DNA from: an uncultured archaeon
GTDB lineage: Archaea; Asgardarchaeota; Thorarchaeia; Thorarchaeales; Thorarchaeaceae
Assembly (NCBI GenBank): GCA_964458565.1
Contig: CAYWJO010000010.1
Coordinates: 1-64,000, forward strand
DNA: 64,000 nt
Reading direction: 5' to 3'
Both the position numbers and the translations under genes were made by a program. The notes beneath the pieces were generated by a model. That model was not told the origin of the DNA. It did no database searches and worked only from the letters and a program-made list of their open reading frames with translations. This document shows positions 1 through 64,000 of this stretch, piece by piece; within the stretch, counting starts at the first letter, position 1, and every line of letters begins with the position of its first letter.

Positions 1-183
1 GAGAAATACAGTAAGCGGTTTCCGCTTTCGTAGCGAGTTTCTATATTGTTCACCATTCATGAGTGTCATGTAAGTCACCGGCCTAGTACCATTTGGAATA
101 CTAGTAATAAGTATTCAACCTTCCGAATGTAGGGTTATAATGAAAAATGGTGGACTCAATCCATCAACTATAAGGTTACTCTG

Positions 184-1896
184 CTAGAATATCTTTGGCT
201 CGTCCCATTCACCCCAGATGTCCCGCCAGACTTGGAATATCTCTCCGATTGAGGTATAAGCACGAACAGCCTCCACAATATGAGGCATAACATTTTCTTC
301 TCCTTCTGATGCCTTTCTTAGGCCATCAAGCACTTTCTGCACCTTATCGTTATTTCGCTCTTTTCGCGTCTTCTTAAGCCGCTCAATTTGACGACGCTCG
401 ACCTCTTCAGATATCTTGAGTACAGGAATTGATATTTTTTCACCCTCAAGAACAAAGTCGTTCACTCCCACAATGATACGGTCTCCAGTTTCAACTTCAC
501 GCTGATATCTATAAGAGGCATCAGCAATCTCACGTTGGAAGAATCCCTTTTCAATAGCGGGTATAACACCTCCGAGAGCGTCAACTTTATCGAAATAGTT
601 GTATGCCTCATCTTCCATCTGGTTTGTTAAATATTCAACATAATAAGATCCAGCGAGTGGGTCAATTGTATTAGCTGCTCCACTCTCATGAGCAAGAACC
701 TGTTGTGTACGAAGTGCCACTCTAACTGCGTCTTCAGTTGGTAGACAAAGGGCTTCGTCCATACTATTGGTGTGTAGTGATTGCGTTCCTCCAAGAACTG
801 CAGCTAATGCTTGATATGCAGTTCTGACCACATTGACCATTGGTTGTTGTGCCGTTAGTGAGCATCCTGCAGTTTGAGTATGGAAACGCATCCAAAGGGA
901 TCGCTTCTTCTTTGCGCCAAATTGCTCTTTCATCTCGCGTGCCCAGATTCGACGTGCAGCACGATATTTAGCGACCTCTTCGAAAATGTCATTATGAGCA
1001 TTGAAGAAGAATGATAACCGTTGTGCAAAAGTATCAACATCAAGACCCCGTGCTTTACCCCACCGTACATACTCCATGCCGTTCATCAAGGTGAAAGCTA
1101 GTTCTTGAATAGCGGTGCTACCGGCTTCTCGGATATGATAGCCACTAATAGATATTGTATTCCAACGAGGGATATTATCTGTGGCGTATTCCATAATATC
1201 AGTGATTATCCTAAGTGATGGTTCAGGTGATAGAATCCATGATTTTTGTGCCTGATATTCTTTCAAGAGGTCGTTCTGGATTGTTCCTCCAATCTGATGA
1301 GATGATACGCCTTGCTTTTCTGCTGTAACCATGTACATGGCCAACAAAATAGATGCAGGTGCATTGATTGTCATGCTAGTCGTTACTTTGTCTAAGGGAA
1401 TCCCATCGAAGAGAATTTCCATGTCCTTTAGCGTATCAATTGCCACTCCAAGCTTACCAATCTCACCATGCGCATATGGATGGTCAGAATCCCTAGCAAA
1501 GAGTGTAGGCAGATGGAACGCAACACTCAGACCTGTCTGACCGTTAGCGAGAAGGAATTTGTAGCGTTGGTTTGTGTCTTCAGCACTACCCATACCTGCA
1601 AACTGTCGCATTGTCCAAAGTTTACCACGATACATCGATGGTTGTACGCCCCTGGTATACGGGTACTGGCTTGGAAAACTAAGGTCCTTCATGTAGTCAA
1701 GATGGGGAATATCTTCAGGTGTATAGAGCACTTTTATTGGACGACTTGAGGTCGTCACAAATTCATTCCTTCTATCAGGATGTTTTGTTTGATGTTTCTT
1801 CAGAATGTTTGCGTCCCAAGATTCCTTTGCCTTTCTGATTATCTCAATCTCAGGTTTGGGAGACCGGTCAGCATCTTTTACATTCTCAGTTACCAT
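184..1896 (-). CDS. B12-dependent acyl-CoA mutase large (substrate-binding) subunit, methylmalonyl-CoA mutase family, isobutyryl-CoA-mutase-type residues
   Basis: Motifs PYTRG, WTMRQFAG, GLSVAF, GTIQND, SISGYHIREAG, GGTQSLHTNS. No C-terminal DxHxxG B12-binding domain, so a split mutase. F in RQFAG and Q in EYQAQK are ICM-type rather than MCM-type (Y/R). Confidence 0.93.
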   Translation of the reverse strand: MVTENVKDADRSPKPEIEIIRKAKESWDANILKKHQTKHPDRRNEFVTTSSRPIKVLYTPEDIPHLDYMKDLSFPSQYPYTRGVQPSMYRGKLWTMRQFAGMGSAEDTNQRYKFLLANGQTGLSVAFHLPTLFARDSDHPYAHGEIGKLGVAIDTLKDMEILFDGIPLDKVTTSMTINAPASILLAMYMVTAEKQGVSSHQIGGTIQNDLLKEYQAQKSWILSPEPSLRIITDIMEYATDNIPRWNTISISGYHIREAGSTAIQELAFTLMNGMEYVRWGKARGLDVDTFAQRLSFFFNAHNDIFEEVAKYRAARRIWAREMKEQFGAKKKRSLWMRFHTQTAGCSLTAQQPMVNVVRTAYQALAAVLGGTQSLHTNSMDEALCLPTEDAVRVALRTQQVLAHESGAANTIDPLAGSYYVEYLTNQMEDEAYNYFDKVDALGGVIPAIEKGFFQREIADASYRYQREVETGDRIIVGVNDFVLEGEKISIPVLKISEEVERRQIERLKKTRKERNNDKVQKVLDGLRKASEGEENVMPHIVEAVRAYTSIGEIFQVWRDIWGEWDEPKIF

Positions 1897-1962
1897 CTTC
1901 TAAGCACCTTTTCAAATCTGATGAAGGCATAACGGGGTGGGAATATTAACTAATCGGAATAC

Positions 1963-2526
1963 CTAGAATTCGAATCCCCTTCGGGCCAGTAACTTTTCTG
2001 ATGCGTAATAGTGTTTTATCTCAACCATTTCAGTAACGAGATCTGCTCGTTCCATGAGATCCACTGTGGCATATCGGCCAGTCATGATGAGCTCGATTCC
2101 ATCAGGTTTGGATTCTATCAGGCCTAGTTGGTCTTCTAAGGAAATCAAATTCCACTCCACTGCTACATTTATCTCATCAAGAATCAGAACATCGCATTCC
2201 TTCATTTCAAATGCCTTCTTTGCCATCTGAAGACCGTCTTGCGCCATCTTGATATCAATAGGGTCTGGATTCTTCTTATCGACAAATGTTTCCCGTCCAA
2301 CTGGAACTATTGTAAAATTGGGAATCAAATCTATCACCCTGAACTCCCCATAATTAATCTCGTTAGTGCCACTTCTCTCTGCAATTTTCGATTTCATGAA
2401 GCAAATCATTATGACCCTTAGATTATGTCCGGCAGCTCGTAAGCCAGCACCTAATGCACAAGTAGTCTTGCCTTTGCCATTCCCTGTATAGACTTGAACG
2501 AGTCCCGAGGTCTTAGATGTACCCAT
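1963..2526 (-). CDS. cobO: cob(I)alamin/cob(I)yrinic acid a,c-diamide adenosyltransferase (CobO/BtuR/CobA family)
   Basis: VYTGNGKGKTT P-loop, ILDEIN, ELIMTGR, ADLVTEM, H-Y..RRGFEF C-terminus; adjacent to the B12 mutase. Confidence 0.93.
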   Translation of the reverse strand: MGTSKTSGLVQVYTGNGKGKTTCALGAGLRAAGHNLRVIMICFMKSKIAERSGTNEINYGEFRVIDLIPNFTIVPVGRETFVDKKNPDPIDIKMAQDGLQMAKKAFEMKECDVLILDEINVAVEWNLISLEDQLGLIESKPDGIELIMTGRYATVDLMERADLVTEMVEIKHYYASEKLLARRGFEF

Positions 2527-2530
2527 ATGA

Positions 2531-3175
2531 TTACCCCTTCATAGATTTCATTAGCCGAGCTATTCTGCGTCCTAAATTCTCACTATTCGATATCGCTAGT
2601 CCATCAGTTGTTGCATTTCTCCAGCCACCATCATCCATCTGTAAACTTCCAGCTCCAAACGTACCATGTTTGACTGGACTGCCGACAGCTCCAACAACAA
2701 TCATTCCATGTGCTAACGCGTAACGATTCAGAAGATCAACCACATGCTCCTGACCGCCATATCTCAAACCAGCATATGTAATTACTCCAAATAATTTGTC
2801 TTGCAGCTGATGATTTTGCATTTTCATGTATCGAGAACGGTCCATAAGATTCTTCATTATTCCTGGAACAGAGGTGAAGTATGAAGGAGCGGCAACAATG
2901 ATGCAGTCAGCTTGACGCAATTTCTCCTCAATCTTGGGAATGTCATCCTTAGCACTCTCAGGACAAGGTTTCTTCCTAACACATGAATCACAACCTGTAC
3001 AAGGAAGAATATTGAATTCATGGAGATCCAAAATTATGGGTGCAATCTCATTCGCGGACCCATTTGATAGCTCTTCTGATGCGGCGTCCAGAGCTTTTTG
3101 TAAAAGGTATCGTGTATTAGATTTCTCCTTTTTTGGGGTACTTGAAATGCCCACAATCAGCATATTTCTCACCAA
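2531..3175 (-). CDS. iron-sulfur flavoprotein / NADPH-dependent FMN reductase (flavodoxin-like)
   Basis: GISSTP..SNT, CTGCDSC..KKPC cluster motif, AAPSYF, KNLMDR, GGQE. Confidence 0.85.
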   Translation of the reverse strand: MVRNMLIVGISSTPKKEKSNTRYLLQKALDAASEELSNGSANEIAPIILDLHEFNILPCTGCDSCVRKKPCPESAKDDIPKIEEKLRQADCIIVAAPSYFTSVPGIMKNLMDRSRYMKMQNHQLQDKLFGVITYAGLRYGGQEHVVDLLNRYALAHGMIVVGAVGSPVKHGTFGAGSLQMDDGGWRNATTDGLAISNSENLGRRIARLMKSMKG

Positions 3176-3196
3176 TGAAATGTGAGATTTAATGAC

Positions 3197-3958
3197 TCAT
3201 TTAGCAGTTGTGCTAGTTTGTAAAAAAAGGTCATCGAGCGACTTGGCAATCTCACTTGTTGCACCGACTGCCTTGATTCTACTATCCGCACGATAAGTTC
3301 CTACAGCTACTGTAAGTGAATAGACACTTAGAATATGTATGCGATGCTGACGAAACTTGATTTCTGTAGGCATAAGTCCAACGGACGCGCTCACCAATCC
3401 TCTACCTATTTCCTCCTGAATGTATGAAATATGAGATTCTGGAACATTCCCACCTAGCATCTCACCTTGTGCATCAAAGATACCTGCATAAGCCACTTGA
3501 TGTGTTTCTAAAGTCTTGGTAACCAAGATTTCAATATCCTCTGGAGTAATAGACTTGGGAGCGTCAAGACTCATTGTAATGATGCTGTCTACTAGTTCCT
3601 CAATTCCCTCAATATCACTCATATCCCCACACCAAAATTCGATGACCTGACCAAAGGTACGTGCAATTGCTCGGCCTATAGTTAACATTCGTTTACTGAT
3701 TTCCAGCTGTGACTCTTTTTCAGAGGCAAGGATTATCACAGCAAAATTCTCGTAAAAAACATAGGTCCAGATTGTATCACATTGTTCAAGAGTGTAAGCT
3801 TGTTCGAGTGTCGTACTCTCTCTGGAATGGAATAACAACACACAAGATCTCACATGGGCTGGCATTGGGTCAGCCTTCTCCGCGCCTTCTTCCGACTCGT
3901 AAGATCTAGCAAGAAGTTGTTCACCATCGTTCTTCATGATGTAGGCACGCAGAATCAT
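3197..3958 (-). CDS. hypothetical protein: N-terminal longin-like domain plus C-terminal roadblock/LC7-like domain
   Basis: N-terminus MILRAYIMKNDGEQLLARSY resembles the longin/adaptin sigma-mu start. C-half VAYAGIFDAQGEMLGG...IHILSV..LTVAVG plus a final helix resembles roadblock/profilin-like folds. Confidence 0.5.
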   Translation of the reverse strand: MILRAYIMKNDGEQLLARSYESEEGAEKADPMPAHVRSCVLLFHSRESTTLEQAYTLEQCDTIWTYVFYENFAVIILASEKESQLEISKRMLTIGRAIARTFGQVIEFWCGDMSDIEGIEELVDSIITMSLDAPKSITPEDIEILVTKTLETHQVAYAGIFDAQGEMLGGNVPESHISYIQEEIGRGLVSASVGLMPTEIKFRQHRIHILSVYSLTVAVGTYRADSRIKAVGATSEIAKSLDDLFLQTSTTAK

Positions 3959-4088
3959 CTATTACCCTCGAATCAAGTCGTTTTCAGATTACCAGCTCCT
4001 ATCATAAGCATTGCTCGTGTAAATAGTATCCACATTAATTATTCATCGAGTTTTTATGCTAGACATAATATCCATTATAGGAACTAGT

Positions 4089-4388
4089 ATGCCGAAGAGA
4101 GACCAATTTCGAAGAACGCGATATGATATCTATGCAGAGCTTTTACGTGTTATCTACATCTACGGATACTGTCCACTCACACGTGCAGCAAGATCAACAA
4201 ATATGCCCGTAGATAGAGCCAAGGAGAGTATCACAGAACTTCTCGAACGAGGTCTCTTAGATTCTGAAGATGACGATGGGATGATTGTCTACAAAGTAAC
4301 AGTGAGGGGGCATCAATACCTTGAGCTTTACAAGAGGATGGCAGGACTTGTAGGCATTCCTATTCCTGAACCGATTATAGGAATGTGA
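4089..4388 (+). CDS. winged helix-turn-helix transcriptional regulator (copy 1)
   Basis: RRTRYDIYAELL..., L.ERGLL, Y.VTVRG..YLE archaeal wHTH pattern; start moved to ATG 4089. Confidence 0.82.
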   Translation: MPKRDQFRRTRYDIYAELLRVIYIYGYCPLTRAARSTNMPVDRAKESITELLERGLLDSEDDDGMIVYKVTVRGHQYLELYKRMAGLVGIPIPEPIIGM

Positions 4389-4663
4389 AGTGAAAAACCA
4401 GATTGAAGGAAGATGCGGAGAATTTGCATTGACTGTCCTATCTCTATCTTCTGCAGGACATATTGGAAAATTCATTGGGAACATCTATTGTATGAAATAT
4501 GTAACTCTATCATGCATAATGAACAAAGTTCCAGAGGATATCGTAGATGCAAATCTGCAAAGAAATCCAGCAATGAAAGACGTTTTTAATTCAAGTACTA
4601 TGTCTTAGTATAACCCGAAATTCTAAGAGAAAGCCATGACTTCATTGCATTGCGTTTTAGATG

Positions 4664-4704
4664 GTCACAATTTGTGACTACAATTAGTGACTTTGCTTTA
4701 TATA
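4664..4704 (+). promoter_or_regulatory. palindromic operator plus TATA box upstream of the bactofilin-like gene
   Basis: GTCACAA-T-TTGTGAC inverted repeat (4664-4678); near-tandem ACAATTTGTGACT/ACAATTAGTGACT (4667-4692); TTTATATA at 4697-4704, about 57 nt before ATG 4761. Confidence 0.6.
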
Positions 4705-4760
4705 CCAAAAATGAGGGTTCATACCTAGAAACAAATCACAATTTGAAGGTGAAAAATGAA

Positions 4761-6050
4761 ATGGCGGACAAGACTGAATACAAGGATCAGACAAGTGTCG
4801 AAATCGGATACGTAGAAGGCGATCTTGAGCTGCGTAATTGTAGAAGTATAATTCCCCAGCAAGGTGAGGTAATTACTGTCACAGGTATTGTTACTATTTG
4901 GGGTGAAACAACATTCGAAGGCTCTCTCAAAGCACAGAGTCTTGAAGGAAAAACGAGAGATGATGTAATCATCCTTGGCGATTTGACAGTGGATGGTGAT
5001 GCTACAGTCAAGAAAGGTAGTCTTCATATCGAAGGAAATGCCACTGGACGTGTTTTTGATGCAGGTGGATCTGTAGCGGTCGGTGGTAATTTAAAATGCA
5101 CTGCTGCAAAAGGAGGCGGTTCTGTCAAGGTTAGAAGAAATGCTGAAGGACAAAGACTCTCTGCTGGTGGCTCAGTCAAAGTGGGTGGAGATGCTATTGT
5201 AGAGCGTCTGGATGCAGGTGGATCAGTAGGTGTAGAAGGCACTATCGAAGCAGAGAGACTCTCCGCGGGTGGCTCCGGTAAATGCAATAATGGTAAAGTC
5301 AGTAGAGTCGATGTTGGTGGAAGTTTCAAAGCAACTGGTGCTATCGAGATCGAAGAGATTGATGTAGGCGGTTCTGTAAAGGTTGGACCTGGTTCTATTG
5401 TCAATAGTCTTGATGTTGGTGGATCAGCTACAGCTGGAGAAGGTTCTAGAATTGAAAAAATCGACATTGGTGGTACATTCAAGTCGGATGGAAGCGTCGA
5501 ATTCGGAGACATTGACGTTGGTGGTACTGTTAGACTTGGTGGATCATCAAAAGGTAGAACCATCGATGTGGGTGGTTCCGTTGTTGTAGAGGGTGATCTC
5601 GATATTGTTGACATTGATGTAGGTGGAAAGATTACCGTTGAAGGTAATCTGACTTGCGAGAAGAAAATTAAAGTCGGTGGCACTATTACTGTTGAAGGTG
5701 AGATTAAGACTTACAGAATAATAGTTGGTGGAAGAATCGAGTGTGATTATACAGCCGCAACTGATGGATTAAGATTAGGTGGAAAAGGTGAGATAACAGG
5801 CTTTGTCAACTCTGAGAATATAATAATCCGTGAACGTGCAAGAACACGAACTCTCTATGGCGGGGATATCAGAGTAGAAGAAAGAGCTCGAGTCCAAAAT
5901 ATCTATGGACGCACTATCTATCTAGAACGTAAGGTCATTGTTGAGGGAGAAATCCTATACACAGATAGTTTCGAAGCCGAAGAAGGTGTAGAACTGAGGA
6001 GTGAACCAAGAAAAGTAGACCAACTCCCATCACCGGAGGAGCTGAGGTAA
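4761..6050 (+). CDS. polymer-forming cytoskeletal (bactofilin-like) beta-helix repeat protein
   Basis: Long array of ~17-aa repeats (D/S)(V/A)GG(S/T)V.V.G; start moved to ATG 4761 (MADKTE). Confidence 0.72.
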   Translation: MADKTEYKDQTSVEIGYVEGDLELRNCRSIIPQQGEVITVTGIVTIWGETTFEGSLKAQSLEGKTRDDVIILGDLTVDGDATVKKGSLHIEGNATGRVFDAGGSVAVGGNLKCTAAKGGGSVKVRRNAEGQRLSAGGSVKVGGDAIVERLDAGGSVGVEGTIEAERLSAGGSGKCNNGKVSRVDVGGSFKATGAIEIEEIDVGGSVKVGPGSIVNSLDVGGSATAGEGSRIEKIDIGGTFKSDGSVEFGDIDVGGTVRLGGSSKGRTIDVGGSVVVEGDLDIVDIDVGGKITVEGNLTCEKKIKVGGTITVEGEIKTYRIIVGGRIECDYTAATDGLRLGGKGEITGFVNSENIIIRERARTRTLYGGDIRVEERARVQNIYGRTIYLERKVIVEGEILYTDSFEAEEGVELRSEPRKVDQLPSPEELR

Positions 6051-6137
6051 CCCAAGGGAGCCGCATTGGCAGTTCCCGCCATTATGCCTTGGCGGCTTTG
6101 TAACACGGAGGGAGGTGGAATATTCTTACCTCCCCCG
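6051..6137 (+). other. GC-rich structured intergenic RNA element (two stem-loops)
   Basis: GAGCCGC/GCGGCTT and CCAAGG/CCTTGG competing stems; CGGAGGGAGGT/ACCTCCCCCG hairpin. Confidence 0.5.
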
Positions 6138-6165
6138 AACTAAAATGAAAGGAATGGTTTGTCAA

Positions 6166-6468
6166 ATGTCTAAATCCCGCTTAAAATCAAAACGGACCCG
6201 ATATGACATCTATGCAGAGATTGTTAGAGTCATATTCATCTACGGATATTGCCCACTTACACGAGCTGCACGTTCTACAAATATGCCAGTGGATAGAGCA
6301 AAAGAAACAATTATTGAATTAGTTGACTCAGGTCTTCTTGCTCAAGACGACGATAATGGATCGATATTGTACTCAGTCACCGTCAGAGGTCATCAATACC
6401 TCGAGCTATACAAGCGAATGGCAGGACTTGTTGGTATTCCAATCCCAGAACCCATTGTAGGGATGTAA
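6166..6468 (+). CDS. winged helix-turn-helix transcriptional regulator (copy 2, close paralog of 4089-4388)
   Basis: Shares YGYCPLTRAARSTNMPVDRAKE and VTVRGHQYLELYKRMAGLVGIPIPEPI with copy 1; start moved to ATG 6166. Confidence 0.82.
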   Translation: MSKSRLKSKRTRYDIYAEIVRVIFIYGYCPLTRAARSTNMPVDRAKETIIELVDSGLLAQDDDNGSILYSVTVRGHQYLELYKRMAGLVGIPIPEPIVGM

Positions 6469-6491
6469 AAGTCAAACAGAATTTATCCAAG

Positions 6492-7277
6492 CTAAATCTG
6501 ACCAGCTTCCTCTTTCTTGAGTATTAGAATTCTCCGAGATGAATCATTTCCATAAGGAGAGGATTGATATGACCCAAACTCCTTTTTAATTTTAAAACCC
6601 GCTACTTGAAGTAGAATGTCAGCTTCTCGGTTATAGATAATTGCAGCATCGGAATTCACACTAACAATACTTACATTTTCATCATCTTGAACAATCTCAT
6701 ATTCAATGGATACTTTCATGATTTGATTTACAAAGTCGGTTTCTATCTCACCACGCCGTGTGACCATTCTTCCATCTCCAATTCTGATTGGACCTTCCTC
6801 AAAAGTAGCATGCCCATTTTGAATTGCCCCTGGATAAAGATCAAGAATGAACACACCATCGTCATCAAGGTGTTTTCTGATACAACGAAGTGTCCTCAGT
6901 TGAGCCTCTGTGGTCAAAGCATGACCAAAGGAAAACGGAATGATTACTAAAGAGAATTTCTGATTCAGAGAGAAATCCTGCATATCTCCACGGATGATGG
7001 TAATCCGGTTTGCCACATCTTCCTCCAATTCACCGACTTTTCTCATTGCAGTGTCTAACATTGATTTGGATTTCTCTAATGCCGTTACCTCAAAACCGGC
7101 TTCAGCTAATTTGATTGACACCCTACAGGTTCCTGCAGCTATATCTAATATTGGGGATCCGTATCTCTTTGCATTTTCAAGATAAAAGGGAATATCTTCA
7201 TTATTTGCAAAGGCGTCATAAAAATCGCCTACACCGTCGTATCCGTCAAGTGATGCCAAAATTGTCACCAATCTCAA
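6492..7277 (-). CDS. class I SAM-dependent methyltransferase
   Basis: ILDIAAGTCR motif I, VTALEKSKSML, GDMQDFSL, L..DGVFILD. Confidence 0.9.
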   Translation of the reverse strand: MRLVTILASLDGYDGVGDFYDAFANNEDIPFYLENAKRYGSPILDIAAGTCRVSIKLAEAGFEVTALEKSKSMLDTAMRKVGELEEDVANRITIIRGDMQDFSLNQKFSLVIIPFSFGHALTTEAQLRTLRCIRKHLDDDGVFILDLYPGAIQNGHATFEEGPIRIGDGRMVTRRGEIETDFVNQIMKVSIEYEIVQDDENVSIVSVNSDAAIIYNREADILLQVAGFKIKKEFGSYQSSPYGNDSSRRILILKKEEAGQI

Positions 7278-7431
7278 TGAGTATTCTCGACAACTAATTT
7301 GACTCTAGTTGAATATCTTTGTTATAGTAATTGTGATTCCAGGACTAGATTGTGCTAGTTCGAAGCTTTTATCAGATATGACTCGTGGTGCGCATCGTGT
7401 AACTCTCATTGATATCATTGGAGAGAAGATA

Positions 7432-8406
7432 ATGGTCGTTGATAAGAAAACACTCGTTGAATTGTTCACGAGGACTCTGAAACTAAGACTCTTTGAAGAA
7501 AAGGTATGGGAATTATTTGGTGAAAATCTTGTTCCCGGCACTCTACACCTATATTTAGGACAGGAAGCTGTTGCGGCAGGAATCACCGCTGCAATGAAGA
7601 AGACCGACTGGGTGCAAAGCACACACAGAGGACATGGTCATGTTATTGCAAAGGGTGCTGACATGAATGCAGCTCTTGCAGAGTTACTTGGCAAAGCTAC
7701 AGGTTCCTGTAAAGGGAAGGGAGGCTCAATGCATATTACTCAGTTTGATGCTGGTGTCCTTGGAGCTACAGGAGTAGTCGCTTCAGGATTGCCTATAGCT
7801 GTTGGTGCTGCTCTATCCTGCCAGATGAGAGGTACGAAAGATGTTGTAGCTTGTTTCTTTGGTGATGGTGCATCCAATAATGGAACATTTGGTGAATCAC
7901 TGAATATGTCAGCAATCTGGAAGCTGCCTGTAATATGGGTTGTTGAGAACAACCTATATGCTATGGGTACACCAATTACAATGACCTGTCCAAGTGGAGA
8001 TATTGCTGATAGAGCACAAGGTTACTGTATCCCAAGTAAGGTTATTGATGGAAATAATGCTGTGGAAGTCTATGAAGCAGCAGTTGAAGCCGTGGAAAGA
8101 GCACGTCAAGGAGAAGGTCCTACACTTATTGAGTGTAAGACTTACAGAATGAGAGGGCATTCGAGGTTTGATCCTGCTAAATATAGACCACAAGAAGAAG
8201 CTGATTATTGGTTATCACCAGAAAAAGATGCAGTGATTGTCATACAGAACATAGCATTTGAGAATGGAGCTCTGACTGAGAAAGATGCAGAAAAGATACG
8301 CAAAAAGCTCCAGAAGGAGATCGATAGTGCTGCAGAATATGCAATCAAATCCGAGTATCCGAAACCGGAAGACGCTCTCGAAGATGTGTATGCGGAGGTG
8401 TTCTAA
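7432..8406 (+). CDS. TPP-dependent 2-oxoacid/acetoin dehydrogenase E1 alpha subunit
   Basis: HLYLGQEA, STHRGHGH, GKGGSMH, GDGA..N TPP motif, TYRMRGHS; start moved to ATG 7432. Confidence 0.93.
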   Translation: MVVDKKTLVELFTRTLKLRLFEEKVWELFGENLVPGTLHLYLGQEAVAAGITAAMKKTDWVQSTHRGHGHVIAKGADMNAALAELLGKATGSCKGKGGSMHITQFDAGVLGATGVVASGLPIAVGAALSCQMRGTKDVVACFFGDGASNNGTFGESLNMSAIWKLPVIWVVENNLYAMGTPITMTCPSGDIADRAQGYCIPSKVIDGNNAVEVYEAAVEAVERARQGEGPTLIECKTYRMRGHSRFDPAKYRPQEEADYWLSPEKDAVIVIQNIAFENGALTEKDAEKIRKKLQKEIDSAAEYAIKSEYPKPEDALEDVYAEVF

Positions 8407-9381
8407 ATGGTAGAAATAACCTATAGAGAAGCACTAAGGCAAGGGCTTCGAGAGGAAATGCTCAGAGATGAATCTGTCTTCATCATGGGTGAAGATGTAG
8501 GTCTAAATTGGGGAGGTGCGTTTAAAGCAACCAAGGGTCTTGCTGAAGAATTTGGTGAACACAGAGTTCGTGATACACCCATCTCGGAAAATGCCATTGC
8601 GGGTGCAGCTGTAGGTGCTGCGATAACAGGACTACGACCCGTAGCTGAGATTATGTTTGGAGACCTCATCTCATTAGCAATGGACCAGGTTTGCAATCAA
8701 GCTGCTAAGATGAGATATATGTTTGGAGGACAAACATCCGTACCGTTGGTCCTGCGTTCAGTATTTGGAGGTGGCAAAAACCTTGCATCTCACCACTCAC
8801 AGAGTCTTGAGGCATGGTTCATGCATACCCCTGGTCTCAAAGTTGCCGTTCCAGCATTCGCTTACGATGTGAAGGGACTCATTAAAACAGCAATCCGAGA
8901 TCCGGACCCCGTTATGTTTTTCGAACACAAATTAGTCTATGATAAAAAGGAGGAAGTTCCAGAGGAAGATTATACTATACCCTTCGGTGAAGCGAAGATT
9001 CGTAGAGAGGGTGCAGATGTCACAGTATGGGGCACATTCTTTATGCTTCATAAAGCCCTAGAGGTTTCTGAGGAACTTGCGAAGGAAGGTATTAGTGTAG
9101 AAGTTATCGATCCAAGAACACTTGTACCTCTTGATAAGAAGACACTTATTGACTCAGTAAAGAAGACAGGTCGACTAGTCCTGGTGACTGAAGAAACTAA
9201 GACTGGTGCGACTACAGCAGAAGTGGCCGCAATTGTTCAAGAAGAAGCATTCGACTGGCTTGATGCACCAATCCAGAGAGTGAATGCTCCAGATACTCCA
9301 GTTCCTTTTAGTCCCCCGCTGGAACAATTCTTCATTCCGGATAACAAGAGAATTTCAGATGCAATACGTACAATCGTATAG
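8407..9381 (+). CDS. 2-oxoacid/acetoin dehydrogenase E1 beta subunit
   Basis: MGEDV, RVRDTPISE, RPVAEIMF, HSQS, FFEHK, EVIDPRTLVPLD. Confidence 0.95.
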   Translation: MVEITYREALRQGLREEMLRDESVFIMGEDVGLNWGGAFKATKGLAEEFGEHRVRDTPISENAIAGAAVGAAITGLRPVAEIMFGDLISLAMDQVCNQAAKMRYMFGGQTSVPLVLRSVFGGGKNLASHHSQSLEAWFMHTPGLKVAVPAFAYDVKGLIKTAIRDPDPVMFFEHKLVYDKKEEVPEEDYTIPFGEAKIRREGADVTVWGTFFMLHKALEVSEELAKEGISVEVIDPRTLVPLDKKTLIDSVKKTGRLVLVTEETKTGATTAEVAAIVQEEAFDWLDAPIQRVNAPDTPVPFSPPLEQFFIPDNKRISDAIRTIV

Positions 9382-9392
9382 GAGGATATCTA

Positions 9393-10637
9393 ATGGTTAC
9401 AACCATGATTATGCAACGAATGAGTGTTGCAATGGAATACGGGGTCATTCTGAAATGGCTCAAGAATGAGGGAGATGTATTGAAGAAGGGAGACCTCGTT
9501 GTTGAAATCTTCGGAGAGAAGAATGAATTTGAATTAGAAGCCCCAGCAGATGGGATATTACTAAAGATTCTCTGTGACGTCAATGATGAGATTCCTATTA
9601 GTGAACCTATTGCAATCATTGGTGAAAAGGATGAAAAAATTCCTGATATCAAGCCTAAGAAGCTAAATGAAGCAGGTGTCATTACGCCTTCAATACCATT
9701 ACAATCTCAAGCACAAAAGCAAGAAACAACAACTACCAAGACAAAGAGAGCGGTAGAAACTGCATCACTCCTTCCTACTGGAAAAATCAAGGCATCTCCA
9801 AGAGCTAAAAAGAAAGCAAAGGAAATGGGCATTGATTTGAAAATGGTTGCTGGAACAGGACCTGAAGGTCGAATTATCGAAAAGGATGTAATCGCTGGTG
9901 AATCCACTTCAATGGTTGTTAAAACAGCACCTCCATCCGATGAAAGAAATGTCCGTAAAATCGAAACAATGACACCCCTCAGAAGAACAATCTCAAGGCG
10001 CATGACCCAAAGTTCACACAATCCCCACATCACAATGATAACAGAGATTGATATGACTGAGGTCGCAGCACTTAGAAAAGAACTCAATCAGAAGATTGAG
10101 AAGAAACATGGTATACGAGTTTCATTCAATGACATCATTGTAAAAGCAGTTGCTGATACGTTAGAACACTTTCCAAAATTCAATGCGATGCTCAGCGGTA
10201 ACGATCTATACATCTTCGATGATATTCATATAGGTGTGGCAATGGCAACCGATGATGGATTGATAGTACCTGTTGTGAGAAATGCTAACAAAAAATCCAT
10301 CACAGAGATAGCAATGGAAACAAAAGAAATGGGGAAGAGAGCTAAGAATAATGAGTTGAAAGCAGAGGAGTTAACGGGAAGTACATTTACCGTATCTAAC
10401 CTTGGACCATTCGAAGTAGACCTCTTTATTCCTGTGATTAACCCTCCTGAAACAGCGATTCTTGCATTAGGGCAAATAAAGAAACAACCCGTTATCATTG
10501 AGGACGTGATTGCCATACGACATATGATGATGGCAAGTTGCGCTGTAGATCATAGAATTCTCGATGGAGCACCAGCGGGGCAGTTTCTGAAAGCTCTGAA
10601 GGATATGTTAGAGAGCCCGTTCATGATGAAGATGTAG
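9393..10637 (+). CDS. dihydrolipoamide acyltransferase E2
   Basis: N-terminal lipoyl domain (WLKNEGD...EIFGEKNEFELEAP), peripheral subunit-binding domain ASPRAKK..GTGPEGRI, catalytic DHRILDG. Confidence 0.93.
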   Translation: MVTTMIMQRMSVAMEYGVILKWLKNEGDVLKKGDLVVEIFGEKNEFELEAPADGILLKILCDVNDEIPISEPIAIIGEKDEKIPDIKPKKLNEAGVITPSIPLQSQAQKQETTTTKTKRAVETASLLPTGKIKASPRAKKKAKEMGIDLKMVAGTGPEGRIIEKDVIAGESTSMVVKTAPPSDERNVRKIETMTPLRRTISRRMTQSSHNPHITMITEIDMTEVAALRKELNQKIEKKHGIRVSFNDIIVKAVADTLEHFPKFNAMLSGNDLYIFDDIHIGVAMATDDGLIVPVVRNANKKSITEIAMETKEMGKRAKNNELKAEELTGSTFTVSNLGPFEVDLFIPVINPPETAILALGQIKKQPVIIEDVIAIRHMMMASCAVDHRILDGAPAGQFLKALKDMLESPFMMKM

Positions 10638-10835
10638 AGGTGCGCTGATAAATGAATTTCAAAACGCAGGTTGTCAAAGTTGTGCTTGGCGTTCTTGCTT
10701 TCCTAGGCGTGCATTGCATGCTTTCAGGATAATTGCCACTTCAATCTTGTTCAAATTATTATGAAAGTTGATAATAAGATAGAATCATCCAAACGATTAT
10801 TTCCTTTCACACAAAAGAAATCATAGTGGGTTGAG

Positions 10836-11174
10836 ATGATACAATCAAAGCAATGCCCAAAATGTGGTGGTGGTAACATTGCTGGACCGCACAATGTCCA
10901 CGGAGGAGAACATCATATCAGGATTGACCTTCCTGGATTTCCAACAGCAACACTAATCGCGTTTACCTGTGCAAAATGTGGCTATACAGAAATGTACAGC
11001 GACAGTGGAGGGTTAAACAATATCCGAAGCTCGTCACGATGGTATTCACGCGAGATGGATTCAGGACCCGGGTATGAAGTTGTACCCACAACTAGAGGTA
11101 GAAAATGTGCCGTCTGTGGTACAATCATAGAAGGAAATGATAGATACTGTCCTGAATGTGGGAGTATGATTTAG
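10836..11174 (+). CDS. double zinc-ribbon protein
   Basis: CPKC, CAKC, CAVC, CPEC. Confidence 0.7.
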   Translation: MIQSKQCPKCGGGNIAGPHNVHGGEHHIRIDLPGFPTATLIAFTCAKCGYTEMYSDSGGLNNIRSSSRWYSREMDSGPGYEVVPTTRGRKCAVCGTIIEGNDRYCPECGSMI

Positions 11175-11244
11175 AACTTTTCTAGAGATGAAGAGGAGTC
11201 ATCTAAATAAGCCAACATATCATATGATTCGTGAGTGGATCTTT

Positions 11245-12045
11245 ATGCGTTGGCGGCTTCTTCCTAGATATGACGCAGATATTAAGTTCCAACTCGCTGT
11301 AGATGAAGCTCAGGCAAGGTTGGCAACAAAACTACAAGAGAAGGCTAATACACTACGATTCTGGGTGGATCACAAGTCCGTTGTGATTGGAAGACTACAG
11401 TGTGTTCACAAAGAAGTGAATTTTGAATATTGCAAAACCAATGGGATTAATATTGCTAGAAGATTTACAGGAGGCGGAGCAGTATTTCACGATAAAGGTA
11501 ATCTGAATTTCACGTTATGCATGATTCAAGAAGATCCAAGAGTGCCAAGAAGACTGCCAGAGGTCTATGAGAAATATATCAATGGAATTACCATTGGATT
11601 GAATGAGATTGGAATACCAGTCAAATATGACGAAAATCGATTTTGTCTTAGAATTGGAAAAAAGAAAGTCACAGGAACGGCTGGATGGATGAAGCAGGGG
11701 GTTTCATTTATTCACGGCACTCTGTTAATCAATACAAATCTGGAAATGTTGAAGAAAGCACTATCACCACCAGAAAATCAACAGGTGTATCAGAGAGACA
11801 GGACTCGGGTAAGATGCAAGGGTAGCATGCAAGATATTGTAACCAATATCGCAGATGAAAAAATCGATTGTCCCTCAGAGGGATTCATTATTGAAGGAAT
11901 AATCAAGGGACTGGAAAGGACTATTGGAGATACGATAGAGAAAGATGAGTTCAGTCAAATGGAGGTTGATACCGCACAGTCTTTATACCATTCGAGATAC
12001 CAGAAGTCAGAGTGGAATCTGGGTACTCCAATACCCTTCAATTGA
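11245..12045 (+). CDS. lplA: lipoate-protein ligase A (catalytic domain)
   Basis: RRFTGGGAVFHD.GNLN, KKVTGTA, HGTLL; start moved to ATG 11245. Confidence 0.9.
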   Translation: MRWRLLPRYDADIKFQLAVDEAQARLATKLQEKANTLRFWVDHKSVVIGRLQCVHKEVNFEYCKTNGINIARRFTGGGAVFHDKGNLNFTLCMIQEDPRVPRRLPEVYEKYINGITIGLNEIGIPVKYDENRFCLRIGKKKVTGTAGWMKQGVSFIHGTLLINTNLEMLKKALSPPENQQVYQRDRTRVRCKGSMQDIVTNIADEKIDCPSEGFIIEGIIKGLERTIGDTIEKDEFSQMEVDTAQSLYHSRYQKSEWNLGTPIPFN

Positions 12046-12059
12046 TTGAGTTGAGAAAT

Positions 12060-12404
12060 ATGACAGAAGACGTGGAACAGAAACTGAAGAGTTTCCAGCG
12101 ACATTTTGGTGCTTTGAATCGGGATATTCCTGAAACTCGAAACGCGTACACAGACATGTTGAAGACAGTTCATAAGGATGGTGCATTGTCAGCAAAGTTC
12201 AAAGAAATCATCTGTATTGTAGCTGCAATTCTTGCACCGTGCGAATCATGTATGGTTTATCATACAAAACAAGCTATCTCTGCGGGAGCGACACGAGAAG
12301 AAATCATGGAAGCTTGTGCAGTTGCCATTGTGATGGGTGGTGGACCTGCTGCATCACACATTGCCACTGTTCAAGATTGTTTGGATGCTTGGGCACCAAA
12401 GTAA
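12060..12404 (+). CDS. carboxymuconolactone decarboxylase / AhpD-like protein
   Basis: GALSAKFKEII..., CESCMVYH, A..AGATREEI, MGGGPA; start moved to ATG 12060. Confidence 0.88.
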   Translation: MTEDVEQKLKSFQRHFGALNRDIPETRNAYTDMLKTVHKDGALSAKFKEIICIVAAILAPCESCMVYHTKQAISAGATREEIMEACAVAIVMGGGPAASHIATVQDCLDAWAPK

Positions 12405-12424
12405 GAATGAATGAGTGGTATTTA

Positions 12425-13465
12425 TTATTCTAAATCAGTGAATAGGACTTTGATAGCCTGTTGTGATTCCATCAATTCGAATCCAGTTTGCCATTCACCT
12501 AAATCCAGTTTATGTGTAATCAGTGGTTTTACATCTACTTGGCCGCTATCCAGTAAACGAAGGGTTTTGACCCAAGAAGATGGAAGAGTACCCCAGAATC
12601 CAGTCATTGTTAGTTCTTTTTCGAGCATTCTATCCAGATTGAGTTTGGACTCACTTCCTTGAACCCCAACAAGGCCCACATGACCAGCAATTCTCACAAA
12701 CTCAAGTGCTTGAGCTCTTGCAGATCCAGCACCGGAACATTCAATGACAACATCTGCACCAAGTCCACCGGTCTGTTCTTTGATGAGTTCTAATGGATTT
12801 GTTTCAAGCACATCAATTGTCAAATCCACACCTAATTTCTTTGCAATTTCAAAACGAGTTCTATCAGTTGATACACCTGTCGTTATGACATTGGCAGCAC
12901 CCATGGCTTTTGCAATTTGAATTGCTAAGAGACCCATCGTACCGGGTCCTTGAATTACCACCGTATCTCCAGGAGTAATAGGAGTGGTTTCAAGAACTCC
13001 ATGCACTGCACATGCAGTAGGCTCCGCTAGTGCTGCTTCTTCAAGTGATACACCGTTGGGAATTTTGTGCACAATGTATTCAGGAACGACAAGATGACTA
13101 GCAAAGGCCCCGTTTGCCCTAGAAACTCCCAATACTCGCCTATTCTCATCGGTACATCGATTCATGTGACCAGTCTTGCATTGAAAACATTGTCCACAGT
13201 AAGCCGTCGCAGGAGAAACAACCAAGTCCCCGAGTTGAATGTTTTTTACGTCATTCCCAACTCCAACTACAGTGCCTGAGTACTCATGCCCCATAATCAC
13301 AGGAGCCGTATAGTGTATTTGATCGTGTTTAATGTGTAAATCAGTTCCACAAATACCAGCAGCAGCAATCTCCACAAGAACTTCATTCTTAGAAGGAATT
13401 GGTTTCTCAACCGTTCTAAGTTCAATATTATCAGGCCCATGAGCCGTTTTCATAAGACCGCGCAC
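12425..13465 (-). CDS. zinc-dependent medium-chain alcohol/polyol dehydrogenase
   Basis: GICGTDLH, GHE, CGQCFQC..C structural zinc site, GPGTMG NAD-binding motif. Confidence 0.92.
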   Translation of the reverse strand: MRGLMKTAHGPDNIELRTVEKPIPSKNEVLVEIAAAGICGTDLHIKHDQIHYTAPVIMGHEYSGTVVGVGNDVKNIQLGDLVVSPATAYCGQCFQCKTGHMNRCTDENRRVLGVSRANGAFASHLVVPEYIVHKIPNGVSLEEAALAEPTACAVHGVLETTPITPGDTVVIQGPGTMGLLAIQIAKAMGAANVITTGVSTDRTRFEIAKKLGVDLTIDVLETNPLELIKEQTGGLGADVVIECSGAGSARAQALEFVRIAGHVGLVGVQGSESKLNLDRMLEKELTMTGFWGTLPSSWVKTLRLLDSGQVDVKPLITHKLDLGEWQTGFELMESQQAIKVLFTDLE

Positions 13466-13521
13466 TTACTCTGACCTCACGTGGTAGAAAGATACAGGGT
13501 TATAGAAGGTTTGCGGAGTGA

Positions 13522-13836
13522 CTAGGGAGAGGTAGTTGTCTTTTCTAATTCAGGTTCGGATGTGGATGAATCTAATATATGAAAGAAGATGTTGGGCTCA
13601 TCACCCTCATCAATACTTGTGACTTTGTAGTGCACACTAAGGTCGGATTTTACAGTAGAAGCTGTCTGTGCCCCAACAAATCTAAGCCTAACATTAGCGC
13701 TATTCCCCAGCCATACAAAGATATTTCGATTTGAATGATCAACCACACAATAAACCTTTGCTGAATCTAAAGTTCCTCGTTTCACGTCAACTTCTGCATG
13801 AGTTCCATCACCGAGTACTTCAAAACCATTGACCAT
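13522..13836 (-). CDS. single-domain gelsolin-like protein (actin regulator)
   Basis: LDSAKVYCVVD...IFVWLGNSA..RLRFVGAQTA...V.SIDEGDEP..F matches the gelsolin repeat consensus (D.filD...vfvW.G..s...a.....v.eg.Ep..F). Confidence 0.8.
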   Translation of the reverse strand: MVNGFEVLGDGTHAEVDVKRGTLDSAKVYCVVDHSNRNIFVWLGNSANVRLRFVGAQTASTVKSDLSVHYKVTSIDEGDEPNIFFHILDSSTSEPELEKTTTSP

Positions 13837-13961
13837 ACAAATTCATCCTTCTATTATACTAAGAAGATATGTAATACCAAATGGTATACCATGAGTTGTT
13901 TAATTTGAAATAGATAATAACTTTGTGGAGACATTAAACGCGTTTGGCATCGAAAGAACGA

Positions 13962-14324
13962 CTAAATATTCTCGAATGTTGCTCTGACAGTACCACCACA
14001 GTAGTTACACTGAGCTTCCATTGGTCCGACCCAATCTATTCCTTCATGTGAGAGGGCTGCTCCACAAGATGGACATCTTTCCGGTAGACGAACAGTCTTC
14101 ATCACTGAACCATCGGAGCGAGTACGACCTTGATGACTTTCAGGAATCACAAAGGAAGGTGCTTGAATAGTAAAACCTGATGTTACCTGCTGCCCTGCGC
14201 GGCAAATTCCTGCAGCAACGATGATAATAATAACAAAAATAAAAATCGGAATTACGAAAAAGAAGATACTAAATATATCGAAGAAATCAAAAAAATCAAA
14301 GAAGGTATTAAATTGCACATTCAT
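13962..14324 (-). CDS. membrane protein with C-terminal zinc ribbon
   Basis: Long hydrophobic stretch then CPSC...CNYC; start probably ATG 14324. Confidence 0.65.
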   Translation of the reverse strand: MNVQFNTFFDFFDFFDIFSIFFFVIPIFIFVIIIIVAAGICRAGQQVTSGFTIQAPSFVIPESHQGRTRSDGSVMKTVRLPERCPSCGAALSHEGIDWVGPMEAQCNYCGGTVRATFENI

Positions 14325-14387
14325 TTCCTCGCTTGTTTTTACACAGGATGAAGCGAATGGCATTCAGTATATTAAGCTTGGCTCAGA

Positions 14388-15365
14388 CTACTCGGCACTC
14401 TCTTCTTCAGCTCGAATGGAGATTGATTTCGCAAAAAATTGCAGACTTATGGCAAGCATCCCGAGCCCAAAGACTATTCCTGTCAGTGTAGGAAAGAGCA
14501 GATTAGACCCAGTAAGACCCAGGTACACGAGTAGAAGTCCGATTCCGTCTCCTACAATGAGATGAAGCAATCCACCTAAAAGCGTCATAGCCCTGAAAGC
14601 CACCTTTCGGGGAAACTTCATGGAAATGACACGTCCAGATGCACCATCAACTAGTGCATGATAAGATCGTATTCCGTATTTATATTTGAGATTCCAGACT
14701 GGAACATGAACTAAGAATATGGCAGGTGTCTTCAAGTCCCCATCCATCTTGGTGATTCTGTCAACTTCCTTCTTTGCTTCGTCTTGTAAGAATACAGCCA
14801 TCTCGCCCTTTGCAGATTCTATCGCAAAATCCCGGTCCACATCAGCTTGTTGAAGATGTGCACCTACTTCCAAAATCAAATCTTTGTTGAAGAACTCCTT
14901 ACGTTTTGTTGGAATTACATAACTCGTTAGGAAACCTGGCATGTTACTTGTTGCAGGGATAGCGATATCTCGTTCAGCCTCTAGATGTCCTGTTTCCGGA
15001 ACGCTCTCAGAACGCATTCTTGGAGCAACACCATCGGTTCCAAAGCGGGGTTTACTTTGGGTACCTGTGTAATTAGCGATTGCTTCAACCTCAACCACCC
15101 AGAATGGATAGAATGTTACTTCAGCCTGTTGAATTTCGGTATTCTCTTCTAAGTCTTTGGGAGCACCCAGCTGTTTCATAGCCCAAGCTAACATTTTTTC
15201 GGATGCTTGCTCAGAGGTATATTGAAGTCGCATGATATAATGCTCTTTGAATATCTCACCACTGTGTACCTGAATTGTTGTTCCGCAGTACATACAGACA
15301 ATTACGCTTCTCTGTGAGGGAATATCAAATGGCCCATCACAATTCGGACACCTCATATTCTTCAT
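14388..15365 (-). CDS. zinc-ribbon membrane protein (paralog A)
   Basis: CPNC/CMYC at N-terminus, YPFW and HVPVW...VDGASG motifs, two C-terminal TM helices. Confidence 0.7.
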   Translation of the reverse strand: MKNMRCPNCDGPFDIPSQRSVIVCMYCGTTIQVHSGEIFKEHYIMRLQYTSEQASEKMLAWAMKQLGAPKDLEENTEIQQAEVTFYPFWVVEVEAIANYTGTQSKPRFGTDGVAPRMRSESVPETGHLEAERDIAIPATSNMPGFLTSYVIPTKRKEFFNKDLILEVGAHLQQADVDRDFAIESAKGEMAVFLQDEAKKEVDRITKMDGDLKTPAIFLVHVPVWNLKYKYGIRSYHALVDGASGRVISMKFPRKVAFRAMTLLGGLLHLIVGDGIGLLLVYLGLTGSNLLFPTLTGIVFGLGMLAISLQFFAKSISIRAEEESAE

Positions 15366-16426
15366 TTGAATCGCCCCAATATGTCATCGATGATACCTGA
15401 TAACGAGAAATGCTTCTTACGTTCCTCTGCATCAGCATTCATACATACCTCGTAATTCAAAACGGCACCAATGATTCTGTAAGAGCCCAGCCATAATATT
15501 ATACCAAGTAGTCCCAGAACCAATGGAATCGCAATGATTTCACCCTCATTATCGTCACTAGCCGATAAAATGAGGACTGTGATGTAAGGAAGTGCCTGGA
15601 TGATAAGTGCCGCCAATGTCAGCATGGAAATACTTGTGATCCATTTCTTCGCGCGATATAGCTTGGTAATTGGTAACTCACCTAATACTACATTACCAGT
15701 CCCACCTGAAACAGCAACTCGATAGGTGCCATTCTGATATGAGTAACGGACAAGCCAGTAAGGAGCATGAACATAATCTGCAAATCTGATATCCATACCC
15801 AACCTGTAGTCATAGAGTTTATCCATTTCTTCCTCCAAACGTTTTCGATCCCTATCAGTTCTACGCGACTTAGCACGAGGAAGAGAGTCCCGATCATCGA
15901 TTTCGGAATTCAGTATTGGGGCTGAATTAGTTGAAGTCATTTCAAATTCAGTGGTTGTGACATCATCGAGTGAAGCTATGAATTCTTGAATTCCGAAACT
16001 TGAGGCATACCTTCTAGCTAAAACCCATTCCACACCAACCTCATCGAAACGACCCTCTTTCTTTCTCCAAAGCTTCTGATCGCCTCTACTAAATTGCTCA
16101 CCGCCCATGTAGTATATATCACAGATTCCTTCAACTCGAAATAAAGGAATCCATTGTAATCGGGGTTCCTCAAGTACAATATCCTTTATTACTCCACGAC
16201 CCACAGATTTTGAAGCAGCGTATTCTAACCATTTCAGAACTGCTTTTTTTGCTTGAGCATTAGTAAGCTTGTTAGGAACCAGAAGATGTTTCTTCATCTC
16301 ATTGCCACCAACAACAAAGGTGAACCCGCAATATGGACAAGTAGCAATCACATCATCAGCCCCAAGAGGATAGGGACCATTACATTTCTGGCAACGGTAT
16401 TGCTCGATTCCTTTAGTTGCAATCAA
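15362..16426 (-). CDS. zinc-ribbon membrane protein (paralog B)
   Basis: CQKC/CPYC at N-terminus, WIPLF and HAPYW...VSGGTG motifs, two C-terminal TM helices; 4-nt overlap with paralog A. Confidence 0.7.
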   Translation of the reverse strand: MIATKGIEQYRCQKCNGPYPLGADDVIATCPYCGFTFVVGGNEMKKHLLVPNKLTNAQAKKAVLKWLEYAASKSVGRGVIKDIVLEEPRLQWIPLFRVEGICDIYYMGGEQFSRGDQKLWRKKEGRFDEVGVEWVLARRYASSFGIQEFIASLDDVTTTEFEMTSTNSAPILNSEIDDRDSLPRAKSRRTDRDRKRLEEEMDKLYDYRLGMDIRFADYVHAPYWLVRYSYQNGTYRVAVSGGTGNVVLGELPITKLYRAKKWITSISMLTLAALIIQALPYITVLILSASDDNEGEIIAIPLVLGLLGIILWLGSYRIIGAVLNYEVCMNADAEERKKHFSLSGIIDDILGRFK

Positions 16427-16574
16427 TCATACTCACCACTGAATACCTTCCTCTAATCATATCGGAAGTGCTAAGAATAACCACTCTTTGCCTATTCTGT
16501 GTAGTTCAAAACGTATAAAAGTTAGCCAGAGGAAATTACTGCTATAAGGACCAATTACCGGAGGCGTAAAAAAT

Positions 16575-16934
16575 ATGCAAATACCAGCGTTTCTTTTAAG
16601 AAAGCTCTACGTAAAAGGCAGTTTAGAAAATGTTGACGACGGGTTTGTCTTCAAACTGAAAAATCCACTCTCACCAGGTACAGCAATCAGTATGAAACCA
16701 ATAAAAATTGGTGAAACAGAATATCCTCTTGACGCATTAACAATTTCTTCGGAGGGTACTGAAATCAAAGCTACAGAGATTTCAGAATCGAATGCATTCC
16801 CAATCAAAGTTGGAGTAGAGATTAACCTCCATATTGCTGGAGAACCATTGCCAGAGGGAGAGCACCAAGTCTTCGTTAGCATTAAGACTAAAGAAGCAGG
16901 CTCGCTTGCATTTGACTTTACAGATGCAATTTAA
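16575..16934 (+). CDS. conserved hypothetical beta-sandwich protein
   Basis: GGAGG SD upstream; LLRKLYVKGSLEN..GF.FKLKN beta-rich pattern. Confidence 0.65.
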   Translation: MQIPAFLLRKLYVKGSLENVDDGFVFKLKNPLSPGTAISMKPIKIGETEYPLDALTISSEGTEIKATEISESNAFPIKVGVEINLHIAGEPLPEGEHQVFVSIKTKEAGSLAFDFTDAI

Positions 16935-17048
16935 TTCGTTTTTAGGTTTGCAGTGGGTCTTAGACCCCCTGCCTATTCATTTTCCATATGAAAACCATTT
17001 CCGCAACAATTTTCAATACACGTGTTACTCCAAATATTGGGATTTTCA

Positions 17049-17956
17049 TGTACGTAAAGATACGTTCGGATGGTGCTATTGGAATCGCAAGAGGTTCTGA
17101 AGGCGAAGCAGAAATCGCAATTGGATATGGAGAGGCTCACATGATTGCTGCAGCGCTAGAAAAACTAGCACAAACAGCACGCAGTTACAAACAGACCTAC
17201 AAGAAAACAACAGACATTGGAGCTGGAAATCGAATTGATTTTGAACGCTCAGAAGATGGAGTTGTGACCATCATAGGAGATGGTCAGAGGTATATCTGTA
17301 GTGAATCAGAAGTAAGAGAATTAGCTAAGATGCTTCAAAAGCTACCACCAATTGAAACTAAACCGGCTTCTGACTATGTAGACAAAATGCCACGAAGAGG
17401 TGACTTCTGCATCTCAGTCAGAAATAACCAAGATTCTTTGACAATGACACTTCCTGAAGCTGCACTCGTAAGAACCGCAATTGCCGCAAGCTTAAACGGT
17501 AGGTATTATGAAGAACATATAACCATGAGTGAAAGAGTCGTCAGCGTCCTCAGATCTAGCAACCTGAAATGGTCGATTTCCTCAGATAGTAATGCTGTGA
17601 AGTTCACTGCTTATGAAGTTGAAACACTCTTGAATGGGTTCAATAACGCCATTTTAGATGTAATCATGGACAATGTAAAATCATTAGGCTCAGATGATAT
17701 TGCAGATATTAGAGTGAAGAGTCACATTCAGAGAATGGAACAAGACACAGCGAAAGCTCTGGAAGAATATAAGAATGCTGGAAATGTTGTAAGAGAACTT
17801 ACAAAACGCACGAAGAAGATACTTGGAACAAGTATGGACGCAGATATGAGAGTGCAAGAATTCGTCAAGATGTGTCAATTTGTTCACAAGTCGGTTGATC
17901 CAAAGTTCAGGGATCCACTCTTCAAATTATTCTCGACCGTATTTGTTCCTGGCTAG
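17049..17956 (+). CDS. hypothetical protein
   Basis: Long ORF with normal composition; probable start ATG 17049 (MYVKIR), ORF open from 16988. Confidence 0.65.
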
Positions 17957-17992
17957 AACGAGCATCTATCTTTGCAACGGTAAGCCTTATGA

Positions 17993-18922
17993 TTGAGTCA
18001 TTGTGCTTTCAAAATCAATCAGCAATGGATGGTAAAATTAGTGTCAGGGTCAGGATATCTAACTCAACTTGCTAGAAGATGGGGAAGAAGAGGACCGGGC
18101 CAATTCTACAAGATGCTAAAATTGCATCGTACACCATTTAATCAGATACTTGAAAACATGTATGAAATTCTCGAAGAGTATGAAGGAAAATTCACCTATC
18201 CCACGATTGCATCAATCGCTAGAACAAAACCTCAATTGGTGAGGGAGATTGAACGCGAAGGGCATGAAGTTGCTAGCCATGGATATAATCATGTGAGATA
18301 TCCAACTATTACGTATCAGGAACGTGAACGCGATCTCAGTCTTAGTCTCCAAATCTTTAGAAAAATTGGTGTTAAAATCAATGGATTTAGAGCGCCTTAT
18401 GACAACTATACAGACGACATGGTGGGGTTGCTCGATAAGACGAGCCTCATTTGGGACGGAGGATACGGGTATCGACCTGAATATCGTGAGAGTAATACAT
18501 TCTTCACCAAAGAAGTCGAAGGAGTACCATCATCAATCACATTCATTCCGCTCAATCAATGGAGTGATGATAAAATGATTGACACAATGGGAATGAATCC
18601 TGAGCAAGTGAGTAAAAGACTCAGAATTGAAGTTGAGAAAGAATCATTACGGGGAGGCGTCATCATGTTTGACCTTCACCCCATTAGAATTGGGCAGAAG
18701 AAATTCGTAGGTTGTTTGAGAGATGTATTGGAGCATACCAAAAATCTCAATGGATGGTCAACAACACCAACAGAAGCAATCACATACTGGAAGAAACATA
18801 GAAAATGGAAAAATGACTACAGATTTTGTTTGTTACTCACCGGAGATATAGACAATTGGGGATTCTCAGATTACTTGAGACGAACTCTTCTAAAGCGATA
18901 TATGAACAAGGGTACATACTGA
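17993..18922 (+). CDS. polysaccharide deacetylase family protein (CE4/NodB-like)
   Basis: HEVASHGYNH metal motif, GFRAPY, FDLHP; true start may be slightly downstream. Confidence 0.8.
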   Translation: MSHCAFKINQQWMVKLVSGSGYLTQLARRWGRRGPGQFYKMLKLHRTPFNQILENMYEILEEYEGKFTYPTIASIARTKPQLVREIEREGHEVASHGYNHVRYPTITYQERERDLSLSLQIFRKIGVKINGFRAPYDNYTDDMVGLLDKTSLIWDGGYGYRPEYRESNTFFTKEVEGVPSSITFIPLNQWSDDKMIDTMGMNPEQVSKRLRIEVEKESLRGGVIMFDLHPIRIGQKKFVGCLRDVLEHTKNLNGWSTTPTEAITYWKKHRKWKNDYRFCLLLTGDIDNWGFSDYLRRTLLKRYMNKGTY

Positions 18923-18931
18923 GGGAATCTT

Positions 18932-19378
18932 ATGGGAAAATTCATGGGACGCATATGGCGAATATTAGCATGGCTAGCTCCTGTTTATCAATTTAGGGTA
19001 GCAATGCATCGGAAATGTGGAGTAAAGATTGGAAAGGGAGTTTTCATTGGTGCAAATGTAATCATTGATAGTGAATATCCTGAATATGTCGAGATTGGCG
19101 ATTGGGCAGCAATCGGTCCAGGGGCTATGATTATGACACACTCTGGTGCGAGTCAATATCACCAGAAACTGAAAATCTATCATGAGGGACCCAAAAAGGT
19201 AGTTATTGAGAGGGGTGCATGGGTAGCTAGTGGTGCCATAGTGCTTCCAGGAGTAACAATTGGAGAAGGCGCGATTGTGGCGGCAGGAGCAGTTGTGGGA
19301 CGAGACGTACCACCCATGACCTTAGTAGCAGGGAACCCAGCACGAGCTGTGCAAAAACTCGAGCGAAAAAAAGCCTAA
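18932..19378 (+). CDS. hexapeptide-repeat (left-handed beta-helix) acyltransferase
   Basis: VKIGKGVFIG, VVIERGAWVASGAIVLPGVTIGEGAIVAAGAVV, AGNPAR. Confidence 0.9.
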   Translation: MGKFMGRIWRILAWLAPVYQFRVAMHRKCGVKIGKGVFIGANVIIDSEYPEYVEIGDWAAIGPGAMIMTHSGASQYHQKLKIYHEGPKKVVIERGAWVASGAIVLPGVTIGEGAIVAAGAVVGRDVPPMTLVAGNPARAVQKLERKKA

Positions 19379-19611
19379 GCAATTTTAGAAGCTAGTACTT
19401 TTTTCAAGTCACCTACAGTCCATATCTCAACAATCTCTTCGTCCTCAAAGAATATACCAAACTGATTCTCAATTTCACTAATGAGTATGAGATGTGCCAT
19501 TGAATCCCAGGGTTCATAGTCTTTTCTTCTGAGTGAGTCCGAGATTTCTTCAATATCCAATAATAGAACTTGGGACACTATTGAGATTAGACGTTCGGTA
19601 TCTTCGGTCAT
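19375..19611 (-). CDS. acyl carrier protein
   Basis: 78 aa, acidic, WDSMAH phosphopantetheine-attachment Ser, IENQFGI, TVGDL. Confidence 0.88.
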   Translation of the reverse strand: MTEDTERLISIVSQVLLLDIEEISDSLRRKDYEPWDSMAHLILISEIENQFGIFFEDEEIVEIWTVGDLKKVLASKIA

Positions 19612-19613
19612 AA

Positions 19614-21464
19614 TTATTCCTCAATGAGTTTGATCCATTCTGGAACTTCTAAGTCCTGCTCGTCAAGAATAAACATCCATGATGTGACCATCTGGTCTTC
19701 ACCTGTCTGAACAGGACGACCAAATTTGTTTTTAGAATAAAAATCTTGAGCAGGCGCGTTTTTCTTTGTTGGAATGAATTCACCCTCTATTGCTTGAACT
19801 TTAGCATCACGAGCATCAGATATTATCTTTGATAAGAAAGAGGTTTCAACTGACCGTCCTATTACCCTACAACTCATTAAGAAAGAATCAATGGTCCATT
19901 GACCATCATTTTTGCGGACTATTGCAACACCAACTATACCCTCGTCACCAAATTTGTCCTTTACGGACATGCAATAAACTGCTGAATCTTCAGCATCTCT
20001 AAGGTTTCTCGTTTCTGCTTCAGTATATCGACGGGTTGTCAGATTGAATTGATTCGTCTTCCCAATCAATTGAACAACCCGTGGTAAATCAAAATCTGTC
20101 GCCTCACGTACGGTAACTTCTAAATCAAGCGTTCGAAGGAAGTCTTCTAAAGACCCAGCACTCTGTTCTAGTTCCAAACGCATTCTCTTGCCAACGTACA
20201 TATCACCACGTTCTATGTCTTCTTTAGTAAGAGAAAGGACATCGAATACATTCAGGTTCTCAAGTGTTTGTCTATAGAGATTTGGATTCTTTGGTAAATC
20301 AACAACCATTACATCAGGAAGTGCCTGTCGAACTTGCTCGCGTTCATGAGGATTATCATCAAGGAATACAATAGAGTCAAGACCAATATTGATTTCATTT
20401 GCTAGCTCAATCAGGTTTTGGACCTTTGTCTGCCAATTTATTCTGAAAGCTGCAAAATGATTCTCACGAAGAACCTGGTAGGGATGATCGTGAATGACCT
20501 CAATTGCATCATTGAAATTATTCTTACTATTAATAGCTAGAATGACTCCTCGATTGTACAAGCTTAAGAGAACTCTCTGAAAGTCAAGATATTCAACACC
20601 GGGAGATGTAGTACCAAGTTTAATTCCGTCCATGCCATCCTCACCAATGACACCACCCCATAGTGTATTATCCAAATCAAGCACTATGCATTTCTTCGTG
20701 AGCCCTTTCAGAGCACGGATGTAGCGCATATATTCATCAGCTAGTTGCAGTGTGAAATCCTCGCTGAATGAAACAGATCCTCGATAGTAAGTATTCCAGT
20801 TCACCATCTTCGATTTTCCAAATGAGGAGGCTACTGTATCTACATCAACAACTTGCACTCTATCTGACTTGAGGAATGTATCTTCAAGAAATTGATTTGC
20901 TGTTCTAAAGAACTCCCTTATGCCTAAACTCTGTTTTCCGTCAACAATACCAAACGGACTGAAATGAGGTATCACAAAATTATTCACAAGAATCAATGCC
21001 TTGGATTCTTTCTCAAGATTCTTCACCACTGATACTACTTCATTTACCATGTGTTTTAGCTTCGCCTCGCGCTCCTTTTCGTTCATTCTAGGATAATTTG
21101 AAATGAATGAGTCTTCAAGGACTGACCAACCATCAACTGAGAGTATAACAATATCAGGTGCAAATCTGAAGAGTTCTGAGTTCTTGTCAAGTCCTTCTTG
21201 TCGAAATGTATTGAACCCACCAATCCAAGTTTCAGGAGATAAATTCTCCAAACGGGACTTGATTGAAATACAGGCAGCAAGGGGCTCAAGAGTTGATGAA
21301 CCAATGACAGCTAAACGCATACTCTGTTTCTCATCCGTGGAGGCGGCAGGGGATAACTGCTCAATCTTCTTGAAGGCACTCCAATGGCTAAGATATGTAG
21401 GATTCTCTCGTACAGCCGCTAGTATCCTCTGAAGTTTGGAATCAATCTCTTCCATAACGCTCAC
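19614..21464 (-). CDS. FkbH-like HAD-IIIC phosphatase / glyceryl-ACP transferase
   Basis: KCIVLDLDNTLWGG, SKNN, INW..K, FLDDNPHER, KTNQFNLTTRRY, DKFGDEG, FLMSCRV. Confidence 0.93.
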   Translation of the reverse strand: MSVMEEIDSKLQRILAAVRENPTYLSHWSAFKKIEQLSPAASTDEKQSMRLAVIGSSTLEPLAACISIKSRLENLSPETWIGGFNTFRQEGLDKNSELFRFAPDIVILSVDGWSVLEDSFISNYPRMNEKEREAKLKHMVNEVVSVVKNLEKESKALILVNNFVIPHFSPFGIVDGKQSLGIREFFRTANQFLEDTFLKSDRVQVVDVDTVASSFGKSKMVNWNTYYRGSVSFSEDFTLQLADEYMRYIRALKGLTKKCIVLDLDNTLWGGVIGEDGMDGIKLGTTSPGVEYLDFQRVLLSLYNRGVILAINSKNNFNDAIEVIHDHPYQVLRENHFAAFRINWQTKVQNLIELANEINIGLDSIVFLDDNPHEREQVRQALPDVMVVDLPKNPNLYRQTLENLNVFDVLSLTKEDIERGDMYVGKRMRLELEQSAGSLEDFLRTLDLEVTVREATDFDLPRVVQLIGKTNQFNLTTRRYTEAETRNLRDAEDSAVYCMSVKDKFGDEGIVGVAIVRKNDGQWTIDSFLMSCRVIGRSVETSFLSKIISDARDAKVQAIEGEFIPTKKNAPAQDFYSKNKFGRPVQTGEDQMVTSWMFILDEQDLEVPEWIKLIEE

Positions 21465-21916
21465 TCGTCTGGCAGTATTTCACGCACAACTTCGTTTAGT
21501 AGTTTCTGTGTTGACATTGAAACATCCAAATCATTCTCATCAAATATGAGAACTACTGCTGCTGCATATTCAGAGGTGTGGGAAAGACTAAGTGATATTT
21601 TAAGTTTGGACGAATCTGGTAGGTGAATCTGAGGTGCTCCTATTTCATCACGAAGCACCTCAATCATCTGCATTCCGAGTGGCGTTTCTGCGTTCAAAGC
21701 TTTAACTACTGCTTCTTTACCAGCGAAAGTCACGGCAAGATGAGGTGCAGGATCACTATATCTGTAACAATAGTCTATTTCACGTTCGGAGAAGACCCGC
21801 GTAACGAATTGTGAACCTTTAGATAATCCTCTAAATCGCTTTATTTCGGTAAGGTCTGCACCAATACTGAATTTTGGATGAGATGGGATTTCATTCACCT
21901 GTTGTCGGGATATCAC
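21461..21916 (-). CDS. acpS: holo-[ACP] synthase (phosphopantetheinyl transferase)
   Basis: IGADLTEIKRF, FSERE, FAGKEAVVKAL, GAP, SLSHTSEYAAAVV. Confidence 0.9.
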   Translation of the reverse strand: MISRQQVNEIPSHPKFSIGADLTEIKRFRGLSKGSQFVTRVFSEREIDYCYRYSDPAPHLAVTFAGKEAVVKALNAETPLGMQMIEVLRDEIGAPQIHLPDSSKLKISLSLSHTSEYAAAVVLIFDENDLDVSMSTQKLLNEVVREILPDE

Positions 21917-21945
21917 AGTGGAGCTCTTCTTATAATGCTAGTGAA

Positions 21946-23280
21946 TCATCGCCAAGTTTGTTTAACATTGGACTTGACTAGGTAGAAAATGACTCCGACA
22001 ATAATTATGAGCGAACCAATTCCACTGATGATAATCATAGTACTTTCCATTACATAGATTGGAGCATTAATACTATCGACCGTTTGAATTGATGTGGTAC
22101 CATAGTTACCAAATTCATCAATCGCGACAACCAGATATTGCACAGACGTATTGTACCCAGGCCATGGAATTACTGCTTGCCAAAGAGTGTCTGAAAGGTA
22201 AGTCATGGATTTATTGAAGGGGGTCGTTGCCCATTCATCGAATGAATAGAATAGTAAAACTTCCTGAATCGCACTTTCATCCTCAATTGTGGCACTGACA
22301 GTAATGGAACCCCCAGCTTGAAGTGGACTATTCTGTGCAGTAATAACTGGTGCATTAGATTCATGAATATGAGAAAATCCAAATTCAATAACATTTGCTA
22401 CATAGTTCATTCCATCGAGCGTAACATCATAGTATTCTTCTGTACACATCGGCATATAGTCAGCATAAGGTGAAGCACCTGAAACCACGAGAACACTGTC
22501 GCCATCTAAACCCATTCCAAATTCAATAGTACAACCAACAAATGCGCCTTCATCGCCATCATCGTGCGCAAAAGGAGGAAGAAAATCAGAGTCTAAAATT
22601 GCCGCAGACTGGTTATAATATAGAATCGGATAGACATTGGATATTGTTGTAGTTTCGAGAGGGACTGCATTTGCATTCTCTCCAGGAGAGGCACTATTAC
22701 TACCATAAAGAAGTGTGGGTCCATGAAGTAGTATTTTGTTTACACCTTCTCCGATTTGAACCACCACAGGATTCGAACTAGTACCGGTTGCAACAACACG
22801 ATATGAGGCTACGCAGTTTGATATTGGATCATATACAGAGGTTGGTTCCCCATAGACATGTGAACCGATTGTTTCAAGAATCGTTGTCATGTTATCATTG
22901 ATGTAAGTATAACCACCATAGTCCGAGTCATACCCTATCCACATGAATTTTCCACCAAAATTATACCATACAGATATAGCAGCAATCTCATCTAAAGTAA
23001 ACCCATTCTCAATACCATAGATGGAGCCTATGATTAAACCATCAGCAACTGAGAGTATACTAGTATTAAGTCCACCTTTCGCGAAGATCACGGTATGGCC
23101 AAGAGAGGTGAGCTGATCGGCAAGCTGAGCATCAAGATTGGCTACATAGGAGCTATATTGGCCATGAGAATAATCAAAGACAATAGTTTTCTGTTCAATA
23201 TCAGGAGCTATCACGCATTCTGGAAGAATCCCAATTATCAAAAGTGAACCAATTAATATCAGGCTAAGACGGTACCGCAA
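21946..23280 (-). CDS. membrane-anchored surface protein with GIFT/GldG-like N-domain and Ig-like domain (paralog 1)
   Basis: Signal peptide, IVFDYSHGQ, GGKFMWIG.DSD, C-terminal TM helix plus basic tail. Confidence 0.6.
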   Translation of the reverse strand: MRYRLSLILIGSLLIIGILPECVIAPDIEQKTIVFDYSHGQYSSYVANLDAQLADQLTSLGHTVIFAKGGLNTSILSVADGLIIGSIYGIENGFTLDEIAAISVWYNFGGKFMWIGYDSDYGGYTYINDNMTTILETIGSHVYGEPTSVYDPISNCVASYRVVATGTSSNPVVVQIGEGVNKILLHGPTLLYGSNSASPGENANAVPLETTTISNVYPILYYNQSAAILDSDFLPPFAHDDGDEGAFVGCTIEFGMGLDGDSVLVVSGASPYADYMPMCTEEYYDVTLDGMNYVANVIEFGFSHIHESNAPVITAQNSPLQAGGSITVSATIEDESAIQEVLLFYSFDEWATTPFNKSMTYLSDTLWQAVIPWPGYNTSVQYLVVAIDEFGNYGTTSIQTVDSINAPIYVMESTMIIISGIGSLIIIVGVIFYLVKSNVKQTWR

Positions 23281-23368
23281 CAGCCCACCTCAATCTAACT
23301 TTTCTGCTTTTCTTAATATATTAATTGTACTATTTATGAGTACATAAAGTAATGCTCTTGGAGAGAAT

Positions 23369-24757
23369 TTATCCTCCTCGTGATCTACCACGGATATATA
23401 CCACAACTGCAACTATAACAATTGCTACAACAATTCCACCTATGATCAATACTAAACTCAAATCGAATGGAGGTGGTGGTGTTGAAGATGTTTCAGATGT
23501 TGTTGTAGTAGATGTCGAAGTCGTCGTAGTCGCTTCAATACCCATCACTGTGTATATTTCAGATATACCAAAATTCCCATACAAATCAAAGGCGTAGACA
23601 ACATAAGTAATTGGAGTTTCAAATCCGGGCCAGGGGATTGTTCCGGTCCACAAATCTGGTCCAAACTGAGTCATATTGATCATACTCGGAGCAACCAATG
23701 TATCATTGTAAGAATACAATAGTACAACCATGGAAAGACTATTCTCATCCATAACTGTTGCATTCACAAAGAAGGCAGTATTTGCAATTAATGAGCTACT
23801 CTCAAGTGTAACTGACGGAGGATTGGTTTCATGTGCAGATTTGATACCTAAGTCGATTGTCTGCGAAACGAAGGTATTTCCTTGAAGTACCTTATCATAA
23901 TACAAATCATCACACATCGGTCTGTAGTCACCATAAGGACTTGCACCTGAAACTACCAATACACTAGAGTTATCATCACAGAGACCAAATTCGATCGTTG
24001 CGGCAACAAATGCACCCGTATCATCGATGTCATGAGCTATTGGGGGGTCCGGTTCATTGTCAGTTATGACTGCAGACTCATTATAGTATAGTATCGGATA
24101 AACATTCTCAAGAGTAGTATCTTCCATTGCAATCGGATTCACACCTTCACCAGGACTATTTGAAGAACTACCGTAAAGAAGAGTTCCAGCATGCATTAGA
24201 ATGGCTTCAACATTCATCCCCGTACCAGATACTAACGGATTGCTGCTTGTCCCTGTAGCGATAGTGCGATATGCTGCACCTGCATTTGAAATTGGATCCA
24301 GAATAGATGCGGACTCTGGATAAACATGTGAGCCAACACCTTCCAGTATTCGACTCATATTCCCGTTGATAAATGGTCCATCATAATCATTATCGCAGCC
24401 TATCCACATGAACTTACTACCATTATTGAACCATTCAGTTATTGCATCAATCTCAGATTGATCGAATGCATTAGTCGCAGGATAAACCGAACTTACAATC
24501 AGTGCTTTTGCATCTGAAAGGATTGATGAGTTCAACCCACCTCGTGCCCAAACGACTTGGTATCCCAAATTAATGAGAGTTGTTTCTAGAGCTAAATCAA
24601 TATCACTAACTAAATCGTTCTTCTGACCATGAGAGTAATCAAACACAATAATGTTTGATTCTGGTTCATCAGCAAGTGCTAAACCTACAGACGTGGATAA
24701 GAATAAACCAAAGAGTAAGATTCCTAGAACTGAGATTCGCCTCATATTAACCACCAC
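23369..24757 (-). CDS. membrane-anchored surface protein with GIFT/GldG-like N-domain, Ig-like domain and Thr/Ser linker (paralog 2)
   Basis: Signal peptide, IVFDYSHGQ, VLVVSGASPY shared with paralog 1, TTTTSTSTTTTS linker, C-terminal TM helix. Confidence 0.6.
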   Translation of the reverse strand: MVVNMRRISVLGILLFGLFLSTSVGLALADEPESNIIVFDYSHGQKNDLVSDIDLALETTLINLGYQVVWARGGLNSSILSDAKALIVSSVYPATNAFDQSEIDAITEWFNNGSKFMWIGCDNDYDGPFINGNMSRILEGVGSHVYPESASILDPISNAGAAYRTIATGTSSNPLVSGTGMNVEAILMHAGTLLYGSSSNSPGEGVNPIAMEDTTLENVYPILYYNESAVITDNEPDPPIAHDIDDTGAFVAATIEFGLCDDNSSVLVVSGASPYGDYRPMCDDLYYDKVLQGNTFVSQTIDLGIKSAHETNPPSVTLESSSLIANTAFFVNATVMDENSLSMVVLLYSYNDTLVAPSMINMTQFGPDLWTGTIPWPGFETPITYVVYAFDLYGNFGISEIYTVMGIEATTTTSTSTTTTSETSSTPPPPFDLSLVLIIGGIVVAIVIVAVVVYIRGRSRGG

Positions 24758-24807
24758 TAGGCAATAAAATTCAACAAGCCACTATAAAAACCTAGTCGAA
24801 TCAGTAA

Positions 24808-26241
24808 CTAGCCCATCTTTTCAGATGGCTCAAGAACTGCAGTGGACCATGAGTAACGTTCAAGAATTCTATTCAATAGACGCTTAACCTTGAACTGTTC
24901 AGATGTACCAGAATAAGCTAATAATAAAACCAATCCCCCGCGAGTTCGTTTAAATTTCTGATACATAGTCTTGGTCGTGTTAATAGTATCGCATACAACC
25001 ATTACTTCAGCTTGTGGTATATCGAGGTCTCTCTCACCAACAGGTGACATCACTAAGACCCGCTTATCTGAGTCTTCTCGGAATTGTCTCAAGATATCCC
25101 CTTTGTCTTGTGTCTGTCCGGTTATTTCAAGAGTTGCAAGACCTGCTTTTTCCAAAAGAGACTTGATTTGTGATACCATTTCTAAATATGATGTGAGGAC
25201 AAGTGTTTTCTCATGCCTTACTGCAATGTCTAACACCTTAACAGCCTTTGATGAAATGTCAGGTAACACTCGACGTAGTTCACTTACATTGAAGTAATGT
25301 TTGAGATAATCATTATAAAACATCTTCAGAAACTGTTTTGGGGGCATTGCGTATACATATTTTCGAATCATCAAGAGACCTGAGTACTGCCCTTTTAGCT
25401 CGTCATCAACAGGTAGTCGCTCTAAAAGCAAGTGAATTCTTCTTGTATCACCTTCTATAATGTCAAGATTGTCACTTTCTTTTAATTCTCTAACGATTTC
25501 ACTTCGAACATTTCTGATGAGTTCATCTATTACTTTGGATATTGACTGTATCTTGGCATCAAAAACTGTTTCAATCGAGAGGAATGTAGGCTCAAGGTAA
25601 TCGTCAACATCTGTATCGTACAAATCCTCCATCGATAGCACTTGGGAACCTGGGATGAATCTCTGAAGAGTCTTGATTTCTTTGCGAATCTCTAGTTGTT
25701 CATTAGAGAAGACTGCATGGTCATCCCGTAGTGTCCCACTCATTCCAATAAGCCACTTCCCTGACAGAAGTGTCAACAGGGTAGACCAAGGAAATACCAG
25801 AGCAGTTCTAACACTCGTCCTTTTAATTAGAGTGTCCACTTCGTTGATGAGTATAGCATCAATATGCTCAATTAATTCGGGATTTTTCTGCAAAACGCGT
25901 TCCAAAGTTTGTGAAGTCGCAACTATGACTCTTTTTTCTTGGAGCATGACTTTCCTGTAACCAGATGGAATGCGAGAGGATATCTCACCAAGATCATCAT
26001 CGAGACCTCCATATTCCCCTTTCAAGTAATCGACAGTTTCTGCAAGTGATGATGATGAATGAACCACAATGATGAATCGAGCTTCAGGAAACTTCTCTGT
26101 AACCAGCTGATGAGTGATGAATCGTTTTCCAAGCCCACAATCCAATTCGATGAGAAGGTTGGTTCCTTTTAGTGATGCAACTTTATCCAGGATATACTCT
26201 TGGTATCCACGTGGAGTATATTTGGGATTTGCTTCAGTCAT
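24808..26241 (-). CDS. SF2 (Hef/FANCM-like) helicase-domain protein with degenerate motifs
   Basis: Q-motif PRGYQ, LDCGLGKR, INEVD, GMSGT, ERDLDIP; no ERCC4 nuclease domain. Confidence 0.7.
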   Translation of the reverse strand: MTEANPKYTPRGYQEYILDKVASLKGTNLLIELDCGLGKRFITHQLVTEKFPEARFIIVVHSSSSLAETVDYLKGEYGGLDDDLGEISSRIPSGYRKVMLQEKRVIVATSQTLERVLQKNPELIEHIDAILINEVDTLIKRTSVRTALVFPWSTLLTLLSGKWLIGMSGTLRDDHAVFSNEQLEIRKEIKTLQRFIPGSQVLSMEDLYDTDVDDYLEPTFLSIETVFDAKIQSISKVIDELIRNVRSEIVRELKESDNLDIIEGDTRRIHLLLERLPVDDELKGQYSGLLMIRKYVYAMPPKQFLKMFYNDYLKHYFNVSELRRVLPDISSKAVKVLDIAVRHEKTLVLTSYLEMVSQIKSLLEKAGLATLEITGQTQDKGDILRQFREDSDKRVLVMSPVGERDLDIPQAEVMVVCDTINTTKTMYQKFKRTRGGLVLLLAYSGTSEQFKVKRLLNRILERYSWSTAVLEPSEKMG

Positions 26242-26278
26242 CTTATCAGCTCGTTAGGATTGCACTATAATAACACAT

Positions 26279-26680
26279 CTAGAATGCCTTGAAAACCTTA
26301 GCTAAAGAGGGCCCTTTAACATGCATCTTAAACTCGTTGAACATGCCGAATGGTACGATGTGTACATCAAAATCACGGTCTCTTAACCTTTGAGCGGTCT
26401 CTTCGATTATCGAGTCGGCAAACTCAGAATCCGCCTTGCTGTCACCAAGATGCGCAAAAGAGTGGAGAATTATCGAATTGCAGCCCACCTTCTTGCTCAT
26501 CCACTTTATGTTCTTTACCATCTTTCGTAACACAGCAATCTCGTCTGTTTCGTCCTTCTTCTCTGACTGAATCCAAACGAGAATGGATTCGCTGAATTTC
26601 CTAGACTTCGGACTCTTCTCTGAGTCATCGAGATGAGGTTGGAACCAGAATTCCTCAACATGGAACATCAGGAGCCGCAA
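26279..26680 (-). CDS. free-standing archaeal threonyl-tRNA synthetase editing-domain protein
   Basis: MRLLMFH, ILHSFAHL, PFG..NEF..HVKGPSLAKVF. Confidence 0.85.
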   Translation of the reverse strand: MRLLMFHVEEFWFQPHLDDSEKSPKSRKFSESILVWIQSEKKDETDEIAVLRKMVKNIKWMSKKVGCNSIILHSFAHLGDSKADSEFADSIIEETAQRLRDRDFDVHIVPFGMFNEFKMHVKGPSLAKVFKAF

Positions 26681-26828
26681 TTGATATCCTCCAATTCAAT
26701 TCATCATCTCAGTTGTGCCTTTTAAGTCTGGACCAAGTCATAGAACGTTCGCTTTAGAAACAGATATAGAGGCTTGATGATGGCTAACGCCAGACATTGA
26801 TTGAAAGCACGTGCAAGGAGTCCATTTT

Positions 26829-28058
26829 ATGAACTATGACCTTATTATAGCGGGTACAGGCCCAGCCGGATTGATGACAGCAGAACGCGCTGCAGCAAAG
26901 GGATTGAAGACATTAGTTTTAGAAAAGAGAGCATCAGTTACAGATTCCCTTATGGGGGAACTTGTCACTGATAAAGCACTTAGATTCTTGCGAGTGCAAC
27001 CTACTTCAGAATACGTTGGAAACAAATACACATCTATTGTTGGAGAGAGTCTCGATACTGGCGCAAGTATTTCTGTAGGAAAAGGACTTCTTGGAAATTC
27101 ATACATTCTTGGCGAAGATAAATGTCAAGAGCTGATGCGTGATAGAGCACTTGCAGATGGTGCGGAGATCAGGTACAAATCCCGTGTTAAATCAGTAATA
27201 AAAGACGACGGTGTTGTTGTAGGTGTAAAGTACAATAATGATGAAGCTGTAAGAGCAGGACTTACTGTAGGAGCGGATGGCTCGTTCAGCAGGGTTTCAG
27301 AAACTTCAGGCTTCACACATCCTAAGTGGTTACTGAGTTATGGTATTCGTTGGAAGCTTGAAGGATGCAAAGATATTGATCCGGGAGTGGCGTATTTCTA
27401 TGTAGGAAAAGATGTCGGCCTCGGTTATCTCTGGCTGTACCCGAGGAGTGAAACTGAAGTAAATCTAGGAATTGGCCGTGTACCATCCTCTAGAGAGATA
27501 TGGGAAAAACTTCCACCGATGAAAGACGTTCTTGCAAAGTATAAGGAGATATTACCTGGTTTAAAAAATTCCAAGATTGCTTCAATAAATGGGGGTGTTG
27601 TTCCCTGTGCAGGATTGATTCCCAGGTTCAGTGACGCAGGAGTTGCATTATGTGGTAATTCTGCGGGGCAGGTCTCAAGTATTGTTGGCGGTGGTGTTAC
27701 TACATGCTTCCATGCAGGAACTGTTCTAGCGAAACACGCCGCACGAGCAGCTGATGAGAATGACTACTCGAAGAAAAGTATCCAGATGTACGAAAAGGAC
27801 TACAGAAAGAGCAAACTTGCTCACAACATTGTGAATACGGGGAAAGGATTCTGGAGCATCTCCAAGTATGCAATGTTCAATGATCCAATGGAAGCTGCGG
27901 AGATTGTGCTGGACCAATTAGATGCTAGAACATTGAATGCTCTTATTCAAGGTGAAGCAGGGGTGTCTGACATCATGACACTGCTAACTGACTTTTTACC
28001 AATGGTTCTGAGAATCGGTAAGGGCTATCTGAAGAGTCTCGCAGTGAGTGGACTGTAG
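26829..28058 (+). CDS. geranylgeranyl reductase family flavoprotein
   Basis: YDLIIAGTGPAG, VGADG..S, GYLWLYP, NLGIG, GNSAGQV...GGG; start moved to ATG 26829. Confidence 0.85.
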   Translation: MNYDLIIAGTGPAGLMTAERAAAKGLKTLVLEKRASVTDSLMGELVTDKALRFLRVQPTSEYVGNKYTSIVGESLDTGASISVGKGLLGNSYILGEDKCQELMRDRALADGAEIRYKSRVKSVIKDDGVVVGVKYNNDEAVRAGLTVGADGSFSRVSETSGFTHPKWLLSYGIRWKLEGCKDIDPGVAYFYVGKDVGLGYLWLYPRSETEVNLGIGRVPSSREIWEKLPPMKDVLAKYKEILPGLKNSKIASINGGVVPCAGLIPRFSDAGVALCGNSAGQVSSIVGGGVTTCFHAGTVLAKHAARAADENDYSKKSIQMYEKDYRKSKLAHNIVNTGKGFWSISKYAMFNDPMEAAEIVLDQLDARTLNALIQGEAGVSDIMTLLTDFLPMVLRIGKGYLKSLAVSGL

Positions 28059-28069
28059 AAGTGAGTATG

Positions 28070-28135
28070 TGTATGAAGCAAGGAATAGGGTCCGCCCCCA
28101 CCCTATTCCTGCTTCGTGCATCTATATTCGATGCA
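28070..28135 (+). terminator. long stem-loop downstream of the GGR gene (terminator or RNA-stability element)
   Basis: AGGAATAGGGT/ACCCTATTCCT perfect 11-bp stem, extended by GAAGC/GCTTC and G-U pairs. Confidence 0.5.
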
Positions 28136-28399
28136 TATGCCCGGCTGTCTTCGTAGAAACGTTCAGAACGTTATCACGAATAAGCCCCTCAGGATAGAAG
28201 GGCAAGTATACAGTTGACACAAAGCATATAAAAATATGTCATATCGTGAAGTGATATAAAGTTAGTATGTTGGAAGTGAGTTATCAAGTTTGGTTATCTC
28301 AATTCCGCATTCATACATTTCAAGTAAACTTGTGTAAGGCGATGAATTTATCTATCTTGAAAGTACTGCGAACTTGGAGCTATTGAGGGTGATAGTAAA

Positions 28400-29413
28400 A
28401 TGACCGATGACCAAGATGCGGCTGTTAGCCTAGCTAGTATAGGTTTACCTTACGACTCTAGAGCATTGAATGTTCTCGGAGTGATTCTCAGACTAGCTGA
28501 AGAAACCTCACAACCGGCAACGTCGACACAGATTCATGAAGCCATAATTACAGAACAAACAGATACCGAGATTACAAAGACATGGGTTCATCGGGTTATC
28601 AAGAGCCTTCTCGAAACGCATCTTATTCGCAGTGATTCAGAAAAAGCATATAGGAAGAGGTACATGACAGATATCGGTACCATTGTGGTGGGACTTGAAC
28701 ATTTGAAATCTCAAGCCATCATTAAAGCAAGTGAAGAGCAAAAGGATATAGCTGAAAGAATAAGGAAAATCGAAAGCATTGACACAGAACTTATTGGAGA
28801 AAAGATGATAGAAAGTATTACTGGAGTCAAGCAAAGACTGAATTCTAGATTCATCAGAGGATTGGATGAATTTCATCGAGTCACCAATTATTCAATTTAC
28901 CAGATTGCGAAAAAGGGAGATGTAATCAGAAATTGTATGCTTTGGGTGGAGCCATTTCTGACTGAAGATCTACCTCAAAGAATTCAGAGACTAATGGAAG
29001 CCGCTGAAAAAGGTGTAGAAGTGAGATATTTTGTCACAGAGGAATTCACATCAGCGGAACCGTCGATTCTCCAGACGCTGAGCCCAGAAGCGATTCGTCA
29101 CTTCGTAGCTACATTTCTCGATCTGGCAAAATCAGGTAAGAAAATAGAGTTCCGGCTATACAGGGGACCAAAAAACACATACCAATTTGCGAGCCTGAAT
29201 CAAGACCGTATTGCTTTCTTCCTGACATATGACCCCTTAACTGCAGTTTATTTCACTCAAGACTTCAATCCGGATCTCATACGTAATTGTGTATCTACAT
29301 TCGATGAATATTGGGAAGATGCCCCATTGTTCTTTGAATGGATAGCTAGTCATTCCAAAGATGAGAGAGGAGGAGATTTTGCTAGGATAATTGCATCGGT
29401 GATGGAAAAATGA
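28400..29413 (+). CDS. TrmB-like regulator (wHTH, coiled coil, PLD-like effector domain), paralog 1
   Basis: KTWVHRVIKSLLETHLI wHTH; A.KGD.IR, A.EKGVEVR, YQFASLN, F..YW. Confidence 0.65.
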   Translation: MTDDQDAAVSLASIGLPYDSRALNVLGVILRLAEETSQPATSTQIHEAIITEQTDTEITKTWVHRVIKSLLETHLIRSDSEKAYRKRYMTDIGTIVVGLEHLKSQAIIKASEEQKDIAERIRKIESIDTELIGEKMIESITGVKQRLNSRFIRGLDEFHRVTNYSIYQIAKKGDVIRNCMLWVEPFLTEDLPQRIQRLMEAAEKGVEVRYFVTEEFTSAEPSILQTLSPEAIRHFVATFLDLAKSGKKIEFRLYRGPKNTYQFASLNQDRIAFFLTYDPLTAVYFTQDFNPDLIRNCVSTFDEYWEDAPLFFEWIASHSKDERGGDFARIIASVMEK

Positions 29414-29433
29414 ATCATCTTGAATTGGAGTGA

Positions 29434-30366
29434 GTGATATTGACCCAAGTAGGAAAAGCAGAGAGTATTTTCGACAAACTAGGGATTGATATTTCGGATA
29501 AACGAATGAGAGTACTGGCTTCCATTCTTGTTCTTGAAGAAGAAGTTGGGACTATGTTTAGCTTTGAAGAAATTTACAAGAAACTTAGAGAGATTGAAGG
29601 TAAGCACCCTGGAAAAAAACCCCTGATATACAGATATCTAACAACCTTGGAAGAGAGCGGTTTTATCGAAATAAACAGATATGGATACCGCCATGAGTAT
29701 CGAAGTGATTTTCACAGAATCCAAAGAGCATTTGAGAATATCAAAAAAACAAGAATCAGAGATTTGGAAGAAAAAAGAAACGGATTGAGAGATCTAAAAG
29801 ATTTCCTTTTAAAGATTGATTTGAACGATTTGTCCTCAACTTTGATCCAGGATTTGACAGGCTCAAAACCTCAGATGAAACCTAGATATGCATTGGGGCC
29901 GGAGAATGTTTATTGGTTAATAGATAGAGAGATTTATGCTAAAGCCGGAAGTGGAGATATAATCCGTTTTGTACTTGATTGGGTCAATCCCGAAATGGAA
30001 GCCAAGTTAAATCGTCAGGAATGGGGAGATCAGCTTCTTAGTAAGAACATAGAAATCAAAACACTATTGCAAAAGGAATCCCTGATGGATGATAGCGTAT
30101 ATGCACGTCGAGCAACACCTTATAGAGAATGGAAGAAGAAGGGATGGAAAATTGGTGTACGAATAAGACTTGATTCAAGCAAATCGTATCAGTTTGCATC
30201 CTTGAATGAGGACGGTATAGTGCTTATCGTCGCAGAGAATCCGCTAACAGCTACATGGATTCCAAGAGAAACAAATCCCTCCCTCGTACAGGATGCAATA
30301 GAGAGATTTGATCTGGATTTTGAGAATTCTTTCGACCCCGAAAGCATATTTTCTGATAGGGGGTAA
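29434..30366 (+). CDS. TrmB-like regulator, paralog 2
   Basis: KPLIYRYLTTLEESGFI wHTH, coiled coil, YQFASLN. Confidence 0.65.
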   Translation: MILTQVGKAESIFDKLGIDISDKRMRVLASILVLEEEVGTMFSFEEIYKKLREIEGKHPGKKPLIYRYLTTLEESGFIEINRYGYRHEYRSDFHRIQRAFENIKKTRIRDLEEKRNGLRDLKDFLLKIDLNDLSSTLIQDLTGSKPQMKPRYALGPENVYWLIDREIYAKAGSGDIIRFVLDWVNPEMEAKLNRQEWGDQLLSKNIEIKTLLQKESLMDDSVYARRATPYREWKKKGWKIGVRIRLDSSKSYQFASLNEDGIVLIVAENPLTATWIPRETNPSLVQDAIERFDLDFENSFDPESIFSDRG

Positions 30367-30367
30367 G

Positions 30368-31336
30368 ATGGTGCTGCTTGATAATCTACCAAGAAATCAG
30401 CTCGATGCATTAGAAATTGTTCTTTCATCGAGTGACATGCAAATTCTAAAAGCCCTCTTCAATGCACAGTCTTCTATTCATAAATATCTAACCTGTGATG
30501 AATTGAATGCATACATATCGGATAAGGACGAAAAAGAAGTTACAAAAACTTGGATTTACCAATGCTTGAATAGTCTTGAGAATCGAGGTTTCATCCATGT
30601 TGACATTTTAGCAAACCCAAGAAAATACATGGCTTCAGCTGAAACTGTAAGTGTAGGACTTGATAAAGCTTTAAGAAAAAGAATGCGAGAAATAGATTAC
30701 GAACTGGAAACCCTTGAGCAGAGTATCACAGAGCTGAAATCTTTAGATAGTACACTCGTAACATCCCGTTTCAAAAACATATTAACTGGACGGAGTGAGA
30801 TAAAGGAGTATACAATTATTGTAACCTCAGACGATTTCCGAAAAGCTATTACCACACAACTTCTTGCGAATACCAAGAAAGGTGATGTGCTTCATATTAT
30901 TGATAGACCTGCACTTCTGAGAGATAGCATTGGTCAGAGTGGAATTGCTGAAAAAATGATAGTTGAGTTTGTGAATAAAGGAGGGATATTGAAAACCTTA
31001 CTCCTTGTCAAAGATATACAATCTGAACTCGAAATGTTGTTGAATTTTTTGGGGAATATTAGAGATTCGTTTTTGGAGGGTCTGGCATCAAATAGAATGG
31101 AAATCAAGATATTGAATCACAGAGCCAACACGTACCGATTTCTATCCTTGAATAACGAGAAGATGATTTTGATCCTCACAGACTCGATTTGTCCAGATAA
31201 AGCGATTCTATTTGATAGAGAGGACAATTCCATTTTATTCGATGATGCGTTAAAGAATTTTAATGAGCTGTTTGAGAAGGGCAAGAATATCTCAGAAATG
31301 ATGATGAAAATGGACCAGGAGCCCTCATTGCCTTAG
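30368..31336 (+). CDS. TrmB-like regulator, paralog 3
   Basis: KTWIYQCLNSLENRGFI...NPRKY wHTH, YRFLSLN; start moved to ATG 30368. Confidence 0.65.
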   Translation: MVLLDNLPRNQLDALEIVLSSSDMQILKALFNAQSSIHKYLTCDELNAYISDKDEKEVTKTWIYQCLNSLENRGFIHVDILANPRKYMASAETVSVGLDKALRKRMREIDYELETLEQSITELKSLDSTLVTSRFKNILTGRSEIKEYTIIVTSDDFRKAITTQLLANTKKGDVLHIIDRPALLRDSIGQSGIAEKMIVEFVNKGGILKTLLLVKDIQSELEMLLNFLGNIRDSFLEGLASNRMEIKILNHRANTYRFLSLNNEKMILILTDSICPDKAILFDREDNSILFDDALKNFNELFEKGKNISEMMMKMDQEPSLP

Positions 31337-32404
31337 TTATTGGTCGATTATCCAATCCTTAACTTTGGATAAACTTAGAAAGATATCACTACATACTGCT
31401 TCAAAGTCTTCATAAGAGCCATATTCCCCTCCAGCGGCATACGGATGGCCCCCTCCATTGAACTGTTTTGCCACAATGTTACAGAGAACCGTATCCTTAC
31501 CTCTCCTTAGACCTAACATTCCACCCTGACTCAGAGTTATAACCAAATCAGCAACCGGTAATATGGTATCATCGTCTAGCCTCAAATTTGATTCATCCGA
31601 TAGAAATGTCCCTAAGTCAGTTGTTGTCACGCCATGTGGAAGTTCAACAATGCGAACTAAGCGATCGTGGATGATTTCGTCACAATGTCCGCTCAAAGCT
31701 TTCCTCATTTTCTTCGATTTTTCTTTCCGATAATACTTGACTCTCTGATCTAGCAAACTATCTTTGAACCGTTTCGTTTCAGTATCCCAAAGACCAGACA
31801 TTCCATCATCAGCGAGTTTGAATAGAAGGGGTTTGAGAATCTCAGTGAGGTCCTCTTTTCTATCCATGGCATTGAATCGAAGAACAGAAAGAGCATCTGT
31901 CAAGGCACTTGCGGAATCAATTTCTCTGAGATTAAAATCAGTATCGTGAGCGATTGATGCAAGTTCAGAAGATATTTCATCATTCGCCATGAGAACCTTA
32001 TGTGATATTTCAGCTGCACAATGATCGTGATTCACCTTAAGGATAGGTTTGTTTCCTAGTGATTGAATTGCTGCTACTGCTTTCTTGGACCATTGATGAT
32101 GATCTAGCCATACAATACGACATCCCTGAGAGATCGCTCGTTCCAAGGAGCTGATAATGAAATCAAGAACTAAATCATCCATTCCCAAATCTGTGATTAT
32201 TATGAGCGTGTTTCGTCTCAAAGCAACTGCAGCGAATACATCTTGAAAATTCCCATAATCTGTCAGAATAACATCAAATTCGAGGCTTCGTGAGAGAGCG
32301 TAACGTCTTACAATAGCTGATGAAGCCAGGCCATCAACGTCTTTGTCATGGGAGATTGAAAGAAGAGAATCCATCTTCCGTTTCAATGTTTTCTCAGTAC
32401 TCAT
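31337..32404 (-). CDS. DHH/DHHA1 family phosphoesterase
   Basis: SHDKDVDG, ITDLG, WLDHH, GGGHPYAAG. Confidence 0.88.
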   Translation of the reverse strand: MSTEKTLKRKMDSLLSISHDKDVDGLASSAIVRRYALSRSLEFDVILTDYGNFQDVFAAVALRRNTLIIITDLGMDDLVLDFIISSLERAISQGCRIVWLDHHQWSKKAVAAIQSLGNKPILKVNHDHCAAEISHKVLMANDEISSELASIAHDTDFNLREIDSASALTDALSVLRFNAMDRKEDLTEILKPLLFKLADDGMSGLWDTETKRFKDSLLDQRVKYYRKEKSKKMRKALSGHCDEIIHDRLVRIVELPHGVTTTDLGTFLSDESNLRLDDDTILPVADLVITLSQGGMLGLRRGKDTVLCNIVAKQFNGGGHPYAAGGEYGSYEDFEAVCSDIFLSLSKVKDWIIDQ

Positions 32405-32500
32405 TGTAGAAATTTCATGAAACAGCCCCTTTTTTTGTCTTGTCCTTAAGTACTATGTTTCGAAAGTGTTTTCTGGAAGGACATACGGCAATGACTTAGC

Positions 32501-34399
32501 ATGAATCCTCAGAGTAAAAGAGAAGAAAATGCTAAACTTCTCAGCGGAAATGAAGCTATCGCTTATGGAGCAATGGAAGCTGGAGTAGCGTTTTGTACAT
32601 CATACCCAGGAACACCTTCAACTGAAATCATGGAAACTCTAATGGTAAATGCGGAAGCTTTTGCTCTTTACACAGAGTGGAGCACGAATGAAAAAGTAGC
32701 CCTCGAAGCATCAGCAGGTGCAAGTTGGATGGGTATACCAAGTATCTGTTCTATGAAATCACTTGGGCTTAATGTTGCTGCAGATTTTCTATTAAATCTC
32801 AACCTATCTGGTTCCGGACCTGGTGGACTTGTAATAGTCGTATGTGATGATCCAAGGGGTCATAGTTCAAGCAATGAACAAGATTCGAGATTCTATGCAA
32901 AAGCAGCCAAACTACCCCTAATCGAACCCACTGATTGTCAAGAAGCAAAAGATGTCATGCCATTTGCATTCGAATTATCACGAAGACATCAGATTCCAAT
33001 AATTGTCAGAAGCACTACGAGATTGAGTCATTCAAGAGGATTAGTACGTTTAGGGGATATCGAGAAACATAAAATCCAAGCAAATCCATCAATTCCGGAT
33101 AATCTGTTCAACGTACCCAATCCGCACATCAAACACAAGGATTTAGATGAGAAACTCGGTGATGTTCTTCGTGAGTTTGAGAACTCAGAATTCAACTCAT
33201 GCTCGGAGGAGGATGGTAGTAATTTAATCATCATTGCATCAGGTATTGGGTACAGGTATGCCATGGAAGCAATTGAGATACTTGGTATTAACTCAACGAG
33301 AGTCGTTAAAATTGTAACAACATATCCGTTACCTGAGAAGATAATACAAGATTGGTGGAATGGTAATAAGAAAATACTCTTCATAGAAGAGATTGACCCA
33401 TTCGTAGAAGAACAGGTTCTCGCGATCTTCGCTGAATTTGAGTGGTTAAATTCTGTAAAGGAGCCAGTTGAATTCTATGGGAAGAGAAATGGTTTCGTGC
33501 CTTTCTATGGGGAATTGAATACGGATATAGTCGTCGACTCCATAGCTAAGGTCTTAGATATCCAAATGCCATTCAGAGATGATGTTGGGAATGCACGGAA
33601 AGAAGCTAAAGACCTTTTGATTGAAAGACCACTTACGTTCTGTGCTGGTTGTACACATCGAAATGTCTACTATGCAATCAAGAGAGTAAAACACAGATTG
33701 AAAGACAAAATCATAGTTGCCGGAGATATCGGATGTTATTCATTGGGAGTGTTTTATGATCAAACGATGGATACGATGCAAGCAATGGGATCAGGTATTG
33801 GAGTCGCAACAGGGTTGGGTCAACTTCAACGATTTGATCAAGATAACAAGATTCTCGCTGTGGCAGGTGATTCAACATTCTATCATTCCTGCATCCCGGG
33901 TCTTATCAATGCGAGACATAAGAATGCAGACCTCACCTTCTTGATACTTGATAACTCGACTACAGCCATGACGGGTTTTCAAGAGCATCCAGGTTCAGCC
34001 ACACAAAGTAAGAATTCCAAAATAGTAAGTATTGCTAAGATCGTGAAGGCAATCGAGCCGGATTTGTTTGAAGAGGTTAACAGTGAGGAAATAGATTCCT
34101 TAATTGACTCAATTCATAGGGCAGTAGATCAACCAGGGTTAAAGGTTTTACATCTGAAAGGAATTTGCAGACTCGAAGCTGCTAGAAGTGAATCTATCAT
34201 TAGGAAGGTAGAAATTGATACTGGTAATTGTAAAGGGTCAACATGCAAGATATGTGTGAGTGACTTTGGATGTACAGGATTACGATGGATAAATGAAGAT
34301 GACAGGCCTGAAATCGTTGATCATATCTGCATCCATTGTGGAGCATGTATCTCAGTTTGTCCAAATAATGCAATAAGACGAGAGGAGGGTATTCGTTGA
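32501..34399 (+). CDS. iorA: indolepyruvate:ferredoxin oxidoreductase alpha subunit
   Basis: GNEAIA, YPGTPSTE, NEKVALE, SSSNEQDSR, FCAGCTHR, GDIGCY, GDSTF, DNSTTAMTG, C-terminal ferredoxin domain. Confidence 0.93.
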   Translation: MNPQSKREENAKLLSGNEAIAYGAMEAGVAFCTSYPGTPSTEIMETLMVNAEAFALYTEWSTNEKVALEASAGASWMGIPSICSMKSLGLNVAADFLLNLNLSGSGPGGLVIVVCDDPRGHSSSNEQDSRFYAKAAKLPLIEPTDCQEAKDVMPFAFELSRRHQIPIIVRSTTRLSHSRGLVRLGDIEKHKIQANPSIPDNLFNVPNPHIKHKDLDEKLGDVLREFENSEFNSCSEEDGSNLIIIASGIGYRYAMEAIEILGINSTRVVKIVTTYPLPEKIIQDWWNGNKKILFIEEIDPFVEEQVLAIFAEFEWLNSVKEPVEFYGKRNGFVPFYGELNTDIVVDSIAKVLDIQMPFRDDVGNARKEAKDLLIERPLTFCAGCTHRNVYYAIKRVKHRLKDKIIVAGDIGCYSLGVFYDQTMDTMQAMGSGIGVATGLGQLQRFDQDNKILAVAGDSTFYHSCIPGLINARHKNADLTFLILDNSTTAMTGFQEHPGSATQSKNSKIVSIAKIVKAIEPDLFEEVNSEEIDSLIDSIHRAVDQPGLKVLHLKGICRLEAARSESIIRKVEIDTGNCKGSTCKICVSDFGCTGLRWINEDDRPEIVDHICIHCGACISVCPNNAIRREEGIR

Positions 34400-34998
34400 G
34401 TGAATACAACATTCTTATTGCAGGTGTAGGAGGTCAAGGAAACCTCCTTCTCGGGAGAGTCTTAGCAGATGCTGCTGCAGATGATGGATATCGCCCTGTT
34501 ATCGGTGAAACCTTTGGTGCAAGCAGAAGAGGAGGAACAGTCTATACTCATCTACGAATTGCGAAAAGCGATTTAGGACCTCTGATACCTAGAGGGCGTC
34601 TGGATTTGCTAGTAGGGCTTGAACCTTTGGAAGCATTGAGAGCGAGTGTGAAATTCGCAGGACTAAATACAACTGCAATTGTTGCAATTGAACCGGTTCA
34701 GAGCACAATCAGTCAATCAGGGGAAGTCGACTACCCAGATGTGAAGACCATCATTGATCACCTGAGGAAATTGTGCGGGAGAGTGGAACCTATTAACACC
34801 AAGGAAATTCTACAAACAATTGGAACCTATAGGGTGTTAAACACTCTCATTCTTGGCATAATTTCTGAGATGGAAATTACGCCGCTAAGAAGGGAAACAA
34901 TTCAGTCATCCCTGGATAAAACCATTGGATTTCGAGGATTGAACAAAGAAGCATTTCTCGCTGGTGTTGAAGTAGTTGTAAAATCCAATAAAATTTGA
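34396..34998 (+). CDS. iorB: indolepyruvate:ferredoxin oxidoreductase beta subunit
   Basis: AGVGGQG, ETFGASRRGG.V..HLR, EPLEALR; overlaps iorA by 4 nt. Confidence 0.9.
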   Translation: MSEYNILIAGVGGQGNLLLGRVLADAAADDGYRPVIGETFGASRRGGTVYTHLRIAKSDLGPLIPRGRLDLLVGLEPLEALRASVKFAGLNTTAIVAIEPVQSTISQSGEVDYPDVKTIIDHLRKLCGRVEPINTKEILQTIGTYRVLNTLILGIISEMEITPLRRETIQSSLDKTIGFRGLNKEAFLAGVEVVVKSNKI

Positions 34999-35003
34999 TG
35001 TTT

Positions 35004-35993
35004 TTACATCCATGTTTCAAGTGTATCCTGAACGATGAAGAACTGTTTCCAGAGCCCAACAAGGGTATCTAGTGTTGATTCTGTACGCGTATCACCTAAA
35101 ACAGGAGCCAATAATCGACTCACTCTTGATGGAACTGGGGAATTCAATGATGTATCGATGTGACTAACAGTCAGGTAGTTACCGTAATCAAAGACCGCTC
35201 TGGCTGCTAGGAATTCAGATCGTTCCGAATACGAAAAGCCTCGAGCTTTCAAAAGTCCCTCAAGACCCCCGAATCTTCTCAGGAGAACTACTCCTTTTCG
35301 GGGACCAATACCTGGCACGCCTTTTTTATGAAAATCACATCCGCATACTATTGCCAAATCTCGAAGCTCCTCGAGCTCTAAATCAATGACTTCCTGAATT
35401 CCTTGAAGAGTGACTTGCTCCATCTGGTTCTTTGACAATTGCAAACTGCGGATGACATGGGGACTTCCAAAGAGTATCGCATCCATGTCATTGGACGCCA
35501 CAGAACCAACAAGCCCCTCACGGCACATAACAGCACACATCAACTCTGCTTCAGAGGATGCTGATACTACAGGAACACCAATTGAAGAGCATATATCCTT
35601 GAGATGTTGTGCCGCAAAGTAGGTTCTCAATGCAGGACTATTATTCAGAGGTTCAGCAATCTCTTGATTAAATGGATCACCTTCTTTTTTGTACCAACGA
35701 TAGAGACTGTTAGCGATATGAATCAGTTCTGGGTCTGCATCCCGCTTCAATGTTTCAGGCGGACCATCGAATACAAAGATAGGAATGATATGTTTCTTCA
35801 GAGACGTACGTATAAGACTTAACCCAATGGATACATGAGTCAGAGGTATACGTTCTCTAACACGTGTAACTCTGTTGATTGTTGACATTCTACGAATCAT
35901 ATAGTTGAACGCATCTATAGCAATTTTATTCATTGTCAATTCTGAAATATCAACCCAACGCCAAGGAATGAAGTCCCAACCCTTCACTCCCAA
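35004..35993 (-). CDS. FEN1/XPG-family 5' structure-specific nuclease (divergent) with C-terminal PIP box
   Basis: MGVKG, IAIDA, FVFDG, EAE..CA, SNDMDAILFG, GCDF..GVPGIGP helix-turn-helix, QDTLETWM. Confidence 0.88.
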   Translation of the reverse strand: MGVKGWDFIPWRWVDISELTMNKIAIDAFNYMIRRMSTINRVTRVRERIPLTHVSIGLSLIRTSLKKHIIPIFVFDGPPETLKRDADPELIHIANSLYRWYKKEGDPFNQEIAEPLNNSPALRTYFAAQHLKDICSSIGVPVVSASSEAELMCAVMCREGLVGSVASNDMDAILFGSPHVIRSLQLSKNQMEQVTLQGIQEVIDLELEELRDLAIVCGCDFHKKGVPGIGPRKGVVLLRRFGGLEGLLKARGFSYSERSEFLAARAVFDYGNYLTVSHIDTSLNSPVPSRVSRLLAPVLGDTRTESTLDTLVGLWKQFFIVQDTLETWM

Positions 35994-35995
35994 TA

Positions 35996-36712
35996 CTAGA
36001 ACCTCCGTAATGGTCGGATGCCAAACTCACCCATTCTTACCATGAGACTCTCAGGTTTTTTCAAAGTTGGTGATCTTTCAATCTTAATCTGGAAAGTGTA
36101 ACCGTGATTTTCAAAAGCGGTTATTCGAATCATGGAATCAATTGAGTGCTCCAGAACATTTCCCCCTACAGGTCGTGATGCACCAGTTATAGGATCTCGG
36201 GATGAATGGTCAGTGATTACAAGATGACTTGGAGAATCAATCATTGTTTCTCTTAGAGTTTCAAGCATGGAAAACAGGCGACGTTGCCTTTTCTTACTAC
36301 TAGGAGGCAAATTGAGATTGAGAGCACCTGTAAGACTATCAAGCACAATTATCGAGTAATTTGTAGCAACAGATGCAATAATTTCCTCAATATCATCCAA
36401 ACCCATGACATTTGCTACCATCAATTTCTGTAATGCATCTTCATTAGCATCACCCATAAGGCGTCTTGCAAGTGTTGGTTTGAAGTTGGTTCCTGAATCA
36501 AGATACACAGTCAGTTTACCGGAACGAATACATCCAACTGCAATCTCATGAGAGAGAATTGTCATTGGTGATCTCATTGGACCGTGAATAAGTGATATTT
36601 GTCCCGGGATGAGAACTGAACTAAACAAATCGTTTAGCTGCGGCGGGTAGAGTATTATTTCTGATTGCAAGTCAATTGAAAATTCATCAAGTGTCGTCAT
36701 TTTGCTCTTCAA
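35996..36712 (-). CDS. RadB/Rad51-paralog-like RecA-fold protein with degenerate Walker A
   Basis: PGQISLIHGPMRSPMT (no GKT), YLDSG, IVLDSL, PVGGNVLEH. Confidence 0.7.
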   Translation of the reverse strand: MKSKMTTLDEFSIDLQSEIILYPPQLNDLFSSVLIPGQISLIHGPMRSPMTILSHEIAVGCIRSGKLTVYLDSGTNFKPTLARRLMGDANEDALQKLMVANVMGLDDIEEIIASVATNYSIIVLDSLTGALNLNLPPSSKKRQRRLFSMLETLRETMIDSPSHLVITDHSSRDPITGASRPVGGNVLEHSIDSMIRITAFENHGYTFQIKIERSPTLKKPESLMVRMGEFGIRPLRRF

Positions 36713-37652
36713 CTCGTTTTATTGGTAATTTCCGCTCTAGGATGAGGCTTCGTAGTTCATTCGAATGCAAACTTGCGGAGGTCAACCCTGTTGCAAGTTC
36801 CTTTGGGACAAGTGCAGAAATCCCAGGTTTTGATGGAAAAATGGTTGTTCCAGGAGCCCATGAATCAATCAACAGACTGACTGAATTTGGATCTGTCATA
36901 TATTCATAATCAGTGAAAGTTATGCCAAAACGGGCATCTATGAAAGGTAATGCAAGAATTGCTTTCGTAAGTGTATGTGAGCATACTTTCGGACAATGCG
37001 TTTCAGGTAATTCAAGAATGTTCACAACATCTTCGATTGGAACCAGACTTGTATCAACGACAAGAGCGTCCATATCATTAAGATGAGTTAGAGAAACAGA
37101 CCACTCAACTCGTTGCTGAAATATCTCAATGATGCTATTATGGGCCCCCAAGGGAATGTGTAGTGCCTTTAGTTTGCTCGCAAGTTGGTCTACATACACC
37201 CATAACTCATCATCACTGATAGAATCAATGCCTCTTGCGGCCATGGAAGTATCTAATGATAACTTGTGATTGAACCCCTCATTTAAGCGGACCACAATTT
37301 GGTTAGGGTTCCGTACAACTGCACACAAGATAGTTACAGACGCTGTACCGACAATCGAAAAAAGCAATCCATTTTCTAAGCCTATGATGAAAACTGTTAC
37401 ACTCAAAAAAATAGTTGCAGTCCAACCAAGAACATTGGTAATCATTTTCACAGGTTCATTGAACATTGATGATCCTGCAATTCGAAGTACACCGAGAGTG
37501 ACTAGAAAGACTAGTATCAATGGTATATTATTTCCTAGTCTATAAGCAATTACAATAGAGTTTACAGAAGTGATTAGCTGTGTCCCCAATGTGAGTGTAA
37601 TTGCCCCAATTACTGCATACTTGGCTATACGAAAGATTGTTCCTCCGAACAT
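36687..37652 (-). CDS. membrane protein (about 4 N-terminal TM helices plus soluble domain)
   Basis: Four hydrophobic segments in the first ~115 aa; overlaps both neighbours. Confidence 0.7.
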   Translation of the reverse strand: MFGGTIFRIAKYAVIGAITLTLGTQLITSVNSIVIAYRLGNNIPLILVFLVTLGVLRIAGSSMFNEPVKMITNVLGWTATIFLSVTVFIIGLENGLLFSIVGTASVTILCAVVRNPNQIVVRLNEGFNHKLSLDTSMAARGIDSISDDELWVYVDQLASKLKALHIPLGAHNSIIEIFQQRVEWSVSLTHLNDMDALVVDTSLVPIEDVVNILELPETHCPKVCSHTLTKAILALPFIDARFGITFTDYEYMTDPNSVSLLIDSWAPGTTIFPSKPGISALVPKELATGLTSASLHSNELRSLILERKLPIKRVEEQNDDT

Positions 37653-38341
37653 TTCGAAACCCCCTTGATTGATTCGCTGATAGCGAGGCGAGTGACTTTC
37701 GGTAGTCCGTCGCTTTTCAGAACCTGAATCGCTATCTGTGTATTATTTATTGTATCATTAATTTCAGTGCGATAGCTTCCATGTGGACGAAGAAGTTGAA
37801 GGTCGATGTCAACCCATTTTCTAAGAGCATCATGGAAAACCGGTTTGGGCCCTTCAGAATCAAGAGTTCGACATTCACTAGTGCACAGAATTGATATTTT
37901 TCTTGAGGTGACAAGTCCAGCTAAATATGGAAGGACATCTTCAACCATCTCTCGTCCCCAGAGCAGAGGGTCACGTCGAGCCATATCAAGGACTCGAGTA
38001 ATTGTGTCAATTATTACAAGAGATGTCGTATCATCTATCTCGCTCTTGAGGTTAGTTATGGCATCATACGTTTCTGAACTTCCCTTTGTGAGAATTATCA
38101 CGATGTTTGAAGAATTACCATTATATAGTGCAACTAAATCCCTTAAGCGCTGAATGAAGTTTACTTTGAAATCAGTGCATATCCAGATTACATGCGAGTT
38201 TCTACTTTTTATTGCAGCTGCTTGCATGGCTAACAAAGTTTTTCCTGAACCTGAAGCACCCCATAGATGAATAAATCCTTGAACACCTAAATATTTCAAT
38301 AAATCTGATTCTTGAGATAGAGAAGAATCAGAGTTTCGCAT
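37625..38341 (-). CDS. RadB/Rad51-paralog-like RecA-fold ATPase
   Basis: HLWGASGSGKT Walker A, LVIIDT Walker B; no N-terminal HhH domain. Confidence 0.78.
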   Translation of the reverse strand: MRNSDSSLSQESDLLKYLGVQGFIHLWGASGSGKTLLAMQAAAIKSRNSHVIWICTDFKVNFIQRLRDLVALYNGNSSNIVIILTKGSSETYDAITNLKSEIDDTTSLVIIDTITRVLDMARRDPLLWGREMVEDVLPYLAGLVTSRKISILCTSECRTLDSEGPKPVFHDALRKWVDIDLQLLRPHGSYRTEINDTINNTQIAIQVLKSDGLPKVTRLAISESIKGVSKCSEEQSFV

Positions 38342-38347
38342 CAGAAT

Positions 38348-40027
38348 CTATTCCTCCTCTGATTTCTCAACCTTGTCTTTAATCTCTTGCAGATGGATCT
38401 CGGTTTTCATCTTTATAACATCATCAGCAATCAAATCAGTTTGAATAGTTTCTCTTGCTTTACGATGGCGTCGCGGAATAGTTTCTGGTTCCCTAGGAGT
38501 TGATTCTGAAGTCGTGTCTTCTGAAGTTCTGACGACATCTTGTGTTGAGTCTGCTATAATTGAAATTTCTTCTAATCCATCTTCTTCATTTGAATCAGTC
38601 AAATCCTGAAGAACAGAATCATATTCTCCCTTGATTTCCTCGTCGGACTCGGGGTCAGGTTCTTCTACCGTTGGGGAATATTCCGCTTCAGGAATTGACT
38701 CGGCTAAAGCATCAGTGAGCTCTTCACTAACATGGTGCATACTCCAATTATTGAGCACATCATCAACTGTGTCCTTGACTTGGGGGCTTAGAACCCCCGA
38801 GTTAAAGAGGACTAGGCTTAAACTAGTCAGATGTGTCACTACCTCATCTCCAGAAAGTGCCGCTTCAGTGTGTCCAGTCAGGGCAGAGTATGCTAGAGCA
38901 AGAGATTCTTCCTCACCATCCTCGAAATTCACTTCTAGGAACTGGAACAACCCTAGAAATTTGGACAACCCCTTATCAGCTGTGAAAGGAGTATCTTTAG
39001 GTGGATGTAGTCCAGGGGAGAGACGAACACATTCATCTAAAACAATAGAAGCATAATGTACTGATTCGTTTACATCTCCGTTAGAGATAGACTCTACCGA
39101 AGCCCCAAAAAGTGTTGGAATAACGAAATTCAATTCATTGATAACATTTAGTTGCTCCTTGTTTTGATGTACGGTTTCCTCAATCCGTTTCAAATCACCG
39201 ATACCAGACAACTGCATAGATTCAGCTTCTCTTGATTCTTTGAAAATCTCAATTTGTCTCTTGGATATATACGAAAAATATGCTGTAAGTATAACTGATG
39301 CGAGAAGTGTAATTCCAGCAATTGGAATTAGCCATGATTGTTCCAAGATTGCAAATAATATGGAAATAGTAGCGAGTAAAGTTAGAGAGATTCCTAGTAG
39401 TGAATAAAAGCTCATCAGCGTGGCTTTCTGAAGTGAGTCCCATTTCTCTGTATCAATCCCTTGTTTTAATTCAGGAAGTCTAGAACGAGCATCACTTGAA
39501 CGAGCAATTGCGAATTCATTTATTGAGAGAATACGGTTCCCCTCGGTAATCCAAGAAAGGTCGTATGATGGACGGACATCATTTGTAACAACATATACTG
39601 TACGGGTTTCATGAATCAAAGAGGTCTTGTTCTTTTTTAGAGCTGCTTTGCTGGGAGCTAACAGGCGTAATGGAATTTTACCCCATACGGTCCGAATTGA
39701 TTTCTCAACGAGTTGATCGTTTAATGATAGCTCATTCATGATTGACTCCAAAGGTCGATTAATGACATCCAGGACATGGGATTTCATACCTGCAGGACTT
39801 TTCCCAAATTTGGCACTTCTAAGATCTAGTACATGTACAACCTCAACATGAACTCCTCTTGTATCAGGAATTCCAGAGAATCTTATACCTATGCTAATTC
39901 CATTCTCCTTTTTTAATGTGTGATGACCACTTCGGTCTAGGATTCGTATGATATCATAGTCCTTGGCAGTTGTTGTGTCTGTATCTTCTATTTCAGTATG
40001 AGTTGTTTTTTCCTCACTCGCAACCAT
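38348..40027 (-). CDS. membrane protein (two central TM helices, acidic low-complexity C-terminus)
   Basis: Hydrophobic hairpin at about aa 203-255; D/E-rich tail. Confidence 0.7.
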   Translation of the reverse strand: MVASEEKTTHTEIEDTDTTTAKDYDIIRILDRSGHHTLKKENGISIGIRFSGIPDTRGVHVEVVHVLDLRSAKFGKSPAGMKSHVLDVINRPLESIMNELSLNDQLVEKSIRTVWGKIPLRLLAPSKAALKKNKTSLIHETRTVYVVTNDVRPSYDLSWITEGNRILSINEFAIARSSDARSRLPELKQGIDTEKWDSLQKATLMSFYSLLGISLTLLATISILFAILEQSWLIPIAGITLLASVILTAYFSYISKRQIEIFKESREAESMQLSGIGDLKRIEETVHQNKEQLNVINELNFVIPTLFGASVESISNGDVNESVHYASIVLDECVRLSPGLHPPKDTPFTADKGLSKFLGLFQFLEVNFEDGEEESLALAYSALTGHTEAALSGDEVVTHLTSLSLVLFNSGVLSPQVKDTVDDVLNNWSMHHVSEELTDALAESIPEAEYSPTVEEPDPESDEEIKGEYDSVLQDLTDSNEEDGLEEISIIADSTQDVVRTSEDTTSESTPREPETIPRRHRKARETIQTDLIADDVIKMKTEIHLQEIKDKVEKSEEE

Positions 40028-42224
40028 TTTCTTTCACTCCGGGATTCAGTTTATTCAATCGTTCTTCAATATCAAGCAGAAGTCGGTTTGCCATTTCAGA
40101 TGGTTCCTCAAGACCTCCTACATCAGAAACTGCAGCGATGCAATACAAAAGCCAGCGACTCTGCTCTAAAAGAGCAACAACATCGCCCAGATGACGGCCA
40201 ATGCTCTTGCATATATCTTCAAGAGATATATCGGTAGTAGCAGCAGTGAGAAGTGTATTCTCAAATTGCTCATCAACAATATATGGACTCTCAAGTGATA
40301 TGAGATGTTTCAAGAGGGTCAGCAATTCAGAAGTCGTGTTAGTGACCGATAGAAGTGGTAGCATCTCTCGAACTGTACTTACCCGTAGATATAATCGGTT
40401 CACGACTCTACCCAAATGTGTAGGTTTCATTTTACTGTCATCCGCACCTTCCACTAGAGAGAGACGAATTAGAGTCATCAGCGGACTCACATCATTCAAT
40501 GCAAGAGGAATGACATAGTTCGTAAAATTGGGGACTTGTTGTATGGAATGTAGTCCTAAGGCTACTAAATGAGTACACAATAGTCGATCATGGGAAAATG
40601 GTTCACCACAAGAGCACATAGGTCCTTCAATGATACCATTAGTATCGGTTCGTGCAGAGAAGCGACATGTGTGATGTCCACCTCCTATCGATGTAACAAT
40701 GCCACCAACAACTGTGTCAGAGGTTTCACGAAGCTTGACTGAACCTAGAACGCCTTCACGTGCCGCTCTGACTGTTGCTCCTAACGCATATCTTTCAATC
40801 GAGCTTTCTGCAGTAACATCACCTAGATTTATCATTCTCATGGGTGAACGTGTATCACGAACCCCCATATGCATTAGAAACGATTCTCCTATCAAGCCTT
40901 GTTCAATATCAGTTATACTTCCCTGCTCACAGTAATCTAAAAACACCAGGAGTTGTTCAGCAAGAGCAGTTGAATCATGAAGAACGCTAATGACAGGCTC
41001 ATATCGTGGATGCAGTATCTCAGTGTTGGATTCAGGATCTTTGGTAGAAACGAAGTAGGTCTTTTTGACATATTCAGCTTCAGCGTAGCTATCAGTAAGA
41101 ATTATTCCATACCCTTTCTTGTCTTTTCCAGGACGCCCTGCTCTTCCCAACATTTGATGGACATGATTAGCTGAGAGATACTTCTGATAATCACCAGGAG
41201 ATCTTGTAGTCGAAATCACAACCGTGCGTGCTGGAAGATCCATACCAGCAGCAAGCGTTGTTGTGGCGCAGATGACTCTTACAAGACCGGTTCGGAATAA
41301 TCGCTCGATCAATCGACGGGAAGATGAATTCAATCCTGCATGATGAAAGGCAACCCCATCATGAAGGAGTGAGCGCAATTCGGAAGGTATATTGACATTC
41401 CAATTTTCAATGGAATCCAAATGCGAATCAAGATCTGTACGCTCCTTTATTGTTAGCTGTTTACTAACATGATATGAGAGTTCTACAGCTCCGATTTCTG
41501 CCTCTCGACGGGTTCGCATAAATACTACAGCCTGCCCATTTGCTTGAACCGTAGTCATCACAAAATCGCGAATCGCCTTCTTTTTGTCTTTGGATGGAAA
41601 TATCTTAGATACTAATGGAACAGGCCTCTCGTTTGAGTGAATTAGTTCACAATCTAGCCACTCTGCAAGATGAGCAGGTTCACCTATGGTAGCAGACAGT
41701 GCTACTATTTGTAAGTCATCTACTAGACGTCTCAACCGAATGATTGTACCTTCTAGCCTTGGTCCTCGTTCAGGTTGTGATAGAGTCTGAATTTCATCAA
41801 TTACTACTGTACCAATTTCAGAAAGCCAAGGAGTTCTATGTCGAAGAAGAGAGTCAGTACGTTCATAGGTTGTCACAATTATGTCATGGTCACCTAGTTC
41901 ATCACCCACAGTATGAAAATCGCCAGTGCTGATACCAATTGAAAATCCATGAGGTGTGTATCGTTCCTTGAAGGTTTCAGCAACTTGTACTGCAAGAGCG
42001 CGCAACGGAACCAAATAGAGCCCACGACGCCCATACATGACGGAACGAAGAAGTGCCATTTCTCCAACCATTGTTTTTCCAGAACCTGTGGGACTACATA
42101 CCATGATACTTCGGCCATTCAATAGACCCTTGTCCACAGATTCGATTTGAATTCCTCGAGGGCGAATACCCACTTGACCCAACAATCTGCCAACCTGAGT
42201 GGGTATTTCCTCAGTTGTGATCAA
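40014..42224 (-). CDS. Ski2-like (Hel308/HELQ-type) DExH helicase with inserted SWIM zinc finger
   Basis: SPTGSGKT, DEIQ, ALSAT, AFHHAGL, ATTTLAAGMDLPAR, QMLGRAGRPG; CSC-x10-CTH SWIM motif. Confidence 0.88.
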   Translation of the reverse strand: MITTEEIPTQVGRLLGQVGIRPRGIQIESVDKGLLNGRSIMVCSPTGSGKTMVGEMALLRSVMYGRRGLYLVPLRALAVQVAETFKERYTPHGFSIGISTGDFHTVGDELGDHDIIVTTYERTDSLLRHRTPWLSEIGTVVIDEIQTLSQPERGPRLEGTIIRLRRLVDDLQIVALSATIGEPAHLAEWLDCELIHSNERPVPLVSKIFPSKDKKKAIRDFVMTTVQANGQAVVFMRTRREAEIGAVELSYHVSKQLTIKERTDLDSHLDSIENWNVNIPSELRSLLHDGVAFHHAGLNSSSRRLIERLFRTGLVRVICATTTLAAGMDLPARTVVISTTRSPGDYQKYLSANHVHQMLGRAGRPGKDKKGYGIILTDSYAEAEYVKKTYFVSTKDPESNTEILHPRYEPVISVLHDSTALAEQLLVFLDYCEQGSITDIEQGLIGESFLMHMGVRDTRSPMRMINLGDVTAESSIERYALGATVRAAREGVLGSVKLRETSDTVVGGIVTSIGGGHHTCRFSARTDTNGIIEGPMCSCGEPFSHDRLLCTHLVALGLHSIQQVPNFTNYVIPLALNDVSPLMTLIRLSLVEGADDSKMKPTHLGRVVNRLYLRVSTVREMLPLLSVTNTTSELLTLLKHLISLESPYIVDEQFENTLLTAATTDISLEDICKSIGRHLGDVVALLEQSRWLLYCIAAVSDVGGLEEPSEMANRLLLDIEERLNKLNPGVKENGCE

Positions 42225-44554
42225 CCTTCACCCTCCAGGTCAGATAATTGTCGAAGAGCCATATCCCCCTTCATAGTAACACGATAATTGGTGTATGATA
42301 CACCACTATGTGTTTCATGTCCACGTAGTATCATACTTGAACTTTCAAGCCGAGCAATGATACCTTCGTAATCGACATCCTTCATATCGCCTGCAGACAT
42401 AAACTTGCGAATCGCTTCTTCAGTTAGAGGCTCATACTTCTTTAGTAGCCTAAGAACCTTCAGCGTGGCATCTCTATCACGTCCTGCAACTCTATCCAAT
42501 AATGAACCACTGGAGGTTGGAGAGTCAAGAATGGTTCCTGTAGATTTTATTCGTGATATTCGAAATTCCATGTCTTTAGACGAAGGTGACTCTGGCAGGA
42601 TAATATTGTCCAACTTCAAGGGGAGACAGACTTCAGTATCATCACGTGCAAGAAGCGCCATACCTGGTTCAAGAACTCGAAGATACGAACTCTCTCTGGG
42701 GGATACTCTCTGTTTTGAGTGCATCCCGGTGGAAATGACTGTTAATCCAAGGATATCAGACACTACTGCAATGTCATACTTGTTTCGCAATCTAAGTGCA
42801 ATGCATGAAGAGAGGACATCCGTTATACCAGTGGGTAATACTTGAGGCGCATTTGTGCTAATTACTAGTGGAACTCGATTGCTTAGGTTCTGTGCAACAC
42901 GGATTGCCCAAGGCAATCTCTTTTTGTATTTGGTAGTATTTACGATGAAATTAGAAGGTTCATCCAAAATCACAACTAAATCGTTATCAAGTTGTGACCA
43001 TGCAATCTTTGTACTTAACAAATCCCAGGCAAACATATCCAATTGAAGTGAGCCTGTTGAAATTACTAATACTGAAAGAGGTTGTTCTGTAAGTCGCTGA
43101 ACTGATATTGTCTGGTGTCCATAGAATGACTTTGCACCTGTACCTTGGTGAAGGACTCGAATTGCATCCATTGCTGCTCTTGATGAATCAGACACACTAG
43201 TTTCTGACTTAGTTGCATCATCACTTATTGGATCAACTGTTGAGAGCGTGATGTCAGCAACTGTTGCATTTCCTAATGCAACTGCTCTACTAAGCGCAAG
43301 CTCAAAATCTGCAGCAGAACTAAGCTCAGTTTCTGTCAGCACCTCCAGTGCTGTCTTTACTGATGACACAAACTCATTTCTCGGAACGCTTTCAGCATCA
43401 AGTGGATTGAGTACAAAATCTCGTCCAAGAACAAGTCCTAATCCATCTTGATGAAATCCAGTTAGGTTGAGGGATTCTTCATTTGATGTGACAAGTAGTA
43501 CGCGTTTATCATCATTGATCAACGCTGAAATCAATTGAGCAATTATACTCTGTCGCTCAACCCAAGATCCCCCGCAAAGAAGCAGACCAGTATCCAAATC
43601 ATTCTTGGAGAGACCAATCGAAGGTCCTGTTAGAAGTGTATCTGGATTAATTGATACACCAAGCCGATAGTCGCCAGGTCTGCTTCTAATTGGTGAAATG
43701 AACTGTCCAGGAACAGAACTTCCCACTTCAGAAGCCAATTCGCTGCTTAGTTGAACTAACCAATCCTTTAGCTCTCTCCCTGTAGTATAGAAACCAAAAT
43801 AGTTGGAAATTGGCATCCCGTTCTGAATCTTCTTCTCCAAATCATCTGGTGAAACTAGCTTTGATTTGAGGCCGGGGATAGTACCACGAACAGCGTTTTC
43901 AAGTGAACGCACTTTGGAAGAATCGTCTAAAATCCCGACAATTGATACATGTGTTTTCCACAGACCCCCTCGAGCTGACACATAAGCATCCATTTCACCA
44001 CTGGATTTTAACTCCAAGAAGGTTTCAAAATAGTCAGGGAAATGATCGTTATCAACAATCTCTTCAATTCTGGCTGGACCAAGTGTTACAGAAATGATAA
44101 TTCCAATTGAAGTATCAATGGAGCGAATCAATTTTCCTAAATTTCCTGACAACCGAGCTGGTGCTTTGTCAATTTCTAGCAGTGTGAAATAACGGTCACC
44201 ACCAGTCCCTCGAATACGAACTGACTTTTCGGAGGTGCTAAGAGTTAAATCCAATGAATCAAGCTCTGTCCATTCCGAGTCGGAAACAGATTTTGATTCA
44301 TTTGCTGTTGTCAGATATGGAAGAATCATTGCAAATGCTGCAACACTCATAGATGCAACGATTACTATCCAAGGATAGAAACAAGTGAGAATTACAACCG
44401 CAGCTGCAGTTAGTACATAGGGAATCCAATGAGGTCTAATCTCTCGATCTGTCCATCTTACCTCATTATCACGTGTAACAGATAAGGATGATTGACTGAC
44501 TTCCTCAAGGGGGTCTCGCTCTGGTTTACTCCCCATGATATGACCTCTAGTCAA
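42221..44554 (-). CDS. membrane-anchored HerA/VirB4/FtsK-superfamily ATPase-like protein with degenerate Walker A and C-terminal wHTH
   Basis: N-terminal TM pair; YRLG...L...DL..GLLLCGGSWVER at the Walker A position; GRDFVLNPL, VVILDEP, ISTNAPQ.L...IALRL, L.PGMALL; Y.VT.KG wing. Confidence 0.62.
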   Translation of the reverse strand: MTRGHIMGSKPERDPLEEVSQSSLSVTRDNEVRWTDREIRPHWIPYVLTAAAVVILTCFYPWIVIVASMSVAAFAMILPYLTTANESKSVSDSEWTELDSLDLTLSTSEKSVRIRGTGGDRYFTLLEIDKAPARLSGNLGKLIRSIDTSIGIIISVTLGPARIEEIVDNDHFPDYFETFLELKSSGEMDAYVSARGGLWKTHVSIVGILDDSSKVRSLENAVRGTIPGLKSKLVSPDDLEKKIQNGMPISNYFGFYTTGRELKDWLVQLSSELASEVGSSVPGQFISPIRSRPGDYRLGVSINPDTLLTGPSIGLSKNDLDTGLLLCGGSWVERQSIIAQLISALINDDKRVLLVTSNEESLNLTGFHQDGLGLVLGRDFVLNPLDAESVPRNEFVSSVKTALEVLTETELSSAADFELALSRAVALGNATVADITLSTVDPISDDATKSETSVSDSSRAAMDAIRVLHQGTGAKSFYGHQTISVQRLTEQPLSVLVISTGSLQLDMFAWDLLSTKIAWSQLDNDLVVILDEPSNFIVNTTKYKKRLPWAIRVAQNLSNRVPLVISTNAPQVLPTGITDVLSSCIALRLRNKYDIAVVSDILGLTVISTGMHSKQRVSPRESSYLRVLEPGMALLARDDTEVCLPLKLDNIILPESPSSKDMEFRISRIKSTGTILDSPTSSGSLLDRVAGRDRDATLKVLRLLKKYEPLTEEAIRKFMSAGDMKDVDYEGIIARLESSSMILRGHETHSGVSYTNYRVTMKGDMALRQLSDLEGEG

Positions 44555-44822
44555 GGTATCGACCCCCCTGTACTGATTTTAAAGCTGAGAGAATTCGTTC
44601 AATAGGTTCAACATACTGTGAGTCGTGTCCTTCAATTACTATCTGCCTTCCAATCATTCGGAGCATTGGCATATTGGGATAAGTCGTTTCACCGTAATAC
44701 ACATCTTTTGTTCTTGACGATAACTGAATCCAATTATAACCATGACCAGAGGAAAGTGCATTACGCACTATTCGTGGTTGTACTTCAAGAGGAATGTTGA
44801 GATAATGTTCAATGCTATTCAA
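44547..44822 (-). CDS. small hypothetical protein (about 91 aa)
   Basis: TTG start at 44822 preceded by GGAGGT; overlaps both neighbours by 8 nt. Confidence 0.55.
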   Translation of the reverse strand: MNSIEHYLNIPLEVQPRIVRNALSSGHGYNWIQLSSRTKDVYYGETTYPNMPMLRMIGRQIVIEGHDSQYVEPIERILSALKSVQGGRYLD

Positions 44823-45411
44823 TGATAGCAACACCTCCTGAAGTAATACTACGAGCCTGTGGGAGTGTAGCAGGTAAGACTGCCACATGTGGATAAGCTG
44901 ATCGCATTGCACTCTCCAGTACCTCCACATCATAGAGTAATTTCTCACTCAGTTTTGTGGCTTTGGAGATTCCATTGAGTAATCTAAGACCTCTCCTATG
45001 CACTGAAAATCCAACTTGTGTTTGACCAGCTCTTAATGGGCGTGAAACAAAGAACCTGACAAAAGACCCATCATTGGACTCATAGTGAAGAGACATGGCT
45101 TCAAGAACACGTTCAGCAGAATGAGTCAGGTCGATTCCTATAGGAACACTTCCGAGTTGGCGAATCGCAGTTACCTCAACAGTCCATTTACTCAGAGTGG
45201 TAATTATTCCAAGTTGCGAATTCCAAAGGTTCATTGAAACTCGTTGATGCTTTGAAAAGATTGACATCACAAGCAATAGTGCCACAAATCCCAATACAAC
45301 CTCAACACTAGGAATAACAGATTGTTGTAACCATGCTAGAATTGTCCAACCAGAAAACATTGAGGCAGGAAGTACATAACGGAATAGTGAATAATCAAGG
45401 ATTGTTTTCAT
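44815..45411 (-). CDS. membrane protein (two N-terminal TM helices plus soluble domain)
   Basis: Hydrophobic aa ~8-52; ATGA overlap with the helicase stop. Confidence 0.68.
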   Translation of the reverse strand: MKTILDYSLFRYVLPASMFSGWTILAWLQQSVIPSVEVVLGFVALLLVMSIFSKHQRVSMNLWNSQLGIITTLSKWTVEVTAIRQLGSVPIGIDLTHSAERVLEAMSLHYESNDGSFVRFFVSRPLRAGQTQVGFSVHRRGLRLLNGISKATKLSEKLLYDVEVLESAMRSAYPHVAVLPATLPQARSITSGGVAIIE

Positions 45412-47357
45412 GAAGTCATTCTCCCTCCTAGAAAAAGGTTGATTGCCTCCTCAATCTCTCTGACTTGATTGTATGGCCAAATGTCAGAAACCGTGTCATC
45501 GCCGAAGATAGATAGATATCGATGAAATCTGTTATCCAAAAGAAGTACAACACCCCAGTCTTTTGGAGACCTCCTGAGTCTACCCGTAAGCTGAGCCACT
45601 TGACGTACGGAAGGTACAACTGTTGAATAGTAATATCCTATGCCTTCTCCAAATCTTTTATCATACCAATCTTGCAGAGCCTTCTGATACGTAGTGGGAG
45701 GACTGAACGGAATTCCAACTCCAATAATAAGATTCACCATACTGGACCCATTTTGGACTAAATCGATGCCTTCACTGAACTTTCCACCATAGACACAGAA
45801 TATGGCTTTCGGTCCTTCAAATACTGCTCTCTTAAGATCTTCCAAGCGTGCAGTTCGTGTCTCAACAATGCGTTCCCTAATAGTCGTTTGAATCCCATAG
45901 CTTAGTACTTCTTCCATAATTGAGTAACTTGAAAATGCCACTAATGCACTCTTATCAGGGGGCATCACTCTTAATGCAACATTGATACGCTCAGCAATTG
46001 CTCGCCATAAGTCCTGTTTTCGTTCAGTGTATTTTGTAGATAGTTTCTTATCCAATAGAACTAAACGAGTCCCACGACTATACGGGCTCGATAGATCCTC
46101 AACAATAGCCTGTTTAACACCCAGGAGTTCAGCATAATGTCTGAGTGGTCTCAAAGTTCCAGACATCAAGAGTGCTGAGCGAACAGCTCGTAAGACTGGA
46201 GCTGCAAGCCCTGCGGTACTCAAAGGGCGAATCTTTAATTTCGTATTAATAAGTGATACTTCTTCCTTCCACCGCTGATGCAATTCTAATGTTGCCAGCC
46301 AGTCATCACTAGTTACAGAATGTGATGCAGTTATGAGAAAATCAACGAGCTTGTCTAGAGGGGTTTCTGCTTGTGATGAATCATCAATCTCCTCCATAGC
46401 AACAGTGTTGTTGACCAATAGGGATAGATCGTCTGATTCAACATATCGTGGGAAAACATCCCACTTATTGAGCCGTTTTTCGTGACCCTTCATATTGTCC
46501 AAAGAAACCATAACGGTCTCCCAGAGAAAATCAACAGCTTCTTCGATCCAAGGAATCCGGGTCTCTTTCAAGATAGCAGACTTGTGCTCTCGGAGCCAAC
46601 GTAGATCTTCTCCAGTTAATGTTGCGGTCTGAGCATTTAGAATATGATCGGGGAGGTTGTGTGCCTCATCAATTATAATATCAGTATCAAATATATCAAC
46701 ACCCAGGGAATTGAGAAATGCCTCACGTGCTCGATCTTTGAACATATATCCATAAGGACCGATGACAACTCTACTACTCTTGGCACACCATCTAAGGACT
46801 TCGTAGGGACAGAGACCTTCTAGAAGTGCAGTATCTTCACCAACTGTTCTAGAAACTACTCCATCATTGAGCAAATCCTCAACCGTTTGCCTAGCCGCTT
46901 TCCGGATAGAAGGACGTCCATTCTCACTCTTTTCATAAAAATCATGATAGAAGGTGCATAGGCCTGTCCGAACTAGTTCAGCACATGAACGATTGAAACC
47001 ATTAGTGGAAATATTTGACATTGATTCCCTCATAGGGCAAATATGGCGCCGCGAAACCATACTTGTGGCTGTGATATCAACGTGTGCACTGTTTCTTAAC
47101 ACCTGTATCTCACTCTCAAAGACCTCAGACTGAGAGTGGGTTCTTGTTAATACAAGCAGCCGGGAATTATTGTCGCAAAACCTAGCCGCAAAATATCCAG
47201 CAAGAACAGCCATGGTCTTTCCAACTCCACAGTCTGCAGATAATAGACCCACAGTCTTATCATGAAACACTTGAGATGCAAAAACTATGGCGCGATCCTG
47301 ATGTGGCCTCGGTGTATAAGGAAACCAAGCAATTGGATCCACATCAGTAACAACCAA
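45408..47357 (-). CDS. XPD/Rad3/DinG-family Fe-S cluster 5'-3' DNA helicase
   Basis: FPYTPRPHQ, ADCGVGKT, RTHSQ, four Cys (HICP, RSC, LCTF, LCPYE), IIDEAHN, MSGTL, SEGID, Q..GRLRRS..DWG..LLLDNRF. Confidence 0.9.
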   Translation of the reverse strand: MVVTDVDPIAWFPYTPRPHQDRAIVFASQVFHDKTVGLLSADCGVGKTMAVLAGYFAARFCDNNSRLLVLTRTHSQSEVFESEIQVLRNSAHVDITATSMVSRRHICPMRESMSNISTNGFNRSCAELVRTGLCTFYHDFYEKSENGRPSIRKAARQTVEDLLNDGVVSRTVGEDTALLEGLCPYEVLRWCAKSSRVVIGPYGYMFKDRAREAFLNSLGVDIFDTDIIIDEAHNLPDHILNAQTATLTGEDLRWLREHKSAILKETRIPWIEEAVDFLWETVMVSLDNMKGHEKRLNKWDVFPRYVESDDLSLLVNNTVAMEEIDDSSQAETPLDKLVDFLITASHSVTSDDWLATLELHQRWKEEVSLINTKLKIRPLSTAGLAAPVLRAVRSALLMSGTLRPLRHYAELLGVKQAIVEDLSSPYSRGTRLVLLDKKLSTKYTERKQDLWRAIAERINVALRVMPPDKSALVAFSSYSIMEEVLSYGIQTTIRERIVETRTARLEDLKRAVFEGPKAIFCVYGGKFSEGIDLVQNGSSMVNLIIGVGIPFSPPTTYQKALQDWYDKRFGEGIGYYYSTVVPSVRQVAQLTGRLRRSPKDWGVVLLLDNRFHRYLSIFGDDTVSDIWPYNQVREIEEAINLFLGGRMTS

Positions 47358-47360
47358 CCC

Positions 47361-47975
47361 TCAAGCCTCCACTCTTAGACAAGACTCTGCTGTGTGAATT
47401 CTGAAACGAATCGAGAAATAATTACTCATCAACTGGTGAAAACGTCTAACATGTTCAGGTCGATAGAACTCTGGTTCACGATTTGCTATCTTATCAACAA
47501 TATCTGGACTGTAACCTTTCTTCTTTGCCGCCATCCAGAAATAATCCTCCACTTCTTTCATCGTAGAAAGAATGAAAGTCAAGCTTTGTTCCATCAAATC
47601 AGTAATGAAAGAAACAGCGACTTTAGGTTTGGAAGGAATTTGGGAAGTTCTAACACCTGTCGGGATGTAAACAGCAATGCCTTCTGTACTATCAAGGTAA
47701 ACCTCTTTTGGAACACTTCTGGTCCCTCTCAATGTTTCAAGTAATGAGAGAACCCGCGGTAATTGTCCTAACATAGGACGAGTCGGTTCACGCCAATCTA
47801 CTCTAGTTACAACATATAATTCAGGATCTGGGTCCTTGTAGCCCTTCAAATCCAAAATCGTAATCCGATGCGGACTCTCACGAAGTAGCAGATTGACTAA
47901 GTTCAGTAGTGACCCACGGTTTACCCATGATGTAGCTCGAGGAACCCAAACAGGAGTCTCTATTGTTTCAACCAT
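47361..47975 (-). CDS. hypothetical protein
   Basis: 204-aa ORF, translationally coupled within the operon. Confidence 0.65.
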   Translation of the reverse strand: MVETIETPVWVPRATSWVNRGSLLNLVNLLLRESPHRITILDLKGYKDPDPELYVVTRVDWREPTRPMLGQLPRVLSLLETLRGTRSVPKEVYLDSTEGIAVYIPTGVRTSQIPSKPKVAVSFITDLMEQSLTFILSTMKEVEDYFWMAAKKKGYSPDIVDKIANREPEFYRPEHVRRFHQLMSNYFSIRFRIHTAESCLRVEA

Positions 47976-48414
47976 CAGCCACTCCCTCCTTTACCTCGAG
48001 ACCTCGATCATTATTTCCAATAACTCCCTCATTAATCAGTAAATCCAAAAAGTGCCGTGCGCGCTCAATATCAATTCCAGCATCGGCACATTCGACAAGT
48101 ACTATTTCATAGGCAATTGGACGTCCTCGATTTATTTCCGAAAGACTTTGCACGATATCTATGACCCTTCTTCTTACGCCACGAGCGCGAGACTTTTGGG
48201 GGGATTTCTCAAACTCGCTTTGATTCACCAGGTCACGAATATACTCCCGGGCCTCCACTGAAGTCACAGCATAAATCATACCAGGTCCGTGGATTACAAG
48301 AGCTCCACACAGTTCGCAAGATGATGTTTCACTTTCTCGTTCTACGCGAGAATGACCAATATTCCCACAAACACTGCATGTATAGACACGATACATACCC
48401 CGAGTGCCACTCAC
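47968..48414 (-). CDS. zinc ribbon plus C-terminal winged-helix protein
   Basis: CSVC..CELC; C-terminus (AGID.ERARHFLDLL.NEG.I) resembles the MCM/RPA32-type C-terminal wHTH. Confidence 0.62.
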   Translation of the reverse strand: MSGTRGMYRVYTCSVCGNIGHSRVERESETSSCELCGALVIHGPGMIYAVTSVEAREYIRDLVNQSEFEKSPQKSRARGVRRRVIDIVQSLSEINRGRPIAYEIVLVECADAGIDIERARHFLDLLINEGVIGNNDRGLEVKEGVADG

Positions 48415-56566: not shown

Positions 56567-57160
56567 ATGCGGGATAAAAGAATGACATCATATACTAGAA
56601 TTCAAACAAAAATATCAAAAACAAAGTTTCCAGAAATTTGTCCAGTATGCCTTCAGGAAGTAGAAGACATAGTTTCTGTAACAATTCAAGATGAAAAATG
56701 GAGTGGATCACATATCTATGGCTTTTGGGGAAGAGCTCCAGCAGGAGGTTTAGCCATTCCTGTACAAGAAGGGAAAGCTGTAACATTCTGGATACCAACA
56801 TGTCTGCTTCATGGTAGTGACACTGTCAGAACGAGTAAGACGCGATTGGTGACTGTGATTGCTTTTTTTCTATTGTTCTATCCTTTATTGTACATGGCAC
56901 TACAAATCAATGTGGAATTGTCCTACGGCAGGTCAATTAATGATGAAATCACGTGGTTAATCATCCTCGTAAGTGGTCTAATCATCTCCATTCTGTATGG
57001 ATATTTTCCAAGAGCCCTTGAAAGAGCAGTATCATTTGAGAATGTCGATCTTGTCAGGGATGTAGTTGTACTTAGATTTAGCAATCACGAATATGCCAAA
57101 CTTTTTCTTCAATTGAATGAAATGTATACATCTGACTTAGATAATGTCGAGAAACGCTGA
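56567..57160 (+). CDS. membrane protein with putative zinc site
   Basis: CPVC...CLLH, two TM helices. Confidence 0.65.
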   Translation: MRDKRMTSYTRIQTKISKTKFPEICPVCLQEVEDIVSVTIQDEKWSGSHIYGFWGRAPAGGLAIPVQEGKAVTFWIPTCLLHGSDTVRTSKTRLVTVIAFFLLFYPLLYMALQINVELSYGRSINDEITWLIILVSGLIISILYGYFPRALERAVSFENVDLVRDVVVLRFSNHEYAKLFLQLNEMYTSDLDNVEKR

Positions 57161-57249
57161 TGAGAATCGATATGCTTGATTCATAAAGTATTAAGTGATA
57201 TTAAGAAACTTAATTTTACGACTCAAAACTCAAGGCAGGTTTAACCGGA

Positions 57250-58458
57250 TTGAAGAAAATTGCGAGTGTCTTCATAGGACTTATGTTCATCATTATCTTG
57301 ATTCCTTCAAATAATGTCGCAGCTCAAAGTACTCAAGATATTTTTCCTGTTCAACCTCAATCCGTGTATACAGATAGCGAACCTATTGTAATCTCCAATA
57401 ATTTGGATTTCGTCACTCAAAATTGGACTGGTAGTGGAACCCAAGTAGATCCCTATACAATTTCAGGACTGAACATCTCAAATACCCAATTTTGCATAAC
57501 TGTTTCAGATACAACTGATTGGTTTGTAATCCGAGATTGCTATCTTAAGTCGAATAGCAGTTCTGGAGCCACGGTCTATCTAAACAATGTCACACATGGC
57601 AGAATTCAAGATTCATTCGTTGGAGGAGAAATGACTGGGTTCTACCTTTACAACACGGACACATGCTTCCTTCGCAGGAATAGCGTTCGTGGGTTAATGG
57701 TGGGTGTACTCCTCCAGAGTGCAATTAGATGCAATGTCAGAGAGAGTCTTGTTTATCGTTGCGAAGTAGGTATTAGACTTGATAATTCATTCGAGTGCAA
57801 CATTATTGAAAACAGAGTTTATGCTAATTCAGAAACAGGAATTGTTGCAACAAGATTCACTAGGGAAAACGTGTTCTATGAAAATTATATTGGCTTTAAT
57901 GCCGTAAAGTATGTTCAAGGTCAGTATGTGGAGGGGAATGCGATCGACCAAGGTATTCTGAATGCGTGGGATGATGGTAGTGGGAGAGGAAATAATTGGT
58001 CAGATTATGTTACTAATCAGACATATCAAATACCTGGTTTAACCGAGTCTTTGGATCAATATCCCTCATTGCTGGATGTAAGAAAAAATCCCTCTTTGTC
58101 AGGCACCTCAAATCTTGTTTTTATTACAGGCTCAATCGGGCATCTTGTCCAATGGAATGCTTCAGATTTTCTACCGGTATCCTATCAGATGTACCTCAAT
58201 AATCGGTTGATCAAACAGGGGTGGTGGGAGAACTCACAGTATACATTCAATGCAAGTTTGCTAATCACAGGGGTATACAACCTAACACTAGCAATATACA
58301 ATGGCGCAGGAAATGTTTCACGAGATCAGGTCTTCATCAATGTACTTGAGGATGTCTTTAGTGAGATTGGTACCGAATATGTGGTGTTAGCCTCTGGTCT
58401 TAGCCTGATTCTTGTATTCCTAGCCCTATACGTCATAAAGAGAGCCAAATTCGAATGA
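57250..58458 (+). CDS. cell-surface NosD/parallel beta-helix protein with Ig-like domain and C-terminal TM anchor
   Basis: Signal peptide, GSGT..DPY.I, G(I/F).L.N repeats, GNNWSDY, C-terminal TM helix. Confidence 0.8.
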   Translation: MKKIASVFIGLMFIIILIPSNNVAAQSTQDIFPVQPQSVYTDSEPIVISNNLDFVTQNWTGSGTQVDPYTISGLNISNTQFCITVSDTTDWFVIRDCYLKSNSSSGATVYLNNVTHGRIQDSFVGGEMTGFYLYNTDTCFLRRNSVRGLMVGVLLQSAIRCNVRESLVYRCEVGIRLDNSFECNIIENRVYANSETGIVATRFTRENVFYENYIGFNAVKYVQGQYVEGNAIDQGILNAWDDGSGRGNNWSDYVTNQTYQIPGLTESLDQYPSLLDVRKNPSLSGTSNLVFITGSIGHLVQWNASDFLPVSYQMYLNNRLIKQGWWENSQYTFNASLLITGVYNLTLAIYNGAGNVSRDQVFINVLEDVFSEIGTEYVVLASGLSLILVFLALYVIKRAKFE

Positions 58459-58556
58459 GAGCACAATAACGGATTTCAACCTCTGAATTAGATGTGGGTC
58501 ATGCCATTAAATACATAAGTCATAATCCAAGTGCTTCGCATGTTTCACCACGATAG

Positions 58557-59144
58557 GTGATAGTAACTATGACATTAGATTTCTCAAAGGGAATAACAGA
58601 ATTCCGTTGGCATGGAAGAGGTGGCCAAGGAGTGGTTACGTCTAACCAAATGCTCGGAAAGGCAGCCCTAGAAGAAGGTTTCTACATCCAAGCATTTCCG
58701 GAGTTTGGGCCTGAGCGTACTGGAGCACCAGTACGTGCTTTTCTTAGAATGAGCAAAGAGCCCATCCAGATTTATGCACAGGTCTATCAACCAGATGTTG
58801 TGGTATGTATAGATCCGACACTATTGGATGTTGTCAACCCCGCAGAAGGTCTGAAAAAGGATGGAACGATGGTGCTCAATACACCGAAGAGCCCAAGCGA
58901 TATCCGTAAGAAATTCGGATTTGAAACCGGTAAGGTCGTAACAGTGGATGCCACATCAATTGCACTGGAAGTACTGGGCAGACCCTTCTATAATATGCCC
59001 ACTCTTGCCGCAGCTGTAAAGGCAACTGAAGTTGTTAAGATTGATACCGTGATCAATGAAGTATTGACCAGATATCCCGGAAAGGTTGGAAACCTCAACA
59101 AGGCAGCAATGGAAAGAGCCGTAAAGGAGGCAGTAATTGGATGA
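58557..59144 (+). CDS. porG: pyruvate/2-ketoisovalerate:ferredoxin oxidoreductase gamma subunit
   Basis: EFRWHGRGGQG, AFPEFGPERTGAPV. Confidence 0.92.
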   Translation: MIVTMTLDFSKGITEFRWHGRGGQGVVTSNQMLGKAALEEGFYIQAFPEFGPERTGAPVRAFLRMSKEPIQIYAQVYQPDVVVCIDPTLLDVVNPAEGLKKDGTMVLNTPKSPSDIRKKFGFETGKVVTVDATSIALEVLGRPFYNMPTLAAAVKATEVVKIDTVINEVLTRYPGKVGNLNKAAMERAVKEAVIG

Positions 59145-59437
59145 GCGAAAAATTCGATGAAATCCCAATGGCGGGTAATATTATCAAACCAGGTAATGCT
59201 ACTGATTACAAGACTGGTGGATGGCGTGCACAACGCCCGATACATAATGATGATACTTGTCTTTGGGTCAAGAATGGAACATGTGGTCTTTGTTGGATAT
59301 ATTGTCCAGACAATTCAGTGATACTCAAAGAAGAAAATGGTAAGTACATCTATGAGTACGACTATGATTTTTGTAAGGGGTGCGGCATTTGTGCCAATCA
59401 ATGCCCAACAAACAGTATCAGAATGGAGAGTGAGTAA
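59141..59437 (+). CDS. porD: pyruvate/2-ketoisovalerate:ferredoxin oxidoreductase delta subunit
   Basis: KTGGWR..RP, C...CGLCWIYCPD, YDFCKGCGICANQCP. Confidence 0.92.
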   Translation: MSEKFDEIPMAGNIIKPGNATDYKTGGWRAQRPIHNDDTCLWVKNGTCGLCWIYCPDNSVILKEENGKYIYEYDYDFCKGCGICANQCPTNSIRMESE

Positions 59438-60632
59438 TGTGACAGTATCAAAAGATAAGATTCATGTTGAAGGGCTCACAGGTGATGCTGCTATTGCTCA
59501 CGCATTGAAGCAGTGCGATTTAGATGTACTCGCTGCGTATCCTATTACACCACAGACAATTATCGTGGAAGATTTTCAGAAGTTTGCTGCAAATGGAGAA
59601 GTACAAACAAAGGTCATTCCTGTTGAGTCTGAACACAGTGCCATGTCGGCTTGTATTGGAGCATCTGCAGTAGGAGCTCGCGTAGCAACAGCATCAGCAT
59701 CCGCTGGTCTGGCGCTTATGTGGGAGATTCTTTATTGTGCAGCCTCAATGCGAATGCCAATCGTTTTCACCGTTGCAAATCGTGCACTCTCTGCGCCTAT
59801 CAACATCCATAATGATTGGTCAGACACATATGGAGCCCGTGATAGTGGTTTCATTCAGATTTATTGCCAGAGCGGTCAAGAAGCGTATGACACTACGATA
59901 ATGGCGTTCAGAATTGCGGAGGATCATAAAGTACTCCTTCCAATTATTGTTGCCATTGATGGATTCATTTTGAGCCACAATGTTGAACGGATTGAGATGC
60001 TACCTGATGATGAAGTTCTAAAATTCGTAGGAGTACGAGACCCCTTCATTTCTTTGGATCCAGATAATCCGATAACTATGGGGCCATTAGCTCTAACAGA
60101 TTACTATTTCGAATTCAAAGAACAGCAGGACAGAGCCATGTATGAAGTGCCTGAAGTCTTTGCGAAAGTCGAGAAAGAGTTCGAGAAGCTGACTGGTCGC
60201 AAATACGGAATGTTTGAGGCCTATAGGACAGAAGACGCTGATATAATTCTCTTCACTCATAGCACACCAGGCGGTACAGCGAAAGCAGTTGTTGATGTAC
60301 TGAGAGAGCAGGGAGAAAAAGTCGGTGTTCTACGACTGAGAATGTTTAGACCATTCCCAACCAAGGAGATTGCTGAAGCTCTGAAGAGTGCCAAGGCAGT
60401 GGCTGTGTTTGAAAAGTGCCGTTCATTCGGTGCACCCTCAAATCCGCTTGCTATAGAACTAAGGACCGCACTCTATGATCTGAAAGAGAAACCAATGATT
60501 ACGGACTTTGTTATTGGCCTAGGCGGTCGCGACGTCCCACCAACAACACTCGTTGAGGGTTATGAGAAGACAAAGGAGTACCTGAAGAAAGGAGAATCTC
60601 CACTCTACGAAACACTGGGGGTAAGAAAATAA
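59430..60632 (+). CDS. porA: pyruvate/2-ketoisovalerate:ferredoxin oxidoreductase alpha subunit
   Basis: AYPITPQT, VESEHSA, NRALSAP, RMFRPFP, GLGGRD; start GTG 59430 or 59439. Confidence 0.92.
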   Translation: MSNVTVSKDKIHVEGLTGDAAIAHALKQCDLDVLAAYPITPQTIIVEDFQKFAANGEVQTKVIPVESEHSAMSACIGASAVGARVATASASAGLALMWEILYCAASMRMPIVFTVANRALSAPINIHNDWSDTYGARDSGFIQIYCQSGQEAYDTTIMAFRIAEDHKVLLPIIVAIDGFILSHNVERIEMLPDDEVLKFVGVRDPFISLDPDNPITMGPLALTDYYFEFKEQQDRAMYEVPEVFAKVEKEFEKLTGRKYGMFEAYRTEDADIILFTHSTPGGTAKAVVDVLREQGEKVGVLRLRMFRPFPTKEIAEALKSAKAVAVFEKCRSFGAPSNPLAIELRTALYDLKEKPMITDFVIGLGGRDVPPTTLVEGYEKTKEYLKKGESPLYETLGVRK

Positions 60633-61582
60633 TGGAACCAGCAGCATTCAAACTAACAGAAATGCTTCAGAAACAGAAGATACTCTCATCTGGACATCGC
60701 ATGTGCGCAGGTTGTGCAGCCCCAACAATTGTGAAACTTATGGGAATGGCACTCAGAGGACCTACAATGGTATGTGAAGCCACAGGATGTCTTGAGGTTG
60801 CTACCACAATCTACCCCTACACAGCATGGGAAATCCCATGGATACATGTCGCTTTCGAGAACGCAGCAGCAGTTGCTTCAGGTGTCATCGAAGGCATTGA
60901 AGCCATGAAGATGAAGGGACGCTACAAGCATGACCACGTCGATGTGATTGCTATCGGAGGCGATGGAGCATCATTTGACATTGGACTCGGTGCAATCAGC
61001 GGAATGCTTGAGCGAGGACACGATGTCGTATACATGTGTTATGACAATGGTGCCTATCAGAATACTGGAATCCAGCGCTCAGGTGGTACATTACCGGGCC
61101 AAGAAACAACCACTTCCTGGGCGGGTAAATTAGAGCCTGGAAAGAGAGAGCGAAAGAAGCCATTAGCTGAAATCGCCGCTGCTCACAGGATACCATATGT
61201 AGCAACTGTAGACCCATACCATCATCGAGACTTCATCACTAAGTTCAGAAAGGCACTCGAGGTTGATGGACCTGCATTCATCCATGCATACTCTCCATGT
61301 CCACGTGGATGGAGATCAGACACCTCAAAGAGTATTGAGCTTGCAAAGATGGCTGTTGAATGTGGTATTCACCCACTCTACGAAGTCATCGATGGTGAGG
61401 AATGGATCATGTCAGGCCCCAGTAAACGTCTAAAAGAGTTGATTCCTCTTGAGGAGTACTGGAAGACACAGGGTCAGTTCAAGCACCTCTTCAAGCCAGA
61501 ATGGGAAGAGTTCCGCAAAGGTGTTCAAGAGCAGCTTAACCATGATTGGGAACTTTTGAAGAAGCGTTGTGGTGTTGAATAA
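60632..61582 (+). CDS. porB: pyruvate/2-ketoisovalerate:ferredoxin oxidoreductase beta subunit
   Basis: GHRMCAGC, ATGC, GGDG TPP motif, YDNGAYQNTGIQRS, SPCPRGW. Confidence 0.93.
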   Translation: MEPAAFKLTEMLQKQKILSSGHRMCAGCAAPTIVKLMGMALRGPTMVCEATGCLEVATTIYPYTAWEIPWIHVAFENAAAVASGVIEGIEAMKMKGRYKHDHVDVIAIGGDGASFDIGLGAISGMLERGHDVVYMCYDNGAYQNTGIQRSGGTLPGQETTTSWAGKLEPGKRERKKPLAEIAAAHRIPYVATVDPYHHRDFITKFRKALEVDGPAFIHAYSPCPRGWRSDTSKSIELAKMAVECGIHPLYEVIDGEEWIMSGPSKRLKELIPLEEYWKTQGQFKHLFKPEWEEFRKGVQEQLNHDWELLKKRCGVE

Positions 61583-61594
61583 ATCCACAAACAG

Positions 61595-61631
61595 ACTGAA
61601 GCCAAGGTGCTTCAGTTTTTCTTCTTTTTTT
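61595..61631 (+). terminator. hairpin plus T-tract terminator after the por operon
   Basis: ACTGAAGC-caaggt-GCTTCAGT followed by TTTTCTTCTTTTTTT. Confidence 0.7.
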
Positions 61632-61853
61632 ATAAGAACTGTGTCTTAGTATATCATTTGTCAGACATTCATATCGCATTTTTCTCTCAACAAAATAATT
61701 AAAAAATTGAAGAAACACTACGTTGGCATTCAACGATTTCTTATTCGCTGGAAGTGTAAGTGTTTTCGTCCGTTTTCTTCTTTTATTTACAAGATACACA
61801 TTATCAGCAAGAGTCATATGAAACAATCAAGCACATCACGTGGAGATGCATAT

Positions 61854-63443
61854 ATGATATCAACCCGATTCAGACTACTGATTGTGGTGGTATTCATACT
61901 ATTCTCATTTATTGCTTGTCCCCTTAATATTCAAACTGTGAGTTCTTATCAGGTTACACAGGATTGGGACATTACAACAGAGTTCAATGGCGCTGAGGTG
62001 GTCATCATGAAACAGGATGGCATCTTCGATGGATATAATCTGTTTATGCTTCTGAAAACCAACAGGATCTCACTAGAGCGCTATTTCTATCTAATGATTG
62101 TTGATATGGAAGGTAACATTGTCCTCAACGAACATGTGGGTGATGGAATATTCATCGCTGACTGCCCTGCTGAGTTCATCGACCCAAGCACAATTCTAAC
62201 AGCAACTCCAGATGGTGCAGTTCTCTACAATCTTGTTGATGGAAGCAAGACTCTTCTGAATTTTGAGGGACATCATGAACTTGAGTTCAATCCTAATGAC
62301 AATACCTTCTTTACTTTCCACTACAATCCTGTTGAGATAAATGGAACTGAGTATCTGTATGACCTGATTCAGGAATTTGACCACAATGGAAATCTTGTCT
62401 GGTCCTTTGACACCTCAAACCTAGTTCCCCCGAGTCAATACTGTCCATACGAAGACACACTCATGGAATTACCAGACATTACGCACTCCAACACCATATT
62501 CTATGACCCTGATAAAGACACAATCCTCTATAATGCACGAAACGTAAATACATTCTATCTCATAGACCATTCATCAGGTGATATCATATGGAGTCTAGGG
62601 GAATATGGCGATTTCACACTCATCGATCAATATGGTAATGAAAAGGAAACGCTCTTCTATCATGCACACACAGTCGAACAGGTCGATGAAAATGTCTTCA
62701 TTCTCTTTGATAATGATCTTCACAACAAGACGGATGAATTCAACTTCATATCACGTGTCATGGAGATTACGGTAGACACGGATTCAATGACTGCCCACAC
62801 AAGCTGGGTATATGCTGCTCCACGAGAGTACTACTCATTCATCTTCGGAGATGCAGACCGACTCCCTAATGATAATCGTCTAGGTGTCTTTGGATTTCAT
62901 AATAACGAGCTTCCTTATGGCCCTAGAGTTGTTGAAGTCAATAATGCGGGTGAGAGAGTATGGGAGATGTCACTCCTCAATAATGATGACTTCTTCTATG
63001 GAATCTATCGTATTGAGAGATTTCGTTACTCGCCAACACTCAACTCCCTTGAGGATATTACTACCACTAGTAATCAGAATGTAATATTGGAATGGTCTGC
63101 GTGGTATTACTATAGGCCAAAAAGGAACATTATCGGTAATTACACGTTATATCTAGAGGGGGCTCGTTATTCAACAGGAATGGTGACCTATGACAAGTAT
63201 TGGCGTTCAGTTGACCTCCAATTTGACTTAGGCATGCTCAGTGAAGGTATACATAATGCTACATTGGTTCTTGAAGATGCGGTTGGGAAAAAACTCACCA
63301 GAAATTCGTTATCAATTGTGGTACAAAATACCCAGTTGCCAACATCTTCCCTGGAGATCCTTTTCTTGGGTCTGGGAGTTGCCGGAGTTGTAATAATCAT
63401 TACTTTGTTTCTGCTAACAAGATGGAAATCTATCAAGGATTAG
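61854..63443 (+). CDS. aryl-sulfate sulfotransferase (ASST)-like beta-propeller, membrane anchored
   Basis: Signal/TM N-terminus, HHE, THSNT, HAH, LFDN, RLPNDN, C-terminal TM helix; start moved to ATG 61854. Confidence 0.75.
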   Translation: MISTRFRLLIVVVFILFSFIACPLNIQTVSSYQVTQDWDITTEFNGAEVVIMKQDGIFDGYNLFMLLKTNRISLERYFYLMIVDMEGNIVLNEHVGDGIFIADCPAEFIDPSTILTATPDGAVLYNLVDGSKTLLNFEGHHELEFNPNDNTFFTFHYNPVEINGTEYLYDLIQEFDHNGNLVWSFDTSNLVPPSQYCPYEDTLMELPDITHSNTIFYDPDKDTILYNARNVNTFYLIDHSSGDIIWSLGEYGDFTLIDQYGNEKETLFYHAHTVEQVDENVFILFDNDLHNKTDEFNFISRVMEITVDTDSMTAHTSWVYAAPREYYSFIFGDADRLPNDNRLGVFGFHNNELPYGPRVVEVNNAGERVWEMSLLNNDDFFYGIYRIERFRYSPTLNSLEDITTTSNQNVILEWSAWYYYRPKRNIIGNYTLYLEGARYSTGMVTYDKYWRSVDLQFDLGMLSEGIHNATLVLEDAVGKKLTRNSLSIVVQNTQLPTSSLEILFLGLGVAGVVIIITLFLLTRWKSIKD

Positions 63444-63724
63444 TCTTTCTCCGAAATAGAACCAAAGCTACAACCAATACAAATCCACCAAGATGTATAA
63501 CCAACTCAAACTGAATTGATGCTCATCTCGCTCTACAGTAAAAGTATTCAAGAGCAGCTAAATCACGATTGGCAACTCTTGAGAAAACGCTGTGGACTCG
63601 AATAATTCAAGATAAGAATAATAAATGAACATATGCGTGATATCGGAATTAGTGCAATCAACGCAAATGAATTAGCAATGAAAATATATCACAGCCGATT
63701 TTAAAAGTAGTCCTCTACGCAGAG

Positions 63725-64000
63725 TCATAAAATTGGGAGAAGACTGTGAAGGGCAGAAATCAACCATTCGTACGCTGATTGCCCGAAAAGCATTAGAAGT
63801 ATAAAAGCAGCCCATCCAAAGACTGCATATACGGAAGCAACCCATTTTGAATGTGTCTTAGAGAAGTGCTTTGCTACGTTCTTTAACTCATCTACCCGGT
63901 TCTTATAGTAGAGAATTAAACCATTGTTGGTGATGGATATTATATCATTAGATTCAACAATCAATCCACTTCTCTTGGCAATCTGCAAATGCTTCCAGAT
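63725..64000 (-). CDS. partial hypothetical membrane protein (5' end outside window)
   Basis: Frame open to the window edge; C-terminal hydrophobic helix. Confidence 0.45.
   Translation of the reverse strand: MWKHLQIAKRSGLIVESNDIISITNNGLILYYKNRVDELKNVAKHFSKTHSKWVASVYAVFGWAAFILLMLFGQSAYEWLISALHSLLPIL

What the first reader, a model, noticed from the sequence alone, without database searches (positions are those of the whole stretch)
40014..42224. Hel308/HELQ-like helicase with an internal SWIM zinc finger, encoded beside two Rad51-paralog-like genes
Seen: an intact Ski2-like motor followed by a beta-rich insert ending in CSC-GEPFSHDRLL-CTH (SWIM CxC-xn-CxH, about 40560-40680), after which the T.LGR...RLY ratchet region resumes. 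The C-terminal HhH domain typical of Hel308 is not evident. Established: in eukaryotes HELQ works with the RAD51-paralog complex BCDX2, and the Shu complex pairs a SWIM protein (SWS1/ZSWIM7) with a Rad51-paralog-like partner (SWSAP1). Inference: this fusion and its neighbours may be a prokaryotic counterpart or precursor of those mediator modules.
Basis: partly seen in the sequence, partly recalled or inferred. Interest (0 to 1): 0.8.

Follow-up and report, generated by a model that had tools for sequence, protein, structure and literature searches.

The report
Asgard Hel308-like helicase with SWIM insert
This Thorarchaeota (Asgard) gene encodes a spare, intact-looking copy of the DNA-repair helicase Hel308 with a real SWIM-type zinc-finger module spliced into its winged-helix domain and no regulatory tail; it always lies among extra recombinase, nuclease and membrane genes, but nothing shows it is an ancestor of the human HELQ or Shu repair modules.

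Summary
ORF 40014-42224 (-) is a 736-aa Hel308-like SF2 helicase with intact motor motifs. A module of about 125 aa is inserted in its winged-helix domain and carries CSC-x10-CTH. These four ligands are invariant in 36 orthologues and in a wider Asgard family down to 21% identity. AlphaFold gives a confident four-strand-plus-helix fold. Its nearest structural neighbours are SWIM proteins (ESM Atlas) and ZSWIM8 (weak, Z 4.0). HhH domain 5 is absent.

The genome has a canonical Hel308, RadA and FEN1 elsewhere, so this gene is an accessory paralogue. It sits in a 15-gene operon that is syntenic in more than 20 Thorarchaeota genomes: RadA paralogue, XPD-like helicase, two RadB-like proteins, FEN-like nuclease, a HerA/CedB-like membrane protein and three other membrane proteins. 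In other Asgard lineages SWIM-helicases also lie near RadA-like, RadB-like and FEN-like genes.

The eukaryotic reading is not supported. I found no specific likeness to Shu2/SWS1, the CxHxxA alanine is not conserved, and the paralogues look RadB/RadA-like.

Most likely this is the 3'-5' motor of a membrane-associated recombination machine, with SWIM as a docking module. That role is inferred.

The scan has noted this family before, on other DNA from at least 23 genomes. I found no paper describing it.

The parts
40014..42224 (-). Hel308-like SF2 helicase with SWIM insert (736 aa, P0001). The TTG start overlaps the upstream gene by 4 nt, and the stop region overlaps the downstream gene by 14 nt.
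41025..42224 (-). RecA1 and RecA2 motor domains (residues about 1-400) with motifs I (GSGKT), II (DEIQ), III (SAT) and VI (QMLGRAGRPG).
   Evidence: Pfam DEAD and Helicase_C. Motifs invariant in 36 orthologues. hhalign to the genome's own canonical Hel308 over 6-454, probability 100.
40863..41024 (-). N-terminal part of the winged-helix domain 3 (residues about 401-454).
   Evidence: hhalign aligns P0001 up to residue 454 with canonical Hel308 residue 460, inside its HTH_61 domain 391-483.
40485..40862 (-). Insert of about 125 aa in the winged helix (residues 455-580): two helices, the SWIM module, then two helices.
40536..40748 (-). SWIM zinc-finger module (residues 493-563): four beta strands, then a helix that carries CxH.
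   Evidence: AF2 whole protein pLDDT 88, domain alone pLDDT 90. Atlas shape neighbours are SWIM proteins, TM 0.54-0.58. ZSWIM8 Z 4.0, 22-24% identity.
40569..40616 (-). Zn-ligand signature C537-x-C539-x10-C550-x-H552.
   Evidence: Invariant. Weak PF04434 match at 40557-40616 (9.1 bits).
40389..40484 (-). C-terminal part of the winged helix (residues 581-612: recognition helix, wing, T.LGR..NRLY).
   Evidence: hhalign aligns 581-617 with canonical Hel308 472-508. This is weak (probability 2.8%, single-sequence template), but the motifs are collinear.
40047..40388 (-). Ratchet domain 4 (residues about 613-726). No HhH domain 5 follows.
   Evidence: Pfam Helicase_dom4_arc weak hit at 664-716. Helical bundle in the model. 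Whole-model Foldseek TM 0.64-0.72 to Hel308/Hjm.
42221..44554 (-). Upstream neighbour, 777 aa. Membrane-anchored HerA/VirB4/CedB-like protein without the P-loop lysine.
   Evidence: TM-like segment 43-83. Atlas features match DUF87/HerA/TrwB/CedB at 0.90-0.92. Profile against PDB: top five hits are all HerA/DUF87, E 0.0016-0.014. Consensus CGGxxxER.
38348..40027 (-). Downstream neighbour, 559 aa, of no known family, with a hydrophobic stretch at 203-255.
37625..38341 (-). RadB-like RecA-fold protein with Walker A kept (GxxGSGKT).
   Evidence: TIGR02237 E 5.6e-9. Alignment A6. PDB profile hits RadB 2cvf E 2.8e-5 and RAD51D E 2e-3.
36687..37652 (-). 321-aa membrane protein (TM-like segments about 32-115) between the two RadB-like genes.
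35996..36712 (-). Rad51/RadA-core paralogue with a degenerate P-loop (HGxERAPLT). GGNVLAH is kept.
   Evidence: Pfam Rad51 E 3.4e-9. Alignment A7. PDB profile hits P. furiosus Rad51 E 4.8e-16 and DMC1.
35004..35993 (-). FEN/XPG-like nuclease paralogue.
   Evidence: XPG_I E 2.2e-20. fen_arch 120.6 bits against a cut-off of 352. Canonical FEN1 is elsewhere.
45408..47357 (-). XPD/Rad3-like helicase paralogue.
   Evidence: DEAD_2, Helicase_C_2 and HBB. rad3 170 bits.
48411..49466 (-). Full-length RadA paralogue (HhH plus Rad51 core).
   Evidence: Pfam Rad51 E 2.2e-49. 224 bits against 460 bits for the canonical RadA on contig C57.

Best explanation
The gene encodes an accessory paralogue of the archaeal DNA helicase Hel308.

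Shown:
- It keeps the complete ATP-driven motor, the winged helix and the ratchet domain, so it should still translocate 3'-5' on single-stranded DNA.
- It has lost HhH domain 5.
- It has gained a module of about 125 aa, with a SWIM zinc finger at its core, spliced between the second and third helices of the winged helix.
- Its genomic partners are conserved.

Inferred:
- In Hel308, domain 5 is the brake and annealing element. A motor without it would be unbraked and non-annealing, with its control and targeting moved to the SWIM module.
- The SWIM module is as conserved as the motor and nearly uncharged. It therefore most likely acts as a docking surface for another subunit of the gene cluster (or for a DNA structure) rather than as a general DNA clamp.
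- The helicase works as one subunit of a conserved, optional, membrane-associated recombination machine. The other parts are a second RadA, one ATPase-competent and one degenerate RadB-like protein, an XPD-like helicase, a FEN-like nuclease, a membrane-anchored HerA/CedB-like ring protein without a P-loop lysine, and three more membrane proteins.
- XPD-family helicases move 5'-3', so the two helicases could process a DNA end or incoming DNA together, with the recombinase set then using the product.
For: Helicase identity and integrity:
- Hel308 NCBIfam models match residues 6-415.
- hhalign to the genome's canonical Hel308 gives probability 100 over 6-454.
- The whole AF2 model (pLDDT 88.4, pTM 0.86) matches Hel308/Hjm 2va8, 2p6r and 2zj8 at TM 0.64-0.72.
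- Motor motifs are invariant.

Paralogue status: canonical Hel308 (617 bits, with HTH_61, domain 4 and HHH_5), RadA and FEN1 lie on other contigs.

SWIM:
- Invariant CxC..CxH.
- Beta-strands-plus-helix fold.
- Atlas neighbours after its own family are SWIM or SNF2+SWIM proteins.
- ZSWIM8 is the top PDB row in pdb_via (Z 4.0, 72 aligned, 24% identity).
- A 24%-identical paralogue, aligned column for column, reaches PF04434 at 22.8 bits.

Insert position.

Conservation and charge: SWIM column identity is 0.68 against 0.68-0.71 for the motor domains; net charge is about -0.4.

Cluster:
- All 15 genes are present in most of 22 Thor loci.
- The core (RadA-like, RadB1-like, FEN-like, HerA-like, Zn-ribbon protein) recurs rearranged in other Asgard families.
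- Membrane segments. HerA/CedB likeness.

Domain 5 as brake and annealing element: PMC13623763.
Against: - No biochemical or binding evidence exists; polarity and activity are inferred from family membership.
- The SWIM sequence of this protein itself is far below Pfam's threshold (9.1 bits). PDB fold matches are weak (best Z 4.0-4.8, with unrelated sulfatase domains scoring as high).
- The partner of the SWIM module is unknown.
- The HerA-like assignment rests on weak E-values and on language-model features.
- Motif II is DEIQ rather than DExH.
- The cluster is patchy: orthologues were found in 57 of 85 genomes of the family, and six genomes listed at 91-93% completeness lacked a match. That also fits a defence or mobile role.
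- My tree could not show that SWIM-bearing helicases form one clade.
Confidence: 0.6

Rival explanations
1. One reading: the SWIM-helicase plus the two Rad51-paralogue-like proteins is a prokaryotic counterpart or evolutionary precursor of the eukaryotic HELQ-BCDX2 and Shu (SWS1-SWSAP1) mediator modules. On this view the SWIM insert binds the paralogues as SWS1 binds SWSAP1.
For: - The SWIM module is real and the helicase is of the Hel308/HELQ family.
- A RecA-family paralogue is a conserved neighbour across Asgard lineages. In one genus the order helicase, Zn-ribbon protein, RadB-like is directly adjacent.
- One paralogue is ATPase-competent and one degenerate, as in eukaryotic paralogue heteromers.
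- Asgard archaea are the closest known relatives of eukaryotes.
- HELQ binds BCDX2 (PMC13623763). Shu2/SWS1 SWIM proteins bind Rad51 paralogues (PMC5727457, PMC6316741).
Against: - The SWIM profile shows no sequence similarity to Shu2 or any other PDB chain.
- The CxHxxA alanine reported for Shu2/SWS1 is not conserved here.
- Shu2/SWS1 proteins are small stand-alone proteins, not helicase inserts.
- The paralogues resemble RadB, RadA, Rad51 and DMC1 generically.
- The whole fold is nearest archaeal Hel308, not the POLQ helicase domain.
- The genome's canonical Hel308, without SWIM, is the more likely HELQ counterpart.
- The cluster includes membrane and HerA-like proteins foreign to the eukaryotic modules.
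Confidence: 0.07
2. The cluster is an anti-virus or anti-plasmid defence system. The SWIM-helicase acts as its sensor or effector motor, as the Ski2-like HamB helicase does in Hachiman.
For: - Patchy, accessory distribution within the family (57 of 85 genomes).
- All enzymes are spare copies of housekeeping genes.
- The helicase core scores against HamB models (up to 128 bits). The XPD-like protein scores 265 bits against a type IV CRISPR DinG model.
- HerA-like proteins occur in defence systems; the top PDB hits include Sir2-HerA-type entries.
Against: - The HamB matches cover only the generic SF2 core; no HamA-like or other effector was found.
- None of the other eight cluster proteins scanned matched a defence-system component at E <= 0.001; the only extra hit was a 20-bit P-loop match of the RadB-like protein to Cas3fv.
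- A full-length recombinase with paralogue mediators and a flap nuclease points to making recombinant DNA rather than destroying it.
- Base composition is like its surroundings.
Confidence: 0.15
3. The SWIM insert is a nucleic-acid-recognition element, not a protein dock. It would extend the winged helix, which in Hel308 recognises branched substrates, to give the paralogue a new DNA-structure specificity.
For: - It is spliced into the winged-helix domain, named as the substrate-recognition domain of Hel308 (PMC13623763).
- SWIM domains are predicted to bind DNA or proteins (PMC5727457, citing Makarova et al. 2002).
- Conserved arginines R489, R499 and R521 lie in or next to the module.
Against: - The module is nearly uncharged on average (net about -0.4), unlike the basic RecA2 and C-terminal winged-helix parts (+5.6 and +3.2).
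- Degenerate, Walker-A-less paralogues keep the SWIM module. This suits a scaffold role at least as well.
Confidence: 0.25
4. The Cys/His pattern is a chance or purely structural zinc knuckle unrelated to SWIM.
For: - Pfam SWIM is not detected in this protein at E <= 10 by hmmscan and scores only 9.1 bits in the genome search.
- Foldseek against PDB finds nothing significant.
Against: - The ligands are invariant to 21% identity.
- Many relatives carry the classic CxCxx[FWY]...CKH form, and 3 of 19 hit PF04434.
- Fold topology and Atlas neighbours are SWIM.
- ZSWIM8 is the top PDB row covering the whole module.
Confidence: 0.03

Closest known systems
Archaeal Hel308/Hjm (PDB 2p6r, 2va8, 2zj8) and the helicase domains of eukaryotic HELQ/POLQ
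   Same: RecA1-RecA2 motor with motifs I, II, III and VI, winged helix and ratchet domain. Whole-model TM 0.64-0.72 and about 25% identity to Hel308/Hjm. Probability 100 to the genome's own Hel308 over residues 6-454.
   Different: - Scores far below the Hel308 equivalog cut-offs (295 against 1200 bits; 370 against 887).
- Motif II is DEIQ.
- A SWIM-containing insert of about 125 aa sits inside the winged helix.
- There is no HhH domain 5.
- It is a second copy beside a canonical Hel308.
- It is encoded in a recombination and membrane gene cluster.
SWIM zinc finger (PF04434), as in bacterial SNF2-family helicases with SWIM and in ZSWIM8
   Same: CxC-xn-CxH signature with n = 9-10 here and up to 21 in relatives. 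Beta strands followed by a helix that starts at CxH. Atlas shape matches to SWIM proteins at TM 0.54-0.58 over 67-72 residues. ZSWIM8 at Z 4.0 and 22-24% identity. Association with an SF2 ATPase.
   Different: - It is an internal insert in the winged helix of a Ski2-like helicase, not a terminal domain of an SNF2 ATPase.
- This protein's own sequence is sub-threshold for the Pfam model.
- The aromatic after CxC is replaced by G-x-P in the Thor operon clade.
Shu complex: Shu2/SWS1 (SWIM) with Rad51 paralogues (Shu1, Psy3, Csm2; SWSAP1)
   Same: A SWIM module is genomically tied to divergent RecA-fold paralogues, one with and one without a P-loop, next to a bona fide recombinase.
   Different: - No detectable sequence likeness.
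- The CxHxxA alanine is not conserved.
- The SWIM is part of a helicase rather than a small free protein.
- No evidence of contact.
- The cluster context is membrane-associated.
Crenarchaeal Ced DNA-import system (CedA/CedB); comparison for the gene cluster only
   Same: A membrane-anchored HerA/VirB4-like protein with small membrane partners. CedB clusters are among the Atlas look-alikes of the 777-aa neighbour.
   Different: - The P-loop lysine is missing here.
- Ced has no dedicated helicases, recombinase or nuclease.
- The likeness is by language-model features and weak profile hits only.

Membership tests
SWIM zinc finger (PF04434) | CxC-xn-CxH ligand signature, conserved among homologues | tested here: met
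   C537, C539, C550 and H552 are invariant in 36 orthologues and in 19 wider relatives down to 21% identity. The signature is present in all 20 further Asgard relatives.
SWIM zinc finger (PF04434) | Match to the family profile at the curated threshold (19.6 bits) | tested here: inconclusive
   This protein scores 9.1 bits, E 6.6, and gets no hmmscan hit at E <= 10. A paralogue aligned over the same columns scores 22.8 bits in the genome search and 18.1 bits by hmmscan. Three of 19 relatives hit at E < 0.1.
SWIM zinc finger (PF04434) | Fold: beta strands followed by an alpha helix bearing CxH | tested here: met
   AF2 domain model, pLDDT 90.2: strands 8-14, 18-24, 30-39 and 45-50, helix 64-76. 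Atlas neighbours are SWIM families at TM 0.54-0.58. ZSWIM8 at Z 4.0 is weak. These are predicted structures only.
SWIM zinc finger (PF04434) | Zinc binding | not testable with these tools
   Needs metal analysis of purified protein.
Hel308/Hjm | SF2 Ski2-like motor with motifs I, II, III and VI | tested here: met
Hel308/Hjm | Equivalog-level profile score (NF040935 cut-off 1200; PRK02362 cut-off 887) | tested here: not met
   295 and 370 bits, matching residues 6-415 only. The genome's canonical copy scores 617 bits over the full length, also below the cut-off.
Hel308/Hjm | Winged-helix domain 3 and ratchet domain 4 | tested here: met
   Whole-model TM 0.64-0.72 to Hel308/Hjm. The winged helix is split by the insert. 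Weak Helicase_dom4_arc hit.
Hel308/Hjm | C-terminal HhH domain 5 | tested here: not met
   No HhH profile hit, and the protein ends about 10-20 residues after domain 4. HHH_5 is present in the canonical copy and in 3 of 19 wider relatives.
Hel308/Hjm | 3'-5' DNA helicase/translocase activity | not testable with these tools
   Biochemical assay needed.
Shu2/SWS1 family | Extended signature CxC..CxHxxA with a conserved alanine (PMC6316741) | tested here: not met
   P0001 has A555. At H+3 only 21 of 36 orthologues and 5 of 19 wider relatives have Ala.
Shu2/SWS1 family | Small stand-alone SWIM protein | tested here: not met
   The SWIM is an internal insert of a 736-aa helicase.
Shu2/SWS1 family | Sequence or structural likeness to Shu2/SWS1 | tested here: inconclusive
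   The profile of the module finds no PDB chain at E <= 10. Shu2 is not among the listed fold rows, which does not exclude it.
Shu2/SWS1 family | Direct binding to a Rad51 paralogue | not testable with these tools
   Needs pull-down or co-purification.

The most novel reading that the evidence does not exclude
The genomic partnership between a SWIM module (here built into a Hel308-type motor) and divergent RecA-fold paralogues is Asgard-wide. It may be the ancestral form of the eukaryotic SWIM-Rad51-paralogue partnership (Shu2/SWS1 with SWSAP1/Shu1) and of HELQ's cooperation with RAD51 paralogues. On this view the eukaryotic free SWIM protein arose by release of the insert.
Probability: 0.07. 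Interest if true: 0.85.

Novelty: new variant of a known kind. Interest (0 to 1): 0.55.

Why it matters
Hel308/HELQ helicases control recombination from archaea to humans. How they are targeted and restrained is an open question.

Here is a natural variant in the closest relatives of eukaryotes. It has traded the regulatory HhH tail for a zinc-finger module in the substrate-recognition domain. It is also hard-wired by gene order to a second recombinase, two RecA-fold mediators, a second helicase, a flap nuclease and membrane proteins.

It offers a defined set of proteins, so far not described in the papers I searched, in which to test three things:
- what a SWIM domain does on a helicase;
- how Rad51-paralogue-like mediators work in archaea;
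- whether Asgard archaea have a dedicated, membrane-linked DNA recombination (possibly DNA-exchange) machine.

The architecture is rare. Only 43 cluster representatives among 1.84 billion proteins matched its C-terminal profile, and all those that carried names were Asgard.

Tried and rejected
1. Complex prediction of the SWIM module with both RadB-like proteins, each as an alignment, returned 'no answer', score 0.00. This is no evidence either way.

2. Foldseek of the SWIM-module model against PDB gave nothing at E <= 0.001. In pdb_via_wide the best Z was 4.8, to sulfatase C-terminal domains, which I take as a common beta-alpha arrangement. ZSWIM8 was rank 4.

3. Profile searches of the insert (A1, A3) against PDB sequences gave nothing meaningful.

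4. The search for related loci with alignment A1 failed because no stretch was conserved enough. I used the genome search and the fetch from genomes instead.

5. A maximum-likelihood tree of SWIM-bearing helicases and this genome's other Ski2-like paralogues was unresolved at depth, with long-branch outgroups. One origin of the SWIM insert is neither shown nor excluded.

6. Literature searches found no description of this variant: 'Asgard/Hel308/SWIM', 'SWIM zinc finger + Hel308' and 'Thorarchaeota RadA Hel308 XPD operon'. The Ski2-family survey PMC10946056 does not mention SWIM. Godin et al. 2015 on Shu2/SWS1 evolution is not held.

7. The ESM Atlas features search for the 559-aa neighbour gave no usable hit.

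8. Mobile-element origin: I did not search for integrases or repeats. Base composition matches the surroundings. I left this open rather than rejected.

Full report
**1. The observation**

ORF 40014-42224 on the minus strand is open for 736 codons.
- Pfam finds DEAD (25-182) and Helicase_C (290-366).
- NCBIfam Hel308-type models match residues 6-415 strongly, but far below their equivalog cut-offs: 370 against 887 bits and 295 against 1200 bits.

A word-indexed search with residues 400-736 found 45 clusters of about 730 aa. Those with names were Thorarchaeota, and one was labelled Lokiarchaeota.
- In 36 full-length orthologues down to 49% identity, the four ligands are invariant. So are motifs I (GSGKT), II (D-E-x-Q), III (SAT) and VI (QMLGRAGRP).
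- The first refutation criterion, non-conserved Cys/His, therefore fails.

**2. Is it SWIM?**

Pfam's SWIM model does not reach this protein by hmmscan, even at E <= 10. A genome-wide search gives only 9.1 bits at 40557-40616.

The same search found a 22.8-bit hit, over the 19.6-bit threshold, in another ORF of this genome (contig C19; L006:1474-3690, 738 aa).
- This ORF is a Hel308-like protein. It aligns with ours over residues 25-633 at 24% identity, with CSC...CKH on CSC...CTH.
- By hmmscan it scores 18.1 bits.

A profile of the winged-helix/SWIM/ratchet region was scored against 1.84 billion cluster representatives. It matched only 43.
- Full-length members are named Thor-, Loki-/Prometh-, Hel-, Hermod- and Ranarchaeia.
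- Across 19 such proteins (mean identity 34%, down to 21%) only 16 columns are invariant, and four of them are C537, C539, C550 and H552.
- Many members show the classic CxCxx[FWY]...CKH form. Three of 19 hit PF04434 at E < 0.1.

AlphaFold2 models agree.
- With the family alignment the whole protein has pLDDT 88.4 and pTM 0.86. It shows four strands (494-537) ending at CxC and a helix (551-563) starting at CxH.
- The module alone (488-578) folds the same way at pLDDT 90.

Fold searches give moderate support.
- In the ESM Atlas, after its own family, the nearest models are SWIM family proteins and bacterial SNF2+SWIM helicases (TM 0.54-0.58, 67-72 residues, rmsd about 3 Å).
- Among solved structures the matches are weak. 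Foldseek finds nothing.
- VIA-align puts ZSWIM8 at Z 4.0 with 72-74 residues aligned and 22-24% identity. That is rank 4 in the wide search and rank 1 in the second look.

I conclude that it is a genuine, divergent SWIM module. Zinc binding itself is untested.

**3. Where it sits, and what is missing**

The genome's canonical Hel308 (contig C5, 743 aa) has HTH_61 at 391-483, domain 4 at 525-651 and HHH_5 at 657-710.
- Profile comparison aligns our family with it from 6 to 454, equivalent to canonical residue 460.
- Residues 581-617 (PLMTLIRLSLVEGADDSKMKPTHLGRVVNRLYLRVST) align with canonical 472-508. This alignment is weak but collinear.
- So about 125 residues (455-580) are inserted inside the winged helix: two helices, the SWIM module, then two helices.
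- The 'T.LGR...RLY' segment is the end of the winged helix rather than the ratchet.

Domain 4 follows (weak Helicase_dom4_arc hit at 664-716). The chain ends at 736 with a disordered tail, so there is no HhH domain 5. Three of 19 wider relatives, the proteins of about 850 aa, do keep HHH_5.

The whole model matches Hel308/Hjm structures at TM 0.64-0.72 and about 25% identity. The POLQ helicase domain comes next at about 18%.

**4. Genomic setting**

The genome (3.73 Mb, 93 contigs, 93% complete) also has a canonical RadA (460 bits) and a canonical FEN1 (436 bits) elsewhere. The RadA-like, FEN-like, XPD-like and Hel308-like genes of this stretch are therefore spare copies.

They form a run of 15 minus-strand genes from 50640 to 35004, with overlapping or nearly abutting ends. 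In order:
1. 240 aa
2. 176 aa
3. RadA paralogue
4. 148-aa Cys-rich protein
5. 204 aa
6. XPD-like helicase
7. 198 aa (one TM segment)
8. about 100-133 aa
9. 777 aa (TM segment)
10. the SWIM helicase
11. 559 aa (hydrophobic stretch 203-255)
12. RadB-like protein with Walker A
13. 321 aa (several TM segments)
14. Rad51-core paralogue without a P-loop
15. FEN-like nuclease

The same order is found in three metagenomic contigs and in most of 20 further genomes of the same family. Orthologues of the helicase (E < 1e-70) occur in 57 of 85 genomes of that family. Six listed genomes at 91-93% completeness lack a match, so the cluster is accessory.

I built profile HMMs of the 15 proteins and searched them against 20 loci from other Asgard families.
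- Every helicase hit carries CxC..CxH at the same position.
- A RadA-like or RadB-like gene lies within 10 kb in 11 of the 16 loci that are at least 10 kb long.
- FEN-like genes occur in 8 loci, relatives of the 777-aa protein in 9, and relatives of the 148-aa protein in 8.
- In one genus the order helicase, 148-aa-like protein, RadB-like is directly adjacent.
- Related genomes are not independent.

The 777-aa neighbour looks HerA/VirB4/CedB-like.
- By language-model features it scores 0.90-0.92.
- Its five best PDB profile hits are all HerA/DUF87, E 0.0016-0.014.
- Its P-loop reads CGGxxxER, without a lysine.

PADLOC finds nothing beyond generic helicase-core hits (HamB), a DinG-type hit for the XPD-like protein and a weak P-loop hit for one RadB-like protein.

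**5. How it most likely works**

Shown:
- an intact Hel308-type motor with winged helix and ratchet;
- a conserved SWIM module;
- loss of domain 5;
- conserved linkage to recombinase, mediator-like, nuclease and membrane genes.

From established knowledge (PMC13623763), Hel308 moves 3'-5' on ssDNA, its winged helix recognises substrates, and domain 5 brakes the motor and supports annealing.

Inferred:
- This paralogue is an unbraked 3'-5' translocase whose targeting has moved to the SWIM module.
- The module is as conserved as the motor (0.68 against 0.68-0.71 column identity) and nearly neutral in charge. Walker-A-less paralogues also keep it. A docking role for a partner subunit is therefore somewhat more likely than general DNA binding.
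- XPD-family helicases move 5'-3'. The cluster thus has two motors of opposite polarity, a flap nuclease, a recombinase with two mediator-like proteins, and a membrane-anchored, probably inactive, HerA/CedB-like ring.
- This suggests a membrane-associated machine that processes a DNA end or incoming DNA and recombines it.
- A defence role is the main alternative for the cluster.

**6. The eukaryotic reading**

HELQ-BCDX2 and Shu2/SWS1-Rad51-paralogue partnerships are established (PMC13623763, PMC5727457, PMC6316741). I found no specific link to them.
- The SWIM profile finds no PDB sequence.
- The Shu2/SWS1 alanine of CxHxxA is not conserved.
- The paralogues match RadB, RadA, Rad51 and DMC1 generically, with RAD51D only weakly.
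- The canonical, SWIM-less Hel308 of the same genome is the natural HELQ counterpart.
- The complex prediction gave no verdict.

The resemblance is one of logic, a SWIM module tied to RecA-fold paralogues. Ancestry is not shown.

**7. Novelty**

I found no paper describing a SWIM-bearing Hel308. This scan has already noted the same family many times on other DNA: 33 notes in at least 23 genomes, with follow-ups reaching the same verdict.

Here the canonical Hel308 of this genome has no such signature.

Verdict: this is a real and conserved feature, a new variant of a known kind. The functional reading is plausible and the evolutionary reading is unsupported.

Noticed in passing
G000 contig C19:21684-23900 (L006:1474-3690, +): A second SWIM-bearing Hel308-like protein in the same genome (738 aa). 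Walker A is degenerate (HDFDEAY in place of GSGKT) and motif II reads DRLD, so it is probably a pseudo-helicase, yet it has the most canonical SWIM (CSCESWKYQGLRKHRLCKH). A close relative (P0090) stands alone among housekeeping genes.
   Followed up: partly
window 42221-44554 (-): 777-aa membrane-anchored protein. Its look-alikes are HerA/DUF87/TrwB/VirB4 and the DNA-import ATPase CedB. Its P-loop lacks the lysine (CGGxxxER) in all 22 orthologues. In other Asgard lineages it is split into two ORFs of about 280 and 530 aa, or is part of a protein of about 1275-1420 aa.
   Followed up: partly
window 45408-47357 (-): The XPD/Rad3-like helicase scores 265 bits over nearly its full length against PADLOC's type IV-A CRISPR-associated DinG model. 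That exceeds its 170 bits against the TIGR rad3 model. No CRISPR or cas genes were looked for nearby.
   Followed up: no
window 50874-53225 (-): 783-aa protein with FG-GAP/BBS-like beta-propeller repeats and a C-terminal Ras/Roc-type small GTPase (Ras E 3.6e-47). It lies just upstream of the operon.
   Followed up: no
L009, L010, L011 (about 17000-22200) compared with window 32501-34998: In three other Thor contigs the operon is followed by a protein of about 550-680 aa on the opposite strand, then by a giant protein of 2300-2600 aa with faint MG2, Big and prenyltransferase-like hits. In this window it is followed by pyruvate:ferredoxin oxidoreductase genes. The operon therefore seems to have moved as a block.
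   Followed up: no
L087, L090, L092 (genomes G117, G118, G122): In one non-Thor Asgard genus the SWIM helicase is directly followed by a relative of the 148-aa Cys-rich protein and then a RadB-like gene. In Thorarchaeota these three genes lie kilobases apart.
   Followed up: no
window 47968-48414 (-): 148-aa protein with CxxC...CxxC near its N-terminus, a probable zinc ribbon. It has relatives beside SWIM helicases in at least 8 of 20 non-Thor loci. No family was assigned.
   Followed up: partly

What the first reader, a model, noticed from the sequence alone, without database searches (positions are those of the whole stretch)
42221..45411. Membrane-anchored HerA/VirB4-like pseudo-ATPase with small coupled partner genes
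Seen: a 777-aa protein with an N-terminal TM pair and the FtsK/HerA/VirB4 motif order (lG...l...dl, DFVLNPL, VVILDEP, ST.APQ.L...IALRL, L.PG.ALL). The Walker A position reads CGGSWVER with no GK[ST], and a wHTH sits at the C-terminus. A 2-TM protein and a 91-aa protein precede it, all overlapping. Inference: a catalytically dead or non-canonical ring that scaffolds a membrane channel or tethers DNA and the recombination machinery to the membrane. The adjacent helicases could supply the motor.
Basis: partly seen in the sequence, partly recalled or inferred. Interest (0 to 1): 0.75.

Follow-up and report, generated by a model that had tools for sequence, protein, structure and literature searches.

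The report
Motor-dead VirB4-like membrane protein, Thorarchaeota
This Asgard (Thorarchaeota) gene encodes a membrane-anchored protein shaped like the ATP-driven DNA pumps of conjugation and DNA-import machines, but its ATP-binding loop is rewritten in every relative; with two small partner proteins it sits inside a conserved DNA-recombination operon, so it most likely docks DNA and helicases at the membrane rather than acting as a motor.

Summary

- **Fold:** VIA Z 27.4 to VirB4 4ag5. hhalign gives 99% probability to DUF87 ATPases.
- **Catalytic site:** the Walker A position reads CGGSWVERQ. Invariant R334 sits where the lysine should be, and there is no GK[ST] in 38 orthologues. The catalytic Glu and the sensor Gln are not conserved. 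This is a family trait, not decay.
- **Partner genes:** both are real and overlap their neighbours by 8 nt. The 198-aa protein looks like a stand-alone copy of the TM hairpin plus VirB4-type N-domain. The 91-aa protein is a conserved orphan.
- **Context:** in 46 Thorarchaeota loci the trio lies in the same 15-gene order, between an XPD-like and a Hel308-like helicase. The cluster also holds a second RadA, RadA paralogues and FEN1.
- **Wider family:** distant relatives in other Asgard lineages are sometimes split into two genes. They again sit beside membrane proteins and a second RadA, helicases, a nuclease or an active HerA-like ATPase.

Best reading: a non-catalytic, DNA-binding membrane hub of a recombination or DNA-uptake machine. 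The function is inferred.

This scan noted the same family earlier in other Thorarchaeota genomes. I found no paper describing it.

The parts
44815..45411 (-). g198: 198-aa partner protein with a TM hairpin plus an alpha/beta domain of VirB4-N-terminal type. It appears to be an N-domain-only paralogue of the 777-aa protein.
   Evidence: - Present in every Thorarchaeota locus that has upstream sequence.
- AF2 model pLDDT 85.5, with the same element order as T777 residues 44-245.
- Atlas shape hits: N-terminal parts of archaeal DUF87/HerA_C ATPases and VirB4_TrbE_N clusters, TM 0.49-0.56.
- TrwK residues 15-206: Z 6.5 over 134 aa.
- Its HMM hits the split N-domain proteins of distant Asgard systems (E 3.9e-6 and 4.8e-5). 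Those proteins also match the T777 profile.
44547..44822 (-). g91: 91-aa soluble partner protein. It is a conserved orphan with GHGYxW and MPELL motifs, and its fold and function are unknown.
   Evidence: - Aligned in 33 loci.
- An ORF of similar size and motif fills the same slot in the 8 loci that BLAST missed.
- 8-nt overlaps with both neighbours.
- No Pfam, NCBIfam, PADLOC or Atlas match.
42221..44554 (-). T777: 777-aa membrane-anchored VirB4/HerA-fold protein with a degenerate nucleotide site and a C-terminal wHTH.
44279..44554 (-). T777 residues 1-92: conserved N-terminal peptide (GSKPExDPLEE, RWxDR) and the TM hairpin (~43-82).
   Evidence: Alignment A1, hydropathy and the model.
43769..44257 (-). 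T777 residues 100-262: alpha/beta N-domain, tentatively VirB4-N-like.
   Evidence: - Full-length TrwK/VirB4 chains align over model residues 7-672 with 437-485 aligned residues at rmsd 7.9-9.7 Å, against about 320 at 2.8 Å for the C-domain alone. This is indicative only.
- Same topology as g198.
- Matches the split N-domain proteins of other Asgard lineages.
43688..43780 (-). T777 residues 259-289: the most conserved stretch (FYxxGxELxxWLVQLxSELASEVGSNVPGEF). It links the N-domain to the core and is modelled with low confidence.
   Evidence: Invariant G259, W265, Q268, E272, L273, E276, G278, P282, F285 and I289. pLDDT is below 50 over 273-289.
42575..43687 (-). T777 residues 290-660: VirB4/HerA/TrwB-fold P-loop core.
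   Evidence: - VIA: 4ag5_B Z 27.4; DndH-C Z 24.7; HerA 4d2i Z 24.7; TrwB Z 21.6.
- hhalign to DUF87 proteins: 99% probability, E 2.7e-18 over 362 columns.
43550..43576 (-). Pseudo-Walker A, C327-Q335 (CGGSWVERQ). R334 occupies the Walker A lysine position.
   Evidence: hmmalign and hhalign both place R334 on the Lys of GSGKT. Across orthologues G328 is 38/38, G329 37/38 and R334 38/38; positions 331 and 333 are never Gly and 335 is variable.
42956..42976 (-). Walker B remnant, V527-P533 (VVILDEP).
   Evidence: D531 is D 30, E 7, N 1. E532 is G 14, N 7, E 6, D 6, T 3, so the catalytic Glu is not conserved.
42686..42724 (-). Conserved basic loop, M611-S623 (MHSKQRVSPRESS; family consensus MHSKARxSxRESS). 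It is a candidate DNA- or partner-contact loop.
   Evidence: Invariant K614, R616, S618, R620, E621 and S623. Low pLDDT over 606-617. The DNA-contact role is inference only.
42224..42502 (-). T777 residues 685-777: PadR-like winged helix-turn-helix with RYEPLTEE, GHExH and YxNYRxTMKG motifs.
   Evidence: PadR/HTH_34 hits also occur in distant relatives P0153, P0171 and P0172.

Best explanation
T777 is a member of an Asgard-specific branch of the FtsK-HerA/VirB4 ATPase superfamily. It keeps the whole VirB4-like body: a TM hairpin, an N-domain that may be VirB4-like, a RecA-like core and a fused PadR-like wHTH. Its nucleotide site has been rebuilt: GGxxxxR replaces GxxGxGK[ST], and there is no conserved catalytic Glu or sensor Gln.

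It most likely does not hydrolyse ATP. It probably works as a membrane-anchored, oligomeric docking platform together with g198 (an N-domain-only paralogue anchored by its own TM hairpin) and g91.

The platform would hold DNA through the wHTH and the conserved basic loop. It would hand that DNA to, or receive it from, the translationally coupled XPD-like and Hel308-like helicases, which do the ATP-driven work. The cluster's own second RadA, the RadA paralogues and FEN1 would then recombine and trim it.

- **Shown:** fold, membrane anchor, fixed loss of catalytic motifs, homology of g198 to the N-domain, strict synteny.
- **Inferred:** lack of ATPase activity, oligomeric ring, DNA binding, contact with the helicases, and any passage of DNA across the membrane.
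For: **Fold**
- Foldseek top hits are TrwK/VirB4 (E 4.5e-13) and HerA.
- VIA gives Z 27.4, rmsd 2.8 Å over 320 aa to the VirB4 C-domain 4ag5, with HerA, DndH-C and TrwB at Z 21-25.
- hhalign to canonical DUF87 ATPases gives 99% probability.
- Atlas neighbours are archaeal DUF87, CedB and VirB4-like clusters.

**Dead site as a family trait**
- 38/38 orthologues have G328 and R334, and none has GK[ST].
- 71 of 88 distant relatives carry R at the Lys position. Only the weakest hits are canonical GSGKT proteins.
- E532 and N568 vary.

**Selection**
- 131 full-length homologues at 40-69% identity, with invariant motifs.
- A single copy in this genome, beside 7 canonical DUF87 genes.

**Partners**
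- g198 and g91 are present in every locus and overlap their neighbours by 8 nt.
- g198 is VirB4-N-like and is bridged to the T777 N-domain.

**Context**
- The same 15-gene order in 46 Thorarchaeota species.
- Distant Asgard relatives lie next to a second RadA, a RadA-paralogue-like gene, Ski2/Hel308-like helicases, a PLD nuclease or a Walker-A-positive HerA_C-like ATPase, always with small membrane proteins.

**Precedent**
- The archaeal Ced/Ted DNA-import systems use membrane VirB4-like proteins. CedB and CedD share out the VirB4 N-domain, and Ted loci carry Rad50 and HerA-like genes (PMC11868833; PMC9905601).
Against: - No biochemical data exist.
- An invariant Arg at the Walker-A Lys position, a mostly kept Walker-B Asp/Glu (37/38) and R588/R590 leave nucleotide binding, or even slow hydrolysis, possible. 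R588 aligns with an Arg of HerA.
- No VirB2-like pilin, VirB6-like or CedA-like channel was recognised in the cluster. The other membrane proteins, g559 and g321, have no family match.
- The oligomeric state was not tested.
- The cluster was not found in 24 of 76 genomes of the same family, some 90-93% complete. It is therefore dispensable or accessory.
Confidence: 0.55

Rival explanations
1. T777 is still an NTPase, or at least a nucleotide-gated switch, with a non-canonical P-loop. R334 would replace the Walker lysine and D531 would hold the metal, so the ring itself would translocate DNA.
For: - R334 is invariant exactly at the Lys position.
- D531 is D/E in 37 of 38 orthologues, and this copy keeps DE.
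- R588 and R590 are conserved.
- The core is modelled with high confidence.
Against: - The two loop glycines and the Mg-binding Ser/Thr are absent in all members.
- The catalytic Glu position is Gly or Asn in most orthologues, and the sensor Gln is variable.
- Lys-to-Arg changes in Walker A normally abolish hydrolysis (established knowledge of P-loop NTPases).
- In one distant locus a canonical HerA_C-like ATPase sits next door, as if it supplied the activity.
Confidence: 0.15
2. T777 is mainly a membrane-tethered regulator. The PadR-like wHTH would bind operator DNA, and the dead ATPase body would sense a membrane or envelope signal to control the recombination operon.
For: - The PadR-like tail is the most conserved domain after the linker.
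- The wHTH is kept in distant relatives.
Against: - A 680-aa VirB4-like body with its own N-domain paralogue and strict translational coupling between two helicases is unusual for a repressor.
- The family occurs with varied neighbours but always with membrane proteins.
- No operator repeat was sought or seen.
Confidence: 0.12
3. The trio belongs to a defence or mobile-element system. HerA-like rings scaffold Sir2, DUF4297, Dnd and Tdp effectors, so the cluster would be an anti-invader or element-borne module rather than a cellular repair or uptake machine.
For: - Structural neighbours include DndH-C (Z 24.7) and the defence HerA complexes.
- The cluster is patchy within the family, 52 of 76 genomes.
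- Its flanks differ between species.
Against: - No PADLOC match for any of 8 cluster proteins.
- No integrase was seen among the genes scanned beside the cluster, and there is no tRNA in the window.
- GC content is flat across the cluster.
- Gene order is conserved at 40-46% protein identity across 46 species, which suggests long vertical inheritance.
Confidence: 0.1
4. The gene is a decaying VirB4/HerA pseudogene with no function.
For: Loss of the catalytic motifs.
Against: - The 777-codon frame is intact.
- 131 full-length homologues share dozens of invariant residues.
- The same rewritten loop appears in all of them.
Confidence: 0.01

Closest known systems
VirB4 / TrwK, the type IV secretion ATPase (PDB 4ag5, 7o42, 7o43, 8rtd)
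   Same: - Best structural match for the core: Z 27.4, rmsd 2.8 Å over 320 aa.
- Full-length TrwK chains also align across the N-domain: 437-485 aligned residues over model residues 7-672, though at rmsd 7.9-9.7 Å.
- Two-domain N+C build at the inner face of the membrane.
- An N-terminal TM hairpin, as in VirB3-VirB4 fusions (own knowledge).
- g198 resembles VirB4_TrbE_N clusters and TrwK residues 15-206.
   Different: - No Pfam or NCBIfam VirB4 model matches.
- Walker A is GGxxxxR, and there is no conserved catalytic Glu.
- A fused PadR-like wHTH.
- No recognisable VirB2, VirB6, VirB8 or VirD4 partners.
- It is embedded in a RadA/XPD/Hel308/FEN1 operon.
HerA / DUF87 (PF01935) hexameric DNA translocases (PDB 4d2i, 9x1m, 8ziq)
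   Same: - Profile-profile homology: 99%, E 2.7e-18 over 362 columns.
- VIA Z 24.7.
- NPxD and SLRL motifs are shared.
- Link to DNA-end processing and recombination.
   Different: - No PF01935 hit, even at E 0.1.
- Dead P-loop.
- Membrane anchor.
- The N-domain looks VirB4-like rather than an evident HAS barrel.
- No NurA, Mre11 or Rad50 in the cluster.
CedB/CedD (Sulfolobales Ced) and TedB (Thermoproteales Ted) DNA-import ATPases
   Same: - Archaeal, membrane-associated VirB4/HerA-like proteins with VirB4-type N-domains.
- The N-domain is shared out between two paralogous proteins, CedB and CedD (PMC11868833). This parallels g198 + T777 and the split genes in other Asgard lineages.
- Functional link to homologous-recombination repair; Ted loci carry Rad50 and HerA-like genes (PMC9905601).
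- An Atlas 'CedB' cluster is among the nearest by features, score 0.91.
   Different: - CedB is thought to power DNA translocation (PMC9905601); T777 lacks the catalytic motifs.
- No significant sequence match.
- No CedA (VirB6-like) or CedA1 (pilin) counterpart was recognised.
- Ced genes are not fused to a wHTH (own knowledge).

Membership tests
FtsK-HerA / VirB4 superfamily (ASCE P-loop fold) | RecA-like P-loop core with the superfamily's fold | tested here: met
   VIA Z 27.4 (VirB4), 24.7 (HerA), 21.6 (TrwB) and 15 (FtsK) over model residues 287-660. hhalign gives 99% to DUF87 proteins.
FtsK-HerA / VirB4 superfamily (ASCE P-loop fold) | Walker A GxxxxGK[ST] | tested here: not met
   The loop reads CGGSWVERQ. 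R334 is at the Lys position, the glycines at 331 and 333 are absent, and there is no Ser/Thr at 335. The same holds in all 38 orthologues.
FtsK-HerA / VirB4 superfamily (ASCE P-loop fold) | Walker B hhhh[DE]E with a catalytic Glu | tested here: not met
   D531 is kept (D/E in 37 of 38). E532 is G, N, E, D or T across orthologues; this copy happens to have DE.
FtsK-HerA / VirB4 superfamily (ASCE P-loop fold) | Conserved polar (Gln) sensor after the strand following Walker B, and an arginine finger (features as I recall them from Iyer et al. 2004, which is not held) | tested here: inconclusive
   The position aligned to the Gln is N568, which is E, D or N in orthologues, and the next residue is mostly His. 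The arginine-finger position could not be mapped without coordinates. R588 and R590 are conserved.
VirB4 family (Pfam PF03135 / PF27097 / PF19044) | Match to the curated family models | tested here: not met
   No Pfam or NCBIfam hit for T777 at E 0.1-1, nor for any of the 38 orthologues.
VirB4 family (Pfam PF03135 / PF27097 / PF19044) | VirB4-type N-terminal domain | tested here: inconclusive
   Whole-chain alignment to TrwK covers the N-domain, but at rmsd 7.9-9.7 Å. The paralogous g198 domain hits VirB4_TrbE_N clusters at TM ~0.5 and TrwK residues 15-206 at Z 6.5. The T777 N-domain was not folded alone.
Type IV secretion / Ced-Ted DNA-transfer system | Companion VirB2-like pilin and VirB6/CedA-like polytopic channel | tested here: inconclusive
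   No family match for any cluster membrane protein: g198, g559 (TM ~210-252) or g321 (about 4 TM). Their folds, other than g198, were not predicted.
PadR-like winged helix (PF03551) | wHTH with a PadR-type recognition helix and wing | tested here: met
   The support is weak but consistent. The tail profile hits 3l7w_A (E 4.8e-4, the only hit under 0.01) and about 30 PadR-family entries at E 0.06-1.1. Pfam PadR matches 7 of 17 tails, best 4.9e-5. The model shows the H-H-H-b-b-H order.

The most novel reading that the evidence does not exclude
Asgard archaea may carry a type-IV-secretion-derived DNA uptake or exchange apparatus in which the VirB4 ATPase has become a passive, DNA-binding membrane ring. 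That ring would be built from a full-length subunit plus an N-domain-only subunit. SF2 helicases (XPD-like, Hel308-like) would pull the DNA, and a dedicated second RadA with its paralogues and FEN1 would recombine it. [quoted passage not shown]
Probability: 0.2. Interest if true: 0.9.

Novelty: new variant of a known kind. Interest (0 to 1): 0.6.

Why it matters
VirB4 is the one ATPase common to all conjugation-type machines (own knowledge), and the archaeal DNA-import systems Ced and Ted use VirB4-like proteins. A whole Asgard-wide branch has kept the VirB4 body, membrane anchor and partners but has fixed a dead nucleotide site and added a DNA-binding tail. That would be a clear natural case of a secretion motor turned into a scaffold.

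Its hard linkage to a spare recombinase, two helicases and a flap nuclease makes a specific hypothesis testable: membrane-coupled DNA exchange or repair in Asgard archaea. That bears on how recombination-based genome exchange looked before eukaryotic sex.

It also gives names and domain boundaries to three families that are annotated only as 'hypothetical protein' and have no Pfam model.

Tried and rejected
- **Complex prediction:** T777 100-777 + g198 58-198 + g91 as partner gave no verdict, score 0.00. This is neither for nor against binding.
- **g198 versus the T777 N-domain, direct comparison:** BLAST found nothing. hhalign gave only a 28-column local match, LESAMRAAYPH ~ FESAVRGAIP, P 0.0064-0.033. 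The link was made instead through the split N-domain proteins and fold searches.
- **g198 fold search in PDB:** the top rows are type III secretion class-I chaperones at Z 7.4-8.8, which is the middling range. I read this as a shared simple alpha/beta arrangement, not as function.
- **Sequence searches of T777 against PDB:** no significant hit; HerA came up at E 0.5 only.
- **Defence families:** PADLOC gave none.
- **Mobile-element signs:** no tRNA in the window and flat GC.
- **g91:** no Atlas lead, and no HMM hit in distant loci.
- **RadA tree:** built to ask whether the cluster RadA of a distant Asgard genome is orthologous to the Thorarchaeota cluster RadA. It is unresolved, a three-way split.
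- **Literature:** six searches found no description of this family or cluster. Iyer et al. 2004 is not held.
- **Numbering error:** an early call mis-numbered Walker B as D523. The correct residues are D531/E532.
Full report
**What is there**

The minus strand of the window carries a run of tightly packed genes from about 50640 down to 35004. The finding covers three of them:
- g198, 44815-45411
- g91, 44547-44822 (TTG start)
- T777, 42221-44554, 777 aa

Successive genes overlap: XPD/g198 by 4 nt, g198/g91 by 8 nt, g91/T777 by 8 nt and T777/Hel308 by 4 nt. This fits translational coupling. Neighbouring genes, such as a Ras-family GTPase fused to a BBS2-like propeller, together with the names of the homologues, place the organism in the Asgard class Thorarchaeia.

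**Fold**

T777 has no Pfam, NCBIfam or PDB sequence match. An AlphaFold2 model built on 38 orthologues has mean pLDDT 75.7, with 85-94 over residues 320-600. It gives:
- Foldseek top hits to TrwK/VirB4 (E 4.5e-13) and HerA;
- in VIA-align, Z 27.4, rmsd 2.8 Å over 320 residues to the VirB4 C-domain of Thermoanaerobacter (4ag5);
- behind that, DndH-C (24.7), HerA (24.7), TrwB (21.6) and FtsK (15).

Full-length TrwK chains align from model residue 7 to about 672 with 437-485 residues, but at rmsd 7.9-9.7 Å. This suggests the N-domain may also be VirB4-like, without showing it.

A profile of the family reached a few canonical DUF87/HerA ATPases at E 2e-5 to 6e-4 in a 1.84-billion-protein library. 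Profile-profile comparison with them gives 99% probability, E 2.7e-18 over 362 columns. The C-terminal 100 residues form a PadR-like winged helix.

The architecture is therefore: conserved N-peptide, TM hairpin (~43-82), N-domain (~100-262), a very conserved linker (259-289), a VirB4/HerA core (~290-660) and a wHTH (685-777).

**The nucleotide site**

Two independent alignments, hmmalign and hhalign, put C327-G-G-S-W-V-E-R334-Q on F-G-T-T-G-S-G-K-T of canonical relatives.

| Position | Role | State in 38 Thorarchaeota orthologues |
|---|---|---|
| G328 | first Walker A glycine | G 38/38 |
| G329 | – | G 37/38 |
| 331, 333 | inner Walker A glycines | never Gly |
| R334 | Walker A lysine position | R 38/38 |
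| 335 | Mg-binding Ser/Thr | variable |
| D531 | Walker B acid | D 30, E 7, N 1 |
| E532 | catalytic Glu | G 14, N 7, E 6, D 6, T 3 |
| N568 | sensor Gln | E, D or N |

Among 94 more distant relatives, 71 of 88 aligned have Arg at the lysine position. Only five have Lys, and these include the canonical HerA-like outliers.

The loss is thus ancient and fixed, not decay of this copy. The genome has one copy of this family and seven canonical DUF87 genes elsewhere. An invariant Arg at the lysine position, together with R588 and R590, leaves nucleotide or phosphate binding open, so 'non-catalytic' is a strong inference and not a measurement.

**The partners**

*g198.* It is conserved in every locus with upstream sequence. 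Its model (pLDDT 85.5) has a TM hairpin followed by b-b-b-a-b-b-a-b-a. This is the same order as T777 residues 44-245 apart from a helical insert.
- Direct sequence comparison with the T777 N-domain is weak.
- The g198 HMM hits the stand-alone 'TM + N-domain' proteins of two distant Asgard systems, at E 3.9e-6 and 4.8e-5 in that small search. Those proteins match the T777 profile over positions 28-212.
- A shape search of the ESM Atlas returns N-terminal parts of archaeal DUF87/HerA_C ATPases and VirB4_TrbE_N clusters, TM 0.49-0.56.
- TrwK residues 15-206 match at Z 6.5.

I read g198 as an N-domain-only paralogue of T777. This checks and supports an earlier first-reader note of this scan.

*g91.* It is a soluble orphan with GHGYxW and MPELL motifs. 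It is found in 33 loci by BLAST and, in diverged form, in the remaining 8. Nothing is known about its fold.

**Context**

Orthologues are ~780 aa and come almost only from Thorarchaeota. In 46 species-level loci the gene order is invariant:

g240 - g176 - RadA - g148 - g204 - XPD - g198 - g91 - T777 - Hel308-like - g559 - g238a - g321 - g238b - FEN1

The RadA in the cluster is a second, lower-scoring copy. Within the same taxonomic family, 52 of 76 sampled genomes have the gene, and some 90-93% complete genomes do not.

Outside Thorarchaeia the superfamily recurs in other Asgard families, and the Arg loop is kept in most aligned members (71 of 88):

| Locus | Lineage | Arrangement |
|---|---|---|
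| L062 | sister family | keeps half of the cluster |
| L060 | another family (f19) | second RadA - M28-domain membrane protein - 2-TM protein - 282-aa N-domain gene - 520-aa core+wHTH gene |
| L061 | third family (f12) | M28-domain membrane protein - N-domain gene - core gene - PLD nuclease; Ski2-like helicase and g238a-like gene nearby |
| L003 | distant relative | family member followed by a Walker-A-positive HerA_C-like ATPase |
| L004 | distant relative | a Hel308-like helicase lies two genes upstream |

In the five distant loci whose upstream genes were checked for TM segments, small polytopic or bitopic membrane proteins precede the gene.

**Mechanism**

The best-supported reading is a non-catalytic VirB4-like membrane platform. 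It would be made of T777 with g198, and probably g91. It would bind DNA through the wHTH and a conserved basic loop and couple it to the flanking helicases and the cluster's recombinase set.

Whether DNA crosses the membrane, as in a Ced/Ted-like import system, or is only held at it cannot be decided. No pilin-like or VirB6/CedA-like component was recognised, but three cluster membrane proteins remain unfolded.

The precedents are the archaeal Ced and Ted systems:
- they are T4SS derivatives;
- their VirB4-like ATPase has a VirB4-type N-domain shared between the paralogues CedB and CedD;
- Ted loci carry Rad50 and HerA-like genes (PMC9905601; PMC11868833).

Rivals are an unusual but active NTPase, a membrane-tethered regulator, and a defence or mobile module. 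Simple decay is excluded.

**Novelty**

No Pfam, NCBIfam or PADLOC model covers T777, g198 or g91, and six literature searches found no description. The fold and the idea of degenerate ATPase subunits are known, so this is a new variant of a known kind.

The same scan has already noted this family in other Thorarchaeota genomes, with similar conclusions. This report adds four things:
- the residue-level mapping, with R334 at the Walker lysine and the corrected D531/E532;
- the identification of g198 as an N-domain paralogue;
- the split-gene forms in other Asgard lineages;
- the recurrent link to a second RadA and other DNA enzymes outside Thorarchaeia.

Noticed in passing
window 50874-53225 (-): A 783-aa protein fuses an FG-GAP/BBS2/BBS7-like beta-propeller and an Ig-like domain to a complete Ras/Rab-type GTPase (Pfam Ras 3.6e-47, Beta-prop_BBS7 1.6e-15). 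It lies just upstream of the recombination cluster.
   Followed up: no
L060:4223-10947 (+) and L061:8892-14962 (-): In two other Asgard families the VirB4-like pseudo-ATPase is split into a 'TM + N-domain' gene (282 or 357 aa) and a 'core + wHTH' gene (520 or 481 aa). It follows a very large membrane protein with an M28 peptidase domain (888 or 1016 aa). One locus starts with a second RadA, and the other ends with a PLD-like nuclease.
   Followed up: partly
L003:10001-14931 (+): A distant family member (847 aa, GGTVEQR loop) is followed directly by a 794-aa HerA_C-like protein with an intact GxxxxGK[ST] and a C-terminal TM segment. This may be a dead/live ATPase pair.
   Followed up: partly
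window 44815-44822 and 44547-44554: Both small-gene junctions use the same 8-nt overlap pattern, TTGAnTAG: a TTG start 5 nt before the upstream TAG stop.
   Followed up: no
L042 (MAXT01000013.1, 2130 bases): A 2.1-kb contig filed under 'Desulfuromonadales bacterium' encodes a 49%-identical fragment of T777 followed by the Hel308-like gene. It is most likely a mis-binned Thorarchaeota contig.
   Followed up: no
window 35996-38341 and 38348-40027 (-): Downstream cluster genes include a RadA-paralogue pair. g238a has GASGSGKT; g238b is a weak Rad51 hit without Walker A. The pair is separated by a 321-aa protein with about 4 N-terminal TM segments. There is also a 559-aa protein with a central TM region. 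Neither membrane protein has any family match.
   Followed up: partly
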